The translations under genes and the position numbers were made by a program. 64,000 nucleotides of DNA from Candidatus Omnitrophota bacterium. Its GTDB lineage: Bacteria > Omnitrophota > Gorgyraeia > Tantalellales > Tantalellaceae. Shown here one piece after another: positions 1-64,000 of this stretch. Numbering within the stretch: the stretch's first letter is position 1; each line of letters begins with the position of its first letter. The stretch spans positions 85,008-149,007 of the forward strand of contig DAONGE010000001.1 of NCBI GenBank assembly GCA_035403965.1, read 5' to 3'. Under the pieces are notes generated by a model, which saw nothing but the letters and a program-made list of their open reading frames with translations, did not search any database and was not told where the DNA came from.

Positions 1-547
1 GAACGCGGCTATCGAGGCCGCTCGGGCCGGGGAGCACGGAAAAGGTTTTGCGGTTGTCGCTGATGAGGTGAGAAAACTTGCCGAGCGCAGTGCTTCTTCC
101 GCTAAAGAAATACAGACGCTTATTATTGAAAGTTCGAAACAGGTGAAAGATGGTGTCGACCTTTCAAAGACGACCGGGGCCAATCTGATAGAAATCGTCG
201 ATGAGATCAACAAAATGGCAGAACAGATACAGGCGATCTCTTCCGCTACGCAGCAGCAGGCAGCGACGATGGAACAAAATACGTCAATAACGGAATCTAA
301 TGCTTCAGCGGCGGAAGAACTTGCGGCATCGGCAGAAGAAATGGCTGGCCAGGCCGATTCGCTGAACGCGATTGTAGGGAGATTTAAAATAGCTGGCAAT
401 AAAAGTGGGGATGAAGGTAAGGGTAATCTGCCAGGTTCAGTTGTGAATAAAACGGGTGCTACGGTAGCGACGAAGGCAAAGTCGACAGTGGCAGGAAATT
501 ATAAGAAGGGTGTGACAGGAAAAGAAGACAAATTAAAGATAGGATAA
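1..547 (+). CDS. methyl-accepting chemotaxis protein, C-terminal signalling-domain fragment (5' end lies outside the window)
   Basis: ORF is open to position 1 (same frame as the GTG at 68). Translation [41 protein letters not shown] matches the highly conserved MCP signalling hairpin. A Gln/Ala/Glu-rich helical tail follows. Confidence 0.8.
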
Positions 548-906
548 TTCGGGGTATGTTTATCTGGAAAACCCATGATTGTTGAAATGTCAGGGTTTTA
601 TTATTGCATACTTTAGGGTAGATGATACGTTTTCAGGAGAATTCTGATATAGGAACAATGGTCCGGATTTTAGGTTAATAACTCAATTTTACTGCTTTAT
701 ATGCCTATTCTGTGATGTTTTGTCCGCGTTTAGGATACACGCCTGTTAAGTATGAAAAAGCTAGTCATCTTCCTTTCCTATAGTTTAAACCATGTGATAT
801 AATAGAAGCGTCGAAGGAAAAGAAAAATAAGTTTAGACGAGGTAATTAAAGAATTTTAAAAAGACTGATTGTAACTAGTAGGAAACGAACCGATAACGAG
901 GGTGTC

Positions 907-1317
907 ATGAAGAACACAATAAAATACATAGCGGTATCTTGGATAGTGGCCGCCATGGTCTGCCCGGTGGTATATGCCGGCGCAGTTGCTTCAGTTGGGG
1001 ACACCTCAGACTCCAAATTTGTATCCCGTATAGAGAAAAAACAAGAATTCTTAATGTGTATGAGCCAGAGTATTTCCGAACTAAAAGATGCCTGTCGCAA
1101 AAGGGCGGTGGAAAGCAATAACGAAAGTGAAGCACTTTCATCGTCAAAATATGTCGAACGACTTGAAAAAAAACTGGGGGCCCTTGTTAAAGAGTCTGTT
1201 CAGGATATAGGTTATAAACAAATGCCAGCGGTACAGGCTGCCATGGTAAGCCATCTTTCGCCCGCGTCAAAGTTTGATCAAAACCCAAAAGAAGGAACCG
1301 GAAAAACCGAAGAATAA
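907..1317 (+). CDS. hypothetical secreted protein (N-terminal signal peptide)
   Basis: 136-aa ORF. N-terminus MKNTIKYIAVSWIVAAMVCPVVYAGA is a typical Sec signal peptide. No recognisable domain. Confidence 0.4.
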   Translation: MKNTIKYIAVSWIVAAMVCPVVYAGAVASVGDTSDSKFVSRIEKKQEFLMCMSQSISELKDACRKRAVESNNESEALSSSKYVERLEKKLGALVKESVQDIGYKQMPAVQAAMVSHLSPASKFDQNPKEGTGKTEE

Positions 1318-1383
1318 TGCCCGCGTTGTCTGAAAATGATCCACAAGAATTTACTTTGAGTTCGGTGCTTTGATCTGGAGAGA

Positions 1384-1884
1384 TTATTCTGTTCCGCCGA
1401 TCATGGAGGGGTTTTCTTTTATGCCGAGCTCCGATATATGCGCCAATTGTTCTATATTGGTCTTTGCGGTCTTGATATGGTCTAGAACGGCCGGATTTTT
1501 AATTTCCTTCATAGCTTCATCCAGATATTGGGTATCATACGCACACTGATTTTTAATAAAAGCCAGCCATTCATTAAGGATATTGACGCTAGTTTGCGTC
1601 GGATCGCCCTCTTGGGATATTGCCATTTTAAAAAGGCGAAAATAGGCCTCGATCGTAGTTAGCGTGGAAGTATTAAGCTCAAATATCCTTTCCAGTGTCC
1701 GCAGATCGTTGCCGACAGTTTGTTTGATGTTCTCGGGTAGCATTTTGCCCTGATTTGTGATAGCCGTCCTAAGGTCAAACATCTGTTCAATGTGTTTATA
1801 TTCCTGGCAGAAAGAGAAAGACGCCCCGCTGAAAATGACCAGGGCAGAAACAAATAGAGACTTGAGTATGTTTTTTTTTCTCAT
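1384..1884 (-). CDS. hypothetical secreted protein
   Basis: 166-aa ORF on the minus strand. N-terminus MRKKNILKSLFVSALVIFSGASFSFC looks like a signal peptide. No known motif. Confidence 0.4.
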   Translation of the reverse strand: MRKKNILKSLFVSALVIFSGASFSFCQEYKHIEQMFDLRTAITNQGKMLPENIKQTVGNDLRTLERIFELNTSTLTTIEAYFRLFKMAISQEGDPTQTSVNILNEWLAFIKNQCAYDTQYLDEAMKEIKNPAVLDHIKTAKTNIEQLAHISELGIKENPSMIGGTE

Positions 1885-2115
1885 AAACGAACGATCATTT
1901 TATAGTCGCGTGAAAACAAAATTCACAAAAGAATTATAACACATTTTCAAAAAATTACAAATTTAGATGGGGAAAAAGCTATTTGTGGGATAGTAGTGCG
2001 CACTCATGATATAATCATATTGATAGTAAGATTATTTAGTCTTTTGTGTAAAGAATAGTGTGAAAAAATGCGAGAAATAGATTTTGAAATTGAGTATTAA
2101 AGAAAGGACCATATC

Positions 2116-3165
2116 GTGAACGGGAAAAAAATAATATTTTTTGACGCTAAACCATATGATGAAGAGTTTTTCAATGCGGAGAACGAGTCTTTTCATTTTG
2201 AGCTTAAATTTCTTAAGAATCATCTCAATCCGGACACTTGTACACTTGCAAAAGGGTATGACGTTGTATGCGCGTTCGTGAATGATGATATTAAAAGTCC
2301 GGTTATCGATTGTCTTGTGAAGGGAGGGACGGAACTTATAGCTTTAAGGTGTGCGGGCTATAACAATGTTGATCTGAAATATATTTTCGGCAAATTACAC
2401 GTTGTCAGGGTCCCGGAATATTCTCCCTATGCCGTTGCTGAGCACGCTGTCAGTCTTATGATGACCCTGAACAGGAAGACGCATAAAGCGTATTCAAGGG
2501 TGAGGGATAATAATTTTACGATATCGGGACTTATGGGTTTCGATATGTTCGGCAAGACAGCAGGAATAATCGGAACGGGACGTATAGGAAAAGTGCTTAT
2601 TAATATTCTTAAGGGTTTCGGAATGCGTATATTGGCATATGATATGCGTCCGGATAATGACTACGCCGCAAAGACAGGCGTGGAATATGTTCCGCTGGAT
2701 AAGATATACGAGCAGGCGGACATTATATCGCTGCATTGTCCTCTTACGAAGGAAACGCAATATTTGATAAACGACGAAAGTATGAAAAAAATGAAGAAAG
2801 GGGTAATGATAATAAATACGGGCCGTGGCAAACTTATAGATACGAAGGCGCTTATTGATAATCTTAAGAACGGACATATCGGATCCGCTGGATTAGACGT
2901 ATATGAGGAGGAAAGCGATTATTTTTTTGAAGATTTTTCCGCATCATTCATAAGTGACGATGTCTTGGCCAGGTTGATCACGTTCCCGAATGTGCTTATT
3001 ACATCGCATCAGGGTTTTTTTACCAGGGAAGCGCTGGAAAATATAGCTGCTACGACGCTTGGTAATATAAAGGATTTTTTTGACGGTATATTCCTGAAAA
3101 ACGAGATCTGTTATAAATGTGAGCAGAAAATGTGCATGAAAAAAGAAGGGAAACGCTGTTTTTGA
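2116..3165 (+). CDS. D-isomer-specific 2-hydroxyacid dehydrogenase (D-lactate dehydrogenase-like), NAD-binding
   Basis: GTG start. Rossmann motif GIIGTGRIGKV is present. AGYNNVDL and the catalytic-domain layout are typical of the D-2-hydroxyacid dehydrogenase / LdhA family. An unusual Cys-rich C-terminal extension (CYKCEQKMCMKKEGKRCF) is present. Confidence 0.75.
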   Translation: MNGKKIIFFDAKPYDEEFFNAENESFHFELKFLKNHLNPDTCTLAKGYDVVCAFVNDDIKSPVIDCLVKGGTELIALRCAGYNNVDLKYIFGKLHVVRVPEYSPYAVAEHAVSLMMTLNRKTHKAYSRVRDNNFTISGLMGFDMFGKTAGIIGTGRIGKVLINILKGFGMRILAYDMRPDNDYAAKTGVEYVPLDKIYEQADIISLHCPLTKETQYLINDESMKKMKKGVMIINTGRGKLIDTKALIDNLKNGHIGSAGLDVYEEESDYFFEDFSASFISDDVLARLITFPNVLITSHQGFFTREALENIAATTLGNIKDFFDGIFLKNEICYKCEQKMCMKKEGKRCF

Positions 3166-4025
3166 ACATTATCCTTATTAATAAAATATGTCGGGCGGTA
3201 CTTTGTGTTTCGAGTTTTTTGACCGTCTTTTTTCTGGCAGATATGTCGTATGCCTTTTTCCCTGGTGACAGTAAAATTGAAAAGATGGCGACTGATAACG
3301 GATTTTGTCGCACGGATATTAAAACAAATAAATTCATTCTTGCGTCATGGTGGAGATTCCAGGCAGACGGCGATACGGTAAGGATATATATCGAAGGTGA
3401 CGGAAGGGCATGGAAGACAAAAAGAAAGTTGTCATCGGACCCGACTCCGAGAGATCCGTTAGCGTTTAAACTTGCTGTCGGAGATCGATTCCCTAAAATA
3501 GCTTATCTTTCTCGCCCCGGACAGTACGTCATGAAAAAAGAAATAACGTATGATCCGGAATATTGGTCAGGCAAACGATTTTCCGAAGAGGTCATCGAGT
3601 CGGAGAACGAGGCAGTTGATGAGATCAAAAGATCATCCGGGGCTAAAAACGTGGAACTTATAGGATATTCGGGTGGCGGTGCGGTGGCCGTTCTTGTAGC
3701 GGCGAGAAGAACAGATGTGGTCGGGTTGCGCACGGTCGCCGGAAACCTTGATCCCGAAGAAGTGAATAAATACCATAAGGTCGATCAGCTGGCGGGTTCC
3801 CTGGATCCGATGGGCAGTGCGTCCGATATCGCGTATATCCCACAGCGGCATTTTGCCGGAGAAAGAGACAAAACTATTCCGATATTTGTTACAAGGATGT
3901 TCGCTAGGAAAGCCGGGGATACGAATTTTAAGACTGTTACCGTTGCTGAAGGGGCAACGCATCATGACGGCTGGGTCGAGAAATGGCCGGAATTGTTAGC
4001 CGTTCCGCTTGTATCCGCCCGGTAA
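3132..4025 (+). CDS. alpha/beta-hydrolase-fold serine hydrolase (esterase/lipase-like), membrane-anchored or secreted
   Basis: GYSGG nucleophile-elbow motif (IGYSGGGAVAV). An N-terminal hydrophobic segment is present. The start is uncertain: 3132 overlaps the upstream gene by 34 nt, and an alternative start lies near 3243 (MSYAFF). Confidence 0.45.
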   Translation: MHEKRRETLFLNIILINKICRAVLCVSSFLTVFFLADMSYAFFPGDSKIEKMATDNGFCRTDIKTNKFILASWWRFQADGDTVRIYIEGDGRAWKTKRKLSSDPTPRDPLAFKLAVGDRFPKIAYLSRPGQYVMKKEITYDPEYWSGKRFSEEVIESENEAVDEIKRSSGAKNVELIGYSGGGAVAVLVAARRTDVVGLRTVAGNLDPEEVNKYHKVDQLAGSLDPMGSASDIAYIPQRHFAGERDKTIPIFVTRMFARKAGDTNFKTVTVAEGATHHDGWVEKWPELLAVPLVSAR

Positions 4026-4060
4026 ATTGTATGATACCGCTGTTTAGGCATGTAATTTAT

Positions 4061-5263
4061 CTATTCTTTTTTCACTCTAAAATGCTGATATTGTTTTGAA
4101 GGGCTATTCTGATGTGTATTTATCATATCCGTAAGAAATTTCGATTTTAACATGCCTTCCTCCCATTCTCCCAAAGGGGTGGAATCCCAGACAATGCCGC
4201 CTCCGATACCGAGCTCGCCTTTTCCGTTTTGTAACAGTATGGTGCGTATCGGTATATTAAAATAAAGATCCTTGTGTGGTGTGATATAACCGATCGCGCC
4301 GGTGTAAATTTTTCTGTCGTCGGGTTCAAGGTCTCGTATGATTTGCATAGCTTTAATTTTGGGCGCGCCGGTTACCGATCCGGAGGGGAAGAGATTTGCA
4401 AAAATTTCATAAAGTGAAAGGGGACAGTTAATGGTTCCCTTTACAGTCGATGTCATTTGGAACAATGTGCGGTAGCCTGTTATATCAAACAGCTTAGGGA
4501 CATGGATATTATGGGCGATGCGTCCGAGGTCGTTACGCATGAGATCCGCTATCATAACATTCTCGGCGCGGTTTTTCGCGTCGTACTGGAATTTGAATCT
4601 GTGAAATATATCATGTATCGGGGATTTCCCGCGCGGCCAGGTTCCTTTCATGGGTTTTGTTTCGATATTGGCTCCTGTTTTTTTTAGAAATTTTTCCGGA
4701 GAAAGCGAAAGGATCTGAAATCTCCCAGTGTCGATATACGCATTATACGGAACGGGTTGTTCACGGAAAAGAGAGGAATATAAAGAGAATCTGTCCCCAT
4801 CAAAATCGAATAAATTTTTTATGCAATACGTTATCTGGTAAACATCCCCCGATGCTATATGATCGCGGATGGTCTCTATGTCGGAAAAATATTTTTTCAG
4901 AGAAGTATTGATGCGGAGGTTTTTTATTTTGAAGCTTTTCTTGCGGCAAAATACTGGCTTTGCTCGAAAAACGGGCTTTTCATAGATCCCGAAATATAGA
5001 AGAGGGAACTCTGTCCGGTTTTTAAAATTCAGGCTTTCTTCAAAAGAGTATCCGGATTCATAGGAAAGAAAACCCGCAGCGTAAAATCCGTTACTCAGAC
5101 AACTATCGATCATGTCCAGGCAGGATTTTATTTGATCGTGGTTATGTGTGGATATTATTTGGATGGGAGAAGTAAAATAAAGATCTTTTCTGTCGAATTG
5201 TATCAATATTTGCATATCATGACCTTTTCCGGTCTGGGTGCTTCGTAAGAAGCTTAAGGTCAT
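4061..5263 (-). CDS. chorismate-utilising enzyme, aminodeoxychorismate synthase component I-like (PabB/TrpE family)
   Basis: Conserved chorismate-binding motifs: LSPEKFL, TKPMKGTWPRG (the PIKGT-like lysine favours PabB-type), SGSVTGAPKIKAMQII, GGGIVWDS. At 400 aa the N-terminal domain is short. An alternative start lies at 5215. Confidence 0.6.
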   Translation of the reverse strand: MTLSFLRSTQTGKGHDMQILIQFDRKDLYFTSPIQIISTHNHDQIKSCLDMIDSCLSNGFYAAGFLSYESGYSFEESLNFKNRTEFPLLYFGIYEKPVFRAKPVFCRKKSFKIKNLRINTSLKKYFSDIETIRDHIASGDVYQITYCIKNLFDFDGDRFSLYSSLFREQPVPYNAYIDTGRFQILSLSPEKFLKKTGANIETKPMKGTWPRGKSPIHDIFHRFKFQYDAKNRAENVMIADLMRNDLGRIAHNIHVPKLFDITGYRTLFQMTSTVKGTINCPLSLYEIFANLFPSGSVTGAPKIKAMQIIRDLEPDDRKIYTGAIGYITPHKDLYFNIPIRTILLQNGKGELGIGGGIVWDSTPLGEWEEGMLKSKFLTDMINTHQNSPSKQYQHFRVKKE

Positions 5264-5462
5264 GACCTTTGGATATATTTATGTTTCAGATGGGAAATGG
5301 TATTACATTTTTCCGTTCTTTGCTATTTCTTTTAAGATATCCCGCATTTGTTTCAAATAAGTTACGATCCTTATTTCAAAGGCGAACAAAAGAGAGAACC
5401 CGGCTAGAACTATGATGGAAACCCAAAACATAGAAAGTTCTTTCATATGACTCCTTTAAGTT

Positions 5463-5867
5463 TTACTCTTTCCGCGCATCAATACATTTTTGTAATGTTG
5501 AAATAATAATATAAGGATTGTACGGTTTTGTCAAAAAATCGTCCACGCCGTGTTGTTGGCATTCAGGCATATGTTCGGGATGAGCCGTTAAAACGATTAT
5601 AGCGACTGAATTCTTTTTCGTCACGCCGGATTGTTTTTCGGTGTTTCTGATGTTTTTAAGTACCTGTATTCCGTCAACGACCGGCATCAGTATGTCCAGA
5701 AATATGGCTATGTAGGGGCTATTAAGTTTTTTTGCCATTTGGTAGGCATCAAGGGCTACGGCGCCGTTCGGGGCCTCGTCGCAGGCGAAATCGGGGCCTA
5801 TCTGATGGCGTAATAATTTCCTGTTCGTGGCTTCGTCATCTACGATAAGGATCTTCCACATAATCAC
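5463..5867 (-). CDS. single-domain response regulator (CheY-like receiver)
   Basis: KILIVDDE at the N-terminus, an acidic pocket, the phospho-acceptor Asp in IFLDILMP, and a conserved Thr/Lys layout typical of REC domains. 134 aa with no output domain. Confidence 0.65.
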   Translation of the reverse strand: MIMWKILIVDDEATNRKLLRHQIGPDFACDEAPNGAVALDAYQMAKKLNSPYIAIFLDILMPVVDGIQVLKNIRNTEKQSGVTKKNSVAIIVLTAHPEHMPECQQHGVDDFLTKPYNPYIIISTLQKCIDARKE

Positions 5868-5948
5868 CTCCGAGAATATTATAACATATAAAATAAATAG
5901 AGGCTAATCATCAGCTGATCCTGTTGTTGTGGAGGCGAAGAGAGGATA

Positions 5949-5978
5949 TTGACATTTTGCAGGTGGAAACGGTACAAT
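5949..5978 (+). promoter_or_regulatory. sigma-70-type promoter upstream of the parvulin gene
   Basis: TTGACA (5949-5954), an 18-nt spacer, then TACAAT (5973-5978). An AAAGGAA ribosome-binding site lies 6 nt before the GTG start at 6013. Confidence 0.45.
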
Positions 5979-6012
5979 CTATCTTCTTGGCAACTAAAAA
6001 GAAAGGAATATC

Positions 6013-6294
6013 GTGAAGAAAGCTAAAGCAAGGCATATTTTAGTGTCATCCGCGGAGAAATGCGAAGAACTCAAAAAAAGGATAACCTCCGGTGAGGATT
6101 TCGCGAAGGTAGCGAAAGAATGTTCATTATGTCCGTCCGGGAGGACCGGCGGCGATCTGGGCGAATTCTGCCAGGGCGATATGGTGCCTGAGTTCGATAA
6201 AGTTGTATTCAGCGCCGAAATAGGCAAGGTCCACGGCCCCGTTAAAACCGATTTCGGGTATCACCTTATTGAGGTCACAAAACGGGTGGATTAA
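6013..6294 (+). CDS. ppiC: parvulin-type peptidyl-prolyl cis-trans isomerase (PpiC/Par10-like)
   Basis: 93-aa single rotamase domain. ARHILV...GGDLGEF...GYHLIEV are hallmark parvulin motifs. GTG start with a good ribosome-binding site. Confidence 0.75.
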   Translation: MKKAKARHILVSSAEKCEELKKRITSGEDFAKVAKECSLCPSGRTGGDLGEFCQGDMVPEFDKVVFSAEIGKVHGPVKTDFGYHLIEVTKRVD

Positions 6295-6480
6295 GCCGTA
6301 GCGGAGAGCGAAACTATCGGTGAAAAGGTGGTTTATCCGCGTATGAAAGATGCTGACTTTGAACATAGAATTTGGTAATATTATAGCGCTTTATGAGAGG
6401 GGTATTGAATTAAGACCTCTCACCCCTTCAAGGGGTTCGAGGTCCGCTTTTCTTAGTAGAGATTTTATATGTGGAAAAGC

Positions 6481-6570
6481 GGAGGAGTGGCAGAGCGGTC
6501 GATTGCGGCGGTCTTGAAAACCGTTGACCTCGCAAGAGGTCCGTGGGTTCGAATCCTACCTCCTCCGCCA
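6481..6570 (+). tRNA. tRNA-Ser (anticodon TGA)
   Basis: Acceptor stem GGAGGAG/CTCCTCC, discriminator G and an encoded CCA. D-arm GCAGAGCGG. Anticodon stem-loop GCGGT-CTTGAAA-ACCGT places TGA at positions 34-36. The long variable arm (TGACCTCGCAAGAGGTCC) is typical of Ser. T-arm GTGGGTTCGAATCCTAC. Confidence 0.85.
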
Positions 6571-7010
6571 TGAAATGCACAAAAGCGGGAGAAAACTATG
6601 TTTTCTCCCGCTTTTTTTGCATTTCATTCAAACATTGCTTCCATACATATTTTAAACGGGCAATGTTTGCGCCATTCGCTCGCAGCGGTTTTGAAAAGGA
6701 ATTTCAAAACCGCTTTTCACACTCATGCCGGGCGGAGGAGGCAGGGCACCTTCGCTCACCTTGTTCGCTTCGGGGTCCTATCTCCTCCGCCAGAAAAATG
6801 CAAAGGGCGGGTTAAGAATAAATTCTTCCCCGCCCTATTTGCATTTTTCTTAAAACATTGCCTGCCGTTTTGCCACTCGTTGCAATGTTTTGGCATCCGC
6901 TCTTTCGGTTTTTATGAATAAATTCCTAAAAACCTCATTCGCTTCTGCCGGCGGTGTCGGTAGGGCACCTTCGCTCACCTTGTTCGCTTCGGGGTCCTAC
7001 CTCATTCGCC
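6571..7010 (+). repeat. two tandem degenerate ~220-bp units, each ending in a direct repeat of the tRNA-Ser 3' end (att-like)
   Basis: The tRNA 3' end tcctacctcctccgcca (6554-6570) recurs as tcctatctcctccgcca (6776-6792) and tcctacctcattcgcca (6994-7010). A 45-nt block agggcaccttcgctcaccttgttcgcttcggggtcc precedes both copies. Each unit starts with a GC hairpin plus T-run. Confidence 0.6.
6585..6618 (+). terminator. rho-independent terminator after tRNA-Ser
   Basis: Perfect 12-bp stem GCGGGAGAAAAC / GTTTTCTCCCGC with a 2-4-nt loop, followed by TTTTTTT. Confidence 0.65.
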
Positions 7011-7271
7011 AGTTTTATTATGCAATGGGGTATCATTTTAAAGAGATACCCTTTATTATTTCAATAAACAATATCCATCTGTGAGAATACCGTGGAATAA
7101 CCCATTTCTTAACGTAATATGCTTGATACATACTGAAAAACGAGTATTATATATCATTATAATTCCCAGAGATGTCGGTTTGTCTAAAGACCAGTAGATT
7201 AAACTTATTATGGACGAAGTCGTTCATGACCGCGGTAATTAAGCTTTTGCCGCAGAAGGAAGATAATAATT

Positions 7272-8150
7272 ATGAGCGGAGAGCCGATCCATTTAAAAAA
7301 TACGGCGTTAGCTATAACCGAGCGATGCACCCTCAGGTGTAAATTGTGTTTCGCCTATATACCGTACCATGATAACCCGCAGGATATTACTATTGATGTG
7401 CTCGACACGATTTTACGGCGATATTTTTCTATTGTATCAAGCGTGGATCATTTTTGTGTAACGGGAGGGGAGCCATTAGTGCATCCGCATTTGTGCGCTA
7501 TTTTAAATATGATAAACGGGTATTCGGGACAGATAAACAAAACGATAGACATTATAACCAATGGGACATTGGACATTAAGGATGATGTACTCGGATTTTT
7601 GAAGCAGAACAAAGATAAAACACGTGTTATTATCAGTGACTACGGCAAATATTCTCCTAAAACAAAGACTTTAGAGGAACGATTGCGTTCTTCGGGGATA
7701 ATTGTCAGGATAGAAAGATATGCCGCGGATGATCCGCTTTATGGCGGATGGATAGATTGCAGGGATCATTCTTTGAAACACTTTACGCAGGAAGAAATTG
7801 ACAGACAAGGGAAACACTGTTATTTCAAAAATAAAAGAGGGTATACTATCCGTAAAGGGGAATTGCATAACTGCGGACGGTCATATTGGCGAATGCTGAA
7901 GAATATTATTCCGCGCAATCCGGAGGAATATCTGAATTTGCTGGATATGGAGACGCCGATCGAACATCAGCGCGAAATATTGAGAAAATTGCATAAAAAG
8001 GACAGTGTAACCAGTTGCGCGTATTGTTGGGGAGCGAATGCCCGGAGTAAGAGATATAAGCCGGCCGAACAACTTCCGGCCAAAGTTAATAGATGGTCGA
8101 TAAAATACATAAGAGATCGGTTTTTTTCAAAGTGGCTTAGAACCTGGTAA
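7272..8150 (+). CDS. radical SAM protein, small paralog A (CxxxCxxC near the N-terminus, C-terminal Cys cluster)
   Basis: ITERCTLRCKLC gives the canonical CxxxCxxC motif. GGEPLVHP is the glycine-rich SAM motif. A TNGTL motif is present. Four further Cys are conserved with paralog C (HCYF, HNCGR, SCAYCWGA). A ribosome-binding site AAGGAAG precedes the start. Confidence 0.7.
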   Translation: MSGEPIHLKNTALAITERCTLRCKLCFAYIPYHDNPQDITIDVLDTILRRYFSIVSSVDHFCVTGGEPLVHPHLCAILNMINGYSGQINKTIDIITNGTLDIKDDVLGFLKQNKDKTRVIISDYGKYSPKTKTLEERLRSSGIIVRIERYAADDPLYGGWIDCRDHSLKHFTQEEIDRQGKHCYFKNKRGYTIRKGELHNCGRSYWRMLKNIIPRNPEEYLNLLDMETPIEHQREILRKLHKKDSVTSCAYCWGANARSKRYKPAEQLPAKVNRWSIKYIRDRFFSKWLRTW

Positions 8151-8170
8151 AAAAGGCGAAAAGAGGAAGC

Positions 8171-8836
8171 ATGACAGACGGGCCCTTGCGTTTTAAACAT
8201 ATGGCATTGTGTATAACCGAGCGGTGTACGTTAAAATGTAAACTATGCCATGCGCATATACCGTATCATGATGATCCGCGCGACATGACGCTTGATGAGG
8301 TCGAAACCGTCCTTCATAGGCTTTTTTCGATAATAGAAAGTGTGGACGCTTTTGACATAGCGGGCGGGGAACCTTTGCTTCATCCGGACTTAGCCACTAT
8401 ATTAAAAATCGTTGATAAATATTCCAACCAAATAAACAGGACCATCGATATCACTACTAACGGCACGTTAGAAATGACGGATGAAACCGTTGATTTTTTC
8501 AGGGCCAGAAAAGACCGGACCCGCGTGATAATCAGCGATTACGGCAAATATTCCCCTAAAGCCAGACTATTAGCCGAAAAATTGAGTTCGTTGGGGATAA
8601 ATGTCCGGGTTGACCGTCACTACGGCGATTCCCCGATCTATGGCGGGTGGATAGATGACCGGGATCTTTCGTTGAAATTTTTTACACAACGCGAGATAGA
8701 TGAACACGGAAAAAATTGCTTTTATCGGGAGAAAGGGTGGCCCATAAGGAAAGGCGAGTTGCATAATTGTTCAAGGGGCTACTGGCGAATGCTTAAAAAA
8801 GTTATTCCGCGTAATCCTGTTCGCGGGGTTCAATGA
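8171..8836 (+). CDS. radical SAM protein, small paralog B (C-terminally truncated relative to A and C)
   Basis: ITERCTLKCKLC and GGEPLLHP are present. It is collinear with A and C up to IPRNP, then stops. It lacks the ~55-aa tail that carries the SCAYCxGA pair. It may be a decaying copy. Confidence 0.6.
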   Translation: MTDGPLRFKHMALCITERCTLKCKLCHAHIPYHDDPRDMTLDEVETVLHRLFSIIESVDAFDIAGGEPLLHPDLATILKIVDKYSNQINRTIDITTNGTLEMTDETVDFFRARKDRTRVIISDYGKYSPKARLLAEKLSSLGINVRVDRHYGDSPIYGGWIDDRDLSLKFFTQREIDEHGKNCFYREKGWPIRKGELHNCSRGYWRMLKKVIPRNPVRGVQ

Positions 8837-8879
8837 TAGTGAGATAGGTGTTTAATATCATACTTAAATTTGGGATAGA

Positions 8880-9557
8880 ATGAAGAACAATTCGGTTAAA
8901 TTCGGGTTTTATACGTCAAATCGGGCCACGCGGCTTCGCAAATTTCTTTCAGGCCCGCTTCGCGGGAACTCGATTATTGGAATGGTTTTGCATGACGGGA
9001 TCCCGTCCGATGAGCTTAAAAACTTATGTGATCAGAACGGGATAGACCTTATGGCCGTTGATTACGTTGAGCTTGGTGTTGACAAGAGCCGCCGTAATAA
9101 ATATTTGTCTGATGTTTTATTAGAGCAGCTTGTCGCCCGGGGAGTAGATTATTGTTTTTGTTTTGGGTCATGTATACTGGTCGGGGATCTGTTGCGGGTT
9201 TTTCGTAACAGGATCATCAATTTCCATCCTTCGCTGTTACCGGCGTTCCCCGGCATAAAAGCGGTCGATCAGGCTATTGAATACGGGGCGCGATTTCTGG
9301 GGAATACAGCCCATTTTATAGATGAAGGAGTGGATACCGGGCCCATAATAATGCAGTCCATTATTTCGGCGGAAGCGTTCAGTGGGTATGATTCGGTGCT
9401 TGACCAGCAGTTGCTCATGTTGGCCCAGATCATTAAGTGGTTGGAACAAGGACGGATCGAAGTTAGCGGGAGAAAAGTAAATGTACGCGATGCCGTTTGT
9501 GATGATTTGACCTTTATGCCTAATGTCGAGCCCGATTTGTTACAAAAATTATTGTAG
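8880..9557 (+). CDS. formyltransferase-domain protein (sugar N-formyltransferase-like)
   Basis: INFHPSLLPAFPGIKA and FIDEGVDTGPIIMQ match the catalytic N..H..D signature of the Formyl_trans_N family (PurN/Fmt/ArnA-like). The 225-aa size and glycan-cluster context suggest a sugar formyltransferase. Confidence 0.65.
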   Translation: MKNNSVKFGFYTSNRATRLRKFLSGPLRGNSIIGMVLHDGIPSDELKNLCDQNGIDLMAVDYVELGVDKSRRNKYLSDVLLEQLVARGVDYCFCFGSCILVGDLLRVFRNRIINFHPSLLPAFPGIKAVDQAIEYGARFLGNTAHFIDEGVDTGPIIMQSIISAEAFSGYDSVLDQQLLMLAQIIKWLEQGRIEVSGRKVNVRDAVCDDLTFMPNVEPDLLQKLL

Positions 9558-9603
9558 TCGGGGTAGATCAGACTGACGATGTGTTTTTAGGAGGAACAGA
9601 GAG

Positions 9604-10917
9604 ATGCGGATATTGCTTACCGGACTGATGACAGTGCACTGGGGGAGGCTGGAGAACGGGAATATCGGGAATTACTATATAACCGAAGCCACAATAAGGG
9701 AATTGCACAGGGTTTTTCCGGGAGCCGAGATCGTCACGACCTTTCAAATGTCTGATGAATTCAGCCGCCGGGAAAAAATAAAAGTTTTGCCGATGGATAT
9801 ATTCTATTCATGGAACGAATCGGATCTTGATACATGTTTTAAGGAAATGGGTATCGCCGGGGTCTTTAATTTAGCCGGACACCTGATCGCCTCAACGCCG
9901 TATATCGACGAGGTCATGAAAAGCGACCTTGTTCTGGATTTTAGCGGGGAGATGTGGGGGGATCACGCCGAACCGGTCGGAAAAGACAGGTTTCTGACGG
10001 TTTTAATGAAGGACAGGGTGGCGCAACTTTTAAAAAAACCGGTGGTGCTATTAGCCGGTTCGCAGGGGCCGTTCGATAAAACGGCACATTTGAAGGAGTT
10101 TGCTTCGGCCGTCATAAGTGATTATAAAGCTATTTTGAACAGAGAACCGTCATCGGTCAATGTGCTGAAAGAAAACGGGTTTGATATTAAGAACGTTAAA
10201 AGCTTTACGGATGTGTCTTTTCTTTTTGAGCCCGCGCCTTATGAAGAGATCAAAGAGATCTTAAGGAAGGATTCCATAGTGGCTACGGATAAAAAAACCG
10301 CGGGTTTTATCCTGTGCGGATTCAATATGTTAAGGGGGCCGTATGACGCGGAGCCACGCTCCGACGACGAATTTACGCAGTTCGCGGAGGCGGTGGAGTT
10401 TATAACGGGGGAACTGGGCGCCAGGGTGTTTTTAATGTCGCATCAGAACGGGTTTGTAAAGACCCCGGAATTTAAACTTATCAACGGAAGGGATTATCCT
10501 TACGCGCGGCAATTGTACGATGTCGTGAAAAAAAGGGGGAAAGTGAATATCAGTGACGTGATCCTTGCCAAAGGGCCGTATACGCCTAAGCAGACGATGG
10601 CTATCATCGGCCAGTTCGACATCTTTGTCACGGGCAGGATACACGCGTTTGTGGCAGCGGTTTCGCAAAAAGTCCCGACGGTTATCATCAATAGGGGGCA
10701 TGGGGGAAGGGCGCATCGGAATATAGGGTTTGCGCGAAGCGTCGGCATGGAGGACTATATCGCCGATCCGGCGTCCGCGGACGACTTAAAAACTAGGATC
10801 AAAAAATGCTGGAATAACAGGGAAAAAATAAAAGAGGAATTAAAAAACAGGATCCCGATAGTGAAAGATACCGCCAAAACGATGTTTGATGTTTTAAAAG
10901 AGGCGGTCAGGGTATAG
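9604..10917 (+). CDS. polysaccharide pyruvyl transferase family protein (CsaB/WcaK-like)
   Basis: N-terminal GN.G(N/D) motif (ENGNIGNYYI) and C-terminal TGRIHAFVAAVSQKVPTVII, which resembles the conserved TRLH...G.P motif of pyruvyl transferases. Strong ribosome-binding site AGGAGG. Confidence 0.5.
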   Translation: MRILLTGLMTVHWGRLENGNIGNYYITEATIRELHRVFPGAEIVTTFQMSDEFSRREKIKVLPMDIFYSWNESDLDTCFKEMGIAGVFNLAGHLIASTPYIDEVMKSDLVLDFSGEMWGDHAEPVGKDRFLTVLMKDRVAQLLKKPVVLLAGSQGPFDKTAHLKEFASAVISDYKAILNREPSSVNVLKENGFDIKNVKSFTDVSFLFEPAPYEEIKEILRKDSIVATDKKTAGFILCGFNMLRGPYDAEPRSDDEFTQFAEAVEFITGELGARVFLMSHQNGFVKTPEFKLINGRDYPYARQLYDVVKKRGKVNISDVILAKGPYTPKQTMAIIGQFDIFVTGRIHAFVAAVSQKVPTVIINRGHGGRAHRNIGFARSVGMEDYIADPASADDLKTRIKKCWNNREKIKEELKNRIPIVKDTAKTMFDVLKEAVRV

Positions 10918-10921
10918 AGAT

Positions 10922-11632
10922 ATGAAGATCGCCATTATGCAGCCGTATTTTTTTCCGTATCTGGGATATTTTAGTTTGATAAAACATACGGATCGGTTCA
11001 TCTTGCTGGATGAGGTTCAGTATATTCGTCACGGATGGATCGACAGGAACAGGATACTTAAACCTGGAGGAGGATGGCAGTATATCAAAGTTCCCGTAAG
11101 AAAGCACGCACGGGATACAAGTATCAAAAATATCAGGATCAATAATGATCTCGACTGGAGAACTAAAATGCTGGGGCAATTGCAGCATTATAAAAAGAAT
11201 GCTCCGAATTTCGCCCGGGTGGAAAAGATAATGGAAAAGGTATTGGTGAGTGAATATGATTCTATCGTTCAGCTAAATCTCGCCGGGCTTAAGGCGATCT
11301 GCGAATATTTAAAAATATATCCGGTTTTACAAATATTTTCCGAAGAGAGGTTTGCCATAGACCCCCCTAATGAACCGGATGAATGGGCGTTGAATATATG
11401 CAAAGCGATACCCGGCGTGAAAGAGTATTGGAATCCTCCCGGGGCACGGGATCTGTTCGATAGAAAAAAATATCGCTCCGGCTCGATAGAACTTAGGTTT
11501 CTCGAAAATCGTTTGCGCCGGTATGACCAAAAACGAACGGTTTTTGAGCCGGGTTTATCTATTATAGATGTTTTGATGTTCAATGACCCGGATCATGTAA
11601 ACTTAATGTTGGACGATTTTGTCCTTGATTGA
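10922..11632 (+). CDS. WbqC-like family protein (O-antigen/glycan cluster accessory protein)
   Basis: N-terminus MKIAIMQPYFFPYLGYFSLI...FILLDEVQY...DRNRIL...VPV matches the hallmark WbqC-like family N-terminal signature. Confidence 0.6.
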   Translation: MKIAIMQPYFFPYLGYFSLIKHTDRFILLDEVQYIRHGWIDRNRILKPGGGWQYIKVPVRKHARDTSIKNIRINNDLDWRTKMLGQLQHYKKNAPNFARVEKIMEKVLVSEYDSIVQLNLAGLKAICEYLKIYPVLQIFSEERFAIDPPNEPDEWALNICKAIPGVKEYWNPPGARDLFDRKKYRSGSIELRFLENRLRRYDQKRTVFEPGLSIIDVLMFNDPDHVNLMLDDFVLD

Positions 11633-11688
11633 CGCCGGGATTATTTTAATAATAGCAAGCGGGATAAATTGGAAAAGGTGGAGTAGCT

Positions 11689-12492
11689 ATGGGCATGATA
11701 CAATTGCAACGATCCGCGATAGCCGTAACGCAGCGTTGTACTTTAAGATGCAAGTTGTGTAACGCGTATATGCCGTATTATGTTAAACCGGCGGATATGC
11801 TTTTTGACAAGATAGAAAAAGTCCTGGATAGGTATTTTTTAATCGTGGACAAAGTGGGCATATTCGGCGTGCTGGGAGGGGAACCGTTGTTGCATCCGGA
11901 TATAGCGAAGATCCTGAAAAAAATAAATTCGTATACCGATCAAATTTCCGAACGGATAGATCTGGTGACCAATGGTACGCTGGACATGGATGATGAGACA
12001 TTCGCTTTTTTTGTCGATAACGCGCCAAAGGCCAAGGTCATTATCAGCCACTATGGCAAGCATTCCCCGAAAGCCGATATCCTCGCTAAAAAACTCGAAG
12101 CCCATGGCGCGAATTACAGGGTAGCCGTCTATCACGGAGAGGATCTGTTGTACGGCGGGTGGATAGATTATAGGGATCATTCAAAAAAACATTTTACTCA
12201 GGAGGACATTGATCGGCAGGGGCGGAATTGCATTGTAAGGAAAGGGCAGTATTATCTGATCAGCGAAGGCGAAATGCATACCTGCACAAGGGCGCACTGG
12301 CGCATGCGGCAGGGGATAATTCCCCGTAATGCGGACGAATATTTGAATCTGCTCGACGATACTATATCCGTGGAAAAACAAAGGGAGATTTTGAGCAGGA
12401 TAGACAGCCGGGTTAGCATGACATCTTGTGCTTATTGCGAAGGCGCAAGTAATGAAAGCAAGCGATATCAACCCGCAGAGCAGTTAAAATAA
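11689..12492 (+). CDS. radical SAM protein, small paralog C
   Basis: VTQRCTLRCKLCNAYMPYY (CxxxCxxC), GGEPLLHP and TNGTL are present. The C-terminal Cys (NCIV, HTCTR, SCAYCEGA) and the final KRYQPAEQL are shared with paralog A. Confidence 0.7.
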   Translation: MGMIQLQRSAIAVTQRCTLRCKLCNAYMPYYVKPADMLFDKIEKVLDRYFLIVDKVGIFGVLGGEPLLHPDIAKILKKINSYTDQISERIDLVTNGTLDMDDETFAFFVDNAPKAKVIISHYGKHSPKADILAKKLEAHGANYRVAVYHGEDLLYGGWIDYRDHSKKHFTQEDIDRQGRNCIVRKGQYYLISEGEMHTCTRAHWRMRQGIIPRNADEYLNLLDDTISVEKQREILSRIDSRVSMTSCAYCEGASNESKRYQPAEQLK

Positions 12493-12601
12493 CTCTAAAA
12501 TTTTGAGATATTGATCATTAAATTATGAATAGTGTGTTATGGCAAGGCAAATGCTAATTTGCGATAAATAAACAGATGAATGCGTAAATTTAAAATAGGA
12601 G

Positions 12602-13699
12602 ATGATGGTGAAACAAGAAAATGAGAAGATAAATGTCACCAGAACGTATTTGCCGGATAGGGGGAAATTATCCAAATATATTAATAAGGTATATGATTCC
12701 GGGTGGATAACAAACAATGGAGAGTTTTGTAAAGAACTCGAACTTAGATTAAAGAATTACTTAGGCGTTAGGAACTTAATTCTTGTAGCAAATGGGACTT
12801 TGGCGTTACAGCTTGCGTATAAGGCTTTAGATGTAAAAGAAAAGGCCATAACTACTCCGTTTAGTTTTGTCGCTACGACTAATTCGTTACTATGGGAAAG
12901 GATAGAACCGGTATTTGCCGATATAGATCCGAGGAAATGGACTATTTCTCCGGAACAGATCGAAAAAAACATGACCCCGGAGATTACCGGCATTGTGCCG
13001 GTACATGTGTTCGGGAATGCTTGTGATGTTGAGGATATAAAGAGGATAGCGGACAAAAATGGATTAAAGGTTATTTATGATGCGGCGCATGCTTTTGGGG
13101 TTAAATATAAAGGAAAGTCTTTGTTCGAATGGGGCGATGTTTCCGTTTTGAGTTTCCATGCCACTAAACTTTTTCATACTATAGAGGGAGGCGCTGTTAT
13201 TACGGCGGATGACGAGATCGCCGATAAGATCAGGCTTTTCAGGAATTTTGGCATTACAGGGCAGGAGAGCGTAAAGTGTGTCGGGATAAACGCAAAGATG
13301 AATGAATTTCAGGCCATAATGGGGCTTTGTGTTTTGGATGACATAGAGGAAATAAGTGAGAAAAGAAAGAAAGTTTGGATGAGCTATTATAATAAGTTGA
13401 AGGACATCGTAAACTTACAAGAGATAAATAAAAAAGGGAGTAACAATTATGGTTATTTTCCGATTTTATTTAAAAATGAAACGACAGCAATAAAAGCGCA
13501 GAAAAAACTGAATAATAAAAACATATTTCCAAGAAGATATTTTTATCCTTCCTTAGATACGTTGCCTTATGTTGATCACGGGCCTGAAATGGCCGTATCA
13601 AGAGACGTGGCAAGCCGGGTTTTGTGTTTGCCAATGCATGGGGAGATAACAGAGCAGACGATTGCAGTAGTTTGTAAGGAAATAGAATCCCAGAATTGA
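12602..13699 (+). CDS. DegT/DnrJ/EryC1/StrS-family PLP-dependent sugar aminotransferase
   Basis: Characteristic family layout. The PLP-binding lysine lies in SFHATKLF. Ribosome-binding site TAGGAG. Confidence 0.8.
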   Translation: MMVKQENEKINVTRTYLPDRGKLSKYINKVYDSGWITNNGEFCKELELRLKNYLGVRNLILVANGTLALQLAYKALDVKEKAITTPFSFVATTNSLLWERIEPVFADIDPRKWTISPEQIEKNMTPEITGIVPVHVFGNACDVEDIKRIADKNGLKVIYDAAHAFGVKYKGKSLFEWGDVSVLSFHATKLFHTIEGGAVITADDEIADKIRLFRNFGITGQESVKCVGINAKMNEFQAIMGLCVLDDIEEISEKRKKVWMSYYNKLKDIVNLQEINKKGSNNYGYFPILFKNETTAIKAQKKLNNKNIFPRRYFYPSLDTLPYVDHGPEMAVSRDVASRVLCLPMHGEITEQTIAVVCKEIESQN

Positions 13700-13736
13700 G
13701 GGCGTTGATAACTAGTAGGTATGTTAAAAATATTTT

Positions 13737-14915
13737 TTGTCGTTGTGTCGATCCGGGAAAAATACAAGGGCAGAGGTAATAATAACTCATTTTATGCTGG
13801 AGGGTGGGGGTGTGAATTTTTTTGAACTGTTACTAATGGAGATATTGAACAGTCAATATAACTATTTCACCGATAATTATGACCAGAATAGGTTCGGTCG
13901 AAAATCGTACAGAAGAATGGTTTACGAACAGGTTTTAAGTGTGGTCAATAGTGTCATGCGTTATCTAGGCGTGTATTATTATAGAACCGGTTACAAGAAG
14001 AATATAGGGGCTATAAGAAATATTGGCGGTTATTTTGACGCATTCAATAGTGTGTATGATTTGTTGGAAGATGATTATTCCAAGAAGTTACTTGTTAAGA
14101 TAATCGCCTACAGGATAATGGGCGAAAAAAAGGTTAAACTGCCTTTGAATAACCCGACCTATTGGGATCATATAAAGAAAATTAAGAGCATAGTTTCCAA
14201 AACTGATAAATTGTGTATAGATTTTTTAGGTTGGGAACTTAATAGGATAGATCTCAACCTGTTAAATATTCCGGTTGTCTATTTTTCACGGCCTACCGGG
14301 GCGGCCTTGTTATGGTTTCTGCGGCTCTACCAGGGAGGTCCTGGCAAAACGATAAGAGTGCGTCCGGGAGATGTAGTTATAGACTGCGGCTGTTGCTGGG
14401 GAGATACTGCGCTTAAGTTCGCTTTTGATGCGGGTAGGAAGGGACATATTTACTCTTTTGAAATTAACCAGAAAAACATTGAGGTTGCAACGAGAAATTT
14501 TGAACTTAATCCCGTACTGAAAGCTAACATTCAGCTTATTAATGCTGCGTTGTGGCATGAAAGTGACAAAGAGATTTTAGTCGACGATAATGGTCCGGGG
14601 TCAGCTTTTACGATCAAGAATACAAAGAATAACATTGTTGCAAAAACTCTAACGATCGATGATTTTGTCGAGCGATGGAATATTAGACAGGTGAATTTTA
14701 TAAAAATGGATATTGAAGGTGCGGAATTGAAGGCCCTGGAAGGTGCAAAAAAAACCATCCAGAAATTTAAGCCTAAATTGGCGATATCTCTTTATCATAC
14801 TTTGGATGATTTTGTAAATATTCCCAAGTTTGTAAAAGAAGTGAATAAAGACTATAAATTATACGTAGAACATTTTTCTATCCACAGAGAAGAAACTGTT
14901 CTTTTTGCAGGTTAA
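13737..14915 (+). CDS. FkbM-family methyltransferase
   Basis: VIDCGCCWGDTALKFA is the SAM-binding motif and FIKMDIEGAELKALEGA is the conserved FkbM/Methyltransf_21 block. The start is uncertain: 13737 is TTG, and ATG alternatives lie at 13794 and 13836. Confidence 0.6.
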   Translation: MSLCRSGKNTRAEVIITHFMLEGGGVNFFELLLMEILNSQYNYFTDNYDQNRFGRKSYRRMVYEQVLSVVNSVMRYLGVYYYRTGYKKNIGAIRNIGGYFDAFNSVYDLLEDDYSKKLLVKIIAYRIMGEKKVKLPLNNPTYWDHIKKIKSIVSKTDKLCIDFLGWELNRIDLNLLNIPVVYFSRPTGAALLWFLRLYQGGPGKTIRVRPGDVVIDCGCCWGDTALKFAFDAGRKGHIYSFEINQKNIEVATRNFELNPVLKANIQLINAALWHESDKEILVDDNGPGSAFTIKNTKNNIVAKTLTIDDFVERWNIRQVNFIKMDIEGAELKALEGAKKTIQKFKPKLAISLYHTLDDFVNIPKFVKEVNKDYKLYVEHFSIHREETVLFAG

Positions 14916-14970
14916 TGGTAGACTGGCTATTCTGTTGCTATGGGGTGTAGTGTCATTGCGAAGGGAAAAT

Positions 14971-15930
14971 ATGCTGGATAGAACGCAAGAATCAATCATG
15001 AAAAATTGGAATAGAGTGGGGCCGCCTCTGGTTAGTATTGCGTGCACAACGTTTAATCATGAAAAATTCATCGCGGAAACCATTGAAAGCTTTCTCATGC
15101 AGTGTACTAATTTCCCGTTCGAGATAATCATTCACGATGATGCTTCTACGGATTCCACCAAAGAGATAATCAAGTCGTATATGGAGAGATATCCCGATAT
15201 AATTAAGCCGATATTTCAGACGGTTAACCAAAGTTCGCAAAGAAAAAGTTGTTTTAGCATTGTTATAAGCCATGGCCGCGGGAAATATATCGCTCTTTGC
15301 GAGGGAGACGATTTCTGGGCCGACCCTGAAAAACTTCAATTGCAAGTTGACTACCTTGAGGCACATCCGGAGTGTGTTGTGTGTTATCATGATGCTATGA
15401 TAGTAAATGATGAGGGTAAATTGATCAAAGCATCCAAGATGCCGGCAAATTTCAAAAGAGATTGCACGGACTGGGAGTTAGCTAGCGGTTTTTTTATTTC
15501 TACGCTTACAATGGTTTTTAGAAATGTAATAAAGGAATTCCCGTACGAAATGTCGAATTGTAAATACGGCGATATTTTTCTCACTTCTCTTTTAGGAGGT
15601 TATGGCAAAGGCAAGTATCTTGGAAATATTAAACCGGGTGTTTATAGGGTCCACCACGGATCGATTTGTTCGACCGCTTCTCCACAGAATTTTAATATTT
15701 ATTTTTTCACTTCGCATTATTGGATCTCAGAATACTACCGTAGAATAGGCAATATTAAATTATCGCGGGTATATGGCCGATCAATGGTCAGGTGCTTATT
15801 GAACAATATGATCAGGCCTTATATGGGTCTTAAAGATATGATCTTAATCCTACTGCCGCCTTGGCTGGCAAGGCGGGCATGTAAAGTGTATGATGTTTTG
15901 TGCGGAAGATATTTTGGCCGCAGGCTTTAA
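14971..15930 (+). CDS. family 2 glycosyltransferase
   Basis: VSIACTTFNHEKFIAETIESFLMQ...EIIIHDDASTDST is the GT2 N-terminal signature with a DxD-type motif. The ORF track start at 14905 overlaps the upstream gene, so ATG 14971 is preferred. Confidence 0.7.
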   Translation: MLDRTQESIMKNWNRVGPPLVSIACTTFNHEKFIAETIESFLMQCTNFPFEIIIHDDASTDSTKEIIKSYMERYPDIIKPIFQTVNQSSQRKSCFSIVISHGRGKYIALCEGDDFWADPEKLQLQVDYLEAHPECVVCYHDAMIVNDEGKLIKASKMPANFKRDCTDWELASGFFISTLTMVFRNVIKEFPYEMSNCKYGDIFLTSLLGGYGKGKYLGNIKPGVYRVHHGSICSTASPQNFNIYFFTSHYWISEYYRRIGNIKLSRVYGRSMVRCLLNNMIRPYMGLKDMILILLPPWLARRACKVYDVLCGRYFGRRL

Positions 15931-16130
15931 CAAAAAAATCATCAGACGCTACGGATTAATTGCGCCGAATTATTCTCTTTCGCTGAAAACACGGGCGTTC
16001 AAGCCGGGGTTAGAATGCCATATGCGATGAAGGTTCGAGTAATGACTTATTTCTTGCCATACAGAAGAAAAAAGGTATCATATAACAATACTAATATACC
16101 GAGGATATTTTAATGGGTTAAAAGGTCAAA

Positions 16131-17924
16131 ATGCTGAAAGCTGCGAAACAGATATTCTATCTATTCGATAAAAAAGAGAAATATTTCATCACATTTATGT
16201 TTGTGTTGATGCTTATCGGTACATTCTTTGAGGCTTTGGGTATGGGAGCCATCGTTCCTTTTGTCACGTTACTTAGCCGTCCGGATTTTGTCAAGACCAA
16301 TGCTTTTTTCGGAGAACTTTATAATCGCACCGGGGCCAAAAACATCAATGAGTTTTTGATCATTCTTTCGGCCAGCCTTATGGGATTGTATGTGGTGAAG
16401 AACGCGTATCTTTTCGCGGTAGTGTATATACAGAGTTATTTTTGCAACAAAAAGAATCTCAAATTATCGTCCGAACTTTTTCAATTGTACCTGTACAGCC
16501 CATATACATTCCATCTTCAACGTAATACCGTAGAACTTATGCGCAACCTAAATCTTATTATGCCTATTATGTCGGGAGTCTTATACCGCATGTTGGATCT
16601 TATAACCGATGTGGTCGTAATTATCGTGATAATAGTCTGTCTTATTTGCGTTCACCCGGTATCGTCGGTGGCCATTATTTCGATAATGGCAGTTTCAATG
16701 GGTTTGTTTCATCTTTTTATCCGCAAACGTATGAAAATATACGGACAGATGTATTCCGAATATCTCAACAAAACAAGTAAGCAAATGCACCAAGGTTTGG
16801 GAAGTATTAAAGAAACCAAAATCTTTAAAAGAGAACAATTTTTTGATTTACAATACTCCTCTCATCAGAAACAACTCGTAAAAACGCTTCACTGGCAGAA
16901 GGTTATAACCGAGATTCCAAGGTATTATATTGAGACGGTTACCATGATCATGGTGATGGGGGTTATGATCTATTTTCTAAGGAGAGGCGATAATCCTCAG
17001 GTGGTGCTTTTTACATTGTCTTTTTTCTGCGTGGCCGCCGTAAGAATGATGCCGTCGATATATCGCATGGGCTCCTGCATGACGTCGATACGATTTTATC
17101 TGCCAAGCCTTGATACGGTATACAATGAATTGTTGATCGTGCGCTCGGAAGAAGAGCGGGTCACTCGGTGCGGGAATGAGGGGGCGATAACTTTCGCGGA
17201 TAAAATAACAGTAGAGGATATGACATACAGTTACGGGAACAACAGCAAATTTTTGCTGAATAAAATATCATTGGAAATAAACAAAAACAATACAGTTGGG
17301 TTTGCCGGTTCTTCCGGTGCGGGGAAAACGACTCTTGTTGATCTTTTGATCGGGCTGATGATGCCAAATTCCGGAAGGATACTCGTCGACGGTAAAGATA
17401 TTCAGACAAACGTATCTTCCTGGCAAAGACAGATCGGATATATTCCGCAGACGATATACCTGATGGATGGTTCTATAAGAGATAATATCGCTTTTGGTTT
17501 ATTTGACGAGGATATTGATGACGAAAAAGTCAGACGTGCTATAAAATTATCCCAGCTCGAGGATTTTATAAATAGCCTTCCGGACGGAATGAATACAATG
17601 GTGGGGGAACGTGGTATACGTCTATCCGGCGGGCAAAAGCAACGCATCGGCATAGCAAGGGCGCTTTATTATGATCCGGGAGTTCTTGTAATGGACGAGG
17701 CGACGGCCGCGCTTGATAACGAGACCGAACGTGCATTTATGGAGGCCGTTAAAACACTCAGCGGAGCCAAAACCATATTGATCATTGCGCACAGGTTAAC
17801 AACTATTGAGCATTGTGACGTCATTTTTTTTATAAATAACGGGACTCTTGTCGCTAAAGGGAAATATCACGAGTTGCTTGAAAAAAGCCCTGATTTTCGC
17901 AAAATGGCCGGGCGGGAAGTATAG
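16131..17924 (+). CDS. ABC transporter, fused permease/ATP-binding protein (MsbA/PglK-like exporter; candidate glycolipid or glycan flippase)
   Basis: Six-TM N-terminal domain. Walker A GSSGAGKTT, the ABC signature LSGGQKQR, and Walker B VLVMDEATAALD. No C39 peptidase domain. Confidence 0.8.
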   Translation: MLKAAKQIFYLFDKKEKYFITFMFVLMLIGTFFEALGMGAIVPFVTLLSRPDFVKTNAFFGELYNRTGAKNINEFLIILSASLMGLYVVKNAYLFAVVYIQSYFCNKKNLKLSSELFQLYLYSPYTFHLQRNTVELMRNLNLIMPIMSGVLYRMLDLITDVVVIIVIIVCLICVHPVSSVAIISIMAVSMGLFHLFIRKRMKIYGQMYSEYLNKTSKQMHQGLGSIKETKIFKREQFFDLQYSSHQKQLVKTLHWQKVITEIPRYYIETVTMIMVMGVMIYFLRRGDNPQVVLFTLSFFCVAAVRMMPSIYRMGSCMTSIRFYLPSLDTVYNELLIVRSEEERVTRCGNEGAITFADKITVEDMTYSYGNNSKFLLNKISLEINKNNTVGFAGSSGAGKTTLVDLLIGLMMPNSGRILVDGKDIQTNVSSWQRQIGYIPQTIYLMDGSIRDNIAFGLFDEDIDDEKVRRAIKLSQLEDFINSLPDGMNTMVGERGIRLSGGQKQRIGIARALYYDPGVLVMDEATAALDNETERAFMEAVKTLSGAKTILIIAHRLTTIEHCDVIFFINNGTLVAKGKYHELLEKSPDFRKMAGREV

Positions 17925-17993
17925 TTAATTTGGTACATCCGAAGAGTTTTGGATCCCGGCGTATGTAAAAAAAGATAAGGGGAAAGAAGATAT

Positions 17994-18677
17994 ATGTCGA
18001 AAGTTAATCTTTATAAACTTGTTCCGTCGGAGATAATGAAGACGTTCGATAATTACAAGATACTTAGTGTCCGGTACGGGCAGTATAGATCCATGCGGGC
18101 AAAAGAAAGTATTGATGCTTCGGGTGAGCCGGTGCCTTGGTATACATATCCGGCGATAGAATATTTAAAACAAATGGACCTGAAAGATAAAACCATTTTT
18201 GAGTATGGGGCGGGTGGCTCGACAAGATTTTTCGCTAAACGATGTAGGCGTCTTGTTTCTGTTGAAGATGATAAAAGTTGGTATGATAAGGTCAATGCAC
18301 TTCTCCCGACCAATGCCAAATGCCAGTATATAAAAGAAAGATTGGAGTACGTTAATTATTTAAATACTGTAACGGATAAGATCGATATTATTGCGATCGA
18401 CGGGAAATATAGGATGGCGTGTGCGAAAGAATCCGTTAAGAGGATAGCAGACGATGGTTTTATCATTTTGGACAATTCTGATCATAATCAAAAAACTTCT
18501 GCTTTTTTGAGGTCAGAAGGACTTATAGAAGTAGATATGTCTGGATTTACTCCGATCAATGGATTTACATGTGTAACATCGTTCTTTTTTAAAAGAGGCG
18601 TACAGCTTAAACCGCTATATGAAAAACATCCGATGTGCCCGATCGGGGGTATAGAGGTCGAGGAAGCCGTTGAGTAA
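17994..18677 (+). CDS. hypothetical protein, class I SAM-dependent methyltransferase-like
   Basis: IFEYGAGGST resembles motif I, followed by an acidic motif II (LVSVEDD) and IDIIAIDG. Weak assignment. Confidence 0.35.
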   Translation: MSKVNLYKLVPSEIMKTFDNYKILSVRYGQYRSMRAKESIDASGEPVPWYTYPAIEYLKQMDLKDKTIFEYGAGGSTRFFAKRCRRLVSVEDDKSWYDKVNALLPTNAKCQYIKERLEYVNYLNTVTDKIDIIAIDGKYRMACAKESVKRIADDGFIILDNSDHNQKTSAFLRSEGLIEVDMSGFTPINGFTCVTSFFFKRGVQLKPLYEKHPMCPIGGIEVEEAVE

Positions 18678-18735
18678 TGAAATTTTAAGATTACGGCGGG
18701 AACTTATTGAATGTAACAATAAGGAGAGGGGCAAA

Positions 18736-18897
18736 ATGTCCGGATGTGTTAGAAAGACAGAGAATTATAATACAAGAAAAATGTTATCAGACGCGTTTGG
18801 TGGGATTATTGCCAGGGTTTACGTGATCTGTAATTGGAAGAGATGCAAATGGGCGTATGCTTTGGAAGGTGAAGATATCATGTATGGATTGGAATAA
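18736..18897 (+). CDS. small Cys/Trp-containing peptide ORF (53 aa) in the gap upstream of a B12-radical-SAM gene
   Basis: Strong ribosome-binding site AAGGAGAGG 6 nt before ATG 18736. The peptide is MSGCVRKTENYNTRKMLSDAFGGIIARVYVICNWKRCKWAYALEGEDIMYGLE. An in-frame TTG at 18670 would extend it to 75 aa. Confidence 0.25.
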   Translation: MSGCVRKTENYNTRKMLSDAFGGIIARVYVICNWKRCKWAYALEGEDIMYGLE

Positions 18898-18986
18898 ATA
18901 CCGTCCCAAATGTGTTATCGTGGAACATTCCGATCTATGTGGAATCAGGGAAGTGTTTAAAGAGGAAGAGTAAACATACCTTGAAA

Positions 18987-19118
18987 ATGAAATATATGAA
19001 CTTGTCGCCAAAACATACTACAACCTTATCTTTAAGGACAAAGGATATTGTGACGGGGTTTTCTATACGAAACGGAGTTAAATGCTGGTTTTGTGAAGAA
19101 TGGAAAATAATTTTATAG
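18987..19118 (+). CDS. second small Cys/Trp-containing peptide ORF (43 aa)
   Basis: MKYMNLSPKHTTTLSLRTKDIVTGFSIRNGVKCWFCEEWKIIL, with a weak ribosome-binding site. It ends 26 nt before the B12-rSAM start. Confidence 0.2.
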   Translation: MKYMNLSPKHTTTLSLRTKDIVTGFSIRNGVKCWFCEEWKIIL

Positions 19119-19143
19119 GGAAAGCAGACAGAGGGCATGGTTC

Positions 19144-20586
19144 ATGAATGATGTTAAACGCGGTCGAGTACTTCTTGTATATCCGGCATACATAGGGGAG
19201 ATCGGAAAACCTGATCGTCCGCCGCTTGGCCTTTTGACGATTGCGGCCCCTCTTGTGGAAAAAGGGGTTGAGGTATGCCTTCTTGATGAGAGGGCGGATA
19301 GAGAGGATTTTGATTCTAAGCTTGTAGCAGAACTCAAGAAAAATCCAATTTGTGTCGGTATTAGTTCAATGAGCGGCCGCCACATAGCGGGTGCGTTGCG
19401 TGTTAGTAAACTTGTCAAAGAAAATTCAGATGTGCCGGTTGTTTGGGGTGGGGTGCATCCTTCTCTTGAACCCGAATCTACCATTCGACATCCGCTGGTG
19501 GATATTATCGTTAGAGACGATGGCGAGGAAACATTCCAGGAACTTTTGGAAGCACTTAAAGATCCCAATTGCGATCTAAGTAAGATCAACGGAATAGGTT
19601 TCAAGGATAGCGACGGTAAGGTCGTGCTTACGGAGCTATCGTCCCCCGCGGATATCTCTAAAATACCGTATATACCATATCATCTTGTTGATTTTGACAG
19701 GTATGAATCTAAGGATCCATGGACAATCGGCCGCGGCCTTATCCCGATGGAAACGAGTCGCGGATGTCCTTTTAGGTGTTCTTTTTGCACCGAATCCGTC
19801 AGGAAGAAGAAATGGCGCTCCCTTCCTCCGGAACGAGTTATCAACGACATAAAGTACTATATTGAGAAGTACGGGATATATAATTACACCTTTATTGATG
19901 ATAACCTTTTCGGAAATATAAAACGTGGTGAAGATCTGATAGATCTTTTGGCGAAAGAGGATCTTGGTATCAGATGGTATACGAACATCCGCACGGATTA
20001 TATGTCCAGGGCAACGCCTGAATTTCTGCAAAAACTTGAGAAAGCGGGATGTTGTATGCTGACATTCGGTGCCGAGTCCGGGTCGGAGCGGATACTGAAA
20101 ATGATAAGTAAACATGCCACTCAAGAGCATGTAATAAAGACAAATTTGAATTTAAACAGAGTGAATATCTCCCCGCACTATGTTACGATCCGTGGGTTCC
20201 CGACGGAAACCGGCAAGGACATGCTGGATACTTATCTATTGCTTATTCGTTTGGTCCTGGATAATAAAAAGGCTATTTGTGATTCGCCTTTTTTAATACC
20301 TACTCCGGGTACGCAGATATTCAGACAGTGTTTTCAAGACGCATCGGAGAGAGACCGGGATCTTACCCTTGAAAAATGGGCGGAGGCCTTTGACCTTGAG
20401 AAAATGGGATGTCCGATGTGGTTGGATCCAAAAACGTTCAGCGTGATAAAACACTATAAATGGCTGGTAGGGATCATACAAAAAACTAACCGGCGAAAAA
20501 CGGGGTGGCTGAAAAATGGCATCTATCGATTGTTTCTCAGACTTATGTATAAGGTGATCTATCTGCAAAGGGGCTTTTTAAAATGA
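19144..20586 (+). CDS. B12-binding-domain radical SAM protein (class B)
   Basis: An N-terminal cobalamin-binding-like Rossmann region (RVLLVYPAY...GISSMSG...VVWGGVHPS) is followed by ETSRGCPFRCSFC (CxxxCxxC). Confidence 0.75.
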   Translation: MNDVKRGRVLLVYPAYIGEIGKPDRPPLGLLTIAAPLVEKGVEVCLLDERADREDFDSKLVAELKKNPICVGISSMSGRHIAGALRVSKLVKENSDVPVVWGGVHPSLEPESTIRHPLVDIIVRDDGEETFQELLEALKDPNCDLSKINGIGFKDSDGKVVLTELSSPADISKIPYIPYHLVDFDRYESKDPWTIGRGLIPMETSRGCPFRCSFCTESVRKKKWRSLPPERVINDIKYYIEKYGIYNYTFIDDNLFGNIKRGEDLIDLLAKEDLGIRWYTNIRTDYMSRATPEFLQKLEKAGCCMLTFGAESGSERILKMISKHATQEHVIKTNLNLNRVNISPHYVTIRGFPTETGKDMLDTYLLLIRLVLDNKKAICDSPFLIPTPGTQIFRQCFQDASERDRDLTLEKWAEAFDLEKMGCPMWLDPKTFSVIKHYKWLVGIIQKTNRRKTGWLKNGIYRLFLRLMYKVIYLQRGFLK

Positions 20587-21668
20587 AGTTTCTTCTGGTG
20601 AACACGGATTATGACGGTTTCCTGAAGTGGCTTTACGGGCGGGAGGATAGATTAGCCGGTAAGTCTTACGAGGAACAAATGCGTGTCAGGAACGATAGCC
20701 TGTTCGGGACCGCGGATTTTTATTCGACGAACCTTAAAAAATTAGGGCACGAAGCCATTGATATTCACGCGAACAATGTTCCTTTACAGACAGCATGGGC
20801 CAAGGAGCAAGGTTTTGATCCTAAAGAGAGCGTTCTGAAAAAGCTTTTCTGTTCCGGCGGCGCTAAAAAGAAAGTGTTAATGGGAATATTAGCCGAGCAG
20901 ATAAAATATTATAGGCCGGATATAATATTGAGCCATGATATTACGATATCGGGGAATTTTTGGAGAAGTACAAAGCCATATTATAAATTGTTGATAGGGC
21001 AGCACGCTTCTCCTATGTCAAAAAAATGTGACATTAAAGAATATGACCTGCTACTATCGTCTTTACCGAACCTTGTGCAGTATTTCCAGCGAGAAGGGGT
21101 TAAAAGCCGTTTGTGGAGGTTAGGTTTCGAAGAAACGGTTCTTGAAAAGCTGGGGGAGGTTAAGGACGAGTATCAGGTTTCATTTATTGGCAGTGTATCT
21201 TCAGCTCACGAGACACGAAAAAAATGGTTGGATAAGATAAATAAAAAGATACCGGTGCATATTTGGGGTGAAGGTGATATTCGGGGATATCAGCATTATC
21301 ACGGGGTCGCCTGGGGCAAGGAGATGTTCAGGATACTTAAGGCGTCAAAGATAGTGTTGAATTGTCACATAGATATGGCTGGGGATTATGCGAACAATAT
21401 GCGTTTATTTGAAACGACCGGATGCGGGAGTTTGCTAATGACTGACAGCAAAAAAAACATGTCCGATATGTTTGAACCGGGGAAAGAGGTCGTGTGCTAT
21501 AACTCGGCGGAGGACTGCTCGGAATTTATTGAATATTATTTGAGCCATGAGGAGGAACGGAAAAAGATCGCTATCGCGGGGCAGTCGAGGACATTGAGGG
21601 AGCATACGTACTACAATCGTATGGAAGAATTGGTGTTTATTGTCAAGGAGACTATCGATGGGAAATAA
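20583..21668 (+). CDS. CgeB-family / GT1-like glycosyltransferase
   Basis: The C-terminal block MRLFETTGCGSLLMTD...EEERKKIAIAGQSRTLREHTYYNRMEEL resembles the CgeB/Glyco_trans_1_2 family. ATGA overlap with the upstream rSAM gene. Confidence 0.5.
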   Translation: MKFLLVNTDYDGFLKWLYGREDRLAGKSYEEQMRVRNDSLFGTADFYSTNLKKLGHEAIDIHANNVPLQTAWAKEQGFDPKESVLKKLFCSGGAKKKVLMGILAEQIKYYRPDIILSHDITISGNFWRSTKPYYKLLIGQHASPMSKKCDIKEYDLLLSSLPNLVQYFQREGVKSRLWRLGFEETVLEKLGEVKDEYQVSFIGSVSSAHETRKKWLDKINKKIPVHIWGEGDIRGYQHYHGVAWGKEMFRILKASKIVLNCHIDMAGDYANNMRLFETTGCGSLLMTDSKKNMSDMFEPGKEVVCYNSAEDCSEFIEYYLSHEEERKKIAIAGQSRTLREHTYYNRMEELVFIVKETIDGK

Positions 21669-22545
21669 GAAATTGAATAATATAAAGCGGTTCGTAAAAG
21701 CGGTAGTTCCGCCGATCTTTATAATTTTGTTAGATAAAGTGAAAAAATATTTTGCGGATCGCGGCAAAACGGAATTTGAGTATATACCGGAAGGGTGGTC
21801 GTATGTCGCTAAGCCCGGCGCAATGGATGGGTGGAATGAAAAGTCGATCTTAGAGGTTTATAAAAAAGAATGGCCTAAATATTTGTCGATGACGAGCTCC
21901 ACCGCGCCCTTATACAGCAATCCAGCCGCTCCTTATAGTAGTGATATAAATACCCGGGTAAAAGGCCATAATGTGATAATGTCGTTCGCGTATTCTGTTT
22001 TGACCGCGGCCGGCGGAAAGAAGTCGCTATCACTGTTTGATTGGGGGGGCGGGATCGGATTTTATTCTTTATTTGCCAAGGCCATACTTCCCGGGGTTGA
22101 TATACAATATAGTTGTCGTGATATGGATGTGTTCGTTAAACATGCGAACGAAAATACGCCCAACGCTTTATTTTACTCGGATGATTCGTGGATAAAGAAT
22201 AAGTATGATTTTGTCATGGCGAGCGCCTCGGTCCAGTATAAAACGGAATGGAAGGAACTGCTCAGGGATCTGGTCAGCGTAGCGTCGGGTTATGTATACA
22301 TCGCGCAGCTGCCGGTTGTTCCGAAAGAAAAATCGTTCGTGTTCATACAGCGCCCTTATAAATACGGTTATAACACGGAGTATCTGGGGTGGTGTCTGAA
22401 TAAGAAAGAATTTCTTTCGTGCGCGAAAGACCTCGGGCTGGAATTAGTCAGGGAATTCACGTATGGATATGAATTGCCTATTTTAAACGCCCCGGAACAA
22501 AACGAGTATTCGGGGTTTTTATTTTTTAAGAAGGGAACAGCATGA
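21640..22545 (+). CDS. hypothetical protein, putative methyltransferase-like
   Basis: LSLFDWGGGIGFYSLFA is glycine-rich and motif-I-like, and YDFVMASASVQY is present. Weak assignment. Overlaps neighbours at both ends. Confidence 0.35.
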   Translation: MSRRLSMGNKKLNNIKRFVKAVVPPIFIILLDKVKKYFADRGKTEFEYIPEGWSYVAKPGAMDGWNEKSILEVYKKEWPKYLSMTSSTAPLYSNPAAPYSSDINTRVKGHNVIMSFAYSVLTAAGGKKSLSLFDWGGGIGFYSLFAKAILPGVDIQYSCRDMDVFVKHANENTPNALFYSDDSWIKNKYDFVMASASVQYKTEWKELLRDLVSVASGYVYIAQLPVVPKEKSFVFIQRPYKYGYNTEYLGWCLNKKEFLSCAKDLGLELVREFTYGYELPILNAPEQNEYSGFLFFKKGTA

Positions 22546-24101
22546 GAATTATCTCAGGCAATGTGACAGGGCCGGTTGTTTTGGTTTCTCGTCCTATAAA
22601 GTATACGTTCCCGCTGTCGTATGCGTACCTTGCGGGGTATTTGAAAGAACAGGGAGAGGAAGTAAAAATCCTCTTTAGGCCCACGGTCGATAAAGCTGAA
22701 GATTTTGCCAAAGAGATAATCGGTATGAATCCGGTATTGGTAGGGTTCGGGAATTTATATCCAGAGTTGAAAGAAATATCGGCGTTTATAAAATGTCTGG
22801 ATAATGCGGGACGAAAATTTCCGATAGTTATCGGCGGGCAAATGGTATCTCCCATACCGGAATTTGCGGTGCGTATTACCGGGGCGGATATAGGAGTAAT
22901 AGGTGAAGGTGAAATAATTTTGCACAATGTAGTAAAGGCCCTGAGGGAAGGAAGTAACATAAAAGAAGTAAAGGGGTTGGCGGTCAGAGAGGGAAACGAG
23001 GTTTTTTTGACAGGACCGGGAGAGGTGATCCCGGATCTGGATAAACTTCCGAAAATACCGTATGAATTTTTCCCGGAAAAAGAGTGGCTTAATATAGGCC
23101 GATGGTATACGCGATATCATCAGCAACCTCATTGGCATTTTGACGACAGGGTGATAAACGCCCATTCCGGAAGAGGCTGTCCGTACACATGTAATTTTTG
23201 TTATCACCATAGTAAGCCCAGATATAGATCCATGGGCGTCGTGATGGATGAAGCCCGGGAAGCGTTAGAGAGATTTAACGGTAACATGCTCTATTTTTCG
23301 GACGAGACCGCGCTCGCTTCCCCGAAACGTGTAAGGGAAATGATAGACGGTATAAGAAATTTGCCCCGGCGCATAGAGTTTTCGGTGTCGTGCCGTTTCG
23401 ATATCTTAAGCAGAATAGACGATGCGGTGCTTCGGGAAATGAAAGACGCGGGATGTCGGATAATGGGGCTTGGAATAGAATCCGGATCGGACCGTATTCT
23501 GCAGATAATAGGAAAAAGATATCCCGCGAATATTATACGGGAAGGATTGGATCGGCTTAAAAAGGCAGGGATCTTACCGACGGTATCAATAATGGTAGGG
23601 CAATACACCGAGACCGTGGAGGATGTCGAAATGTCGATCGATCTGATGCGAGAGTCGGTAAGAAATAATCATAACATACAGTATGCGTTCACGGTCACGA
23701 CGCCGTTTCCGGGGTCAGCCCTATATGAGCATATATTCAAAACAGGTTTATTAAAAGACGACCGGGAATTTTATGATATATATTTTAAAAGTAGAAAAGA
23801 GTTTCAGTATGTGGTTAATTTATCAAAAATGAGCGACGCGGAGTTAATGCGGATGTATCAGAAGATACTGGAAGAGTATAATAAGGAAAAAGAGAAGGTA
23901 TTAAATAAAAAAGCCGTAGTTGTGGAAAAAACAATGATAAATGTGAGTAAAGCGTACGAGATATTTATGACGCGTTTATTCGGGGGATTAGCCGCTAAAA
24001 ATGCGATAGCCGACAAATTCTGCCGTTTTTGCGAATTTTTATTTGTGGCGATCGAAGTGTGGCTTGACGGGATACGGCTTAAGATCAGGGGGCTGAGGTG
24101 A
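22542..24101 (+). CDS. B12-binding-domain radical SAM protein (class B), second copy
   Basis: N-terminal B12-like region (PVLVGFGNLY...VIGGQMVSP) and HSGRGCPYTCNFC (CxxxCxxC). ATGA overlap with the upstream gene. Confidence 0.75.
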   Translation: MRIISGNVTGPVVLVSRPIKYTFPLSYAYLAGYLKEQGEEVKILFRPTVDKAEDFAKEIIGMNPVLVGFGNLYPELKEISAFIKCLDNAGRKFPIVIGGQMVSPIPEFAVRITGADIGVIGEGEIILHNVVKALREGSNIKEVKGLAVREGNEVFLTGPGEVIPDLDKLPKIPYEFFPEKEWLNIGRWYTRYHQQPHWHFDDRVINAHSGRGCPYTCNFCYHHSKPRYRSMGVVMDEAREALERFNGNMLYFSDETALASPKRVREMIDGIRNLPRRIEFSVSCRFDILSRIDDAVLREMKDAGCRIMGLGIESGSDRILQIIGKRYPANIIREGLDRLKKAGILPTVSIMVGQYTETVEDVEMSIDLMRESVRNNHNIQYAFTVTTPFPGSALYEHIFKTGLLKDDREFYDIYFKSRKEFQYVVNLSKMSDAELMRMYQKILEEYNKEKEKVLNKKAVVVEKTMINVSKAYEIFMTRLFGGLAAKNAIADKFCRFCEFLFVAIEVWLDGIRLKIRGLR

Positions 24102-24104
24102 TAT

Positions 24105-25040
24105 ATGTATAAACGCGACGCAATGTCGGATATCCTGAAAAAAACCGATATAAAACCGGTTCTTTTTGATGTCGGGGCGGCAGGTGGCACTCCGCATATT
24201 TGGAAAAAGATAGCAAAACGATCGGTGTATGTCGGTTTTGATCCGGACGCGAGAGAGATCAAAGAAATATCCGACGGGGCGTTCTATAAGTCCATCATAA
24301 TAAATAAAGCTGTTTCCGCCGAAGTTAAACAAAAAACATCCTTTTATTTAACGAAATACCCGTATTGTTCCAGTACTTTGGAGCCGGATTCCGCCGCGCT
24401 GGATAATTATGGTTTTGCCGATTATTTTAAAGTTTTAGGTAAGGCCGAAGTCGGATCCGTCACATTGAATGAAGTGATAAAAGAGATATCGCTTGGCGGT
24501 ATAGATTGGCTGAAGATCGACACGCAGGGCACGGATCTCAGGATATTCAAAAGTCTCAACGACGAGACGAGAGAAAAGGTATTGGCTCTTGACGTGGAGC
24601 CCGGACTGATAGACGCTTACAAGGGAGAGGATCTTTTTACGGCCACGCATGAGTATCTTACGAAGAACGGGTTTTGGCTGTCGGATATGCGTATAGGTAA
24701 AACCGTACGCATTAAACGGACCTCGGTCAATCATATGGAGTCTCCGGATAAAGCGGTATTAAATATTCAGAAGAATGTCAAAGCCTCTCCGGCATGGTGT
24801 GAAGCCAGATATTTGCGGACATTGGATCGGTTATCATTAAATCGGCCGGATAAACGGTCGTATATCCTTTTGTGGATATTCGCGATGTTGGATGGCCAGT
24901 TCGGTTTCGCGTTCGATGTTGTATGCGAATATGGGAAGTTTTTCGGGGAAGACGGGGAATATATGCACATGAAAAAGAATGTTCTTTCCGCCCTGAACAT
25001 AGGGATCGGCAGAAGATTCCTTAACATGTTGCGTAAATAA
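24105..25040 (+). CDS. FkbM-family methyltransferase, second copy
   Basis: LFDVGAAGGT is motif I and IDWLKIDTQGTDLRIFKSL is the FkbM conserved block. Ribosome-binding site GAGGTGA. Confidence 0.55.
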   Translation: MYKRDAMSDILKKTDIKPVLFDVGAAGGTPHIWKKIAKRSVYVGFDPDAREIKEISDGAFYKSIIINKAVSAEVKQKTSFYLTKYPYCSSTLEPDSAALDNYGFADYFKVLGKAEVGSVTLNEVIKEISLGGIDWLKIDTQGTDLRIFKSLNDETREKVLALDVEPGLIDAYKGEDLFTATHEYLTKNGFWLSDMRIGKTVRIKRTSVNHMESPDKAVLNIQKNVKASPAWCEARYLRTLDRLSLNRPDKRSYILLWIFAMLDGQFGFAFDVVCEYGKFFGEDGEYMHMKKNVLSALNIGIGRRFLNMLRK

Positions 25041-25067
25041 GAGTATATCCGATAAGAGGAGAAACTT

Positions 25068-26054
25068 ATGGCCAAAGAAACGTTCCGGGACAGTAAGGTT
25101 GTTATTACCGGTGGATTAGGTTTTATAGGATCGAATCTCGCCCGTACCCTGGTGAATATGGGCGCGCGAGTTTTTATTATAGACAGCCTTATCCCCGAGT
25201 ATGGAGGCAACCTGTTCAACATAAAAGGCATAGAGGATAAGGTGACCGTAAATATATCGGATGTGCGTGACGAGCATAGCATGAAATATCTGATACAGGG
25301 GCATGATTATCTTTTTAATCTCGCAGGGCAGACAAGCCATATGGATTCCATGAGTGATCCGTATGTCGATTTGGAGATAAACGCAAAAGCGCAGTTGTCC
25401 ATTCTGGAAGCATGCCGTAAGTATAATTCTAAAATAAAAATAGTTTTCGCCAGTACGAGGCAATTATACGGGAAACCGCAGTATTTGCCGGTGGATGAGA
25501 AGCATCCGGTCAATCCGGTGGATGTTAACGGGATAAATAAATTGTCGGGGGAGATGTACCATATCTTATATAACAATGTTTATGGGATTCGTTCTACGGT
25601 ATTGAGACTTACGAATACCATCGGGCCGTGCATGCGTATAAAAGACGCGCGCCAGACGTTCTTGGGTATATGGGTAAAAATGCTGGTTGAGGGGAAGCCT
25701 TTTGAGGTGTGGGGCGGGGAACAGCTCCGTGATTTCACTTATGTAGATGACGCCGTCAATGCGTTCGTGACCGCCGCGTCGGACAAACGATCGGACGGAA
25801 AAATTTTCAATATAGGAGGGGACAAGGTAATTAAATTGAAAGTACTCGCGGATCTTTGTATCAAGGCCAACGGTGGAGGGAAATATGTCATAAAAGATTT
25901 TCCTGAAGAGAGGCGATCTATCGATATAGGGGACTATTACTCTGATGACGGCCTTTTTAGAAAAACTTTCGGCTGGAAGCCCGGAGTCTCTCTGGGCGAG
26001 GGACTGAAACGGATAATCGCGTATTATAAGGAACATATAGTGAAATATGTTTAG
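25068..26054 (+). CDS. NAD-dependent nucleotide-sugar epimerase/dehydratase (short-chain dehydrogenase/reductase family)
   Basis: VVITGGLGFIGSNLARTL is the Rossmann motif, and an extended-SDR layout with a YxxxK region is present. 328 aa. Confidence 0.8.
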   Translation: MAKETFRDSKVVITGGLGFIGSNLARTLVNMGARVFIIDSLIPEYGGNLFNIKGIEDKVTVNISDVRDEHSMKYLIQGHDYLFNLAGQTSHMDSMSDPYVDLEINAKAQLSILEACRKYNSKIKIVFASTRQLYGKPQYLPVDEKHPVNPVDVNGINKLSGEMYHILYNNVYGIRSTVLRLTNTIGPCMRIKDARQTFLGIWVKMLVEGKPFEVWGGEQLRDFTYVDDAVNAFVTAASDKRSDGKIFNIGGDKVIKLKVLADLCIKANGGGKYVIKDFPEERRSIDIGDYYSDDGLFRKTFGWKPGVSLGEGLKRIIAYYKEHIVKYV

Positions 26055-26072
26055 TTTCGACAGGATGGTTTT

Positions 26073-27683
26073 ATGAGCATGAAAAGATGCATGAAAGAAA
26101 ATATTATCGCCGTGATGTTTTTTACGGTGTTTTTTTTAGCCGTTCTTTTCGGCGCGAAAGTATATTTTTCCGGTTTTCATCTTACAGACGATTTTAAAAC
26201 ACTGAACATTATCTCGGGATTCAGGGAGCAACCATTCTTTAAGGAGATGGCCAAGCAGATATCTGAAAACACGAGCAGACGGTTTAATCCGCTTAACAGC
26301 GTTCAGTATGTGGTCAGGGCGAAATTGTTCGGGGATAATTTTTCTTTATGGTTTTTAAGCCAGATATTTATTTTTGTGCCGACATGTTTTTTCCTTTACG
26401 GATTCGCCAGGAAGATAGGGGCTACGTTCTGGCAATCCGTGTTTTTCCCGTTCTTTACTTTGTTGGGGCAGCAGATGCTGACATGGTGGATGCTTTGTAC
26501 CGCCGAACCGATCGCGATGTTCTTTGTGTCTTTAGCCATGTACCTGATGGCGAAGGCGTCACAACGGGAAGGGGATATCCTCTCTGTAACCGGTTTTGTT
26601 GTCAGCATAGCGTTGAGCACGTTATGTAAAGAAAGTTTCATATTGTTCATTCCGGCCGCGGTGGTTATGTGGTGGGCGCTTTTGTGCTACGGTAAGATGA
26701 AACCTGACATGGCGAACATTTTTTTTAAAGCGTTGTTACCGTCGGTTACGCTTTTGATCGTTATGCTGTTCGATCTATGGGTGATATTATATGTCGTAAA
26801 GACCACGACTGAAGGATATAACGGTATCGACGGGCAAATGCCCTTGATAGGGTTATTGAAAGACCCGCATATGTTCTTAATGCGGCTTAAGGTGGATATA
26901 TGGGTGCTTTTAGACATGTATACTTTCGGGGTGATATTATTCGGTATTTTTTTAATAATGAATGCTTTGTCGGAGAAAAAAGACGAATTTCTGCGGATCA
27001 TTCGCAAAATGTCTTTATTCGGGTTTGTTTTCGCGATGATATTTATTCCGCAGGTTATTCTCTATGATAAATCTGGAATGCAAACAAGGTATTGGTTGCC
27101 GGCGTTTTTGGCTTTTTCTATAGCGGCCGTATATCTATTAAAAACCATATCGAAATCGAAAGAAATCTCTTTTTTCGGGAAACGGGTCTTTTTGGTGTTG
27201 ATCATCATCGCGTTTATACCGCGTGTTGAGCACGCGGTCTCGAGAGCGAAGGATTTCGCGTCCGAAGGTTTAGCGACACGGGATCTATTTCGGGCGGTTC
27301 TGTCGGGGGATATACATGATCCTAAGATACTGGTTGTCGGGGATCCTATCGTAAATTATGAATGGTCGGTAGCCCTAGTGAAATATTTCAGTTTTTACGG
27401 GGATGTGAAAAAAATAAGTTTTTTTGAGGTGGGTACCGATCGCGGCGCCGAACTCAGACCGGACTTTGTGGAAATGGTGTCGAAATCATTCCGGGAAGTG
27501 TTCGGGAACAATACGGTTAAAACGGTGAACAAAGGAGATTATGATTTTATTATCATAATGCCTAACGCCGAGAGCGGTTTTGCGCCGGTTGCTCGGAATG
27601 CCGATATATTTGCGCAGTACAAGAGAAGCGGATATTTTTGGGGAAGGGGCGAGTTCGTTCTTTACTCGAGAACGGTTAAATAG
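26073..27683 (+). CDS. polytopic membrane protein, putative GT-C-type glycosyltransferase/polymerase (paralog 1)
   Basis: About 11 predicted TM helices plus a ~150-aa C-terminal soluble domain. It is a paralog of 30883-32466 (shared FSGFHL, WQSVFF..FTLLGQQ, RYWLPAFLAFS). Function is inferred only from architecture. Confidence 0.45.
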   Translation: MSMKRCMKENIIAVMFFTVFFLAVLFGAKVYFSGFHLTDDFKTLNIISGFREQPFFKEMAKQISENTSRRFNPLNSVQYVVRAKLFGDNFSLWFLSQIFIFVPTCFFLYGFARKIGATFWQSVFFPFFTLLGQQMLTWWMLCTAEPIAMFFVSLAMYLMAKASQREGDILSVTGFVVSIALSTLCKESFILFIPAAVVMWWALLCYGKMKPDMANIFFKALLPSVTLLIVMLFDLWVILYVVKTTTEGYNGIDGQMPLIGLLKDPHMFLMRLKVDIWVLLDMYTFGVILFGIFLIMNALSEKKDEFLRIIRKMSLFGFVFAMIFIPQVILYDKSGMQTRYWLPAFLAFSIAAVYLLKTISKSKEISFFGKRVFLVLIIIAFIPRVEHAVSRAKDFASEGLATRDLFRAVLSGDIHDPKILVVGDPIVNYEWSVALVKYFSFYGDVKKISFFEVGTDRGAELRPDFVEMVSKSFREVFGNNTVKTVNKGDYDFIIIMPNAESGFAPVARNADIFAQYKRSGYFWGRGEFVLYSRTVK

Positions 27684-27695
27684 CGGGAGAGGATA

Positions 27696-28802
27696 ATGGC
27701 AAAAAAAATACCTCAATGCGATCCGAAAGCCAACTACCTTTTTTACAGGGAAGAGATAGAAAAGGCTATAAAAAGGGTATTAGAGGCCGGCAGATATATA
27801 CTGGGCGGGGAAGTGGAAAAATTTGAAAAGGACTTCTCTTCCTACATAGAGGTCAAATACGGGATAGGGGTTGGTAGTGGCACGGATGCCATTCAATTGG
27901 CTCTTCGGACATTGGCTATAGGGCAGGGAGACGAGGTTATTACCGTATCGCATACCGCGGTAGCGACTGTGGCGGCTATCGAACTCGCCGGAGCGTTACC
28001 GGTGCTTGTCGACGTAGATCCCGTAACATATACGATGGATCTTGATATGATGGAAAAAGCGGTCACGTCCCGGACTAAGGCTATAATCCCGGTACATCTG
28101 TATGGTCATCCCGTGGAAATGGATCGTGTAATGGCTTTTGCCCGTCGTAATGGGCTGAAGGTGATTGAGGATTGCGCTCAATCTCACGGAGCGGTCTATA
28201 AAAATAAAAAAACCGGATCGTTCGGGGATATGTCCGCGTTCAGTTTTTATCCCACGAAAAATCTTGGGGCGATAGGCGATGCGGGGATGCTGATCACGGA
28301 TGATAAAACGCTGGCCGAAAAAGCGAAAGCGTTGCGTGAATATGGATGGGAAGAAAGATATATAAGCAGTATTCCCGGCTTGAATACAAGATTGGATGCG
28401 ATACAGGCCGCCATTTTAGGGGTAAAATTGCGGGGGCTTGATAACGATAATAAAAAACGGCGGAATATATCCGAGGTATATAATTCCGGATTATCCGGAT
28501 CAGATATTATATTGCCGGTTCAGAAAAAAGACAGCATTCATGTTTATCATCAGTATGTCGTTCGCGTAAAAGACAGGGATAAAGTGCGGGAATCTCTTAA
28601 GACGGAAGGTATAGATACTTTGATACATTATCCCGTTCCGGTACATCTGCAGCCGGCCTATTTTAAAAGAATAAAATATTTCGGAAAAATGAACGCGACG
28701 GAAAAAATATGCTCCGAAATATTGAGCCTGCCGATATATCCGGAACTCTCTTTGGATGAGGCCGGAACAGTGTGCGATGTAATTAGGAAAAAACTGAAAT
28801 GA
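27696..28802 (+). CDS. DegT/DnrJ/EryC1/StrS-family PLP-dependent sugar aminotransferase, second copy
   Basis: Family-typical layout. The PLP lysine lies in [10 protein letters not shown]. Confidence 0.8.
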
Positions 28803-30808
28803 GACATTTTTGTACATATTTTGACTCAAACTATTTGTCCAAAGGGATCGCTTTGTACAGATCCCTTAAGCGGTTCGCGTCGCCTTTCATACTTTGGGTC
28901 TTATGTTTTGATGACCTGGCATACAGGATATTGAAAGAACTGGATTTGCCGGGAGTGAAACCCGTTTCCCTGACGGATTTCGAGCGGGAGAACAAAGAGC
29001 TTTCCGATATTAAAAATTCCAGGACGAAGATAGAATATTATTTCACCTGTTCGCCTTTCTGGCCGGCATATGTATTCAAAAAAGATGAAAGTGTAGATCT
29101 GTTAACGTATGTTGACGCCGATCTTTTCTTTTTTTCCGATGTAACCCCGATATTCAAAGAATTGGGGAATAATTCGATTTTGATCATTGAACATCGGTTC
29201 CCCAAATGGCGGACTGGAATGGATAAGTTCGGCAAGTATAATGTCAGCATTCTTTGCTTCAGGAGGGACGATATCGGGTTTAGATGCCTCAAATGGTGGC
29301 AGGAGAGGTGTATAGAATGGTGCCATGATAGAGTGGAAGACGGGAAATTTGCCGACCAAAAATATCTGGATGATTGGTGTGAAAGGTTCGGGAGGGTAAC
29401 TGTTCTTCGGCATAAAGGTGCAGGACTGGCTCCGTGGAACGTGATGAATTATGAATTATCGGAATGGCACGGGGAAGTGTTCATAGATGATATTCCGCTT
29501 ATTTTTTTTCATTTTCACCGCCTTGAGGAAATAAAGCAGGGGGTTTATGCTACCGGGCTTGAGATGTACAATGCCCATAAAAATGGAGTACTGCGGAAAC
29601 ATATTTACTTACCGTACGTGACTGAATTAGACCGTATCTCGGCCTATCTGAACGAAAAGGCAGCTCATAGAGACGAAGATATACGGAGTAAGACTATCCG
29701 GTCATGGGATAAGGATTGGAAGATGGATGCTGGTGCAATTAAGTGGATGATCCAATATATGATGGGGAGACTGTTCGGATGGTTCGTGTCTGTGAAAAGG
29801 GGAGGGAAACCATTCGATATTATTGAGGATGAAATGACTTTCGCCGATAATTTGCCAGGAAAATCGAGCGAGAAAGAACATCGCAAAATTTTAAAAGTTG
29901 GATATAGATTTAAAATCCGGTCTGAATACAACATGGATGTTATATCTAAACACGATACGCGATATCCGAGAATGTCCGTGATCATGCCGACTTATAACCA
30001 GGGTGCTTTTATTGAAAGAGCCATACTAAGCATTCTTAATCAGAATTATCCAAATTTGGAATTTATTATTATCGATGGTGGGTCTACGGATGATACGATC
30101 AATATCATAAAAAAATATGAACGATATATTTCGTACTGGCAAAGTAAACCTGATAACGGTCAGGCGGATGCTATCAATCAGGGGCTTGCGAAGGCCACCG
30201 GGGTATATGTGTCATGGCTTAATTCGGATGATTTTTATTTAAGCGGTGTTTTGAAAAATGTGGCGGGCTTTTTTGAGAAAAGCGGAGCTGATATAGTGCA
30301 CGCCAATGAGTATGTGGTAGATACGAAAGATATGATAATAGGGGAAAATAGGGGGCTGCCTTTCCCGGAAATGATGGGTTTAGCGTTTTTCATATATGGT
30401 GGATATTGGACGTTCCAGACCACTATGTTCTGGAAAAAGGAACTTCATGATAAGTACGGGTTTTTGGACACCAAGTATAATTTTGCTTTAGATCTCGAAC
30501 TTTTTTCGCGTTTCGCCGTTAACGGTGCGAAGTTTAGATATATGAACCAGCATGTGGCAGGCTTTAGGTATCATGCGTTTTCAAAGAATTGTACATTGCA
30601 GGAGGTCAGAGCTCGGGAACGTAAAATAATAATGATGGAGTACGGCAAATATATCCCGCGTATTTTTCGAAATAAGTTTTTAATGGGCAAATTGAGCGAG
30701 TTGTATTTTTTGCGACATTTCTTTATTGGTAATGCCGATTTTGAATTGTCGGAAATCGCCAAAAAAACAGGGTTAATAAAACGTCATCCGATAATACCGT
30801 ATAAGTAA
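28799..30808 (+). CDS. two-domain glycosyltransferase (N-terminal nucleotide-sugar-transferase-like domain plus C-terminal GT2 domain)
   Basis: The C-terminal half has [24 protein letters not shown]...[12 protein letters not shown] (GT2). The N-terminal half has a DxD-like motif DADLFFFSD and a nucleotide-diphospho-sugar-transferase-like pattern. Confidence 0.65.
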
Positions 30809-30882
30809 CGGGAAGGATAAAAGTTGTTTGTGATATAGAATCCCGGGCGGGATGTATCCCGGGGGCAAAGTGAGGAGGTACT

Positions 30883-32466
30883 GTGCGAGGACATGTTAGA
30901 GTGATTTTATTATTTGCGGCGTATTTTTTGATATTCTTTATCTCCACGAAATTTCTGTTCTCCGGTTTTCATCTTTATGATTATCCAAAATTCGGTTTTG
31001 TTGAGAGTTTGAACAAAAAAGGTCTTGTGAAAACGATTGATGAACGCATAGGGATAACATTAAAGGCTCGATTTGTGCCTATGCGGGAGATCGATATGAC
31101 TTTAAGATCCTGGTTTTTCGGGCTGGTCCCGTACAGGTACTATCTTTATATGTGTTTTCTGCTTGTATTGTGCAGTTTTCTTTTATATCGGTTTGCAGAA
31201 ACGATAGGGTTTACCAGATGGCAGTCTGTATTTTTTGCGCTTTTTACACTGACAGGACAGCAGGCTGAATGTTGGTGGTGGATGGGGACTGCCGAGCTTA
31301 TGGGGATGGTATTCCTAAGTATTGCGTTTTATGCGCTTGCAATGGCTGCTAGGACGCGACAGAAGATGCTATTTGACATGATTTTTATGGTTGGGTTAAT
31401 AGGAGGGTCTTTCTCGAAAGAGAGTTTTATTATTGTGATCCCGGCGGTTCTTTTTTTAAAGATATGGATCGATGCGTATCTTAACGAGAAAAGTTTTTTA
31501 AAGGCGTTTTTCGGAAATATTTTGCCGGTGATATTAATGATGTCCCTTATGGTATGGGAAGTTACATATATCTTACGGCATATCGGGACAAAGAGCGAGC
31601 TTTTGGCCACGGTGAATATCGAGGTCGGCACCGGGGTTGTTAAAACTTTGATTAACATGCTTAGGAATTTCAACCTTTCGTTTTTTGTGCTACTGGAGAC
31701 TGTTACGTTTTTTGTGATCATTTTTGGCTGTTTTCTTATATTGCAGGCGTCTTATGACGGGCATAGACTTTGGCATGATGCAAAAAGAAAAGTGATGCCG
31801 CTTATTTTATTCTTTCTTCTGTTTGTTGTGCCGCAATTTATAATGTATAGCGGGACGGGGATACGCCAAAGATGGTGGCTTCCGGCTTTTCTGGCTTTTT
31901 CATTTGCCGTCACATATTTACTCAGAGAGATCATCGTGAACCGTGGCATAAACAAGTTCACAAAAGTATTATTTATCATGCTTGTGGTAATGGTGGCTTT
32001 GCCGCGGCTTGGGCACGCATATTTCCGGGGCAGCATTGTGGCGGAAAGAGGGCTGCAAAACAACGCAATGATAGCCGCGATCACCGCACATACGTCGGTC
32101 GATTCGAACATCGTTATAGTCGGCGACCCGGTTATGAACGCTGAAGCAATGGGGGGCGGGGTTCCGGCCTTTTTAAAGAATATAGCGCATAGGGATAATT
32201 GCTATTTTATTTTGATCGATACGGGACGTATATTCCATACTGCCGAGATAACGGAATGTTTGAGGCGGAACAGTAAAACAGAATTAAAGAACAGAGATAT
32301 TACAAATGATGTCCCGCAGGGATTTCAGACCGACAGTGTTTTTGTGTTTCCATATATTGAAGATGCTTTCCTCCGCGTGTCGTCAGGATGGTTCCATAAA
32401 GAGGAATATGAGCGCGTTGTTTTTAAACATTTTGATGGGGATTTTGTTTGTTACTTTAAAAAATAG
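30883..32466 (+). CDS. polytopic membrane protein, putative GT-C-type glycosyltransferase/polymerase (paralog 2)
   Basis: GTG start with a GAGGAGG ribosome-binding site. Same architecture and conserved blocks as 26073-27683. Confidence 0.45.
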   Translation: MRGHVRVILLFAAYFLIFFISTKFLFSGFHLYDYPKFGFVESLNKKGLVKTIDERIGITLKARFVPMREIDMTLRSWFFGLVPYRYYLYMCFLLVLCSFLLYRFAETIGFTRWQSVFFALFTLTGQQAECWWWMGTAELMGMVFLSIAFYALAMAARTRQKMLFDMIFMVGLIGGSFSKESFIIVIPAVLFLKIWIDAYLNEKSFLKAFFGNILPVILMMSLMVWEVTYILRHIGTKSELLATVNIEVGTGVVKTLINMLRNFNLSFFVLLETVTFFVIIFGCFLILQASYDGHRLWHDAKRKVMPLILFFLLFVVPQFIMYSGTGIRQRWWLPAFLAFSFAVTYLLREIIVNRGINKFTKVLFIMLVVMVALPRLGHAYFRGSIVAERGLQNNAMIAAITAHTSVDSNIVIVGDPVMNAEAMGGGVPAFLKNIAHRDNCYFILIDTGRIFHTAEITECLRRNSKTELKNRDITNDVPQGFQTDSVFVFPYIEDAFLRVSSGWFHKEEYERVVFKHFDGDFVCYFKK

Positions 32467-32504
32467 ACAGGTAGAGTATCATGTGGCTTTAGGGAAATAC
32501 TAAA

Positions 32505-32545
32505 ATAAAAAAGGCGCTTACAAAGCGCCTTTTTTATTTTTCGAT
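32505..32545. terminator. bidirectional rho-independent terminator between convergent genes
   Basis: Stem AGGCGCTT/AAGCGCCT with loop ACAA, flanked by an A-run upstream and a T-run downstream. Confidence 0.6.
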
Positions 32546-32556
32546 CAAAAAGAGAA

Positions 32557-33069
32557 TTATTTTTTTCGTCTTGCGAAAGCTAAGATACCTCCGCCGAGAA
32601 CAAAAAGCGCGGAGGAGATCGGCTCAGGTGTAGTTGAACTAATGCCGCGGTATTCATTCCACTGGGTATCTGTTAATGCATTAAAAGATAGTCCGCCGGC
32701 ATTTGAAAAAGTTACCAGCCAACGCCCCATGATATCGGAATTATTGGACGTTTCATAGAGTAAGGTGCTTGAATAATTCGAACCGGAGAAATTTAAAGTG
32801 TAATTTATGTTATCATAGGTAGAAGTTCCTGTAAAAAAAGCGTTTGTATCTGAGAGGTTCTGATTTGTCCATGCTGAATTGTTTGTGAAAAACGGATCTG
32901 CGAATTTGTCTCCGGACATCCACCACATGCCAATGGTGTTTACAAGACTATCGCCGTTTCTTCCGGTGGTATCTTCTGCGCCGCTCCATGTCCAGTCTGC
33001 AGCCATTGAGATGCCTGCGAAACAAAAAACGCTCGCTATTATGACCAAAACACTAAGTAATTTTTTCAT
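32557..33069 (-). CDS. PEP-CTERM sorting-domain protein (putative exosortase substrate)
   Basis: Signal peptide MKKLLSVLVIIASVFCFAGISMA. The C-terminus TPEPISSALFVLGGGILAFARRKK has the PEP motif, a hydrophobic helix and a basic tail. The mature region is rich in N-x-S/T sequons. Confidence 0.8.
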   Translation of the reverse strand: MKKLLSVLVIIASVFCFAGISMAADWTWSGAEDTTGRNGDSLVNTIGMWWMSGDKFADPFFTNNSAWTNQNLSDTNAFFTGTSTYDNINYTLNFSGSNYSSTLLYETSNNSDIMGRWLVTFSNAGGLSFNALTDTQWNEYRGISSTTPEPISSALFVLGGGILAFARRKK

Positions 33070-33242
33070 CTTTATCTCCTTGGGTTATTTTAAAAAAGTA
33101 AGCTTTTACTAACTTAACTAAAGATATTATCCACAAAAAAACCAGAACGTCAACAAAAAGCTCAAAGTTTTGATTTAGAGTAGTAGTTGTTGTGGTCATA
33201 ACAATGATCGGAACGTTTTATGTTTCGTGAGCCTAGTTATGT

Positions 33243-34628
33243 GTGCTAAAATCCATATCAACAAAGGTTATGTTTATTCTGAGAATGAAGTATCGAACGA
33301 AAGAGATAACTGATTGCAATATGGGAACCGAAAAGAACGAAAAAATAGAATTTAATGAGGATTTCAGCGCGGCGTTTGCCGAAATGGAATATACGAAAAA
33401 CCACGTTTTTGTCACCGGCAAGGCCGGTACCGGAAAATCCACGCTATTGAGGTTCTTTAAAGAAAATACAAAAAAGAAAGTGGTTGTTCTTGCGCCCACC
33501 GGGGTTGCCGCTGTCAACATCGATGGACAGACTATTCATTCTTTTTTCGGCTTCCCGCCGAAATACATAGATGTCAGAAGCGTCCGTAAGGTTCGAGGGA
33601 GAAATCTCATGGAAAAATTAGACGCTGTCGTGATAGACGAGGTGTCTATGGTAAGAGCGGATCTTATGGATGGGATAGATCAGGCGCTGCGGGTTAACAG
33701 GGACGAGCCCGGTAAAAAATTCGGCGGTGCACAGATGATATTTTTCGGGGATCTTTATCAGCTTTCACCCGTTATAGACAGGGAATCACGGGAGCTTATG
33801 GAGGAACAGTACAAAAGCCCGTATTTTTTCAGCGCCGATGTGTTCAAAGGATTATCGTTACGTTTTTTTGAGCTTCAGAAAGTGTACAGACAGTCCGATA
33901 AAAAATTTATTGAAATGCTTAATAGATTCAGGGATAACGGTAATACAAAAGAGGATATCGAGCGGCTTAATGAAAGGGTAGACCGGACCGCGGATGACAG
34001 GAAAGATGGAACGGTCATTCTTACGGCCACGAACAGCGTCGCCGGGGCGATAAACGCGAAAAGGCTTTCTGAAATAAAAAGCGAACAGTTTGAGTATAAA
34101 GCCACCGTTACCGGTGAGTTTGAAGAAAAATCTTATCCTACCGAATCGTCTCTTATGCTTAAAAAAGGCGCGCAAGTGATGCTCATCCGGAATGACCCCG
34201 GGAAAAGATGGGTGAATGGGACTATAGCGGAAATAACGGCATTGACCGAGCGATCTATTGAGGTGAACATTAATGGCGAGAAATATGAAGTATCACCTGT
34301 GATATGGAACAAAATAAGATATGTTTATAACCGTCTTGAGGATAAAGTGGATGAGGAGATCGTCGGAACGTTCTCGCAATATCCTATAAAACTTGCCTGG
34401 GCCATCACTATTCATAAAAGTCAGGGGCAGACATTCGATAAGGTGATCATAGAATTGGGCAAAGGCGCGTTCGCGCACGGACAGGTATATGTGGCTCTTA
34501 GCAGATGTACGGCGCTTCAGGGGATCACTTTGAAACGTCCCATACTTCGGGAAGATGTGATCTTCGATCAGCGGATACATTATTTTCAAAAGGGGCTTTT
34601 GGGAGAGATAGTAAGGGAGGAAATATAG
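33243..34628 (+). CDS. PIF1/RecD-like superfamily 1 DNA helicase
   Basis: Walker A GKAGTGKST, Walker B VVIDEVSM, and the C-terminal IHKSQGQTF...VALSRC motifs are typical of the Pif1/RecD family. The true start may be ATG 33321. Confidence 0.7.
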   Translation: MLKSISTKVMFILRMKYRTKEITDCNMGTEKNEKIEFNEDFSAAFAEMEYTKNHVFVTGKAGTGKSTLLRFFKENTKKKVVVLAPTGVAAVNIDGQTIHSFFGFPPKYIDVRSVRKVRGRNLMEKLDAVVIDEVSMVRADLMDGIDQALRVNRDEPGKKFGGAQMIFFGDLYQLSPVIDRESRELMEEQYKSPYFFSADVFKGLSLRFFELQKVYRQSDKKFIEMLNRFRDNGNTKEDIERLNERVDRTADDRKDGTVILTATNSVAGAINAKRLSEIKSEQFEYKATVTGEFEEKSYPTESSLMLKKGAQVMLIRNDPGKRWVNGTIAEITALTERSIEVNINGEKYEVSPVIWNKIRYVYNRLEDKVDEEIVGTFSQYPIKLAWAITIHKSQGQTFDKVIIELGKGAFAHGQVYVALSRCTALQGITLKRPILREDVIFDQRIHYFQKGLLGEIVREEI

Positions 34629-34672
34629 GTTGTAGGGTCGAGGGTGAAGGGGGTAGGGCAGGGTGGAGGGTT

Positions 34673-35095
34673 ATGAGATTTAGTGTAAGCATGGAAAAAG
34701 AAGAGGCGTTGAAAAAAAAGATGGATTCTCTCGGGATCAAGGAAAACGATATCGAGGAAAAATTCATTCTTTCAGGCGGCAAAGGCGGGCAACATGTGAA
34801 CAAGACGTCGTCCTGTGTTTATTTAAAGCATGGCCCTACGGGTATCGAAGTGAAATGCCAAAAAGACCGCTCGCAGTCTTTGAACCGTTTTCTGGCGCGG
34901 AGGATGCTCGCCGAAAAAATAGAATCCATGGTACTTGGAAGAGCGTCTGAGGAACGGCGAGCGATAGAGAAGATCAGGCGCCAAAAAAGGAAAAGATCGA
35001 AACGGGCAAAAGAAAAAATGCTCAGGGATAAAAAAATAAATTCCGAAAAGAAAGAACTCCGTCAGTTCGATGTGTCTGAGACGGATGTCGAGTAA
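34673..35095 (+). CDS. arfB: ArfB-like GGQ-domain peptidyl-tRNA hydrolase (alternative ribosome rescue factor)
   Basis: GGKGGQHVNKTSS is the GGQ motif. The size is ~140 aa, and a Lys/Arg-rich C-terminal tail is present as in ArfB/YaeJ. ATG 34673 is preferred because the upstream 34505 start would overlap the helicase gene. Confidence 0.65.
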   Translation: MRFSVSMEKEEALKKKMDSLGIKENDIEEKFILSGGKGGQHVNKTSSCVYLKHGPTGIEVKCQKDRSQSLNRFLARRMLAEKIESMVLGRASEERRAIEKIRRQKRKRSKRAKEKMLRDKKINSEKKELRQFDVSETDVE

Positions 35096-35099
35096 TAAT

Positions 35100-36060
35100 T
35101 CGGCTGTGGGAACATGTGCGATACTACTTTTAGGATATAGTTAAGAAATGGGCAATCGGCAAGTTTTGTCGTTCAGACGATTTCCTTTTTCGGAGAATTT
35201 TCTGACAATTTTGGCGCTTGCGGAACTCGCCTTAACGTGACATCCGTTCTTTACCAGAACGTATGCCACGTTAAAGCTCAAACAGTCCTCGGCGGCCTTG
35301 TCATTCACATTCCAAGCCTCCCCAAAATAGTCATAAAATTCTCCGGGAAATCGTATTCATTCCAAAACTTACCGACGGCCCATTCTTAGCCAGAGTCTAA
35401 ATGAAGGATAGTGTATGCTTTCCGATCCGCCTGTTCGGAAGTTCTGCGCGCTTTTAATATGGGAGCGAAGGAGGAAGCGGGAATCTACGGCGTCATTGCG
35501 AGGAGCGAAGCGACGAAGCAATCTTTGGGTAGCGAATAGAGCATTACGCATAGATTGCTTCGCTTCGCTCGCAATGACAGCTAAGAGATGCTTCATCCTA
35601 CGTCAAATTACTTTATATTATTTGGCTTCGGAGGAATAGTCGTTGCTTTGCTCCTCGCTGTGGCGTGGAAAGAGAAGTTTGTGTTCTTTCGTGCGGGGGC
35701 ATCGGGAGGCCGAGCGGGCACGGTTCCGGCGGAGCGACATTTATTTTAATTGTATGGATCCCCGCCTAAAGCGTGCGGGGATGACATTTTTGGCGACGCC
35801 GGAGAGCGAGGCCGAACGTTGAGCGAAGAAATTCGGCCTCGTCCGGTGGCCTCGGCACTCCCTCGGACATTTCGTCCTCGGTCGCAGGGGATTTCAAGCA
35901 GCCTGTCCGCCGTAGCCAAATAATATAAAATAGTTCGGCGAAGGTGGATCCCCGGCAGAAAGAACACAAACTTCTCTTTGAGGTGCCCAAGGACAAAAAA
36001 ACCTTTTTTTTAGAATAAAAGGTGTGATATATTAAGCGTATTGTTTTTAAAAAATTAACG
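35100..36060. repeat. mosaic intergenic repeat locus 1 (modules shared with 41.1-41.6 kb and 56.8-57.2 kb)
   Basis: Contains cggagaattttctgacaattttggcgc (35192-35218), gtcataaaattctccgggaaatcgtattcattcca (35330-35364) and gcctgttcggaagttctgcgcgcttt (35429-35454). A long imperfect hairpin lies at 35482-35578. tattatttggcttcggagga and agaaagaacacaaacttctc each occur in both orientations. The overlapping ORFs (35369-35596, 35415-35639, 35746-35967, 35766-36083) are judged spurious. Confidence 0.6.
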
Positions 36061-36073
36061 AACAGGCATACAA

Positions 36074-37180
36074 ATGTCGTCACATGATAATGCAGATCTA
36101 AAAAGGACTCCGCTTTACGAAGAGCATGTAAAGCTTAACGCGCGCATGGTACCGTTCGCCGGATGGGAAATGCCGGTGCAGTATCCACAAGGCATCATCG
36201 AGGAGCATCTGCATACCCGAACCAAAGCCAGTATCTTTGATATCTGCCACATGGGTGAGTTCATTATCGGAGGGCCAGCGGCGTTCGATGACGTGAACAG
36301 GATTGTTACATGCCGTATAGATGATCTTCCGGACGGAAAAGCAAGATACGGTTTTTTGCTGAACGAAAAAGGCGCGATCATTGACGATCTGATAGTGTTC
36401 AGGTTGTCTAAAAATGATTATATGCTGGTCGTGAACGGCGGAACTATAGACAAAGACGCTGAATGGGTGGAGTCGCAGTTATCTTCAGGGACACACTTTC
36501 GTAATGAGTCGGAAAGTACGGGTAAGATAGACGTGCAGGGTCCGTTATCGACCGGGATAGTACAGGAAGCATTAAAACTGCAGGATGTATCAGGGATAAA
36601 ACGTTTTTCGTTCAGATATGATAAATGGGAAGGCGTAGATCTCTTGATAAGTTGCACGGGATATACCGGTGAAAAAGGGTATGAACTTTTTATGCCGGCT
36701 CCCGGAGTGAAAAAAGTCTGGGAACGTCTTTTAGAGTTCGGAGACCTAAAACCTGCCGGTCTTGGTGCCAGGGATTCTCTCCGGCTCGAGATGGGATATT
36801 CGTTATATGGGCATGATATAGATGATAAACGGACGCCTGTCGAAGCGGGCCTTGAGAGGTTTGTCCATTATGGAAAAGATTTTATAGGTAAACCGGCGCT
36901 TCTTACGCAAAAAGAAAAGGGTACAGAAAATATCCTGTCCGGATTTATATGTGAAGGGCGGCGTGCCGCGCGTGATAATTTTAATGTTATTCGCGATGGA
37001 AAAATATCAGGAAGAGTGACGAGCGGTGTTTTCTCGCCGTGTTTAAAATTGGGTATCGGGCTTTGCTATATAAAGAAGGAATTGTCGGCTGAGGGAACCG
37101 ATATTCAGCTTGGCGATACCGACGGTAAAATAATTATAAATGCTAAAATTAAAAAGCCGCCTTTCGTTCAGAAGGCATGA
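36074..37180 (+). CDS. gcvT: glycine cleavage system T protein (aminomethyltransferase)
   Basis: Typical GcvT sequence throughout (MPVQY..., ASIFDISHMG-like block ASIFDICHMGEF). 368 aa. Confidence 0.9.
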   Translation: MSSHDNADLKRTPLYEEHVKLNARMVPFAGWEMPVQYPQGIIEEHLHTRTKASIFDICHMGEFIIGGPAAFDDVNRIVTCRIDDLPDGKARYGFLLNEKGAIIDDLIVFRLSKNDYMLVVNGGTIDKDAEWVESQLSSGTHFRNESESTGKIDVQGPLSTGIVQEALKLQDVSGIKRFSFRYDKWEGVDLLISCTGYTGEKGYELFMPAPGVKKVWERLLEFGDLKPAGLGARDSLRLEMGYSLYGHDIDDKRTPVEAGLERFVHYGKDFIGKPALLTQKEKGTENILSGFICEGRRAARDNFNVIRDGKISGRVTSGVFSPCLKLGIGLCYIKKELSAEGTDIQLGDTDGKIIINAKIKKPPFVQKA

Positions 37181-37192
37181 AAAGGAGAAAAT

Positions 37193-37573
37193 ATGGTCCC
37201 GGCAAATCTTAAATATTCGAAAGAACATGAATGGGTGAAGATCGAAGGGCAGGAAGCCGTTATGGGTATAACTGATCACGCTCAGTCGGCTCTGGGAGAT
37301 ATAACGTTCATAGATCTCCCGAAAAAAGGGCGGGACGTAAAATCCGGGGATAGTATATCGACGGTAGAGTCTGTTAAGGCCGCCAGCGATATTTACGCGC
37401 CGGTGACAGGCAAAATAACATCGGTTAACGATGCGCTTAACGGCGCTCCGGAAATTATCAATAAATCACCGTATGGAGATGGATGGATATGTAAAATTTC
37501 CGTTCAGTCCGTAGACATGTCGCATCTTATGGACGCCGCTGCGTACGAATCATATCTGAAAGGTCTTAAATAA
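37193..37573 (+). CDS. gcvH: glycine cleavage system H protein (lipoyl carrier)
   Basis: 126 aa. The lipoyl-lysine motif lies in VESVKAASD. Typical GcvH N-terminus (KYSKEHEWV). Confidence 0.9.
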   Translation: MVPANLKYSKEHEWVKIEGQEAVMGITDHAQSALGDITFIDLPKKGRDVKSGDSISTVESVKAASDIYAPVTGKITSVNDALNGAPEIINKSPYGDGWICKISVQSVDMSHLMDAAAYESYLKGLK

Positions 37574-37574
37574 A

Positions 37575-38918
37575 GTGAATTACGTATCTAATACCGCTCA
37601 GGATAAAAAAGAAATGCTGGATGTTATCGGCATAAAATCGGGGAACATTGACGAACTGTTTAAATTTATCCCTGCGGCGCTCAGAACAAAATCTTTCAAT
37701 ATCCCTTCCGGCAGATCCGAATTCGAGGTGGAAAAATATCTGCGTTCGCTCGGGGAAAAGAATGTGACTGATCTCATCTATTTTGTAGGCGGAGGTTTTT
37801 ATGATCATTATATCCCTTCGGCGGTAGATGCTTTAGTTTCGCGTTCGGAATTTTATACCGCATACACACCGTATCAGCCGGAGGCTTCGCAGGGAACATT
37901 ACAGGCCATATATGAGTACCAGAGTTGCATATCGCGGCTTACAGGGATGGATGTCGCGAATGCGTCTTTGTATGACGGCGGAACCGCTCTTTATGAGGCT
38001 GCGATGATGGCGATACGTATAACGGGCCGGAGAAAAATAATTATGGACGGTGGAGTAAGCCCGATATACCGGAAAATGATGTATTGTTACACAAGTAATC
38101 TGTCGATAGATTTTGTAGAGATACCAGTAAGCCACGGACAGAGTAATCGTAAAGAGATAGAAAAATATATTGATGAAGATACGGCCGCGGTTATAACGCA
38201 AAATCCGAACTTTTTCGGCGCCGTGGATGATTTTTCGGATATTACGGCGATGTGCCACAAAAAGGGTGTGCTTGTTATCGGCAGTGTCTATCCGATAGCG
38301 CTTGGTATTTTGAAAAGTCCGAGGGAGATGGGAATAGATATAGTAACCGGAGAAGGACAAAGTCTCGGTATCCCGCTTTCTTTTGGGGGCCCATATCTGG
38401 GTTTTATGGCTACGACAAAAGAACATGTAAGGAAAATGCCGGGAAGGATAGTTGGCGCTACCGTGGATAACAAAGGCCGCCGGGCTTTTGTTCTTACGTT
38501 ACAGGCCAGAGAACAGCATATCAGGCGAGAAAAGGCGACATCGAATATTTGTTCAAATCAGGCGTTATGCGCGCTTCGCGCTCTTATCTATATGTCGCTG
38601 ATCGGGGACGAAGGGCTTATCGATCTGGCTAAACTCTGTTACGATAAAACGGAATTCGCTAAAAATCGTTTAAGCGAAATAAAGGGAGTAGAGGTTAAGA
38701 GAAGTTCGCCAACGTTCAACGAGTTCACGGTGAAGCTTCCGAAAGATTCGAATGAGGTCATAGGAAAACTTATAGACAAAGGTATTGCTGCGGGGTTCCC
38801 GCTTGGAAGATATTATCCCGAAATGGAAGAGTATCTTCTTGTGGCCGTTACTGAGAAAAGGACGAAACATGAGATCATCATGTTTGCCGATGCTTTGGAG
38901 GACGCGTTATGGAGTTGA
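37575..38918 (+). CDS. gcvPA: glycine dehydrogenase (decarboxylating) subunit 1
   Basis: GTG start 2 nt after the gcvH stop. N-terminal P-protein half with typical motifs (YTPYQPE). Confidence 0.88.
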   Translation: MNYVSNTAQDKKEMLDVIGIKSGNIDELFKFIPAALRTKSFNIPSGRSEFEVEKYLRSLGEKNVTDLIYFVGGGFYDHYIPSAVDALVSRSEFYTAYTPYQPEASQGTLQAIYEYQSCISRLTGMDVANASLYDGGTALYEAAMMAIRITGRRKIIMDGGVSPIYRKMMYCYTSNLSIDFVEIPVSHGQSNRKEIEKYIDEDTAAVITQNPNFFGAVDDFSDITAMCHKKGVLVIGSVYPIALGILKSPREMGIDIVTGEGQSLGIPLSFGGPYLGFMATTKEHVRKMPGRIVGATVDNKGRRAFVLTLQAREQHIRREKATSNICSNQALCALRALIYMSLIGDEGLIDLAKLCYDKTEFAKNRLSEIKGVEVKRSSPTFNEFTVKLPKDSNEVIGKLIDKGIAAGFPLGRYYPEMEEYLLVAVTEKRTKHEIIMFADALEDALWS

Positions 38919-40366
38919 TATTCGAAAGATCTAAAAAGGGGAGAAGGGCTTTCAAGCTTCCGGTAAGCGATGTCCCGGAAGCGAAACAGCTTGATAAAAA
39001 ATTTTTGAGGGATAAGTCAGCCGCACTTCCTGATCTTTCAGAACTTGATGTCGTAAGGCATTTCACAAATCTTTCGCAGCAGAATTTCGGAGTAGATTCT
39101 AATTTTTATCCGCTCGGTTCGTGTACGATGAAATATAATCCTAAATTTCTTGAAAAGATAGCTAATCTAGAATGTTTTACGTCGTTGCATCCGCTTCAGC
39201 CGCAGCTTATTAAAGGGGCTATGCTGACGCAGGGGGCACTTGAAATAATTTTCAATCTTGAATCCGTGCTTGCGGAAATAACTGGGATGGATGAGTTTAC
39301 CACTCAGCCTATGGCGGGGGCGCACGGCGAGCTTACGGGTGTTATGCTGATAGCGGCTTATCATCGCAACAAAGGGAACAGAAGAAAATATGTGCTTATC
39401 CCGGATTCGGGGCACGGGACAAATCCGGCATCTGCGGCTATAGCCGGGTATGAAGTCCTGTCAGTCAAAAGTGATCCCCGTGGTTGTGTGGACATGGAGG
39501 ATATTAAAAGGCTTATGAACGACGAAGTCGCGGCCGTTATGCTGACGTGTCCGAATACGTTGGGTATATTCGAAACCAACATAAAAGCGATAGCCGATCT
39601 CGCTCATTCGCATGGCGCGCTTATGTATTACGACGGAGCGAATCTAAACGCGATTTTAGGTAAGGCCCGTCCGGGGGATCTGGGTTTTGATGTTGTACAT
39701 ATCAATGTTCATAAATCATTCGCCACGCCTCATGGTGGCGGCGGACCCGGGGCAGGTCCGGTGGGAGTGAAAAAGGAACTTGCGCCTTTTATGCCGACGT
39801 CGCGTATCGTGAAAAGGAAAGACGGTACGTTCTTTCTTGATTATGACAGACCGCTTTCGATCGGTTATATTTCTCAGTTCTACGGGAGTTTTCTGGTTCT
39901 TCTTAAGGCATACGCGTATGTCCTGCTTTTAGGAAAAGAAGGGTTGATAGAAGCCGGAGAGAACGCGGTACTGAACGCGAATTACATAAAAAAACGGCTG
40001 GAAAAATATTACGACGTGCCGTACGCTGAGAATTGCATGCATGAATTCGTTATCTCCGCGGACAAACAGGCGCAAAAGGGCGTTCACGCGATAGATGTCG
40101 CGAAAGCCCTGATAGATAAAAAGATACATCCGCCTACGGTATATTTTCCTTTGATAGTCAAAGAAGCTATCATGGTCGAACCGACCGAGACGGAATCGAA
40201 AGAAACGCTTGATAAGTTCATCGATATAATGATAGATCTCGCTAAATTGGCCGATTCAGATCCGGCGGTATTCAAGGATTTCCCGGCGACTACCCCAGTT
40301 GGGCGAGTTGACGAGTTTAAAGCCGCCAGGGATATGGATCTTGCCTGTCTTGATCAGAATCAATAA
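38909..40366 (+). CDS. gcvPB: glycine dehydrogenase (decarboxylating) subunit 2
   Basis: C-terminal P-protein half. The PLP lysine region is NVHKSFATPHGGGGPG. Overlaps gcvPA by 10 nt. Confidence 0.88.
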   Translation: MELIFERSKKGRRAFKLPVSDVPEAKQLDKKFLRDKSAALPDLSELDVVRHFTNLSQQNFGVDSNFYPLGSCTMKYNPKFLEKIANLECFTSLHPLQPQLIKGAMLTQGALEIIFNLESVLAEITGMDEFTTQPMAGAHGELTGVMLIAAYHRNKGNRRKYVLIPDSGHGTNPASAAIAGYEVLSVKSDPRGCVDMEDIKRLMNDEVAAVMLTCPNTLGIFETNIKAIADLAHSHGALMYYDGANLNAILGKARPGDLGFDVVHINVHKSFATPHGGGGPGAGPVGVKKELAPFMPTSRIVKRKDGTFFLDYDRPLSIGYISQFYGSFLVLLKAYAYVLLLGKEGLIEAGENAVLNANYIKKRLEKYYDVPYAENCMHEFVISADKQAQKGVHAIDVAKALIDKKIHPPTVYFPLIVKEAIMVEPTETESKETLDKFIDIMIDLAKLADSDPAVFKDFPATTPVGRVDEFKAARDMDLACLDQNQ

Positions 40367-41086
40367 ATGAAGATAATCACTGCCGATATATTATCGCCGG
40401 AAGAATTGATCGCCGCGGACGAATATATTCTTACGAAGGCCGAGAGCGGGGACATGGGAGAGACTCTCAGGTTCTGGGGATCCAAAAAATATTTTGTGGT
40501 GCTCGGGCGTTCCGGGAAAGCCGGTGAAGAATGTTTTTTGGAGCGTTGTAAATCTGACGGCATCCCGGTGATAAGGCGTATATCCGGCGGGGGGACTGTT
40601 CTTCAGGGGCCGGGGTGCCTCAATTATTCGCTCATACTTTCCAATAAAAATATAAATTCGCGAGAGATCCGTTCATCTTTCGAGGCGGTACTTGGAAAAA
40701 TTATAGGCGCTTTAAAAGATAAAGGCATTGACGCGGAATTCTTTCCTGTATCAGACCTTGCGGTGTCAGGAAAGAAATTTTCAGGTAACGCTCAGGCCCG
40801 GAAAAAAGATTTTTTTCTGCAACATGGGACCTTTCTGCTCGATTTTGATATAAATAAAGCCACTCTATATCTTAAACATCCACCTAAGGAACCGATATAC
40901 AGAAAAGGTAGAGAACATGGGGCCTTTATGGATAATATCGGGTTATCCGAAAACGAAATAAAAGAAATGATCCTGTCTATCTGGCCTGTTGACGGTGAGT
41001 ATAAACTTTTCAGCCACGACCTATCCTCGATAAAAGAACTTGTTCTGATAAAATATTCTCAAGACGCGTGGAATCTGGTGTTTTGA
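40367..41086 (+). CDS. lipoate-protein ligase / octanoyltransferase-family protein (BPL_LplA_LipB domain)
   Basis: RRISGGGTVLQGPG and GKKFSGNAQARKKDFFLQHGTFLLD match the LplA/LipB catalytic domain. It starts 1 nt after the gcvPB stop, so it is co-operonic with the glycine cleavage genes. Confidence 0.7.
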   Translation: MKIITADILSPEELIAADEYILTKAESGDMGETLRFWGSKKYFVVLGRSGKAGEECFLERCKSDGIPVIRRISGGGTVLQGPGCLNYSLILSNKNINSREIRSSFEAVLGKIIGALKDKGIDAEFFPVSDLAVSGKKFSGNAQARKKDFFLQHGTFLLDFDINKATLYLKHPPKEPIYRKGREHGAFMDNIGLSENEIKEMILSIWPVDGEYKLFSHDLSSIKELVLIKYSQDAWNLVF

Positions 41087-41089
41087 GCG

Positions 41090-41560
41090 GAGAGCTTCAT
41101 TCGGAGAATTTTCTGACAATTTTGGCGCCGAGGAACAGTCCCTCCCATGATGTTTCCGGACCTGCCTGTTCGGAAGTTCTGCGCGCTTTAGAAAAATACC
41201 CTGTTATTTTTGATCTCCAGGCGTTTGATGCTTCGCTGAAGCGTAAAATAATTTTATCTTTTGCGGGTATTTTTCTTAAGTGCTCGAACATTCCGAATAG
41301 GCGGATCGACGGGAAAACGTTTTTAAGGTTTAGTATGGGGTGAATCCGTGAATGACGCGCGACATCTAAGAGATAGAAAGTATATATTTTGTAGAGATTG
41401 CTTCCTCCTGCGCCAAATTACTTCATACTATTTGGCTTCGGAGGACGTCCCCACAACGGTTGGTGCCCGATAGAAACATTCGGAATGAAATAGGGCGAGC
41501 GTCCACGGTAGAAAGAACACAAACTTCTCCGAAAAAGGAAATCGCCTAGGACAGAACGTC
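41090..41560. repeat. mosaic intergenic repeat locus 2
   Basis: cggagaattttctgacaattttggcgc (41102-41128) and gcctgttcggaagttctgcgcgcttt (41165-41190). A ~105-bp block at 41190-41295 is near-identical to 56907-57010. caaattacttcatactatttggcttcggagga (41416-41446) and agaaagaacacaaacttctc (41508-41528). ORF 41068-41343 is spurious. Confidence 0.6.
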
Positions 41561-41588
41561 TCGTTCGCAAGGTAAAGCAAAATGGGAA

Positions 41589-42053
41589 TTATTTATTTTC
41601 AGTTAGTTTAATGGTCCCCACCGCTACCGAAGACGGGATCTTTCCGGCAAGTCCGTCATTTATGATCTTTTCGGCTTTTTGGAGTGCTGTCGCGCTTGCC
41701 GAACATATGGTCATAACGGTTTTGCTGTCGCTTGAAGCGGCAAAAAAGAAACCCACTTGTGTGGTGTTGGTCTGCTTGGGATAATCCATCGATACGATAT
41801 AACCTTTTGCGAGACTTTTGCGATATATCATGATATCGTTACCTTGCAATATATTTACGATCTTGTCGAATGCGTCTTTGATGGGCATATCGAGTTCTTT
41901 TTTTATCCCTTTATCGCGTGTTTTTTCGAGATCCGACAGGCTTATTCCAAGGACGTCACTGAAACTTTCCGGATAGGAGACGCAGCCGGATAATCCAAAT
42001 GATGATATGATCAGACACATGGCCAAGGCTAACGCAGTTCCGGAACGTTTCAT
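41589..42053 (-). CDS. hypothetical lipoprotein
   Basis: Signal peptide with a lipobox (SSFGLSGC). 154 aa. No known domain. Confidence 0.5.
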   Translation of the reverse strand: MKRSGTALALAMCLIISSFGLSGCVSYPESFSDVLGISLSDLEKTRDKGIKKELDMPIKDAFDKIVNILQGNDIMIYRKSLAKGYIVSMDYPKQTNTTQVGFFFAASSDSKTVMTICSASATALQKAEKIINDGLAGKIPSSVAVGTIKLTENK

Positions 42054-42332
42054 TGCAGGATCCTTTCAATAGTTAAGATTTTTATAAATTATATCTCCTC
42101 AAAACATAAAACACAAGCGGCAAAATATGGTGGATGTGAATCAGCGCAACAATAAATGCAATTTGCATTAAAGCCCCATTTGTATTATCATATCGGATAT
42201 TTAAAGAAAGGGTTGAAAAAAACAACAACCTTTTTCTTGAATTAACAGTAGTACTGTGATAAAATGTTTCCATAATCGAGCGTATTGTTAACAAAATAGC
42301 ATCTTAAATTTGCTGCAACGAAAGGAGAAGTA

Positions 42333-45300
42333 ATGTTCTCTTCACTTAAACGGTATGTAAGCGCGATTATAATCATCGTTTTTACATCAACAAATTCTTG
42401 TTATGGTCTTGATACCTCAAGTTTACTCAATTCGCAGGATATTTCTACGGATTATCGTTTTGGCGCAAAACCTCTTACGCCCGAAGGAGAAGCGGCACAG
42501 CAGGTGACAAGTTACAGCATATCTTTCACTGCGCTCGCCGAAGAAATAGCAAAGTATTATCTGGGTGATGTGAAAGGTGTAAAAAACGCGGCTGGTCTTC
42601 GTAAAGTTCTTAGGGAGGGTTTTAATGTTGAAGAATCGGAACAGGCGATACGTTTACTTGAGGGGCAGGTATTCGATCTTAATGATATAAAAATAGAAAA
42701 CGGCATAGTTAGTATCAAATTTGAGGAAAAGTTTAAACTGAAAGAAGCGTTGATTTGTAAAACTAGCGAATTATATGCATACCCCGCAAAAGATATGACT
42801 TGGTCCACTATCGGTGAGTATTCTATCAGTATCAGAGAGTATCAGGAGAAAGGTGCTAATGGAGAAAAAGATTTTAAAGGCACATATGCTCCGTCCACAG
42901 ATCCCGAAATATTAGAGTTGATCAAACGTGGGCAAGTAGTGGAAGTTTATCCGGATAGTCAAACGGGGCATCTTAAAGCAAATCGTATAAAACTTACAAA
43001 AGATTACGCTCCTATAAGAACCCCGGCCGACATTTATCGCGGACAGGATGTGGATCTGAGACAGTTGTTTACGGAAAAAGAGATTGCCAAACTTGAGAAC
43101 TGGATAAGATCCAATTATGTAAGAGGTTCTCCCGTAAAATTCAGGGTGATAATGGGAGATATCGCGCTAGGCTGGAGGGATGACGTGGATCATTCGATCA
43201 TAGGCCATGCGGCCGTACGAGATAAGGCGATATATATAGGGAGTTTACTTTTGTCCGAGGCATTGAAAGAAGAGAATAATTCATTGTGGCACAGCATAAT
43301 AGAAGAAGACGAGCTGCGTCATTTGCGTGGTTTGGATCATGGTGACGAAAATGCATATAAGGACAGGCTGAATAAAGTAGCCGGGGTCGTAAAAGACGCG
43401 CAGTTAGTGGAGATACGTCAGGCGATGATGAATAGAGATGTGTATTTTATAAAAGGGCTTTTGGAAAAGCACATTAGCCAGAATGATACAAAGAGTCTTT
43501 TAAAAACGATATTTATCGCGAATAATTCGGCACTTAGTTTATATACCGCCCCGTTAGAAAGCCGGTATCCATTCAAGCAAGCCGTCGCGCTTTTGTCGCG
43601 TGATGAGCAGAATAAACTTTTGAATGCGCTGGAAAGCGAAGAAGCGAAAGAATACAGAAATCTTATACTTGTTGACGAGATTTTTCTTATGCTCGTCGAT
43701 AATGAATTTGAATATTTGAAAGATTGGATAAAGAACAATGCCGCTAATTTAGAAGGTCGTTCCATATGGGAAGTGTCTCCCGAAATATGGCATGAAGCGG
43801 GAGGACTCGCGAGGGTTATGCAGTATCATGGCGCTGAAATGAGGGCACTCATCAGTGAATCGAATATACGATTTAGGCAATTGGAACCGCACTATCAGAA
43901 CCGTATAGATGCTTTTGGAAACGCATCTCCGTTCGATTATAGGAAAGATATAACACATCCGATACAGTCGTTGGAGGAAGTGGATAGTTTTTATGTAAAC
44001 GTTGGAGGGCGTGAGGTTAAGGTGGTAGTAAGCCGCGGGATCAATGATCTGGGGATAGAAGTATACCTTATTAGAGATATACAGGATGATGGAACAAGTT
44101 ATTATACTCATTCGTTATACAACTATTCCGATGCTTCTCCATGGGGTAATCACGCCAATATCCCGACCTGGGAAGAGTTCTCTGTTTTTTATTCGAAAGC
44201 GGCTCTCAAGTTTATAGAAAGACAGGAGAACAAAGAAAGAAAAACAGATCTTAAATGGAAGGCCCCTGTGGTCCATTTAAACGATTCGCAGGTGGCGTTA
44301 GTCTCGGTGTATGCCAAGATAGAGTTGGATAAAGAAATAGAAAAAGCTGAAAAAGACAACTCATACATAGTTAACCCGGTTTTAGACGATATGGTCATGT
44401 GTTTTACAACCCATACATACGCGAACCGTAAAGAGTATTCTCTTGAGGGTGGGGCAAACGATTACAGCGAAGGGATAATGAGTTTTATGGATATTCCTTC
44501 CAAATATCGAGGGTTGTTTGTGAATTATAAACAGGGCGGGTATAGATATGATATGGCATCCGGTGGTTTAAGAACGGCGGATTGGCAGGGCGCGGTAGCA
44601 AGAGCGCACAGAGATGACGTCGCTATCTGGGATGAGTGGATTAATGATCCGTATAACGATATTGCCAATCAATTGAAAGCACAAGTTAATGGATATGACA
44701 TTGAAGTAAATGTTACAGCTGTTTCCAATGGGGATCATCGGGCCCTGACGGCCAGATATTTCAGGGATATATTAAATAAACTTTTCGGTAGTCAAGTCGA
44801 TGTAGAACAGCCTACAGGAGAGCAGATATTTGGTGAAAAGAGAGAAGCAAAAAAACAACTGAAACTTGCGAAAGGAACTTTTTATTCGACACATGATTTT
44901 GAAGTAGATGAAGAAGGTATGTGTACTATACTAGATCCCAATCAAATGGTAATTACATATTCCGGAAGGGGTGTTCCTGAAAAAGTCGGTATGGGTATGG
45001 ATTTTAGAGAATACATTGTTACGGGTACCGATGGAAGAGGGGCCTTTGATCATTATGCGATTGAAGAAGCGCTTAAACGCGGAGCACAAATTGTTTTGTA
45101 TGCGAATGTTCAGACAAAACATGAGTTAAGTAGGCGAATTCAGAAAGACATGATCAAATTTATCGATGATATGAGATCTATGAAATACCCCGGTCGGTGT
45201 ATTTTTGTGCCTCGTTTTAGTCAGGATGATCAACGAAAACTTTTAGCTGCTTCGGATGTTCAGGTCCAAGATTCATATCCTAAAAGCGAGGCTGCGGGTT

Positions 45301-47858
45301 TTACGGAGTGTGATATGGCTGACTGTGGTGGGATAGAGGTCTGTACATTGCGAACTGATAATAACGGTGTTGGTGAGGGGTTACTTCAGGCGCAGGGCAT
45401 GTTGATGGATCTCGGTAGACTTGGAGAATTGAGTATAGAAGAATTGGATCAATTGACAGACGAACAGATTTTGGAGTATCTTGGGGATGCTCCGGGGCGC
45501 GGTAATACGATATTACCTAAAGAGCTTAGTGCCAAGGGATATTTGCACGCATATGTGATCCTTTTAAAAATATATCAGGTAAAACAATTAAAGGCGTATC
45601 AAGCGACATCGGTGCGTTTAAGTCGTGTTCTTGACGCGCGTTTGACATCGGCTGAATATCTCAGGCAGTTCAGTTATGCCGTCAGCAGAAAAGAGACAAA
45701 GAAAAAGATAGGTGAGAAGATAAAGGAGTTGGAGGATATGCAGAGGGCAAGAAAGACGCTGTTGGCGCAGTTATTTACAAATCAAAAAGACGAACCAAGG
45801 GGGTATGCGATACGTAATATTGCGAAGGATGTTTTGTATGGACAGATAGAGTCAGCCCTGATGTTGTTTTTTACTTCGGCGTCATTCCAAGGAGCAGATG
45901 AAAATTTGAGTACCGTCGCAGAAATATTTGATAAATTGATAGAAGCGTATAAAGGCGATAAGGCTACGGGCGAGTATATTATCAGATTTTTAAAGGCTGT
46001 TATTGCGCAGAGCGTTAATATGGCCGAAGAAGACGAAAACCAGAAGAAGGTATCTCAAAATCTCCAGGTTTTGGCCGGCCAGACTTTGACCATAATTTCA
46101 TGGATGAAAGATGGCGTTCCAGAGGCTGAGAATATGCGTGTTTCAGCCGAAGAGAATAAAATGATCGCCAACGATAAATATGGAAAAGGTTTTATCAGTA
46201 TAGATACGAATGCCCTGCCGGTAGGATTGTCGCATACGCAGAAAGAAGGAAAGATAGGCCTTTTCTGGCGAGGTATCGAGAAAATAAAGAAATTAGCAGA
46301 TAATATTTGCAAGTTATTAATGATTGATGACAATATTTTTAAAAAGGCGAAAGAAAAAGTCGTTATGTATTTAATGGATCATGGCTTTATAAAAGTCCCG
46401 CACGGACTCAGAAAAGCTACTGATGACGGAGATGTCAGTACAATACATTATACTGCTTTTATTAATGACAAGTTGCCGGGTTTTGTTCAAACCACAAGTA
46501 CTGGTGCCGGGCATTTTCAGGCCGACAAATTAGATATTAAATATGTGCCCGAAGGAAAAGGGATACAAGTCTGCGTGCGATATGATATGTCCGGTAATAT
46601 CGTGGATAAGAAATGTTTTGAGGTTGAGGCCGGTGACTGGTGTGTGGCTTTGCCGGGCTACGTGGATTATTTTATAAATAAAGGAGGTCTTCGTTTCTAC
46701 GATTTTTCGATAAAGTTATCTCCTGAAATGGCAAAAAAATTTAACCCGCATATGGATTTTACGCCGGAAAACATAGCTGCTATGAAAAAGGTTGTTGAGG
46801 AACATGCTAGGGCCCCGTATTTAGGTGCTTTGATCGGTGGCCAATCATTTATTGTGAAGACAAGGCCGGAAGATGATAATAACACAGAATGGTTAAGCCT
46901 GACTGAGGAGATTCTTCCGGAGTTGGCTGCGAATTATTCGCTTGTAAAAATTTATGCCGAACAATTAACTTCGATGGAAAAATTGAACGCTTTTGTCGAA
47001 GGGTTTGCCGATGCTTATAATAAAAGTTTGGTATCCCCCAAAAAGGGACCTTCTAGCCCGTTGATCATCGAGGATGAAGCAAAAAAAATGATCGATTCGG
47101 AACAACCGGTTCCGGATAAGGGTTATATGGATAAAGTGGAAGGTGTACTGGCGTTTTTGGATGATAACGGTACTTTTATTAAAGAGCTTTTTGACGAAAA
47201 AACAGGACAGGATAAACTTATACGTGTATCTGTTGAATCGATAAGTTCGATAGGAAAGGAAAATGTAGTTGGATTTTTGCAGGCGATACAAACAGGCCGT
47301 GGATATGTAGAGCTTTTCTCGACTGAGAATCCGGGGGAGATCTCGGAAAATGTGTATAAAAATATGGGACTAGTTAAAAAGGCACTTCCGGCATCTCTTC
47401 AAGAAGGGAACAGAAGTAAATCCAATACGATCACCATTTTCCCGGTATTTAAAGGGGAGTCCTTGCCGGAGAGTTTGGTTAATGCCAGATGGGGTGTTGT
47501 CAAACCGGGCGAAACCATTATCGCGCCTGTCGGGTTTAACTATGACGCTGCGGGACTGGCGAGGAGTGTTATGCTTGGATTTCGGTTGTCGGAGATTGCC
47601 AGGAAGAATCTTGATAGTGACAGTCATTTCGTAGAATATACTTTAGCGCAGTACATGGACTTGTGCTTATCTCAAGGTGAAACGGCGGAAAATTTTGATC
47701 TGACGAAAGAAGATATCGTTAATATCGCCTTGGGGAATATTGATGTAATGGTCAGGTCTTTGAATAAATTAATAAGGTTACTTCCGATAATGCCGATCAA
47801 CGTTGAGCAGCTTCATGAGATATACGAGAGGGCCAGAGAGATTGCGATACGCGCGTAG
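42333..47858 (+). CDS. giant (1841 aa) signal-peptide protein with an embedded glycogen/starch-synthase-like GT-B glycosyltransferase domain
   Basis: N-terminus MFSSLKRYVSAIIIIVFTSTNSCYG is a signal peptide or anchor. Residues ~470-520 (VSPEIWHEAGGLARV...RQLEPHY) align by eye with the GT5 N-terminal KTGGLADV block. Residues ~975-1000 (EAAGFTECDMADCGG) align with the GT-B C-terminal E..FG....EAMA.G.P motif. The rest is of unknown function. Confidence 0.7.
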   Translation: MFSSLKRYVSAIIIIVFTSTNSCYGLDTSSLLNSQDISTDYRFGAKPLTPEGEAAQQVTSYSISFTALAEEIAKYYLGDVKGVKNAAGLRKVLREGFNVEESEQAIRLLEGQVFDLNDIKIENGIVSIKFEEKFKLKEALICKTSELYAYPAKDMTWSTIGEYSISIREYQEKGANGEKDFKGTYAPSTDPEILELIKRGQVVEVYPDSQTGHLKANRIKLTKDYAPIRTPADIYRGQDVDLRQLFTEKEIAKLENWIRSNYVRGSPVKFRVIMGDIALGWRDDVDHSIIGHAAVRDKAIYIGSLLLSEALKEENNSLWHSIIEEDELRHLRGLDHGDENAYKDRLNKVAGVVKDAQLVEIRQAMMNRDVYFIKGLLEKHISQNDTKSLLKTIFIANNSALSLYTAPLESRYPFKQAVALLSRDEQNKLLNALESEEAKEYRNLILVDEIFLMLVDNEFEYLKDWIKNNAANLEGRSIWEVSPEIWHEAGGLARVMQYHGAEMRALISESNIRFRQLEPHYQNRIDAFGNASPFDYRKDITHPIQSLEEVDSFYVNVGGREVKVVVSRGINDLGIEVYLIRDIQDDGTSYYTHSLYNYSDASPWGNHANIPTWEEFSVFYSKAALKFIERQENKERKTDLKWKAPVVHLNDSQVALVSVYAKIELDKEIEKAEKDNSYIVNPVLDDMVMCFTTHTYANRKEYSLEGGANDYSEGIMSFMDIPSKYRGLFVNYKQGGYRYDMASGGLRTADWQGAVARAHRDDVAIWDEWINDPYNDIANQLKAQVNGYDIEVNVTAVSNGDHRALTARYFRDILNKLFGSQVDVEQPTGEQIFGEKREAKKQLKLAKGTFYSTHDFEVDEEGMCTILDPNQMVITYSGRGVPEKVGMGMDFREYIVTGTDGRGAFDHYAIEEALKRGAQIVLYANVQTKHELSRRIQKDMIKFIDDMRSMKYPGRCIFVPRFSQDDQRKLLAASDVQVQDSYPKSEAAGFTECDMADCGGIEVCTLRTDNNGVGEGLLQAQGMLMDLGRLGELSIEELDQLTDEQILEYLGDAPGRGNTILPKELSAKGYLHAYVILLKIYQVKQLKAYQATSVRLSRVLDARLTSAEYLRQFSYAVSRKETKKKIGEKIKELEDMQRARKTLLAQLFTNQKDEPRGYAIRNIAKDVLYGQIESALMLFFTSASFQGADENLSTVAEIFDKLIEAYKGDKATGEYIIRFLKAVIAQSVNMAEEDENQKKVSQNLQVLAGQTLTIISWMKDGVPEAENMRVSAEENKMIANDKYGKGFISIDTNALPVGLSHTQKEGKIGLFWRGIEKIKKLADNICKLLMIDDNIFKKAKEKVVMYLMDHGFIKVPHGLRKATDDGDVSTIHYTAFINDKLPGFVQTTSTGAGHFQADKLDIKYVPEGKGIQVCVRYDMSGNIVDKKCFEVEAGDWCVALPGYVDYFINKGGLRFYDFSIKLSPEMAKKFNPHMDFTPENIAAMKKVVEEHARAPYLGALIGGQSFIVKTRPEDDNNTEWLSLTEEILPELAANYSLVKIYAEQLTSMEKLNAFVEGFADAYNKSLVSPKKGPSSPLIIEDEAKKMIDSEQPVPDKGYMDKVEGVLAFLDDNGTFIKELFDEKTGQDKLIRVSVESISSIGKENVVGFLQAIQTGRGYVELFSTENPGEISENVYKNMGLVKKALPASLQEGNRSKSNTITIFPVFKGESLPESLVNARWGVVKPGETIIAPVGFNYDAAGLARSVMLGFRLSEIARKNLDSDSHFVEYTLAQYMDLCLSQGETAENFDLTKEDIVNIALGNIDVMVRSLNKLIRLLPIMPINVEQLHEIYERAREIAIRA

Positions 47859-47890
47859 TTCACGCATACGCGAAAAATATATGTATCGAA

Positions 47891-47935
47891 GGGGCGGAGG
47901 ACATCAAAAGATGTGCGCCGCCCCTTTTGTTTGGT
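47891..47935. terminator. bidirectional rho-independent terminator
   Basis: Stem GGGGCGG...CCGCCCC with a 20-nt loop, followed by TTTTGTTTGGTGTTTTT. It lies between the giant gene (+) and the EF-hand gene (-). Confidence 0.5.
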
Positions 47936-47939
47936 GTTT

Positions 47940-48320
47940 TTAAAGACTTTCTTCGATCTCCTGCGATTCCTGCAGATCCAGCATTCCGTCATTGTTTGTA
48001 TCGAATTTTTTCTCGTGAACTGACTCAACTTTTGCTTTGCCTCTGGCGTGAATAAGTGAGTTCTTATGTTGCAGTAACAGTTTGATCTCATCCAGGTTAA
48101 GCGAGCCGTTTTTGTTTTTGTCGAATTTCTTCTCGATCGGTGTCACGGCCGGGGTTTCGGTCTGAGCCGGTTTTGCTTCCTCTTTCGCGGCGGGCGCCGT
48201 TTGTTTGGCTTTGTGCGCCGGCTCAAAATTCACATTTTCGCCTTTTGAAGGGGCTGAAAAGGCCGCAGAAGGGGCGAGCGTGAGTGAAAACATGATAAAA
48301 AAAGATAGAAGTTTTGCCAT
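47940..48320 (-). CDS. secreted EF-hand calcium-binding protein
   Basis: Signal peptide MAKLLSFFIMFSLTLAPSAAFSA. Two canonical EF-hand loops: DKNKNGSLNLDE and DTNNDGMLDLQE. Confidence 0.65.
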   Translation of the reverse strand: MAKLLSFFIMFSLTLAPSAAFSAPSKGENVNFEPAHKAKQTAPAAKEEAKPAQTETPAVTPIEKKFDKNKNGSLNLDEIKLLLQHKNSLIHARGKAKVESVHEKKFDTNNDGMLDLQESQEIEESL

Positions 48321-48428
48321 GATTTTGTCCTTTCGTTTTAAAGTTATGATATTACTAACAGTCTATATCTTGTCCGGCGGGAAGTCAAATCACGCTTTTT
48401 AAGGTATAATTTATCGGAGTGAGAGCGG

Positions 48429-49868
48429 GTGCTATTTGCGTTTTGTCGTGAGATGACAATTGGGAGAACAATGGTCGGTTTTTTAAAATATAATATGATC
48501 CGTATCAGTGCGATATGTTTAGCGGTGATGTTTTGTGTAAGCGCCTGCGGCCGTCGCGAGGTTGGTTTATTTGAATATGTGCGTAAAGGGCAGAAGTTCA
48601 TAGAAGAAGGAAAATACCAAAAAGGGCTTATGCTTCTACATAAGGCATACGAAGAAGCCCCGGACAGTAAGGATATCGCCGAAAACCTTTTTTATGGATA
48701 TTTGAAATATGCCGAAGTTCTTGAGAGTGACGGTGAGTTGGATAAGGCCATAGATTATCTTTCGATGGCGTATGAGATGGAACCTTCAAACATGGTGGTT
48801 TCGAATAATTTAGCGGTTCTCATATGCAAAAAAGCCGTAAACGAGACGGAAAATGGCGATTATACGCGAGCTATGGAGCTTTTGAAACAGGCCGTTGGAA
48901 TGGTGCTCGAATTCAAAAAGCCGAGAGAGAACGTATCAGCGTTTCTTTTTAATTCGTCAGTGGAGGCGTATAACCGGCGTGATCAGAAAGCCGCGTTTAT
49001 GTTCCTGACGGCGTCACATTTGCTGGTGAACAGGTTCGAGACACATTATATGCTGGGACAGTATTTTTACGATATTGGGAAGCTGGACAAGGCCGAATTC
49101 TACTGGGAGAAAGCTCTTAAAATGAAACCGGGCAATACAGAGGTGAAGGATAAACTTGATAAAGTATACAAAGAGAGAAATATCAAAAGTGAAATGATAG
49201 GGATGGATACGGCGCATTTCAAGATACAGTTTTATCGTGATTATGACATCGATGCCGCTAAACTTGACGAAATATTTGTAAGGATATATAACGGGGTCGG
49301 CGATGATCTGGATTATTTTCCGGCAACTGATACCGGTGCGATATTTTATTCCGAGGATGATTTCCGGAAAATATTTAATCAGAGCGGCATAGTAAGGGCA
49401 TTCTATGACGGTAAGATAAGGATGTTCCTTTCTTCCGGAATAGACGATCCGAATTTCCCCGGTCTGATGGCGCATGAATATACGCATGCCGTTCTTTCGA
49501 TGATGACAAATAATCATTGCCCCGTATGGCTTCATGAAGGGATCGCGACATACGAGCAAAGTAAGTATATGCCGGTTAACAGCGGTTTTGTCAGGGCCTT
49601 TCTTGCGTCCGGGGAACGTGTGGAACTCGCGAAACTTGAAACGGGTTTTTCCAGCAAAGAGGTAAGGATCTTGGGGCTGAGTTACGAAGGTTCTTATTTC
49701 GCCGTAAGTTTTGTGATAAATAAATGGGGATGGTCCGGATTACGGGGGCTTTTGGAAAGAATAAAAGACGGCGAGCATTATGCTAACGCGATAGATGAGG
49801 AATTCCTTATATCGACGGAATCCTTTGAAGCTATGATGAATTACTACATAAAAAAGAAACTGAAATAA
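48429..49868 (+). CDS. TPR-repeat lipoprotein with an HExxH zinc-metallopeptidase-like motif
   Basis: Probable lipoprotein start near 48471 (MVGFLKYNMIRISAICLAVMFCVSACG). TPR-like repeats occur at residues 60-250. HEYTHAV (HExxH) plus a downstream HEG fits an MA-clan-like domain. Confidence 0.55.
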   Translation: MLFAFCREMTIGRTMVGFLKYNMIRISAICLAVMFCVSACGRREVGLFEYVRKGQKFIEEGKYQKGLMLLHKAYEEAPDSKDIAENLFYGYLKYAEVLESDGELDKAIDYLSMAYEMEPSNMVVSNNLAVLICKKAVNETENGDYTRAMELLKQAVGMVLEFKKPRENVSAFLFNSSVEAYNRRDQKAAFMFLTASHLLVNRFETHYMLGQYFYDIGKLDKAEFYWEKALKMKPGNTEVKDKLDKVYKERNIKSEMIGMDTAHFKIQFYRDYDIDAAKLDEIFVRIYNGVGDDLDYFPATDTGAIFYSEDDFRKIFNQSGIVRAFYDGKIRMFLSSGIDDPNFPGLMAHEYTHAVLSMMTNNHCPVWLHEGIATYEQSKYMPVNSGFVRAFLASGERVELAKLETGFSSKEVRILGLSYEGSYFAVSFVINKWGWSGLRGLLERIKDGEHYANAIDEEFLISTESFEAMMNYYIKKKLK

Positions 49869-49914
49869 GTGGATATCCAGCAAATGTCCGGTAAAGACGC
49901 GTATTTTTCACGAT

Positions 49915-51348
49915 TTGCCGTATAAAACATATTTCTGGCGGTTAACGGCGCTAAAGAGAAATAGAGAGGGGTACACTGTGGATAAAAAGGGTTTAATATG
50001 TATGATGTTAATATTTTGTTTATCGTCGTCGGCTATCGCCGCCGTGAATATTTCGCGTGAAGAAGCCAGCAAAGATCCGAGAAAATGCGCGCTTCTTCTA
50101 GCATATAGAATAACGGATATTTATTATAAGCCGTGGATGCTTTCAGAAGTAGTCCTGAAATTTCTAGGGACAAAAGACAGTGCGGTGATCCCGGAGGTGC
50201 TTTCCGACGCGGAAAAAATAGCACGGGGACTGGACAACGCATCATACCGATCTGATGCCTTGCTTGAGGTCGCCCGCGGATATGCCAAAACCGGAGAGTT
50301 CGAAAAGGCTTTGAATATCGCCGGTAGTATAGAGGCGCTGTTGCCGAGGGTTAAAACTTATTGTCTGATATCGCGTTTATATGTCGAAGGGGGCAAGGCC
50401 AAAGAGGCGCGCGATGTCCTGACGGTCGGGCTTAGAACGACGGAAGGCAGTACGGATCAGAACATGGATGTCGCGCTTCTTGAAACAGTATCGGCTTTTG
50501 TGAATGCGGACGGACTTGACGAGGCCGTTTCGGTTTCTGAAAAAATAAATAGCGGCGCAAAAAAAACCGAGGCGCGGTGTAAGGTATCAGTTGCGTTTTA
50601 CCGTAAGAACGACGCAAAACAGGGAGACATCGTTTTAGCCGAGGCCGAGACCGTGGCAAAAAATATAGAAGACAGGATAGATACTTCTAACGCATATGTT
50701 GAGATATCTCGCGTGTATCTGGCCAAGGGCGACAAAGCAAAAGCGCTTGGTTTTGTCGGAGAGGCTTTCGATATATCCGAGAAAATAGATTCAAAATATC
50801 TGAAGCCGGAACTATTATCTCGCATAAGCGCGGTGTACGCGGAACTTGGCGAAATAGATCAGGCTATTATTATCGCCGAGTCTATTTCAGACAAGAATTA
50901 CGGGCCGCGCGCGCTGGCGGAAGTGGCTTCTTATTGCGCTTCGACCGGGAATAAAGAGGAGGCGAATAAGATATTGATGGCGGCTTTGGGGAATACAAAA
51001 GGGATACGTTCCGTTTATGCGCAGGCTAACGTAATGGCGGATATAGCCGATAGCTATGCGGGGCTTGGAGATTTTGAGTCTGAACTTTCGGTTTCTGAAA
51101 GCATGAAGGACGATTATAATAAACCGCGTGCATTGGCCAGAACAGCGGTGAATTTTTCAAAGTCAGATAATAAAGAAAAAGCGCAGGAAATATTCTGCAA
51201 GGCCATAAAAGCCGCCGATGCGATCGAAGATGATTTTTATAAAGCATGGGCGTTATCCGAAATATCCGCGGAATATGACAGGGCAGGGCTGGCCCCTGAT
51301 AGGCAGGCATGCACGATATTAAGAAAAATAGTGAATGAGGGGAAATAG
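49915..51348 (+). CDS. hypothetical secreted alpha-helical repeat protein (TPR/HEAT-like)
   Basis: Signal-peptide-like segment LICMMLIFCLSSSAIAAVN. Repeated ~35-aa units follow the pattern Y..A...VA..YA..G....A. The start is uncertain; GTG 49978 is an alternative. Confidence 0.45.
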   Translation: MPYKTYFWRLTALKRNREGYTVDKKGLICMMLIFCLSSSAIAAVNISREEASKDPRKCALLLAYRITDIYYKPWMLSEVVLKFLGTKDSAVIPEVLSDAEKIARGLDNASYRSDALLEVARGYAKTGEFEKALNIAGSIEALLPRVKTYCLISRLYVEGGKAKEARDVLTVGLRTTEGSTDQNMDVALLETVSAFVNADGLDEAVSVSEKINSGAKKTEARCKVSVAFYRKNDAKQGDIVLAEAETVAKNIEDRIDTSNAYVEISRVYLAKGDKAKALGFVGEAFDISEKIDSKYLKPELLSRISAVYAELGEIDQAIIIAESISDKNYGPRALAEVASYCASTGNKEEANKILMAALGNTKGIRSVYAQANVMADIADSYAGLGDFESELSVSESMKDDYNKPRALARTAVNFSKSDNKEKAQEIFCKAIKAADAIEDDFYKAWALSEISAEYDRAGLAPDRQACTILRKIVNEGK

Positions 51349-51351
51349 GTT

Positions 51352-51735
51352 TTATTCGCTGTATTTTTTCCAGAGTTCGACCAAAGTGTCTTTATCTTTT
51401 TCGTTCATGTCGCGGAAATGAACCCCAAGTATAAAATATTTTTTGTATTTGCCTTTTACCTGTTTGAACCATTTTATAGTTCCGTTGGCTTTCATCAGAT
51501 TGAGTCCGGTATCGTCCGGGATGAGCATCTTCATCTGGATCTTCGATTCTGGCGGAAGTGTTTTTGAGCACATGATCTTTACGCCGTCCGGAGAAAAATC
51601 AAGGCCGGATTCGTCATAAAACTTCGGATGCCTTTTTATATTATCGAAACGAAGACTTTTGCCGTTAGTGTCGACCGAGACTATGTTGACGGCGAAGTAT
51701 TTTAAAGCTCTTTTTTCTTTTCTCCGTTCTTTCAT
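51352..51735 (-). CDS. PilZ-domain protein (putative c-di-GMP effector)
   Basis: N-terminal RRKEKR (RxxxR-like) and DFSPDGVKI (D.S..G) are the two PilZ c-di-GMP-binding motifs. 127 aa. Confidence 0.55.
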   Translation of the reverse strand: MKERRKEKRALKYFAVNIVSVDTNGKSLRFDNIKRHPKFYDESGLDFSPDGVKIMCSKTLPPESKIQMKMLIPDDTGLNLMKANGTIKWFKQVKGKYKKYFILGVHFRDMNEKDKDTLVELWKKYSE

Positions 51736-51737
51736 AA

Positions 51738-52451
51738 TTATTCTCCGATCAAGTGTTTTAGTGTGTTCAAGATCTGCTCCAACGCAAAGGGTTTTTCTAT
51801 ATATCCCTCTATGTGCAGTTCGTTCAAGTGTATATCCACCACGTCTTCGGGATGCCCGGTTATTATCAGTACCGGGACATTGCTGACTTTACGGATTATT
51901 TTCAGGACCTCTATCCCGTCTATATCCGGCATGGTAAGGTCAAGAAGTATGACGTCGGGTTTTATCTCGTTGAAGTACTCTAGCCCCATCTGCCCGTTAA
52001 AAGTCAGGAATACTTTATAGTTGTGGGGGACAAGGTAGGAGTAAAGTGTTTCACAAATTTCCTGTTCATCGTCTATGATGAGTATTTTTTTAGGTTTTGA
52101 TCCGGATTTTCTGTCTATTCCGGAGGGTTTCGATTTTTTTTCGGATTTTAAGGAGTTCACCAGCTTAACGATTTGTTGAATGTCCTTGACGTCGAGTTCT
52201 TCCACCTTTTGTCCGTCGACGTACAGGGCATCGTTCGTTATCTCTACTTTCTGCTGATTATCACTTATAAGGCGTTCCACTGTTATATTGAGGACCAGGG
52301 CCATACGGCGCAGTTCATGAAGTTTAGGCGTCCGACGTCCCGTTTCCCACATCCCCACGGCAGACTGGCGTACTTCCAGTATCGCAGCCAGTTCCTGCTG
52401 GGTCAGTTTTTTTTCAAGGCGTATCTGTCTAAGATTCTCGGCAAAACTCAT
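51738..52451 (-). CDS. transcriptional regulator with an N-terminal XRE-type HTH and a C-terminal receiver (REC) domain
   Basis: LRQIRLEKKLTQQELAAILEVRQSAVGMWETGRR is an XRE HTH. The C-terminus KILIIDDEQ...DVILLDLTMPDIDGIEVL...VPVLIITG is a REC domain. The start was set at the MSFAENL Met, whereas the ORF track extends to 52499. Confidence 0.6.
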   Translation of the reverse strand: MSFAENLRQIRLEKKLTQQELAAILEVRQSAVGMWETGRRTPKLHELRRMALVLNITVERLISDNQQKVEITNDALYVDGQKVEELDVKDIQQIVKLVNSLKSEKKSKPSGIDRKSGSKPKKILIIDDEQEICETLYSYLVPHNYKVFLTFNGQMGLEYFNEIKPDVILLDLTMPDIDGIEVLKIIRKVSNVPVLIITGHPEDVVDIHLNELHIEGYIEKPFALEQILNTLKHLIGE

Positions 52452-52618
52452 AGTTATCTGTACCGTCCTTTGTGTTAATGTACAACTAAAAGTGTACATG
52501 ACAAGGTGGGTCGAGTCAACACATAAAGTGGTTTTTTATCACATTGACATAATCACCAAAAGTGATATAATAATAGGTGAAATTTAGGGGGTAAGATCAT
52601 AACCCATGAGGGGGACAT

Positions 52619-52858
52619 ATGAAGATCTTGGCACGGAAGTGTAAAAACAGTGGTAAATATGTCTTGCTATCTCTACGTGGGGAAAAAGCTCATAAAAGGG
52701 TTAAAAAATATCTTACGGCAGGAAAGTATGCACATGCCATGTCGGAGATACTCTCTAAAGGTGAATCGCTGGGTGAAGTAACATATTATGACGGCCGAAC
52801 AGTGAACGCCGATCTGATCCTCACCGAAAAAAATGTTCATTGGGACCTTACCGCGTGA
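52619..52858 (+). CDS. small basic hypothetical protein (79 aa)
   Basis: ORF with a plausible ribosome-binding site GAGGGGGACATATG. No recognisable motif. Confidence 0.3.
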   Translation: MKILARKCKNSGKYVLLSLRGEKAHKRVKKYLTAGKYAHAMSEILSKGESLGEVTYYDGRTVNADLILTEKNVHWDLTA

Positions 52859-52954
52859 TAAAACACTATTTCCCGGTGCATACGTAAACGGTCTTGCTTT
52901 TTACGGCAGAAAGATATATATCTTACAAAGCGGATCCTGAAAGGGGGATACATA

Positions 52955-53719
52955 ATGTTGTTCAGATTCAGCAGGGTGCTTTGTACGGCATTGATTTTAA
53001 CGGCTTTTCATGAGGAACTATTTTCCGAGGAGTTCTCTGCTAGGGAAAACCATTCTATATCTCAGGTGAAAGAGATCGCGACAAAAATAATAAGACAAAT
53101 AGAGATACCAAAGGGATATCATGAGGGGCTTCTTCTTTCAGGTGGCGAGATATGGGTGAATAACGGAGAAGAAGGGGAAACATGGGTGATAGATGTTTCG
53201 ACTGGAACTAAACTTCGCGATATTAAACCGATAGGGAGTTTTTCTGAAGGAATATCATGGGTGTCCGGGAATAAATATTGGGTTACGGATTGGCGAGAAG
53301 GGGCATTGTATCTTGTGCATATTTCGGCCGATATTACGATCGCCGAAAAAGAGTACAGGCTGGGACAGATGTACCCCGCGGGTGTTGTGTGGACCGGGCA
53401 ATATATTTTCGTGATTTTGTGGGGCCGGGGGCCTGAAGGCACATACGATATCCTTAAAATGGACGGTGAAGGGAATATTATCCGGGTCGACAGGCTAAAG
53501 GAGATCAATGAACCGTCGCAGTTGACATGGGACGGGAAGAATCTATGGATAACCAGCTGGTGCGATAAAAAAGCGTACAAGCTGGATCCCGACACTTACG
53601 AAATACTGGGTTTTTTTGAGACACCGATGAATGACGCTACGGGGATAGCATGGGACGGGAAAAGTTTTTGGATAACGGGGACAAGGTCCGATTTGTATCA
53701 GGTAGAATTGGTCGAGTAG
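52955..53719 (+). CDS. secreted beta-propeller protein, glutaminyl-peptide cyclotransferase-like
   Basis: Signal peptide. YHEGLLLSGGEIWVNNG, FSEGISWVSGNKYWVTDW and GIAWDGKSFWITG resemble the bacterial/plant-type glutamine cyclotransferase five-bladed propeller family. Confidence 0.45.
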   Translation: MLFRFSRVLCTALILTAFHEELFSEEFSARENHSISQVKEIATKIIRQIEIPKGYHEGLLLSGGEIWVNNGEEGETWVIDVSTGTKLRDIKPIGSFSEGISWVSGNKYWVTDWREGALYLVHISADITIAEKEYRLGQMYPAGVVWTGQYIFVILWGRGPEGTYDILKMDGEGNIIRVDRLKEINEPSQLTWDGKNLWITSWCDKKAYKLDPDTYEILGFFETPMNDATGIAWDGKSFWITGTRSDLYQVELVE

Positions 53720-53933
53720 GGGTGGGGGAATTGTGCCAGAGTGTCATGTGTCAGGTGTCATGAAGCAGAAAACAAAATTGTCATTCCCGCATGTCTTTAG
53801 TGGGAATCTATGATATGAAATATTTTAATTTTACAGATCCCCGATAAAAGCGTTCGGGGATGACAGGGTTGAGAAATTCGAGATTCGAAATTCGATGATA
53901 ACGTAGGGGCGAACATCGTTCGCCCGAATCTTT

Positions 53934-53960
53934 GGCGGAGGCGGGTGTCCGCCTTTTTTA
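53934..53960 (+). terminator. putative rho-independent terminator
   Basis: GGCGG-aggcgggtgt-CCGCC followed by TTTTTTAA. Confidence 0.4.
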
Positions 53961-54016
53961 ATATGTGAGATGTTGATTAATTATAAAATAAATATTGATA
54001 AAAAGGAAATATACGA

Positions 54017-54394
54017 ATGAGTATGGATATTGGGAAAACAGAGAAAGCCGCGATAATGATACTGACGATCTTGTTGTTCGCCGGCACGGTTCTCTTTGCG
54101 GTGCGTCTCAGGGCCACTGAAAATAGAATAGAAGTTATAGAGGGGGGGATATCCCGCATGTTGTCATTGATTGAGGTGGAACGGATCCTGGACGAAAAAA
54201 GAAAAATTAATATGAATACCGCCTCGATAGCCGACATTGAACTATTGCCCGGAGTAGGTCCGGGACTTGCCCGACGTATTGTCGAATACAGGGAACTTGT
54301 CGGAAAATTCAGGTCACCCGAGGATCTAAAGTCGGTCAAAGGGATAGGAGAGAAAAAGCTTGAGGTAATACGGCCTTTTCTGAAGTTCCAATGA
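54017..54394 (+). CDS. comEA: competence protein ComEA (helix-hairpin-helix DNA-binding)
   Basis: N-terminal TM segment. The C-terminus INMNTASIADIELLPGVGPGLARRIVEYRE...GIGEKKLE has tandem HhH motifs typical of ComEA. Confidence 0.8.
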   Translation: MSMDIGKTEKAAIMILTILLFAGTVLFAVRLRATENRIEVIEGGISRMLSLIEVERILDEKRKINMNTASIADIELLPGVGPGLARRIVEYRELVGKFRSPEDLKSVKGIGEKKLEVIRPFLKFQ

Positions 54395-56805
54395 AAAAAT
54401 ATTTATTGATATGCCCGTTTATCTCTTTTCTGATGGGGATAATAGCGGTTAAATGTTTTTCGGTTTTCCGATGTCTGTCGGAGCCCCTGATGATCTTTTT
54501 GATCTTATCGGTGCTTATCGTTTTGCAGGTTGTTTTGTTTCGGATAAATAGATGGTTTTATCTGATCGTATGTACATCATTCTTTCTTTTAGGTTTTTCC
54601 AGATATATGGTCTCAATGGAATATGGAAGTGACCATATATCGCGGTATATTCACGATATACCGGAAAAAACTTTGATCTATGGTACGGTGTCGGGCTATC
54701 CCGAGATCAGAAAAGGCCGGTTTTCAGAATATCATGTTTTTCCTCTGACTGTCGATAAGATCGCGGTAAACGGTGAATTTGTCAGGGTTGAAGGAAAGAT
54801 CATGGTAAAACGATACGGTGTTTTTTCGATATCAGCGAGTGACAAGATCGTTATCGGGGGAGAGCTTGTGTCCCCTGCGAATGTTCGGAATCCGGGAGGG
54901 TTCGATCAGAGAGAATATATGCGTAGCGTTGGTATAAGCGGTGTTTTGCGTTCAAGGGATCTCGACCGGTATATGAAAGTCGGTACTTCAAATGCTTTTG
55001 CGATGGGGATCGTTCGAGTGCTGTTTTTCGCGCGTGAAAAAGCTAAAAAAATAGTGGAACAATATGTGCCCGATGATATGGCGCGAAGTATCATAGTTTC
55101 CATTATTATCGGCGCCAGAACTGACATCCCTCCTGAGCTGAATGATTTGTTCATAAGGACCGGGACTTTGCATATACTCGCGGTGAGCGGCCTCCACACA
55201 TGTATCGTTGGTCTTGTGCTGCTGTGGTGTCTGAGGGGCATAAATGTTCCGTGGAAAATGGTGTACATAATATCGTCGATGGGAGTGTGTCTTTACGCGG
55301 TGTTTACGGGATGGGCCCCGTCGAGCTTGCGCGCGGCGATAATGACATCATTAGCTTTTTTAACGAAGGCTATCGGGCGGAATGTCCCGTTGATACACGC
55401 ATTATTTTTGTCGGCGTTCATTATTTGCTTCGTCTCTCCAGGGCAACTTTTTCAGCCGGGTTTTATACTTTCATACGCGGCGGTGCTAGCTATTTTATGG
55501 CTTGTTCCGTACAGTGACAGGCTTTTAAATATTCCAAGCGAGAAAGTTACGGACCTGCCCGGGAAAATATGGGTTGGCGCGCGAAGGTCTTTCTCGTTGT
55601 CTCTTGCCGTGTGGATAGGCATGATGCCGATCATAGCTTTTTATTTTAATCTGGTAACGCCGGTCGTGGTTCTCGCTAACTTAATAGCTGTTCCAGTTTT
55701 TTTCGTTATTTTGATACTCGGAGGGGCACTTATTTGTGCGGGATCGATCGGTGTAATGAGTTTTCTGTCCGCCGCGTTAGGCACGGTAGTGGTTTGGGTG
55801 ATAAATTTTTTTATTTATTCATTGCGGATATTCGATAGTGTACCGTTCTCAAGTACGCAGATATCTTCCCCGGGAGCCGGTTTGATAGCGGCATATTATC
55901 TTTTACTGTGCGGGTGTGCCGTTATTTACGCCGGATCCGGTCGAAAAAGGATCGCTATAATCTTTATCCTTTTCGCGTGCAATCTTTTTTTATGGAAAGA
56001 AATTTTTGTTTCAGGCCCGCCTGAAAATACGAGGATCACCTTCTTTGACGTCGGGAAGGGGGATGCCGCGCTTATCGAAACGGCTAAAGGAGGGGTTGTG
56101 CTTATTGATGCGGGGCCCGGCGGTGAAAAGGGCGACGCGGGAAGGAACATTATAGCGCCGTACCTTCGGAAACATGGGATACGTTCCGTAGATTGTGTCG
56201 TTGTGACCCATCCGCATGACGATCATTATGGGGGCATGGACTACATCCTTGATAATTTCGATGTGGAGATGATGATATCCCCGCCTCAGGCGTTTGATGT
56301 GGATGGGGGATTCTCCGACATGGTCAACAAGGCGAAGAAGAAAAAAATATCATGTAAACCGGTTTCGGCCGGAGCTGTTGTTTCCGGTATCCCCGGGGTA
56401 GGTTTATACGTTTTGGGGCCGGATGGCAAAAAGAAGGATACGGGATATAATGAGATGTCGGTGGTGCTTAAGGCCGTGACAGATAAAGGCAATAGCGTTC
56501 TTTTTTGCGCAGATGTTATGGGTGAGGCTTTAAAGGATGTCGCGGGGTATCAGAAAATGCTTGTGTCGGATGTCGTAAAAATCCCGCATCACGGCGGGAA
56601 TGTAGGAGAGTTAAAGACGATAGAATATTTTCTGGAGACTACACAAAGTAAATATGTTGTGGTATCGAACAATGACAAGAAGTACGTCAATAAGGAGATC
56701 ATGCGTATTTTGTCTATGCAGGGGGCGGAGATCTGCACGACATATGAAAGAGGGGCGATTGTGTTCGAAGAAGGCGATAAACTAAAAGCGCGTCATTTTC
56801 GTTAA
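54391..56805 (+). CDS. comEC: DNA internalisation competence protein ComEC/Rec2 with a C-terminal metallo-beta-lactamase domain
   Basis: Polytopic competence domain (LHILAVSGLH). The C-terminus has VVVTHPHDDHYGG and FFDVGKGDA, a metallo-beta-lactamase fold. ATGA overlap with comEA. Confidence 0.85.
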   Translation: MKKYLLICPFISFLMGIIAVKCFSVFRCLSEPLMIFLILSVLIVLQVVLFRINRWFYLIVCTSFFLLGFSRYMVSMEYGSDHISRYIHDIPEKTLIYGTVSGYPEIRKGRFSEYHVFPLTVDKIAVNGEFVRVEGKIMVKRYGVFSISASDKIVIGGELVSPANVRNPGGFDQREYMRSVGISGVLRSRDLDRYMKVGTSNAFAMGIVRVLFFAREKAKKIVEQYVPDDMARSIIVSIIIGARTDIPPELNDLFIRTGTLHILAVSGLHTCIVGLVLLWCLRGINVPWKMVYIISSMGVCLYAVFTGWAPSSLRAAIMTSLAFLTKAIGRNVPLIHALFLSAFIICFVSPGQLFQPGFILSYAAVLAILWLVPYSDRLLNIPSEKVTDLPGKIWVGARRSFSLSLAVWIGMMPIIAFYFNLVTPVVVLANLIAVPVFFVILILGGALICAGSIGVMSFLSAALGTVVVWVINFFIYSLRIFDSVPFSSTQISSPGAGLIAAYYLLLCGCAVIYAGSGRKRIAIIFILFACNLFLWKEIFVSGPPENTRITFFDVGKGDAALIETAKGGVVLIDAGPGGEKGDAGRNIIAPYLRKHGIRSVDCVVVTHPHDDHYGGMDYILDNFDVEMMISPPQAFDVDGGFSDMVNKAKKKKISCKPVSAGAVVSGIPGVGLYVLGPDGKKKDTGYNEMSVVLKAVTDKGNSVLFCADVMGEALKDVAGYQKMLVSDVVKIPHHGGNVGELKTIEYFLETTQSKYVVVSNNDKKYVNKEIMRILSMQGAEICTTYERGAIVFEEGDKLKARHFR

Positions 56806-56809
56806 TGAT

Positions 56810-57150
56810 GCTGTTGGATTGAATTGTCATATTCGATCACTTCGGAGAAGTTTGTGTTCTTTCTTCCGGGTATTTCCCTCCGACTGTTCGGAAGTTCTGC
56901 GCCCTTTAGAAAAATACCCTGTTATTTTTGATCTCCAGGCGTTTGATGCTTCGCTGAAGCGTAAAATATTTTTATCTTTTGCGGGTATTTTTCTCAAGTG
57001 CTCGAACTTCCAAACAGGCGGATTGTGGGAAAAGTGTTTTAAGGTGCATGTATTTTTCTGTTCTTTTCAAAATAGTCATAAACTTCTCCGGGAAATCGTA
57101 TTCACTCCATTCCTTCTCGTTTCGCCAAGTCAACTAATGGGTGATTACTT
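56810..57150. repeat. mosaic intergenic repeat locus 3
   Basis: gagaagtttgtgttctttc (56850-56868) is the reverse complement of the module found at 35957 and 41508. gactgttcggaagttctgcgccctttagaaaaataccc... (56883-57010) is near-identical to 41165-41295. gtcataaacttctccgggaaatcgtattcactcca (57077-57111). ORF 56819-57211 is spurious. Confidence 0.6.
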
Positions 57151-57358
57151 CCATAGCTATGCAGAAAGAACAAATGGATCAACATTTACTGGTGTGAAAA
57201 GATGCGCATGATAAGGTTCTGATCTGACATTCGTGTCGGATTTGGTGGCATTTTTTAAATTGCATGAGATGGTTGACTGGGTATTTTTTATGTGATAACC
57301 TAACTTTTGAATAAAAACTGTAATATATAGTAAACATATGTGTTTATAGGAGGATAAT

Positions 57359-58153
57359 ATGAGAAGAAGTTTTTTGATGTGGATCGTCGCTGTGGCGGTT
57401 ATGTTCATCGGGATCATTAAGGCGGAAGCCGGTGTTGACGCCGAATTCGAGGCGGCCATTATTTCCGTAAATGGCGATGTTCAGATCGATATGAAAGCCG
57501 ATAATAACTGGGTACAGGCTAAGGTCGGTATGAGGCTTAAGGTAGGGGCTAAACTTAAAACAGGACGGGGATCCGAAGCGGATATCGTGTATGACGCTGA
57601 GGGTTTAAACGTAGTTAACATTAAATCTGAAAGTGAGATAGTCATAAGATCATCGGAGATGGATCTGCCGGAAGGCGCGGTGCTTGTAAAATTCGATAAT
57701 TTGAAAAAAGGATCGCAATTCGTTGTTAAAACCCCGATTGCGGCCTGCGCTATAAGGGGTTCCGGTATGGGGATTGAACATATTGCTGAGATAACTGAAG
57801 TTTACGCGTTCGAAGACAAGGTATATGTCACGGGTTTTGATAAGAACGGGACCCAGGTGTCGGCGCAAGTGACCGTTCCCGAGGCATGGATGGTTCAGGT
57901 AAGAGGAGGCAATATTACCCCTCCCTCCGAATTTGACGAAAGGGAACGTGGAATATGGGATAAGTGGGTGACGAAGGTTACAAAGGGGGCCGGCTCTAAG
58001 AGCGATCAAGCGGGAAATAAGAAAAAAGATCTAAATAAAATTGAGAAAGACGCCGCAGATGAGAACGAAATATTGGATACGAAAGATATAGCGGATAAAA
58101 AGGGAGGCACGTCACCACAACCCGAGATCAGTCCGTCGGGACACGACAAATAA
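57359..58153 (+). CDS. secreted FecR-domain-like protein carrying a conserved C-terminal tail shared with the next two genes
   Basis: Signal peptide MRRSFLMWIVAVAVMFIGIIKAEA. FecR-like beta region (AKVGMRLKVGAKLKTGRGSEADIVYDAEGLNVVNIKSES). The C-terminus is DENEILDTKDIADKKGGTSPQPEISPSGHDK. Confidence 0.55.
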   Translation: MRRSFLMWIVAVAVMFIGIIKAEAGVDAEFEAAIISVNGDVQIDMKADNNWVQAKVGMRLKVGAKLKTGRGSEADIVYDAEGLNVVNIKSESEIVIRSSEMDLPEGAVLVKFDNLKKGSQFVVKTPIAACAIRGSGMGIEHIAEITEVYAFEDKVYVTGFDKNGTQVSAQVTVPEAWMVQVRGGNITPPSEFDERERGIWDKWVTKVTKGAGSKSDQAGNKKKDLNKIEKDAADENEILDTKDIADKKGGTSPQPEISPSGHDK

Positions 58154-58332
58154 AAATACAGGGTGGTCACAGTATAGCGCATAGTTTGAATTGTTAACGG
58201 CGGAATGATGGAAAAACTGAAGAATTGTTTGTTGAATCCCGTGTTTACGTGTAAGATAATCTGCGGACTTTGTGTAGTAAAATTCGGATAGACGCGTGCA
58301 TGGTAAAACAAAATAAGAGGGAAAAGGACTAT

Positions 58333-60096
58333 ATGAAAAAAATAACCGTGGCTTTGATCTTCTTTTTTCTGGCGAATGTAATTTATTTTACTACCGGGAG
58401 CGTTACTGCGTATGCGGTGGATGAATCAAATTCACGCGATGCGGCTACTGCGAAAACTACGCTTAAGAGATCAGCGATGGCGGCGGAAGCGCTGAAGCAT
58501 TTGGGAGATACTGAGAAGTATGATCCGAGTGCCGCGTACCAGGGAACAGGTGGTAAAGCGGCAGCAGATAAAGCGGCAGCAGATAAAGCGGCAGCAGATA
58601 AAGCGGCAGCAGGTGAATCAAGTATATCCGAGTTTGCCAAGATGAAGAAAGCGGAGGCGGCGGCAGTGAAAAAGCAGATTGAAAACTATAGTAAAAGAGA
58701 GGATACGATTGATTACGGTGCAAACTTGACTCAGGCGAATTCCTCGGCACTTAAAAGGCCGACGGGTGCAACCTTTAGAGACAAGTATAAAGACTATACC
58801 GCCGAGACCCAAGATAAAGGGGAAAAGGCCTCCCAAGCGGGCTTTTATGAGGGAACAAAACAAGGATCCGGTTACAGTAAGCCAAAGACAGAGGCTTCCA
58901 AAACACAGATAATGCTAAACAATGTGGGTAAAGCACCTGAGGCGGCGCAGGAGAGAAATTTGACAGACGCGAAACAATTGATCGTTGGAAACGCCACAGC
59001 GGGAAAAACGGCAGCGGATAAAGCAGCAGCAGATAAGGCAGCAGCGGAAAAAGCGGCAGCTGAAAAAGCCGCTGCTCAGAAGGCAGCCACTGACGCAAAA
59101 GCTCTAGCGGCGGAAAAACAGGCTGCGGCGGAAAAAGCCGCGGTTTTGGCGGCAAAAGCCGCCGCTGACGCAAAATCTGCCACCGTGATAAGGGAACATG
59201 CGGATAGAAGATTAAGCGGAACAAAAAGTGCAGTCGAAAAGGCGAAAAAAGAAGGGATTCCTTCGGGTACACAAAATACCATGGACGATGTTGTGAAAGT
59301 AAGAGAGAAATACAAACAGGAAAAGTCTACAGAAGAGAACGCGGCGAAAAAAGCCGCAGAAGACGCGGCAAAAGCGGCGGAAGCAGCTGAAAAAGAGGCA
59401 AGGGAAGCGGCGGAAAAAGCCGCGGAATTAGAGAAAGCCGCCGGAATATCGTCGGGGGATAAAACGGTAAGTCAGGCTGAAGAAGAAGCCAAAAAAGCAA
59501 AAAATTCCGTCGCCGCTGCGAAAAAGGCGCTAGAAAAAGCGATAGAAAAAGTAAAAACAAATAAAGCGGACGCCGAGACAAACTCGCTTGAAATAGAAGC
59601 AGCGAAAAAGACAGCGGATGATTTTGAAAAAAGGGCGGAAGATTATGCCAGAGAGGCGCAAAGGCTGAAAGAAGAAGCTGAAAAGAAAAAAGGAACTAGT
59701 GATGAAGCAGCTGCTAAACGGCGAGCAGATCTGGCAGCACAGGAAGCGGATAGAGTAGCTAAAGAAACTGCCGGACCGAAACAAAAGGTGAAAGATCATA
59801 TGGTCAAAGCCGCATCCTTGGACCGCGCGATAAAATCAGCGGAAGAAGAAATAGAAAAAGCGGCAAAGGCTTTATCAGCTGCGAAAGCCGCAGCGGCGGC
59901 GGCGGATAGGGCGGTAGCTGACGCCACCGAGCGCGAAAAAGCGACATCGAAAAATAACGATAAGGGGGAAAATCAATCCGCTAATAACGATCTAAAGTCT
60001 CTGAAAGATGACATGGCGAATGATAACGAGATATTGGATACAAAAGATATACAGGCGCAAAAACAGGCACAAAACGAGATAAGTCCGTCACGATAA
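58333..60096 (+). CDS. secreted Ala/Lys/Glu-rich low-complexity protein (predicted long alpha-helical; TolA-domain-II-like composition) with the conserved C-terminal tail
   Basis: Ribosome-binding site GAGGGAAAAGG precedes ATG 58333. Signal peptide MKKITVALIFFFLANVIYFTTGSVTAYA. Contains (AADKA)n and EKAAKEAAE repeats. It ends DDMANDNEILDTKDIQAQKQAQNEISPSR. The ORF track's upstream start at 58270 was rejected. Confidence 0.6.
   Translation: MKKITVALIFFFLANVIYFTTGSVTAYAVDESNSRDAATAKTTLKRSAMAAEALKHLGDTEKYDPSAAYQGTGGKAAADKAAADKAAADKAAAGESSISEFAKMKKAEAAAVKKQIENYSKREDTIDYGANLTQANSSALKRPTGATFRDKYKDYTAETQDKGEKASQAGFYEGTKQGSGYSKPKTEASKTQIMLNNVGKAPEAAQERNLTDAKQLIVGNATAGKTAADKAAADKAAAEKAAAEKAAAQKAATDAKALAAEKQAAAEKAAVLAAKAAADAKSATVIREHADRRLSGTKSAVEKAKKEGIPSGTQNTMDDVVKVREKYKQEKSTEENAAKKAAEDAAKAAEAAEKEAREAAEKAAELEKAAGISSGDKTVSQAEEEAKKAKNSVAAAKKALEKAIEKVKTNKADAETNSLEIEAAKKTADDFEKRAEDYAREAQRLKEEAEKKKGTSDEAAAKRRADLAAQEADRVAKETAGPKQKVKDHMVKAASLDRAIKSAEEEIEKAAKALSAAKAAAAAADRAVADATEREKATSKNNDKGENQSANNDLKSLKDDMANDNEILDTKDIQAQKQAQNEISPSR
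58556..58611 (+). repeat. tandem 15-nt coding repeat (aaagcggcagcagat x ~3.7) encoding (AADKA)n
   Basis: Direct inspection. Similar imperfect 15-nt arrays lie at 59010-59060 and 60913-61003. Confidence 0.7.
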
Positions 60097-60241
60097 AGGA
60101 TATGGTTTTAAAAGACGAGGGAACGAATAATTATACGTTTTAATTTTGATATGCGGAATAATGTGTGGTACTGTTGTAAAGATATTCTGACGGAAAGGAA
60201 GCGGTGAAGATGAATCTTTGCAACAACAATTTGAGGAGCTT

Positions 60242-61975
60242 ATGAAAAAACTTACCATTAGCATTGCCTGTTTTTTTCTGATGAACATTATATGTTGTAC
60301 GGCTTCGGATGTCAGTGTGGCCGATGAATCAAAAAATATAATCACTCCGGGGAATTCTAACTTGACAACAGGATCAGGGACAGGCGCGGCATCAAAAGAC
60401 GAGACAAAAAAAGGAGCTTCTGGCGCAAATGTTCGCGCGGGTGCAGGCGCAGGTGGATCCGCAGCTGCTGGACTAACAAGTGGAAAGCTTGCAGGCATTT
60501 CCAGTGGAGTAGCCGCAGTAGCTGCTGGAATAGCCGCAGCGTCTGGAGCCGGAGGAGGTGGTGGAGTAGTACCATCATCAGGAGCAGGTGCGAAATCAAC
60601 CGCTGCAGCGGATAAAGCGGTAATAGCCGCAGCCGCAGCAGCAGTAACAGTATCAGATCAAGCGGCAACGTATAAAGCAGCAGCGGGTGTATCTGATCAA
60701 AACGATGGGGCTACTACGAAAACTACGTCTCAGAAATCAGCGGCGGCGGAGGCAGCACTGAATCAGCTGAAAAATTTTGGTAAAGATAAGAAAAAATATG
60801 ATCCAGGTGCCGCCTTGACTAAGGCGGATTCCTCGGCAATAAAAAATGCGTTGGGTTCAACTGATGCGAAACAACAAGCCTTTAGTACCAAGTACCAGCA
60901 ACCAGGTGAGAAGTCGGCAGCAGAAAAAGCAGCAGCGGATAAAGCGGCGGCAGATAAGGCAGCAGCAGATAAAGCCGCGGCAGATAAAGCAGCCGCAGAG
61001 AAGTATTCAGCCGCGGAAAAAGCCGTAGTAGAGAAGGCTAAAGCTTCTGTCGCGTTAACCGCGGCGGAAAAGGCGCAAGCCGAGGCGGAAAGCGAATTGA
61101 AGAAATTGGAAAGTATGGACTCCGCAACGCGATTTCTACTCTTTGGTGTAGCTAGGGAGGGGGATCAAAAATATAAGGGAGCTCTAAAAGAAGCGGAAGC
61201 GAAAGTTGCCGCGGCAAAAGAGGCGACAGAGAAAGCTGAAAAGACGGCAGAGGAAACTAAAGAAGCGGCGGATAAAGCTGAAAAAGAGGCGATAGACGCC
61301 GCTAAAGCGGTAAAAGCCCTTACAGTCGGGGCTACAGGAGAAAAAACAGCGACGGAAAAAGCGGCAGCGGCGGAAAAAGCGAAAAAGGAAGTTAGCGAAG
61401 CAAAAGACAATGTTAAGGCGACGGAAAAAGCCGCCGCTTTGGCGGTAGAAAAAGCAGCCGAAGCCGTGGCAAAAATAAAAGCGAATAAAAAAGCGGCGGA
61501 AGAAGCCAAGTTAGCGGCAGAACAAAAGACAAACGATGCAAAGGAAATAGCAAGAAAGTTAGAGGCGGCAAAAGAAGTTAAGGAAAAAGAAAATAAAAGA
61601 GGGAACACCAATCGTGCAACCGATCTGGTGATCACAAGGAATACAGCATCCCTTGAAGAGTATAAAGCAGAAGCAAAAAAATTCCAGCAGGAAGAGGCTG
61701 ATAGGTTAGCGGAGATAAAAAAATTAGAAGCAGAGGCAAAATTAGCTGAAGAAGAAGCCGAAAAAGCGGCATTAGCGGCATTGTCGGCAAGAAAGGTGTT
61801 AGCTGACAAATCATATGAGGCAGAAAGAGCGGAAGAAGCCGCGAAAGGTACGTCAAGTAAAACAGGTTCGGCGGATAAAGACCTAAAGTCTTTGGAAGAA
61901 GACATGGCGAATGATAACGAGATATTGGATACAAAAGATATACAGGCACAAAAAGAGATAAGTCCGTCACGATAA
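60242..61975 (+). CDS. secreted Gly/Ala-rich then Ala/Lys/Glu-rich low-complexity protein, paralog of 58333-60096, with the conserved C-terminal tail
   Basis: Ribosome-binding site GAGGAG precedes ATG 60242. Signal peptide MKKLTISIACFFLMNIICCTAS. Shares KKYDP.AA and (AADKA)n with the upstream paralog. It ends EEDMANDNEILDTKDIQAQKEISPSR. Confidence 0.6.
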   Translation: MKKLTISIACFFLMNIICCTASDVSVADESKNIITPGNSNLTTGSGTGAASKDETKKGASGANVRAGAGAGGSAAAGLTSGKLAGISSGVAAVAAGIAAASGAGGGGGVVPSSGAGAKSTAAADKAVIAAAAAAVTVSDQAATYKAAAGVSDQNDGATTKTTSQKSAAAEAALNQLKNFGKDKKKYDPGAALTKADSSAIKNALGSTDAKQQAFSTKYQQPGEKSAAEKAAADKAAADKAAADKAAADKAAAEKYSAAEKAVVEKAKASVALTAAEKAQAEAESELKKLESMDSATRFLLFGVAREGDQKYKGALKEAEAKVAAAKEATEKAEKTAEETKEAADKAEKEAIDAAKAVKALTVGATGEKTATEKAAAAEKAKKEVSEAKDNVKATEKAAALAVEKAAEAVAKIKANKKAAEEAKLAAEQKTNDAKEIARKLEAAKEVKEKENKRGNTNRATDLVITRNTASLEEYKAEAKKFQQEEADRLAEIKKLEAEAKLAEEEAEKAALAALSARKVLADKSYEAERAEEAAKGTSSKTGSADKDLKSLEEDMANDNEILDTKDIQAQKEISPSR

Positions 61976-61997
61976 AAATAAAAGGGAGCCAAGACTA

Positions 61998-63161
61998 ATG
62001 AGAAAATATCTAATCAGATCAGTTGTCGCGTTGATAGTGGGGATAGGCATGATCTCGCCTGATACCGGTTTCGCATGGGAAAAGGGCGCGGTCAAGGTTG
62101 ATTCTTTCTTTAAAACACAGGAACAGTGGGACAGTAACGTTTTCTACGATCATGACGACCCGCAACACGATTTTATAACGATACTTACGCCCGGGATAGC
62201 CGGTGAATATGGTTTTGGGGTGGGGAAAAAACATAAAATTTGGACAAAATATCTTTGTGAAATGGGTATCTTTGGAAAATATGATGAGCAGAACTATGGA
62301 AACCATGATGCTCAAGGCGGCATATTCCTGGATATGGACAAATATACGGTCGATGTGAATAACCGTTTTCAGTTCACTTCAGACAGGGCCGGCACGGAGT
62401 TTGAAAACAGAACCTTGCGAAAAATAGATACATTGAACGCCGTTGTGGGGTGGAATTTCAATAAATTCAGTTTTGATACGGGCTACCAATTTTATATTGT
62501 GAATTTTTTAAGCGATGTTCTTGATGGTTTCAATAGATATGAGAACACGGGTTTTATTACCGGCTATATCGAGATAGCTCCAAAGACCAAAGGCCTTTTG
62601 GAGTTCACTTATACAAATTTGCAATATCCCGACGCCAGCGGTAGGAATGGTAACGCGTACAGGGGTATGGCCGGTGTAAAAGGTGACATAACGGCCAAAC
62701 TGACGGGTATCGCCAAAGCGGGTTATAAGTACAAAGCGTATGAGAATTCTACGATGGAAGATTATTCAAACGCGGCGGCAGAGATCGCCCTTGTATACGC
62801 CATCAACGACAAAATGGATACCACGTTTTCTTATACAAGGGAACCGTTCGAGTCGACGTATAGCAACAACAACTATTACATCGGTGACCATTTTCTTGGC
62901 GCTTATAATTACAGGTTCGGGAACGGTTTTTTATTTAAGACGGAAGGCATGTATTTCCATAACGATTATCCGAATGTGGGATCAGGCGAAACTAAAAAAA
63001 GACGGGATGACGAATGGGCCGTTGGCCCCCGGCTTGAATACGCCTGGAAAGAGTGGATAGTGGTAGGGATTGAGTATAAATTCCATCAGAGACATTCGAC
63101 TATTACCTTGCGTACTTATGATGAGAACGTTGTAAGCAGCGATGTGATGTTTAAGTTCTAA
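61998..63161 (+). CDS. putative outer-membrane beta-barrel protein
   Basis: Signal peptide MRKYLIRSVVALIVGIGMISPDTGFA. Alternating hydrophobic/polar strands rich in Y/F/G/N. The C-terminal residue is Phe (…DVMFKF), typical of OMP beta-barrels. It follows the stop of the preceding gene by 22 nt. Confidence 0.5.
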   Translation: MRKYLIRSVVALIVGIGMISPDTGFAWEKGAVKVDSFFKTQEQWDSNVFYDHDDPQHDFITILTPGIAGEYGFGVGKKHKIWTKYLCEMGIFGKYDEQNYGNHDAQGGIFLDMDKYTVDVNNRFQFTSDRAGTEFENRTLRKIDTLNAVVGWNFNKFSFDTGYQFYIVNFLSDVLDGFNRYENTGFITGYIEIAPKTKGLLEFTYTNLQYPDASGRNGNAYRGMAGVKGDITAKLTGIAKAGYKYKAYENSTMEDYSNAAAEIALVYAINDKMDTTFSYTREPFESTYSNNNYYIGDHFLGAYNYRFGNGFLFKTEGMYFHNDYPNVGSGETKKRRDDEWAVGPRLEYAWKEWIVVGIEYKFHQRHSTITLRTYDENVVSSDVMFKF

Positions 63162-63189
63162 AAAACATATAAACAATTATCAGGGACTG

Positions 63190-63228
63190 AAGGGGCAAAA
63201 GGCAGTAACTTGCCCCTTTGTTTTTTAT
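63190..63228 (+). terminator. rho-independent terminator after the beta-barrel gene
   Basis: Stem AAGGGGCAA / TTGCCCCTT with an 11-nt loop, followed by TGTTTTTTAT. Confidence 0.55.
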
Positions 63229-63232
63229 ATCG

Positions 63233-63261
63233 TTGACAACCTCGAACCGATAGGTACAATA
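63233..63261 (+). promoter_or_regulatory. consensus sigma-70-type promoter for the polysaccharide-export gene
   Basis: TTGACA (63233-63238), a 17-nt spacer, then TACAAT (63256-63261). The predicted transcription start lies almost at the annotated ATG 63270. Confidence 0.5.
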
Positions 63262-63269
63262 AACTTACT

Positions 63270-63887
63270 ATGATGCTGAAAAAACTGTGTTTTATCACAA
63301 AAGCGGCGATGTTTTTTGCGATCGTAACGGCATGTAACTGTGTGTATTGCGATACGTCCGGGAACAACTCCAAAGTAAAAGTATCGGATGATTACCAAAT
63401 AGGGCCGGAGAATGTGCTGGTCATAGATGTGTATTATGGGAAGGATATGAACCTTTCCCGTAAGGTACGAGTTTCGCCGTCCGGAAAAATGAACTTTCCA
63501 CTTCTTGGCGAAGTAGAAGTGAAAGGGTTGACTGTATCTTCCTTGGAGAATAAACTTCGTGAGCTTCTTGAAAAAGACTATCTTGTAAATCCGCAGGTTT
63601 CCGTATTTATCGAAGAATACAGCAATGTTTCGATCCTGGGACAGGTAAATAAACCCGGGGTATATCCCCTAAAAGGGAAGATGACCGTAATAGAACTTAT
63701 TTCTCTTGCCGGTGGATTCACTAAAATAGCCGCTCCGAACGATGTTAAGGTAATACGCACGAACGATGACGGTTCGAAAGCTGCGATCAACGTCAAGGCG
63801 AACGATATAATAAACGGCGGTAAACAGGAAGAAGATGTGATTGTCAAAGCCGGGGATATAGTTACTGTCCCGGAAAGTTTTTTCTAA
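63270..63887 (+). CDS. polysaccharide biosynthesis/export protein (Wza/EpsE-like: Poly_export plus SLBB domains), probable lipoprotein
   Basis: NPQVSVFIEEYSNVSILGQVNKPGVYPLKGKMTVIELISLAGGFT is the Poly_export/SLBB signature. A lipobox-like VTAC lies near the N-terminus. A downstream alternative start at 63309 is possible. Confidence 0.7.
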   Translation: MMLKKLCFITKAAMFFAIVTACNCVYCDTSGNNSKVKVSDDYQIGPENVLVIDVYYGKDMNLSRKVRVSPSGKMNFPLLGEVEVKGLTVSSLENKLRELLEKDYLVNPQVSVFIEEYSNVSILGQVNKPGVYPLKGKMTVIELISLAGGFTKIAAPNDVKVIRTNDDGSKAAINVKANDIINGGKQEEDVIVKAGDIVTVPESFF

Positions 63888-63898
63888 GGCGATGAAAG

Positions 63899-64000
63899 AT
63901 GAATAGACATTTAGAGACGGAAATAGATCTTAAAAAATACGCGGACATTTTATACGCTCGCCGGTGGATAATATTCGCCTCGATGACGGTCGCATGCGTG
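63899..64000 (+). CDS. polysaccharide chain-length determinant (Wzz-like) protein, N-terminal fragment (continues beyond the window)
   Basis: MNRHLETEIDLKKYADILYARRWIIFASMTVACV. The DL..Y..IL.RR.WII plus TM pattern is the characteristic Wzz-family N-terminus. Confidence 0.5.
   Translation, partial: MNRHLETEIDLKKYADILYARRWIIFASMTVACV

Follow-up and report, generated by a model that had tools for sequence, protein, structure and literature searches.

Gene content of the locus

The module lies in a 64,000-nt stretch of the Omnitrophota contig DAONGE010000001.1 (the window, to which all positions refer), and all module genes are on the + strand (Table 1). The original prediction had placed five open reading frames between 19144 and 25040, two of them radical SAM proteins with a B12-binding-like N-terminus and a CxxxCxxC motif, here named rSAM1 and rSAM2. 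All five are present at these coordinates and on this strand, and the motifs CPFRCSFC and CPYTCNFC were recovered. For rSAM1, Pfam searches gave 81.8 bits against Radical_SAM (cut-off 29.5) and 67.6 bits against the B12-binding domain (cut-off 32.1; residues 24–135), and for rSAM2 79.9 and 49.8 bits, respectively. The B12-binding assignment of both N-terminal regions, which had been proposed for checking, is thus above the Pfam threshold, as is the radical SAM domain in both proteins.

Direct reading of both junctions confirmed the ATGA overlaps reported at 20583 and 22542. The methyltransferase gene likely starts at the ATG at 21658 and not at the TTG at 21640; with this start it overlaps the stop of the CgeB-like gene by 11 nt. 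rSAM2 and the FkbM gene are spaced by 3 nt, and a GAGG precedes the FkbM start. The assignment of a CgeB-family glycosyltransferase agrees with its PF13524 match, and that of an FkbM methyltransferase with matches above the cut-off to both PF05050 (33.5 bits, cut-off 22.7) and TIGR01444 (38.6 bits, cut-off 37.7). The gene predicted as a putative methyltransferase has no match in a Pfam profile search. It is related to TIGR04325 at a sub-threshold score (58.9 bits, below the cut-off of 80; E 4e-16) and scores 51 bits against an HMM built from true TIGR04325 neighbors of rSAM2.

Table 1. Features of the module and its flanking context genes in the window.
Feature	Coordinates	Strand	Basis
ABC exporter (TMD + ATPase), PglK/MsbA-like, context gene	16131..17924	+	Pfam ABC_membrane + ABC_tran
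227-aa protein, possibly methyltransferase, context gene	17994..18677	+	homologues in L024, L030
rSAM1, class-B-type radical SAM, uncharacterised family 1	19144..20586	+	480 aa, CPFRCSFC, Pfam
CgeB-like GT-B glycosyltransferase	20583..21668	+	PF13524 Glyco_trans_1_2, 126 bits; ATGA overlap with rSAM1
Class-I-like SAM methyltransferase, divergent TIGR04325 relative	21658..22545	+	ATGA overlap with rSAM2
rSAM2, class-B-type radical SAM, uncharacterised family 2	22542..24101	+	519 aa, CPYTCNFC, Pfam
FkbM-family SAM methyltransferase	24105..25040	+	PF05050, TIGR01444
Extended NDP-sugar-type SDR, catalytic Tyr replaced by Asn	25068..26054	+	Pfam Epimerase, GDP_Man_Dehyd
Polytopic membrane protein	26073..27683	+	paralogue of 30883–32466
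DegT-family PLP sugar aminotransferase, C3 type	27696..28802	+	PF01041, 393 bits
Fusion: GT-A-like 'F321' (residues 1–300) + GT2 (residues 387–636)	28799..30808	+	family HMMs
Second polytopic membrane paralogue, final cluster gene	30883..32466	+	30% identity to 26073–27683

The limits of 19144 and 25040 proved too narrow, as the SDR, the aminotransferase and the fused glycosyltransferase also belong to the conserved unit. The true unit in the window is 19144 to about 30808, within a 25-kb glycan cluster (7272–32466), and is best explained as a tailoring cassette for a cell-surface glycan, of which the five genes form the front half. In the SDR, alignment to GalE (4zrm) shows the tyrosine of the YxxxK motif replaced by asparagine (VDVNGINK). 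The asparagine is found in 9 of the 9 family members found (53–68% identity), and the member in locus L124 lacks the lysine too. After the uncharacterised chain 7b0d, the closest solved relatives of the DegT protein are DesV, QdtB, WlaRG and WbpE. The two halves of the fused glycosyltransferase score 394 and 220 bits against family HMMs built from other loci, and the GT2 half alone is recognised by Pfam. The polytopic protein at 26073 has about 8–10 hydrophobic segments and no sequence match in the PDB; only 13 homologues were found, one of which carries PF13231, and it is possibly a GT-C (PMT_2-like) transferase.

Upstream, the ABC exporter has PglK as its best NCBIfam match (336 bits, cut-off 1000), and homologues (33–45% identity) precede the module in loci L013, L021, L025 and L038; it is a probable flippase for a lipid-linked glycan. 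The 227-aa protein has no above-threshold match in Pfam or NCBIfam, and its homologues (~30% identity) lie about 1.5–2.5 kb upstream of rSAM2. Elsewhere in the cluster a DesI-like aminotransferase adjoins a small radical SAM gene, and formyltransferase and WbqC genes are also present. The cluster holds neither a nucleotidyltransferase nor a classical 4,6-dehydratase, and no cobalamin riboswitch, btu gene or cob gene was found in the 64 kb.

Recurrence of the cassette

The genomic context is the new result of this analysis: this uncharacterised cassette is shared by many uncultured phyla. The rSAM2 family was found in 29 genome loci over many phyla, and the cassette around it in 32 loci, whose hosts include Patescibacteria, Omnitrophota, Geobacteraceae, Victivallales and methanogens. 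The commonest neighbor of rSAM2 is F321 (25 of 32 loci), followed by a CgeB-like protein or F303 (23/32) and a TIGR04325-type methyltransferase (19/32), which takes the same position as the methyltransferase in the window. Homologues of FkbM (34–50% identity) and of DegT (40–56% identity) each occur in 14 of the 32 loci. The partner glycosyltransferase is CgeB-like or GT-A-like, varying by locus, and further partners are another GT-A-like protein and a GT2. The DegT gene is preceded either by the 3,4-ketoisomerase FdtA, as in seven loci, or by the SDR without catalytic tyrosine, and these two families never share a locus. FdtA is absent from the window, where the SDR holds its position.

L038 and L123 repeat the gene order rSAM1, CgeB, methyltransferase, rSAM2, as does L124 except that it lacks the methyltransferase between CgeB and rSAM2. 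In two Geobacteraceae MAGs, single ORFs of 2077 aa (L018) and 1355 aa (L020) fuse a methyltransferase, a CgeB-like domain, a second methyltransferase and a B12-type rSAM2; P0210 is a fusion of methyltransferase and rSAM2. The translational coupling in the window and the single ORF in the two Geobacteraceae MAGs show that the CgeB-like glycosyltransferase, the SAM methyltransferase and rSAM2 are one functional unit. Domain E-values of 1e-13 to 1e-23, a gene order kept in unrelated genomes and single-ORF fusions elsewhere exclude a chance architecture.

Families, folds and active-site positions of the radical SAM enzymes

The description of the two enzymes as distinct holds, as rSAM1 and rSAM2 share 25% identity and have separate sets of homologues. 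Those of rSAM1 (52–64% identity) lie in glycan clusters of the heptose, nonulosonate and amino-sugar type (L008, L010, L011, L013, L038, L123 and L124), while the rSAM2 family has more than 100 homologues at 52–65% identity and an invariant GRGCPxxCNFCYHH. We checked membership in BchE-like, non-methylating families, which the original prediction had raised, and neither enzyme can be assigned to BchE or to another curated family. In NCBIfam, rSAM1 scores highest against BchE (139 bits, cut-off 481) and rSAM2 against HpnJ (107 bits, cut-off 578); the methylase families PhpK, Sden_1168 and ApyD score about level with these, and no family cut-off is reached.

AF2 models of rSAM1 (pLDDT 93.8) and rSAM2 (pLDDT 92.9; class-B fold) find their best PDB matches among cobalamin-dependent radical SAM structures (Foldseek E 1e-15 to 1e-23), for rSAM1 TsrM, MgmA, OxsB and AprD4. 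The models are approximately equally close to TsrM, MgmA, OxsB, AprD4, CysS and TokK, and sequence profiles and folds alike are equally near methylases (MgmA, TokK, CysS, TsrM) and non-methylases (AprD4, OxsB). As the fold matches are equal and no curated family threshold is passed, a methylase cannot be told from a non-methylase by sequence or fold.

At the aligned lower-axial position, rSAM1 has Met76 (Met or Leu in 74 of 76 members of its family) and rSAM2 an invariant Leu72. A hydrophobic residue at this position has been linked to radical methylases (PMC12931638), and may be a hint of methylase activity in both enzymes, with the rule derived from seven structures and our mapping made by sequence alignment, not superposition. 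Two residues past the third cluster cysteine, at the equivalent of TokK Trp215, rSAM1 has Glu217, which its close family keeps without exception, and rSAM2 an invariant His222.

Proposed function

The best reading of the locus, to which we give roughly an even chance, is cobalamin-dependent C-methylation of a surface sugar of the 3-amino-deoxyhexose type. Methylases are the majority among characterised class-B enzymes, with GenK and GenD1 as C-methylases of amino-sugars. Of the acceptors first considered (glycan, lipid or peptide), the glycan is well supported by the conserved context and the domain fusions; the identity of the sugar we infer solely from neighboring genes. The DegT enzyme would transaminate an NDP-3-keto-6-deoxyhexose-type intermediate at C3, and the glycosyltransferases would place the sugar on a lipid-linked glycan. 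O- or N-methylation of the sugar would fall to the class-I and FkbM methyltransferases. Using a 5'-deoxyadenosyl radical and methylcobalamin, rSAM1 and rSAM2 would methylate unactivated carbons, the two sites being different and lying perhaps on the sugar or its N-acyl group. The PglK-like transporter would export the product.

Alternatively, one or both enzymes may catalyze a non-methylating radical reaction on the sugar, a possibility that we regard as somewhat unlikely. Candidates are an AprD4- or DesII-like 1,2-elimination (deoxygenation, or deamination to a ketone), an OxsB- or HpnJ-like ring contraction, or an epimerisation, with the B12-like domain empty or serving as an electron sink. 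Profile searches of the PDB rank AprD4 first for both families (E 6.5e-32 and 3.4e-14), and its fold TM-scores against the models are 0.62–0.75, but the profile match spans the radical SAM barrel only, whereas the N-terminal domains of both enzymes pass the B12-binding threshold. Similarly, both best NCBIfam matches are non-methylases, yet these scores lie far under the cut-offs and near those of methylase families. Of the active-site positions, the polar equivalents of TokK Trp215 favor this alternative and the hydrophobic lower-axial residues speak against it. The loss of the catalytic tyrosine in the partner SDR leaves the cassette without an obvious classical source of keto-sugar for the aminotransferase, and the DesI-like aminotransferase beside the small radical SAM recalls the DesI/DesII pair. 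However, seven rSAM2 loci have FdtA as the source of the 3-keto sugar, and rSAM2 is therefore not needed there for ketone formation. Many hosts of the rSAM2 cassette are Patescibacteria with reduced genomes, which counts against a methylcobalamin-based reading.

A peptide (RiPP) or lipid substrate for the enzymes, with the ABC transporter as its exporter, is very improbable: rSAM1 matches the RiPP enzyme ApyD (137 bits) and rSAM_ocin_1 (87 bits), but the ApyD score is far under the cut-off of 750; the 467-nt spacer before rSAM1 holds a 53–75-aa ORF, but small ORFs and spacer are conserved in no related locus; a Firmicute homologue (48% identical) adjoins AgrB, small ORFs and an MFS transporter, but every homologue of at least 52% identity sits among sugar-nucleotide and glycosyltransferase genes; and lipid-methylating class-B enzymes exist, such as HpnR, which methylates hopanoids at C-3 and is an NCBIfam family, but rSAM2 is fused to a glycosyltransferase domain and the transporter is nearest to the oligosaccharide flippase PglK.

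Comparison with known systems

The cobalamin-dependent radical SAM C-methyltransferases GenK and GenD1 of the gentamicin pathway, which act on amino-sugars, resemble rSAM1 and rSAM2 in their class-B architecture, in the (here inferred) amino-sugar substrate and in sharing a cluster with PLP aminotransferases, SDRs and SAM N-methyltransferases. They belong to actinomycete secondary metabolism, whereas the cassette lies in a surface-glycan cluster with flippase and glycosyltransferases of uncultured anaerobes. The solved class-I B12-dependent enzymes MgmA/QCMT (9ccb), TokK (7kdx), CysS (9n1b) and TsrM (6wte) share the two-domain fold, the CxxxCxxC motif and a hydrophobic aligned lower-axial residue with rSAM1 and rSAM2, but are only 13–23% identical, differ in their C-terminal domains and act on peptides, carbapenems and carrier-bound aromatics. 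The polar residue at the Trp215 position is unlike TokK, which counts against methylation, and resembles Glu236 of TsrM.

AprD4 (6fd2), a non-methylating radical SAM 1,2-diol dehydratase of apramycin biosynthesis, acts on an amino-sugar, is of similar length (about 450 aa) and is paired with the SDR-type reductase AprD3. It has no bound cobalamin, showing that a B12-like domain need not bind it; its N-terminal domain does not align with the rSAM1 and rSAM2 families, and its NCBIfam model gives 54 and 38 bits (cut-off 500). HpnJ (hopanoid cyclitol-ether formation) and OxsB (oxetanocin ring contraction) are class-B enzymes that rearrange a sugar ring without methylation, and HpnJ works downstream of a glycosyltransferase. 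No hopanoid genes are present at this locus, and OxsB differs by extra domains and a polar lower-axial Asn186 in place of Met or Leu.

The DegT protein is DesV/QdtB/WlaRG-like, as in the dTDP-3-amino-3,6-dideoxyhexose pathways (FdtA/QdtA with FdtB/QdtB, WlaRG), and the DesI-like aminotransferase of the cluster has its counterpart in desosamine biosynthesis (DesI/DesII/DesV). To these pathways, the locus adds the B12-type radical SAM enzymes and the TIGR04325 and FkbM methyltransferases, which they lack.

Architecture of rSAM1 and rSAM2

The two radical SAM proteins of the locus, rSAM1 and rSAM2, contain the cluster motifs CPFRCSFC and CPYTCNFC, respectively, as in the original prediction, and the three cysteines are invariant in both families. 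The proposed B12-binding domains held under an HMM check (PF02310, 67.6 bits for rSAM1 and 49.8 bits for rSAM2; cut-off 32.1), and the Radical_SAM domain (PF04055) scored 81.8 and 79.9 bits (cut-off 29.5). In the AlphaFold2 models (pLDDT 93.8 for rSAM1, 92.9 for rSAM2) the N-terminal domain of both proteins alternates strand and helix. The top Foldseek matches were TsrM, MgmA, OxsB, CysS and TokK (query-normalised TM-scores of 0.56–0.72) together with AprD4, followed by MiaB and RimO. Together with the profile matches, these results establish a class-B fold and architecture for both enzymes; the chemistry is not readable from similarity. Class-B enzymes bind cobalamin base-off and a diagnostic sequence motif is absent (PMC12931638). 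Cobalamin binding by rSAM1 and rSAM2 is a prediction, for which AprD4 provides a counter-example, as it matches equally well and does not bind cobalamin.

Identity between rSAM1 and rSAM2 is only 25% and their homologue sets are separate, so that they represent two families rather than the products of a recent duplication, in agreement with the earlier view of two distinct enzymes. The rSAM2 family is tight, with more than 100 database clusters at 52–65% identity and an invariant GRGCPxxCNFCYHH motif. The close rSAM1 family is smaller (45–64% identity) and has an invariant CxFCTES motif. When metagenomes were scanned with an alignment of the close rSAM1 family, the matches listed were 25–40% identical and added no close contexts. 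Four metagenome contigs (L050, L054, L055, and L101) each carry an array of four to six B12-radical SAM paralogues, 25–35% identical to rSAM1.

We scored both proteins against the curated class-B families BchE, HpnJ, HpnR, PhpK, Sden_1168, ApyD, MgmA, BzaD, KedN5, AprD4, ArsL, and TsrM. Neither enzyme reached an NCBIfam cut-off; the highest scores were for BchE (139 bits, cut-off 481) and HpnJ (107 bits, cut-off 578), with the methylase families PhpK, Sden_1168, and ApyD within about 25–30 bits of these. Profile searches against PDB sequences returned AprD4 first, then OxsB, MgmA, TsrM, and TokK. By NCBIfam, PDB sequence, PDB profile and Foldseek alike, the characterized enzymes are equidistant and below threshold.

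Gene Organization in the Window

Every element originally named (ORFs, motifs, partner genes and overlaps) is present at the locus. Direct reading of the sequence confirmed both ATGA overlaps (20583 and 22542) and showed an 11-nt overlap between the CgeB-like and methyltransferase genes (21658–21668) and a 3-nt gap between rSAM2 and the FkbM gene (24102–24104).

Features of the window and of related loci (L numbers) in other genomes or contigs
Feature	Location	Positions	Strand
tRNA gene	window	6481–6567	
63-nt element, two copies	window	6731–6793, 6950–7012	
Glycan gene block	window	7272–32466	+
Small radical SAM paralogues	window	7272–8150, 8171–8836, 11689–12492	+
DesI-like C4 aminotransferase	window	12602–13699	+
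Spacer 5′ of rSAM1	window	18677–19144	
rSAM1	window	19144–20586	+
CgeB-like glycosyltransferase (predicted)	window	20583–21668	+
Methyltransferase, TIGR04325-related	window	21658–22545	+
rSAM2	window	22542–24101	+
FkbM methyltransferase	window	24105–25040	+
Extended SDR	window	25068–26054	+
Polytopic membrane paralogues	window	26073–27683, 30883–32466	+
DegT aminotransferase	window	27696	+
F321-GT2 fusion	window	28799–30808	+
1841-aa ORF	window	42333–47858	
ORFs in high-AT-skew region	window	58270–60096, 60218–61975	
rSAM1 homologue and AgrB region	L007, spore-former	7284–12796	
2077-aa fusion	L018, Geobacteraceae MAG	5117–11350	
1355-aa fusion	L020, Geobacteraceae MAG	7286–11353	
Methyltransferase-rSAM2 fusion, P0210	L041	98–2086	
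rSAM2, FdtA, DegT	L122, IMG/VR	8001–10851	

The ORF following rSAM1 is predicted to encode a CgeB-type glycosyltransferase, based on a Pfam match over residues 212–350 (PF13524 Glyco_trans_1_2, 126 bits; threshold 25). The FkbM protein belongs to its family by PF05050 (33.5 bits, cut-off 22.7) and, marginally, by TIGR01444 (38.6 bits, cut-off 37.7). The methyltransferase between the CgeB-like gene and rSAM2 stays below the NCBIfam cut-off for TIGR04325 (58.9 bits, cut-off 80); the protein at this position in locus L013 scores 215 bits, with relatives at that position in 14 further loci, and profile comparison places the window protein as a divergent relative of that family. PDB sequence searches with the fused methyltransferase domain, the FkbM protein and the first membrane paralogue gave generic matches or none.

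The module was originally drawn to end at 25040. The downstream gene annotated as GT2 (669 aa) is in fact F321, a GT-A-like domain family, fused to its usual downstream GT2, as it scores 394 bits (F321) and 220 bits (GT2) against HMMs from other loci. The window therefore has the whole cassette, and the end has to be moved to near 30808.

The cassette lies within a cell-envelope glycan cluster, a block of genes that starts 700 nt past a tRNA gene. Besides two DegT aminotransferases, FkbM methyltransferases and GT2 glycosyltransferases, its products include three small radical SAM paralogues, a formyltransferase, a polysaccharide pyruvyl transferase, a WbqC protein and an extended SDR, as well as two polytopic membrane proteins that are paralogues of each other and an ABC exporter whose closest match is the oligosaccharide flippase PglK. 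Hypervariable loci of Omnitrophota are reported to include LPS and capsule glycosyltransferase genes in their cargo (Omnitrophota genome preprint, 2026).

The small radical SAM paralogues (221–292 aa) show weak similarity to the MoaA, viperin and SPASM families, bringing the radical SAM genes in the cluster to five; one lies directly 5′ of the DesI-like aminotransferase gene, recalling the DesI/DesII pair. The membrane paralogues are 30% identical to each other, have about 8–10 hydrophobic segments, and have only 13 homologues that could be detected among 5.8 billion clusters. A PF13231 (PMT_2) domain in one distant homologue hints weakly that they may be GT-C transferases. Between the tRNA gene and the first gene of the cluster, immediately 5′ of the latter, the two 63-nt elements (89% identical, each with a 20-nt inverted repeat) may mark an island boundary or represent a structured repeat. 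The GC content is mildly reduced at 12–18 kb. Outside the block, the 1841-aa ORF has a weak starch-synthase catalytic domain as its sole Pfam match and resembles the long “sugar-metabolism module” proteins of Omnitrophota (2026 preprint). The AT skew rises to about 0.4 at 58001–62000, a region spanning two ORFs that lack a Pfam match, and is within about 0.14 of zero in the rest of the window.

A promoter and terminator scan of 15800–33300 gave counts not above those of shuffled sequence. No cobalamin riboswitch was found in the window with Rfam (the only match was a tRNA), and Pfam scans of window ORFs of at least 150 aa outside the cluster identified no btu or cob genes.

The Cassette in Other Genomes

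Of all the evidence, genomic context is the most informative. At 52–64% identity, rSAM1 homologues are found in glycan clusters of unrelated organisms. Locus L008 encodes three B12-radical SAMs in all, along with a GT4, a CgeB-like protein, FkbM, DegT, a formyltransferase and two radical SAM/SPASM proteins; L010 contains heptose genes, WbqC, DegT and glycosyltransferases, and L011 a NeuB/CMP-transferase nonulosonate cluster and a Wzx flippase. Scanning a single genome of each species revealed rSAM2 relatives (46–64% identity) in 28 loci, every one from a MAG or SAG. Their hosts include the Patescibacteria lineages Saccharibacteria, Uhrbacteria, Falkowbacteria, Microgenomates, Daviesbacteria and Zambryskiibacteria, as well as Omnitrophota, Victivallales/Lentisphaerae, Geobacteraceae, Desulfobacterales, Bdellovibrionales, Cyanobacteriota, Methanoregula and Methanospirillum.

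The ORFs of these loci were clustered and searched with the window proteins, and neighbors were counted across 32 rSAM2 loci. F321 (about 320 aa, lacking a Pfam match and with a DxD-like motif) is present in 25 of these loci, and a glycosyltransferase lies directly upstream of rSAM2 in 23 (CgeB-like in 10, the GT-A-like family F303 in 13). A TIGR04325-type methyltransferase occurs in 19 loci, in its divergent form in the window and four others; FkbM and DegT (at least 40% identity) are each found in 14, and rSAM1 in five. The order rSAM1-CgeB-methyltransferase-rSAM2 recurs in another Omnitrophota locus (L038) and in L123, which also encodes a Wzy_C protein; L124, with a Wzm/Wzt-type transporter, has rSAM1-CgeB-rSAM2 without the intervening methyltransferase.

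Glycosyltransferase, methyltransferase and rSAM2 are also linked within single polypeptides. The 1355-aa Geobacteraceae protein consists of methyltransferase, CgeB-like, methyltransferase and B12-rSAM2 domains, and the 2077-aa protein of methyltransferase, radical SAM/SPASM, further methyltransferase domain(s), CgeB-like, methyltransferase and B12-rSAM2; P0210 is a third fusion, of methyltransferase and rSAM2. The order of domains equals the order of the CgeB-like, methyltransferase and rSAM2 genes in the window. With the recurring gene order, the fusions indicate that a real functional unit, one that acts on a glycan, lies behind the translational coupling noted in the original prediction.

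The Predicted Sugar

The DegT protein of the cassette is closest to the uncharacterized chain 7b0d (419 bits), followed by DesV, QdtB, WlaRG, and WbpE, all of which are C3 aminotransferases. We infer that the cassette product is a 3-amino-deoxyhexose derivative. An FdtA-type 3,4-ketoisomerase precedes the aminotransferase in seven related loci; one is the 105-kb IMG/VR contig UViG_3300029288_000106 (L122), where rSAM2 (54% identity), FdtA and DegT lie in a row. In nine other loci (the window, L016, L018, L020, L025, L027, L041, L123, and L124) an extended SDR, 53–68% identical across phyla, takes this position. Its catalytic tyrosine of the YxxxK motif is changed to asparagine (VDVNGINK), and in one member the lysine is missing as well; the remaining SDRs compared from the same loci retain the tyrosine. 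FdtA and the tyrosine-less SDR co-occur in no locus, and we speculate that the SDR may stand in for FdtA.

Predicted Chemistry and Alternatives

In the proposed pathway, an NDP-keto-sugar would be aminated at C3, transferred to a lipid-linked acceptor by the CgeB-like, F321 and GT2 enzymes, and the product flipped by the PglK-like ABC protein. The class-I and FkbM methyltransferases would supply O- or N-methyl groups; FkbM-family enzymes, NoeI among them, O-methylate sugars. In rSAM2 and rSAM1, a 5′-deoxyadenosyl radical would take a hydrogen and methylcobalamin would donate the methyl group, at two different unactivated carbons on the sugar or its N-acyl group. Methylation by rSAM1 and rSAM2 is predicted with an about even chance of being correct.

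Non-methylating radical chemistry on the sugar is possible, if rather unlikely. It would fit AprD4 being the first PDB profile match for both families and a fold match as good as the methylases. However, rSAM2 is present with or without FdtA and is thus unlikely to be the ketone-forming step, which modestly favors a tailoring role (methylation, for instance) over one resembling that of AprD4 or DesII.

Residue-level comparisons point both ways. Radical methylases have a hydrophobic residue beneath the cobalamin, which is polar in TsrM (Arg69) and OxsB (Asn186), and usually one hydrophobic residue between cobalamin and cluster, such as Trp215 of TokK (PMC12931638, a 2026 review). In an HMM alignment, Met76 of rSAM1 aligns with TsrM Arg69 and OxsB Asn186, and 74 of 76 family members have Met or Leu here; in a pairwise alignment, the invariant Leu72 of rSAM2 takes the lower-axial position. 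These hydrophobic residues favor a methylase. In contrast, the TokK Trp215 equivalent, two residues past the third cysteine, is polar in both enzymes (Glu217 in rSAM1, His222 in rSAM2), unlike the TokK pattern and in favor of non-methylating chemistry. As the hints conflict and the positions are mapped by alignment only, we give them little weight.

A substrate other than a glycan is very improbable. A peptide-modifying (RiPP) role of rSAM1 is suggested by an ApyD score of 137 bits (cut-off 750), by a small ORF upstream of the gene and by a single Firmicute homologue, 48% identical, that adjoins AgrB, but all closer homologues reside in sugar clusters. A RiPP precursor encoded 5′ of rSAM1 is rejected: neither the small ORFs nor the spacer there have a counterpart in any related locus. 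In the spore-former (L007), the AgrB-linked homologue is accompanied by a pair of 44-aa ORFs and by an MFS transporter, inside a serine-recombinase element that splits spoIVA, a context that is not a glycan cluster.

Discussion

The occurrence of a tight family (52–65% identity) in envelope-glycan clusters of bacterial phyla and methanogens points to widespread radical tailoring of anaerobe surfaces, probably C-methylation. The joint reading, of a new glycan decoration in which a glycosyltransferase-methyltransferase-B12-radical SAM unit adds a sugar and methylates unactivated carbons, with the tyrosine-less SDR replacing the cupin FdtA, is tentative, and we consider it improbable as a whole. 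If true, C-branched or chain-extended amino-sugars, so far unseen in envelope glycans, would be made by lineages that are strictly anaerobic and mostly uncultured, among them Patescibacteria with reduced genomes, with the unit forming one polypeptide in Geobacteraceae. Radical tailoring of anaerobe surfaces bears on phage-host recognition in Omnitrophota and Patescibacteria, on the cobalamin dependence of reduced-genome organisms and on the discovery of enzymes that functionalize C-H bonds of sugars. Concrete handles for tests are the fusion proteins of Geobacteraceae and the SDR that lacks its tyrosine, and we regard the cassette as a good testable lead for enzymology and not as a surprise.

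Full-text literature searches identified no paper describing the rSAM2 cassette. Class-B C-methylation of sugars is already known from aminoglycoside pathways. To our knowledge, class B is the largest and least characterized radical SAM subclass, and its sugar-acting members characterized so far come from antibiotic pathways. The rSAM1 and rSAM2 families are new insofar as their sequences match no curated model, and also new are the envelope-glycan setting in uncultured anaerobes and methanogens, the glycosyltransferase-methyltransferase-radical SAM fusion proteins and the pairing with a tyrosine-less SDR.

Follow-up and report, generated by a model that had tools for sequence, protein, structure and literature searches.

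Intergenic spacers of a Candidatus Omnitrophota genome carry mosaic arrays of several non-coding palindromic repeat families

The spacer between arfB and gcvT, the spacer downstream of lplA and the two spacers that flank comEC in a Candidatus Omnitrophota genome are mosaic arrays of several non-coding palindromic repeat families. The arrays lie in a stretch of 64,000 nucleotides (the window) of a MAG of anaerobic-digester origin, and the repeat finding was run over the whole of it. They contain 29-nt hairpins and three families of longer foldback units, V, U and T, which in such arrays are previously undescribed. The repeat set fits best as a lineage-specific mosaic similar to NIMEs, BIMEs and MITEs, a fairly ordinary kind of bacterial junk or mobile repeat. 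We consider it probable (roughly 60%) that the mosaic arrays arose from palindromic, lineage-specific units that multiplied as non-autonomous elements and were then shuffled by recombination.

Three of these spacers had been pointed out in a first-pass annotation of the window: locus A (the arfB-gcvT spacer, ~1 kb), locus B (downstream of lplA) and locus C (downstream of comEC). Pfam domains support the gene names given there. The arfB product (140 aa) has an RF-1 domain, the comEC product has the Competence, DUF4131 and Lactamase_B domains, and the names gcvT and lplA were confirmed as well. Digester metagenome contigs (JGI, ENA, Logan) encode a GcvT protein identical to that of the window. 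The nearest other GcvT is only ~60% identical to it, so there is no close relative with which the orthologous loci could be compared.

The first-pass annotation proposed that the three loci are built from five recurring modules. All five were found again at the positions given or a few bases away from them, where approximately zero chance matches are expected. For module 1, an exact 29-mer (TTCGGAGAATTTTCTGACAATTTTGGCGC) is found at 35189-35217 and at 41100 (0 expected). The core 19-mer of module 2 (CTGTTCGGAAGTTCTGCGC) is found at 35431, 41166 and 56884, that is, in 3 copies versus 0.02 expected. Module 3 (35323-35364) matches 57068-57109 with 95% identity, and module 4 (35584-35635) matches 41393-41445 with 89% identity and has an inverted copy at 35906-35944. 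Module 5 does recur, and three of its exact positions were shifted: the 20-mer AGAAAGAACACAAACTTCTC is located at 35957(+), at 41510(+) in place of 41508, at 56845(-) in place of 56850 and, with one mismatch, at 35672(-) in place of 35663. None of 100 shuffles contained this 20-mer. Using a sensitive self-comparison of the window, we found a longer stretch of 164 nt common to loci B and C (41166-41329 and 56884-57045, 93% identity) and several inverted matches. An additional locus of the family, absent from the first-pass annotation, lies upstream of comEC (53779-53872). The window therefore has four loci, not three, and the genome has dozens. When redundant contigs were removed, nearly each base of 35121-35985 still had between 1 and 13 matches elsewhere. 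The features of the window are listed in Table 1.

Table 1. Repeat units and fragments in the window (positions counted from its first nucleotide; modules are those of the first-pass annotation).
Feature	Position	Strand	Evidence
V element	35117..35372	-	ssDNA fold -46.8 kcal/mol, z -7.1; copies in L020, L023, L048, L053
Truncated U left arm (module 2)	35415..35454	+	88% identity to 41150-41189, 78% to 56868-56907
Delta-type hairpin inverted doublet, GTCATTGCGAGGAGCGAAGCGACGAAGCAATC + partner = 97-nt hairpin	35492..35578	.	Fold; GTC-AT...AT-C grammar
Composite: delta-type half-site split by 47-nt palindrome (module 4, 35593-35639)	35584..35663	-	89% to 41393-41445
T element	35669..35979	+	Terminal inverted repeats 35669-35698, 35950-35979 (AAAGAGAAGTTTGTGTTCTTTC); fold z -8.5
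V-type terminal-repeat fragment (module 1)	41097..41136	+	Exact 29-mer; 92% identity over 38 nt
U1 element + conserved right extension	41159..41336	+	Palindrome 41159-41307; fold z -7.6
47-nt palindrome module, second copy (module 4)	41393..41446	+	Repeat match to locus A
Decayed beta-type hairpin GGTGCCCGATAGAAACATTCGGAATGA	41462..41488	-	Sequence reading vs intact beta hairpins
Solo T terminus + outer extension (..AAATCG..CTCGTT.GC.A.G)	41506..41573	+	Inverted match to 35152-35204
Fourth locus: alpha hairpin 53780-53808(+), gamma hairpin 53836-53864(-)	53780..53864	.	Upstream of comEC
Solo T terminus, directly after comEC stop codon	56841..56868	-	20-mer match, inverted repeat
U1 element + right extension	56877..57045	+	Palindrome 56877-57023; 93% to 41166-41329; fold z -6.8
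V/T-type outer terminal-repeat fragment (module 3)	57068..57140	+	95% to 35323-35364; matches extensions after T 19-mer elsewhere

Two of the foldback families, T and V, have the outer part of their terminal repeats in common (..TTGGCGAAACGAGAAG..ACGATTTCC..CGGAGAA..) and unrelated interiors. Modules 1, 3 and 5 look alike because of these common outer repeats. The V family comprises foldback elements of ~235-330 nt in at least 7 copies. The V element of locus A has terminal inverted repeats of ~65 nt or longer (...ACGATTTCC..CGGAGAATTTT..A..ATTTTGG) and a central hairpin (35232-35274) for which we found compensatory variants (G-C, A-T and T-A). The four copies named in Table 1 show roughly 90-95% identity. 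The T elements are 148-450 nt long and have GAGAAGTTTGTGTTCTTTC at their ends. In the window, the T interior consists of a GC-rich core (35698-35723 and 35798-35841), a gamma hairpin (35757-35785, minus strand) and a P module (35899-35951). The compact form of 148 nt (L011 and L033) has the GC-rich core (z -7.6), and the long forms (L014, L021 and L040) have three 29-nt hairpins each, with AT-rich spacers between them. The inverted modules described around a GC-rich core in locus A were confirmed by this element (35669-35979), and DNA folding (-32.1 kcal/mol, z -8.1) bears out the 97-nt imperfect hairpin reported at 35482-35578.

The U family consists of palindromes of ~150 nt with 43-nt arms. 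We identified 15 copies, nine of which are at unrelated sites with 94-97% identity and six of which are diverged. The centre of ~65 nt is conserved while the arms vary between subfamilies, with compensatory changes at 13 of the 27 pairs. U1 is found in both orientations relative to the flanking genes, and the copy in locus C has a small central hairpin and a T-rich tail that resemble a terminator. The constancy of the U centre and the variability of its arms are as compatible with an RNA or a loop-recognising protein as with a mobile element. Strong single-strand folding is common to T, U, V and the hairpin doublet (z -6.8 to -8.5).

The units occur whole, truncated, chimeric and nested in each other. 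For instance, the 47-nt palindrome is nested in a delta-type hairpin both in the window and in L053, and U was found framed by V-type ends. The original description of one interspersed repeat family thus holds for the interspersed repeats but not for the single family, which is replaced by several nested families.

The 29-nt hairpins have the form GTC-AT..CCCG-loop-CGGG..AT-C, or more fully GTCAT-NCCCGN-9 nt-NCGGGN-ATC followed by YATAAYATKAAA. We aligned 20 copies from the window and the other loci, in which 99.4% of the stem cells are paired. Positions T2, C3 and C29 do not vary, and 16 of the 20 copies have G1. Two of the stem pairs have compensatory alternatives (UA/GC/CG and AU/CG). Subfamilies that differ by compensatory changes (alpha, beta, gamma and delta, representing three or four stem variants) are found side by side. 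Neither locus B nor locus C has an intact 29-nt hairpin, and locus B has only the decayed beta remnant listed in Table 1.

These hairpins can be compared with the Neisseria NTS, CGTCATTCCCGCGMAVGCGGGAATCYRG, which is a superset of dRS3, and with a degenerate 'Ssn-related motif' (SRM) defined in the same study (PMC11893778). Both are substrates of Ssn, small GIY-YIG nucleases (cd10448) that cleave single-stranded DNA. In the NTS, cleavage depends on the three bases 5' of the palindrome and binding on the C directly 3' of it, and the ssn gene is usually flanked by NTS/SRM motifs (PMC11893778). A word search of that paper returned no mention of Omnitrophota. The hairpins described here similarly have GTC 5' of a palindrome that starts with AT, and a C 3' of it. 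They are also intergenic, multi-copy and often arranged as inverted doublets, and their compensatory stem subfamilies parallel NTS versus NTSvar. The alpha stem (ATTCCCGC/GCGGGAAT) is identical to the Neisseria stem. We searched 214 kb with the SRM pattern HGTCWYN(0-2)YYVSBRHN(0-5)WNVSBRGN(0-2)RNCYNB and obtained 8 matches versus 1.25 expected from simulations (in the window, 2 versus 0.26). Seven of the matches are alpha hairpins and one is a gamma hairpin. Because the GTC and C flanks, the paired stem and the SRM pattern agree, we filed the alpha hairpins, on their sequence grammar, as putatively SRM-like. However, the loop is 9 nt here and 4-5 nt in NTS/SRM, the AT-rich 3' tail takes the place of YRG, most of the beta and gamma copies do not fit the SRM pattern, and the host is an Omnitrophota MAG with no ssn gene found in the ~280 kb examined. 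The same hairpin with a 9-nt loop is present in unrelated IMG/VR viral contigs, in inverted doublets beside canonical NTS.

In order to follow the repeats through the source population, we scanned metagenomes with the T 19-mer (GAAAGAACACAAACTTCTC), which returned 37 loci. Of these, 13 loci with seven distinct sequences stood in contexts unrelated to the population and were excluded as chance matches. The remaining loci come from three digester samples that also carry the gcvT contigs of the population. On the source-population contigs, the T 19-mer is present in 25 distinct copies at 17 loci, and at 8 of the 17 it forms inverted pairs 130-433 nt apart. In all, ~214 kb of non-redundant contigs contain ~30 mosaic regions whose composition differs from site to site. 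All copies are intergenic. The mosaic regions occupy spacers between tandem, convergent and divergent genes alike, and their neighbours are ordinary housekeeping genes, including ftsA/proC of the cell-division cluster, sugar-nucleotide genes, nikR and marR. Several public contigs of the population begin or terminate within repeats, as multi-copy repeats disrupt assemblies. The question of interspersed versus local repeats had been set beforehand as a test, and we found further copies of T, U and V together with terminal inverted repeats. Because copies abound at unrelated sites and have a terminal-repeat structure, the family is interspersed, as first proposed. A scan of GTDB representative genomes with the U core 19-mer turned up just two matches, both attributable to chance and in unrelated MAGs. 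We found no description of Omnitrophota repeats in the literature, and no mention of the characteristic spurious peptides that these repeats encode.

Several known repeat systems resemble these arrays in part. The NIMEs are arrays in which dRS3 flanks RS units of 50-150 bp that belong to more than 100 families, and they are said not to occur outside Neisseria (PMC1797815). As in NIMEs, the intergenic arrays here mix many repeat families with dRS3-type hairpins and vary between sites, and the long T elements contain three hairpins with AT-rich spacers between them. In contrast, RS units are flanked by the 20-bp dRS3, whereas T, U and V are long palindromes that are mostly not bounded by hairpins, and in loci A-C none of them is. 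The spacing is ATTCCC-N13-GGGAAT here and N8 in dRS3, and loci B and C are without an intact hairpin. The arrays are not strict NIMEs because their main units are not hairpin-bounded and because the spacing differs. The BIME/REP/REPIN elements of enterobacteria and pseudomonads, which are mobilised by RAYT, likewise form extragenic mosaic clusters of alternating short palindromes and other motifs, and the inverted doublets here also form longer hairpins. However, the hairpins here start with GTCAT and lack the 5' GTAG, the units that accompany them are, at 150-330 nt, much longer, and no RAYT gene was seen in the contigs examined. We rejected membership in REP/BIME because the GTAG signature is missing. 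Like the Correia elements (CREE) of Neisseria and the RPEs of Rickettsia, the units here are non-coding, 100-330 nt long and bounded by terminal inverted repeats. They have many near-identical intergenic copies, and their subfamilies have common ends and differing interiors. They differ from CREE and RPEs in that no target-site duplication or parent IS was found and in that the U interior is conserved while its arms vary; unlike RPEs, they were not seen inserted inside genes. A CRISPR-like array was also considered and rejected, as the spacing is irregular.

One may ask whether local duplications or decayed small genes left these modules as remnants. The arfB-gcvT spacer has 14 ORFs of at least 30 aa, some of which are called by public pipelines. 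For some modules the frame stays open in several copies (for the V ORF, in 4 of 5), and one frame of the outer repeat shows peptide-like conservation (e.g., WRNEKEWSEYDFPEKF). However, the ORFs have no homologues outside the repeats. A 55-aa ORF in the V element (35141-35308, minus strand) matched only six other V copies among 5.8 billion proteins, and a 130-aa ORF in locus C matched only itself and the locus B ORF in the same set. A 105-aa ORF across the T element gave two weak matches among 1.8 billion representatives. Protein-level searches with the repeat ORFs, aimed at other taxa, yielded nothing beyond weak matches and copies from the same organism. The protein database contains seven ORF-bearing V copies, one of which is in the same NCBI accession series as the GcvT of the window. 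No Pfam family was assigned to the repeat ORFs in public precomputed annotation. Across five copies of the V ORF, the variable sites are spread evenly over the codon positions (12/11/9), nonsynonymous changes (7-16) exceed synonymous ones (1-4) and the frame of one copy is interrupted by a stop. In the outer repeat, too, some of the other copies have stops and frameshifts. We therefore rejected coding small genes, and the first-pass view that ORFs within the repeats are spurious is upheld. Together with the dozens of copies on different contigs beside unrelated housekeeping genes, these results effectively refute the remnant explanation.

Two other explanations were weighed. The T, U and V units may be cut-and-paste MITEs, moved by a DDE transposase from a full-length IS elsewhere that recognises their double-stranded ends, in which case the hairpins would be incidental. 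The features of MITEs are indeed present: terminal inverted repeats (19 to 65 nt or more), short units that code for nothing and many near-identical copies at unrelated sites, as well as T and V ends in common around unrelated interiors. However, terminal repeats of such length and imperfection are unusual, and the U arms differ between subfamilies around a conserved centre, which is unusual for a terminal repeat recognised by a transposase. Among the 37 metagenome loci, no inverted T pair is more than 433 nt apart, and no parent element with such ends several kb apart was seen. An all-against-all ORF comparison revealed no multi-copy transposase ORF in the contigs examined. No consistent target-site duplication is discernible at the ends of T, U and V, where units abut other units; the true unit ends are uncertain for this reason. 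Overlapping contigs from different samples align end to end at ≥96% identity with no internal gaps, and thus show no empty/filled-site polymorphism. We consider the MITE explanation unlikely, although it deserves some weight. An explanation that we find still less likely treats the units as structured RNAs, either small RNAs or REP-like stabilisers or terminators in 3' UTRs; their hairpins would be under selection in transcripts, and their spread would be secondary. The very stable hairpins, the compensatory changes in the 29-nt hairpins, U arms and V central hairpin, the ~65-nt U centre with covarying arms (as in structured RNAs), the terminator-like hairpin and tail of U copy C and the intergenic location of all copies are in line with this. 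The covariation does not discriminate between the explanations, because inverted repeats also covary under a DNA or terminal-repeat model. Against RNA elements, Rfam returned only tRNA-Ser over the window at the gathering threshold and, in permissive mode over 35050-36100, only chance-level microRNA matches (E above 1). In loci A and C, sites that resemble promoters or terminators show no enrichment relative to shuffled sequence; in locus B, we found 4 promoter-like sites (0.8 expected) and no terminator. The two orientations of U1 relative to the flanking genes and the many truncated, chimeric or nested copies also argue against selection in transcripts.

The MITE/REP-like nature proposed in the first-pass annotation is therefore supported as far as dispersed near-identical copies and terminal repeats are concerned, and from these copies we infer that the units are mobile; no target-site duplication or empty site was seen. 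In the explanation that we favour, the units would multiply non-autonomously. Most plausibly, an enzyme whose gene lies elsewhere in the genome would act in trans on hairpins formed by single-stranded intermediates. An Ssn-type GIY-YIG single-strand nuclease is the candidate for the 29-nt hairpins, because their grammar is that of NTS/SRM. For the longer foldback units, the candidate is a hairpin-dependent or terminal-repeat-binding transposase. Since the units of loci B and C are without an intact 29-nt hairpin, one enzyme need not serve all families. Nested insertion and recombination between copies would then shuffle the modules into mosaics. A motif regex on six-frame ORFs, which could miss a divergent gene, found no GIY-YIG protein in the ~280 kb of contigs, and Pfam found no such domain in 15 small or flanking ORFs. 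In the contigs examined, no HUH/TnpA/RAYT-like protein was found among the small ORFs beside the arrays (Pfam) or as a multi-copy ORF. For the small ORFs beside arrays, the Pfam matches were to ordinary proteins (NikR, MarR, AdoMet decarboxylase, UDG and a PEP-CTERM protein).

A more speculative possibility, which we regard as doubtful, is a functional system like the NIMEs outside Neisseria. Hairpins of three or four specificities and foldback units would mark intergenic DNA for Ssn-type nucleases that gate the recombination of imported DNA in a ComEC-bearing host, and the U centre would be a separate recognition site at the protein or RNA level.

The repeats inflate spacers, create false ORFs and fragment MAG assemblies of this lineage, and masking them would improve annotation. 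They already yield hypothetical proteins in databases; for instance, HPS21124.1 (59 aa) lies inside a V copy. The NCBI proteins HPS19423.1 and HPS21124.1 (locus tag PKY78_09095) lead to the source MAG. The hairpins also represent NTS/dRS3-type sequences in a candidate phylum for which only metagenomes exist, and could lead to Ssn-type systems beyond cultured bacteria. Should the genome encode an Ssn homologue, several natural enzyme/site specificities would be available from one organism, and arrays of this mosaic kind around such hairpins would have a second example, outside Neisseria.

GC skew is positive in every 2-kb bin of the window (1-64000; range +0.09 to +0.28) and nearly all of the long ORFs lie on the + strand, which suggests that the stretch is part of one replichore with a strong gene-strand bias. 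The mechanical ORF for arfB overlaps the PIF1-like helicase gene, and public gene calls give a 140-aa form that starts at 34673 and includes the complete RF-1 domain.

Repeat finding over the whole window returned direct-repeat families that derive mostly from a pair of paralogues in which repeats recur with a 15-nt period (AAGCGGCAGCAGATA...) and whose products have a high content of Ala, Lys and Glu. Three other paralogous genes, all within 5 kb of each other, share 49-61% protein identity. Near the tRNA-Ser gene, two 63-nt copies that are 89% identical resemble its acceptor stem and 3' end (GGCGGAGGAGG...CCTATCTCCTCCGCCA), and each is followed by a hairpin and a T-run. These copies may be tRNA remnants or attachment-site-like.

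Features discussed in the text (coordinates are those of the window unless a contig is named)
Feature	Coordinates	Remarks
tRNA-Ser	6481-6570	
tRNA-Ser-like 63-nt repeats	6731-6793; 6950-7012	two copies
Three paralogous genes	7272-8150; 8171-8836; 11689-12492	
PIF1-like helicase gene	33243-34628	upstream of arfB
arfB, mechanical ORF	34505-35095	196 aa
AT-rich stretch	36000-36049	directly upstream of gcvT
Array upstream of comEC	53779-53872	hairpins
comEC	54391-56805	Competence + DUF4131 + Lactamase_B
Array downstream of comEC	56841-57140	T/U/V fragments
AT-rich stretch	57297-57348	directly upstream of FecR-like gene (57359)
Two paralogous proteins	58270-60096; 60218-61975	~600 aa each
Inverted NTS-type hairpin doublets	L057 8498-8577; L058 ~8800-8890	IMG/VR contigs, GC 58%

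The AT-rich stretches before gcvT and the FecR-like gene are 75% alike, and they may represent a common promoter region rather than a component of the repeats. The arrays, which are mosaic intergenic clusters of short palindromic repeats, lie on either side of comEC; because they are present in so many spacers, this flanking may be a coincidence. Inverted doublets of hairpins of the NTS type (a Neisseria motif) also occur in two unrelated contigs classed as viral, where the canonical CGTCATTCCCGCGAAGGCGGGAATCCAG adjoins a 9-nt-loop variant that is found in the window as well.

Public metagenome contigs from the population of the window's organism often start or end inside the arrays (at the contig ends in L005, L007, L008, L017, L022, L033 and L037), and thus the repeat arrays break up assemblies.

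Follow-up and report, generated by a model that had tools for sequence, protein, structure and literature searches.

A large Omnitrophota protein with a predicted export signal and a GT-B domain resembling both glycogen synthase and glycogen phosphorylase

A gene in a stretch of 64,000 nucleotides of Candidatus Omnitrophota DNA (hereafter the window) encodes an 1841-residue protein that we interpret, with a probability of approximately 0.55, as a Sec-exported protein whose central part is a retaining GT-B glucosyl-transfer module. The same estimate covers two components of this interpretation: that the protein consists of three units (residues 26-364, 365-1130, and 1131-1841), each also found separately or in other combinations, and that the GT-B module belongs to the retaining GT5/GT3/GT35 superfamily but to none of its described families. 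The protein would thus probably be exported and catalytically active, either as an α-glucan-type transferase or as a phosphorylase-like enzyme, and it may take part in the acquisition of extracellular carbohydrate. Omnitrophota, nanobacteria that are abundant but uncultured, are considered to be dependent on other cells or predators of them. They stand out above all by enormous exported proteins with many "cytoplasmic" enzyme domains.

Gene, locus, and signal peptide

The gene is a single ATG-started open reading frame at 42333..47858 (+), a complete coding sequence of 1841 amino acids plus a stop codon. A Shine-Dalgarno sequence, AGGAG (42323..42327, +), is readable 5 nt before the ATG. A consensus scan placed a candidate sigma-70-like promoter, TTGAAT-17-TAAAAT with a TG extension (42237..42265, +), inside the 279-nt AT-rich intergenic region 5' of the frame. 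Approximately 30 homologs of 1750-1900 aa (38-46% identity) are colinear with the protein over its full length; hence, the frame is neither a chance one nor frameshifted. The single intact frame described in the initial annotation is thereby borne out, and the interruption by frameshifts that it had named as a refuter was not seen.

The upstream neighbor is divergent and the downstream neighbor, an EF-hand gene, is convergent; by this geometry the gene is monocistronic, in agreement with the earlier statement that it is transcribed alone. RNA folding identified an intrinsic-terminator-like hairpin, GGGGCGG...CCGCCCC, with a U-tract (47888..47935, +), common to this gene and the convergent EF-hand gene. 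The hairpin itself lies at approximately 47888-47927 and the U-tract follows on the + strand, where the whole stretch folds at -36.1 kcal/mol (z -6.4), a stability that none of 200 shuffles reached. On the - strand (-25.3 kcal/mol) the hairpin forms but the U-tract is not adjacent to it, so the bidirectional character of the strong terminator originally proposed is borne out only in part. The gene was always solitary, with no conserved neighborhood in three long homolog contigs and one paralog contig. No glgB, glgC, or glgP neighbors were found in the window or in the homolog loci examined, and neither glycogen genes nor secretion-system genes were found within the 64-kb window. The remainder of the window holds a surface-polysaccharide cluster, a glycine-cleavage operon, TPR proteins, and comEC.

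Residues 1-25 (42333..42407, +) have the pattern of a Sec-type signal peptide: K6/R7 in the n-region, a hydrophobic core of approximately 13 aa (about residues 9-23), and small residues at -1/-3 in a c-region reading C-Y-G followed by L-D. Cleavage would occur after C-Y-G25. The same type of N-terminus is kept in 19 of 22 aligned homologs, and no further TM-like segment was found in the 1841-residue protein. A lipoprotein signal was rejected; T-N-S-C is no lipobox and the Cys is not conserved. This sequence suggests a cleavable export signal at the N-terminus rather than an anchor with a cytoplasmic enzyme. The initial annotation had left a choice between signal peptide and anchor, of which the conserved signal peptide is retained and the anchor is not. 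Since the N-terminus resembles a cleavable export signal, the membrane-anchored glucan synthase also suggested there, working on cytoplasmic ADP/UDP-glucose, misfits the predicted topology.

The GT-B domain and its predicted active site

Pfam, Foldseek, and hhalign identify residues 476-1130 (43758..45722, +) as a GT-B domain within the glycogen synthase/phosphorylase superfamily. In the query, PF08323 alone among the Pfam families exceeds its cut-off (28.2 bits; cut-off, 22.7); at E≤1 it is matched by 20 of the 22 family members, with a best E of 3.4e-16. Thus, a GT-B domain of the glycogen-synthase kind in a large signal-peptide protein, as first proposed, was recovered, and the lack of a significant GT-B profile match that had been named as a possible refuter did not materialize. 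The TIGR02095 (glgA) model scored 19.8 bits in the query against a cut-off of 328.45. PF00343 was detected in 2 of the 22 members (best E, 0.0057) and gave no match in the query itself. The top 14 Foldseek matches in the PDB are all GT35 enzymes (E from 4e-16, for E. coli GlgP, to 9e-15), and the GT5 starch synthase 6gnf_B was matched with an E of 1e-14 and a TM of 0.68. With hhalign, a 140-sequence module profile aligned with the whole of E. coli GlgA (1-477; prob 94%, E 2.5e-8) and with GlgP 1-775 (prob 90%, E 2e-7). Against PDB sequences, the only profile matches of the full-length family profile were to GT35 and were weak (E, 0.08-0.2), and full-length phmmer returned nothing relevant. Six members also gave weak PF14871 (GHL6) matches, which cover a single Rossmann βαβ in the C-domain of the GT-B fold and were judged spurious.

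These comparisons indicate a domain that is related to glycogen synthase and glycogen phosphorylase and a canonical member of neither. Of the earlier designation "GT4/GT5-like", the GT-B fold with its GT5 resemblance stands, but a specific assignment to GT4/GT5 does not: GT35 is about equally close and the KXGGL Lys is absent. Several homologs are labeled "glycogen/starch synthase" by the NCBI, a name that is probably misleading for these proteins.

Both peptides on which the initial annotation relied are at the positions it gave. WEVSPEIWHEAGGLARV..., at residues 479-521, is the true N-terminal GGL loop, and PKSEAAGFTECDMADCGGIEV...VGEGLL, at residues 983-1018, is the C-terminal catalytic E-x-x-G-x-T block. 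The key residues of the domain are E484, G490-G491-L492, N650-D651-S652-Q653, H694-T695, N698-R699, N799, R879, K884, S981, E986, and E992. They include the retaining GT-B catalytic set E484/D651/H694/N799/R879/K884/E986, which aligns with GlgA E9/D137/H161/N246/R300/K305/E377; the GT5 binding and catalytic residues D137, H161, R300, K305, and E377 (E. coli numbering) all have equivalents. In 104 modules from outside the family, the key residues other than S652 and E986 are 92-100% conserved. Conservation is 100% for E484, G490, G491, L492, Q653, H694, T695, N799, R879, K884, S981, and E992, and 97-99% for D651, N698, and R699. Such near-absolute conservation points to an active site under selection. 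Within the family E986 does not vary; when the 104 other modules were aligned automatically, its register split 68/36, so its universality is not proven.

The KXGGL Lys (E. coli K15) is replaced. The query reads H-E488-A-G-G-L, with E488 invariant in the family, and the 104 related modules have A/P/L/V at this position, Lys never being among the four commonest residues. The Schiff-base Lys that binds PLP in GT35 (E-A-S-G-T-x-N-M-K, EASGTSNMK) aligns with D994 of the query (E986-A-A-G-F-T-E-C-D994), a position with no conserved Lys anywhere in the family.

Flanking units and distribution

The initial annotation recognized no features in approximately 450 aa before and 830 aa after the glycosyltransferase region. 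AF2 models of residues 31-1130 (pLDDT 85.4, pTM 0.84) and of residues 1101-1841 (model B; pLDDT 83.5, pTM 0.70), together with Foldseek, revealed an N-terminal α/β domain, a helical pre-domain, a cupin, and a C-terminal α/β domain there. The N-terminal unit (residues 26-364; 42408..43424, +) has a helical and beta part (about 50-170, low-confidence), followed by a conserved α/β domain (about 185-345; pLDDT 89-96 over residues 189-331) with the motifs RGSPVKFR, HS.I.HAG.RD..IYIG, and DNDE.RHL.GL.HG. The profile of this α/β domain had no credible match in PDB sequences or Pfam. The unit recurs in paralogous families (P0049, P0079, and P0114) whose C-terminal halves differ, and the N-terminal unit plus the module is likewise found joined to other C-terminal halves. 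The helical pre-domain (residues 365-475; 43425..43757, +), delimited by AF2 helices with pLDDT >90 and by conservation, carries the motif [AY]P[LV]ES.YP.K.AV.LL.K.EQ. It always accompanies the GT-B domain (P0028, P0031, and more than 100 other module instances), and in E. coli GlgP it is matched by the helical region at the N-terminus.

The C-terminal unit starts with a poorly conserved long helix and helical bundle (residues 1131-1260; 45723..46112, +), defined by helices 2-159 of model B and by alignment. A cupin with N-terminal strands follows (residues 1261-1475; 46113..46757, +), then a variable region of low conservation that model B resolves into a small beta unit and helices (residues 1476-1609; 46758..47159, +), and finally an α/β and helical domain (residues 1610-1841; 47160..47855, +; pLDDT about 80-95) that has a conserved ending, ...LIRA, in which the final alanine never varies. 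The profile of this last domain had no credible match in PDB sequences or Pfam, and Foldseek of the C-terminal half against the PDB gave no non-cupin match at E≤1e-3. The C-terminal unit alone constitutes signal-peptide-bearing proteins of approximately 870 aa that are 37-43% identical over residues 1135-1841.

The cupin was identified by Foldseek, in which ranks 1-11 are the PGI of P. furiosus or T. litoralis (E, 8e-6 to 5e-5), and by weak PF06560 matches in 5 of the 22 members, covering profile positions 26-135, the best at 12.9 bits against a cut-off of 20.7. Its invariant residues are S1389, T1390, G1391, G1393, H1394, Q1396, D1401, K1403, and L-P-G-x-x-D1445-x-x-x-N1449. The cupin profile had no credible match in PDB sequences or Pfam, and hhalign against a PGI sequence of P. 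furiosus gave no significant match; since these sequence-profile comparisons are not significant, the link between cupin and PGI rests on the fold. In two genomes of Elusimicrobia, a stand-alone homolog of the cupin (36% identical) is encoded next to GH1 and GH5 genes, and this GH1-GH5-cupin cluster would be the sole, indirect support for a sugar-related role of the cupin.

The ~760-aa module was found in most of 384 protein clusters (50% identity) by an exhaustive search, which superseded a word-index search with the module profile that had given few proteins. Among the best 150 matches, protein length ranges from 675 to 7335 aa, mostly with signal peptides. A signal peptide is present in 105 of 144 complete module-bearing proteins and missing in about a quarter, P0028 and P0031 included. 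In half of the signal-peptide-bearing module proteins, the signal peptide is followed by an additional L[AS]P motif; the alignment shows this motif to be absent from the query. Signal-peptide-bearing relatives carry an APH kinase (phosphotransferase), a Glu/Leu dehydrogenase, an HD domain, or a SAM methyltransferase, and other relatives carry Fic and RelA/SpoT-like domains. Omnitrophota-type MAGs account for 38 of 40 related loci, and P0032, a partial protein from a Candidatus Omnitrophota MAG, is 100% identical to the query. The architecture, initially called unusual, is so in bacteria generally, but it is recurrent in Omnitrophota.

Proposed function, alternatives, and known systems

In the main explanation, the predicted GT-B cleft would hold an α-glucosyl unit via D651, H694, N799, and E986, and a phosphate-bearing partner via R879, K884, and the G490-G491 loop. 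The glucosyl would be moved, with retention, between an α-glucan chain and this partner. With the KXGGL Lys and the PLP Lys both missing and the protein predicted to leave the cytoplasm, cytoplasmic ADP-glucose is a less likely partner than inorganic phosphate or a sugar-1-phosphate, in a cofactor-independent phosphorylase-like reaction, or than another glucan. A hexose or hexose phosphate would probably be bound by the cupin at its predicted H-x-Q-x4-D...D site. Several points count against this explanation. The periplasm and the medium are without nucleotide sugars, and we know of no cofactor-free phosphorylase in GT5 or GT35. ATP-, NAD(P)- or SAM-requiring domains on signal-peptide-bearing relatives are hard to reconcile with an ordinary periplasm; the proteins may act elsewhere, or the N-terminal signal may be no simple export signal. 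The gene neighborhood gives no functional support, and the quarter of module proteins without a signal peptide also has to be accommodated. The register split of E986 and the dependence of the cupin-PGI link on the fold, with one of four PGI metal ligands kept, count on the same side.

A tentative alternative is that the protein is an effector. After Sec export and secretion it would reach the interior or the surface of a host or prey cell, and there it would tap or rewire the glucan and hexose-phosphate pools of the victim. The target compartment would then contain nucleotide sugars and glycogen, and the cytoplasm-type enzymes on signal-peptide-bearing relatives would find their setting; the Fic and RelA/SpoT-like domains of other relatives are typical of toxins and effectors, and L[AS]P might serve as a tag for sorting. 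Published reports describe Omnitrophota as ultra-small cells that depend on a host or are predatory and that secrete giant proteins with multiple enzymes. However, no secretion-system genes were found in the window or beside the homologs examined, no translocation domain was recognized, the query has no L[AS]P motif, and P0028 and P0031, which bear the effector-like domains, lack a signal peptide. Loss of both the cofactor Lys and the donor Lys that define the known families, and replacement of three of four metal ligands of the cupin-type PGI, would also suit a non-catalytic scaffold, adhesin, or glucan-binding protein that holds surface polysaccharide, and large exported repeat or adhesin proteins are described as common in Omnitrophota. 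We regard this as doubtful: E484, D651, Q653, H694, T695, N698, R699, N799, R879, K884, S981, and E992 are kept almost without exception in more than 100 highly diverged copies, as would be expected of an active site, and a pure glucan binder would not need the conserved phosphate-binding R-x4-K pair.

The two familiar enzymes fit less well. An ordinary ADP-glucose GlgA fused to extra domains and anchored in the inner membrane, with its enzyme in the cytoplasm, would explain the PF08323 match, the NCBI names, and the alignment along the whole of GlgA. It is nevertheless quite improbable given the TIGR02095 score, far below its cut-off, the Glu or A/P/L/V in place of the KXGGL Lys, the absence of glg neighbors from the window and the homolog loci examined, and the equal similarity to GT35; moreover, with positive charges ahead of the hydrophobic core, most of the protein is placed outside the cytoplasm. 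A PLP-dependent α-glucan phosphorylase of GT35, suggested by the top structural matches, the weak sequence-profile matches in the PDB, and the common motifs HLND[ST], T-x-HT, GGL[GA]R, and FVP.[FY]S...TEA[SA]G, is the least credible of all, with D994 where the Schiff-base Lys should be and PF00343 only weakly detected.

What the module transfers bears on whether the glycogen synthase/phosphorylase superfamily has a third, cofactor-less chemistry, and the location of the protein bears on whether metabolic domains in the exported proteins of Omnitrophota really function outside the cytoplasm of the producer. The gene offers a compact, conserved, and foldable 1.8-kAA example whose ~760-aa module has a clear predicted active site. 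A bolder proposal, to which we give little weight, is that the module is a new family of the superfamily, with neither nucleotide-binding Lys nor PLP, on Sec-exported mix-and-match proteins acting in or on a host or prey. If true, these proteins would be a secreted "metabolic toolkit" harvesting the glycogen and hexose phosphates of the victim, and the giant-protein phenomenon would have in the 1.8-kAA family its smallest representative that is both conserved and tractable by experiment.

With GT5 (E. coli GlgA, PF08323 and PF00534), the query shares the GT-B fold, a contiguous S-x-E...GGL loop, and C-terminal helices running back across to the N-domain. HDW of GT5 is NDS here and TVHN is TTHT. 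Unlike GT5, the query has large insertions, the ~110-aa helical pre-domain, a signal peptide, and approximately 1100 extra residues, and it has no glg operon context. GT35 (E. coli GlgP and rabbit muscle GP) provides the best Foldseek matches, with approximately 880 aligned columns, and shares the N-terminal helical region, the W...R-x-[VI]-[YW]-x-[LV]-S-x-E block, and the motifs GGL[GA]R, HLND[TS], T-x-HT, R-x4-K, and F[VI]P.[YF]S...D[LV]..Q.S...TEA[SA]G; the query versions HLNDSQ, T-x-HT, GGLAR, and FVPRFS...TEAAG are more GlgP-like. In contrast to GT35, the query lacks the ~40-aa insertion between S-x-E and GGL, has an invariant Gln (Q653) as the equivalent of H377, is multi-domain, and is exported according to its signal-peptide pattern. 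The fungal GT4 trehalose phosphorylase is a retaining GT-B enzyme that uses Pi or sugar-1-phosphate without PLP or a nucleotide. We take its Asp/His/Arg/Lys set to be equivalent to D651, H694, R879, and K884, as a mechanistic analogy. It belongs to another CAZy family, its substrate is trehalose, and it is likened to the query by mechanism alone.

For the cupin, the cupin-type PGI of Thermococcales (PF06560) is the nearest solved fold to residues ~1277-1461 (TM 0.53-0.59). The spacing of motif 1 and motif 2 is recognizable (H-x-Q-x4-D and G-x-x-D-x3-N). Of the His-His-Glu-His ligands, the first His is kept and the remaining three seem to be replaced by Gln, Asp, and Asp, a reading of motifs rather than of a superposition; counterparts of the invariant K1403 and the S-T-G-x-G loop are not verifiable in the cupin-type PGI.

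PF08323 domains in giant Omnitrophota proteins have already been noted in two preprints, which report this domain type as the second commonest in Archaeovorins and as present in 153 of 916 catalogued proteins of at least 10 kAA, and which appear to treat it at the Pfam level only (bioRxiv 10.1101/2023.11.21.568195; 10.64898/2026.06.07.730766). The module described here likewise occurs in proteins of 2-7 kAA. The Archaeovorins and the sugar-metabolism "Module 2" proteins share with the query the phylum, the signal peptide, the PF08323-type domain, and the paradox of metabolic domains behind signal peptides. At 1841 aa, the query is shorter than the giants of at least 10 kAA in the 2026 preprint, and Pfam gave no match in it to dockerin, HEAT, or TSP3, which the 2023 preprint reports as content of giant genes. 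The published giants are mostly sequence-unique, whereas the present family consists of conserved orthologs with a fixed architecture.

Gene boundaries and genomic surroundings

The ORF at 42333..47858 (+ strand) is real and intact, and encodes a protein of 1841 aa. AGGAG precedes its ATG by 5 nt, and its G+C content (0.40-0.42) and GC skew resemble those of the remaining window. The upstream neighbour (41589..42053) lies on the opposite strand, and the downstream neighbour (47940..48320, - strand), which encodes a small EF-hand protein of 126 aa, is convergent. Because the flanking genes are divergent and convergent, the gene must be served by a promoter and a terminator of its own. On the plus strand, a U-tract follows a GC-rich hairpin located at approximately 47888-47927. 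The folded stretch has an energy of -36.1 kcal/mol (z = -6.4), and none of 200 shuffles was equally stable. On the minus strand, the same hairpin folds with the U-tract non-adjacent. Thus, the bidirectional terminator claimed in the initial annotation holds for the plus strand, and lacks an adjacent U-tract on the minus strand.

The gene comes after a glycine-cleavage operon and a lipoate ligase gene. Beyond the EF-hand gene, two TPR proteins are encoded at 48429-51348 (+), the first of which also has a Peptidase_MA_2 domain. A similar gene, for a TPR protein with Peptidase_MA_2, lies about 4 kb upstream of the homologue P0010, which may be a coincidence. No conserved neighbourhood was found among the loci of the protein and its homologues, the surroundings of the latter being unrelated. 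Neither glycogen genes nor a secretion system was found within the window. A long co-directional surface-polysaccharide gene cluster (approximately 7200-32500, +) encodes a pyruvyl transferase, two DegT aminotransferases, two FkbM methyltransferases, GT2 and GT1-like transferases, an ABC exporter, two B12-binding radical-SAM enzymes, and an NAD epimerase/dehydratase. Two adjacent ORFs without a Pfam match (58270-60096 and 60218-61975, +) both contain 15-nt tandem repeats of the GCAGCAGATAAAGCA type. The translated ORF 58270-60096 has an N-terminal hydrophobic segment, is Ala/Lys/Glu-rich, and carries AADKA pentapeptide repeats. An AT skew of about 0.4 coincides with the two ORFs (58270-61975), and a BBP2_2 beta-barrel porin gene (61998-63161) comes after them.

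Predicted architecture and the GT-B domain

Two AlphaFold2 models were made with the family alignment, covering residues 31-1130 (pLDDT 85.4, pTM 0.84) and 1101-1841 (pLDDT 83.5, pTM 0.70). A low-confidence helical and beta region (residues ~50-170) and a well-defined α/β domain (~185-345) precede a helical pre-domain (365-475) and the GT-B domain (476-1130), whose C-terminal helices cross back to the N-lobe. Further on, the models show a long helix with a helical bundle (1131-1260), the cupin (~1277-1461), helices along with a small beta unit, and a terminal α/β and helical domain (1610-1841). No relatives of the N-terminal α/β and C-terminal domains were detected in PDB sequences or Pfam, and Foldseek against the PDB gave no non-cupin match to the C-terminal model at E ≤ 1e-3.

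The initial annotation had recognized a glycogen-synthase-like GT-B domain from two peptides, and both were found in the protein, around residues 470-520 and 970-1000. The starch synthase catalytic domain PF08323 was the sole Pfam family above cut-off (28.2 vs 22.7 bits, residues 479-666), and it was matched at E ≤ 1 in 20 of 22 aligned family members (best E 3.4e-16). With the curated glgA model, the protein scored far below cut-off (19.8 bits vs 328). Foldseek against the PDB placed GT35 glycogen phosphorylases at the top (E 4e-16, ~880 aligned columns, target TM ~0.5) and GT5 granule-bound starch synthase a close second (E 1.1e-14, TM 0.68). The PDB sequence-profile search yielded only weak GT35 matches, at the block LIFVPRFS...DVQVQDS.P.TEAAGFTE. 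When a profile of 140 copies of the pre-domain and GT-B domain (residues 365-1130, hereafter the module) was compared using hhalign, whole Escherichia coli GlgA was matched with a probability of 94% (E 2.5e-8) and E. coli GlgP residues 1-775, pre-domain included, with 90% (E 2e-7).

The motifs of the two E. coli proteins were compared with those of the protein. S-P-E484-I-W-H-E488-A-G-G-L-A-R corresponds to S-E9-M-F-P-L-L-K15-T-G-G-L-A-D in GlgA and G-N-G-G-L-G-R in GlgP; V-H-L-N-D651-S-Q to H-A-H-D137-W-H and I-H-L-N-D-T-H; F-T-T-H694-T to F-T-V-H161-N and Y-T-N-H-T; S-G-R879-x4-K884 to S-R300-x4-K305 and K-R-x4-K-R; and S-E986-A-A-G-F-T-E-C-D994 to F-E377-P-C-G-L-T-Q and T-E-A-S-G-T-S-N-M-K(PLP). 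S-N799-G-D, compared with GlgA only, corresponds to L-N246-G-V-D. Because these motifs align, the predicted retaining GT-B machinery is complete. The protein differs from GT5 in having glutamate E488 in place of the lysine (GlgA K15), and from GT35 in having aspartate D994, itself non-conserved, in place of the PLP lysine. The proposed GT5-type GT-B domain is therefore supported in part, being about equally GT35-like and lacking the GT5 lysine.

The full-length family, the mobile module and the cupin

Approximately 30 homologues of 1750-1900 aa share 38-46% identity with the protein across its full length. All are from metagenomes or MAGs named Candidatus Omnitrophota/Omnitrophica, and some bear the database label "glycogen/starch synthase". 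A partial protein, 100% identical over the overlap, is present in an NCBI Omnitrophota MAG. Scanning a single genome for each GTDB species revealed 40 related loci, 38 in Omnitrophota-type MAGs (including Ca. Tantalella and Ca. Makaraimicrobium, some titled "uncultured Planctomycetia") and two in Elusimicrobia. The whole length is conserved in the family alignment, where column identity averages 42%. The C-terminus ...L-I-R-A (window 47844-47855, residues 1838-1841) is conserved in the family, and its last Ala is invariant (22/22), a hint that the C-terminus may carry a functional signal.

An exhaustive HMM search with a profile of residues 365-1475 against 1.84 billion representatives returned 384 clusters at E ≤ 1e-3, 297 of them at E ≤ 1e-30. 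Three classes were seen among the best 150 of the 384: ~21 represent the full-length family, more than 100 (675-7335 aa) have the module alone, at varied positions, and ~12 (760-1100 aa) have just the C-terminal unit. By BLAST, the last group spans residues 1135-1841 at 37-43% identity, with signal peptides of their own, and two relatives (P0049 and P0079) share the N-terminal unit (residues 26-364) and module with different C-terminal halves. Among 104 non-family module copies, E484, G490, G491, L492, Q653, H694, T695, N799, R879, K884, S981, and E992 are 100% conserved, and D651, N698, and R699 are conserved at 97-99%; position 488 is A/P/L/V. This pattern is, as read from the alignment, that of a selected active site and not of a decayed domain.

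The named module-bearing proteins are from Omnitrophota. In three examples with a signal peptide (P0057, P0053, and P0048), the partners are APH-type phosphotransferase, Glu/Leu dehydrogenase, HD, MbnB-like, and SAM methyltransferase domains. In two examples without one (P0031 and P0028), the partners are RelA/SpoT and Fic, or TPR and FkbO/RidA. A 1248-aa module-only paralogue (P0033) lies between an ORF of >3500 aa and one of 709 aa on the same strand (contig L006, 1-7679 and 11988-14114); large proteins are clustered in that genome.

For the C-terminal model, the best Foldseek matches were cupin-type phosphoglucose isomerases of Pyrococcus/Thermococcus (E 8e-6 to 5e-5, TM 0.53-0.59), followed by generic cupins. 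PF06560 was weakly matched in the correct region in five of 22 family members, and sequence-profile comparisons of the cupin were negative. Invariant residues fit cupin motif 1 (H1394-x-Q1396-x4-D1401) and motif 2 (G1442-x-x-D1445-x3-N1449), and this motif reading points to a metal or ligand site in modified form. In the two Elusimicrobia genomes, a stand-alone protein (362-419 aa) that lacks a signal peptide shares 36% identity with residues 1214-1471. Its gene lies immediately downstream of GH1 beta-glucosidase and GH5 cellulase-family genes in a conserved three-gene cluster (MAG loci L043, 3039-6993, and L044, 3030-7128); this independent context supports a carbohydrate-related role.

Predicted export, possible function and relation to known Omnitrophota giants

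At the N-terminus, two basic residues are followed by a ~13-residue hydrophobic core and then by small residues in the c-region (C-Y-G|L-D). A like design with A-x-A-like sites occurs in 19 of 22 aligned homologues, and the other three appear 5'-truncated. No further TM-like segments were found in the protein; a lipoprotein signal was ruled out, as there is no lipobox. Given the short core and positive n-region, a heuristic reading indicates a cleavable Sec signal that would place the protein outside the cytoplasm. The initial annotation is confirmed in its observation of an intact ORF with a signal peptide and a GT-B domain, and supported in part in its interpretation. Among complete module or C-terminal-unit proteins, 105 of 144 have a signal-peptide-like N-terminus. 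Of these 105, 51 have L[AS]P 5-20 residues past the core (2.7% expected), as read from the first ~60 residues of the family members and P0038-P0168; the motif may be a common sorting or processing tag. The protein carries D-I-S-T at this position.

The simplest reading is that the protein is an exported multi-domain carbohydrate-active protein, whose GT-B module would be catalytically competent with neither classical arrangement of GT5/GT35. Nucleotide sugars are not known to occur outside the cytoplasm; hence, phosphate, sugar-1-phosphates, or glucan-to-glucan transfer would be more plausible as partner of the module. GT4 includes cofactor-independent retaining GT-B phosphorylases. In signal-peptide-bearing relatives, the cytoplasm-type enzyme domains (ATP-, NAD(P)-, and SAM-type) do not suit an ordinary periplasm, so that module-bearing proteins may, more radically, act in or on another cell.

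In the accessible text of two preprints, GT5 glycogen-synthase-like domains are the second most common type in Omnitrophota "Archaeovorins" (West-Roberts et al., bioRxiv 10.1101/2023.11.21.568195), PF08323 occurs in 153 of 916 catalogued proteins of 10 kAA or longer from Omnitrophota, and metabolic domains sit on the exported side of Omnitrophota giants (2026 preprint 10.64898/2026.06.07.730766). The same text of both describes neither a conserved 1.8-kAA family, module boundaries, or missing lysines, nor a cupin unit or stand-alone C-terminal unit. The superfamily and the phylum-level phenomenon are already known; the variant within both is new, and its function is what we infer. The protein is a tractable entry point to the exported-giant phenomenon of Omnitrophota.
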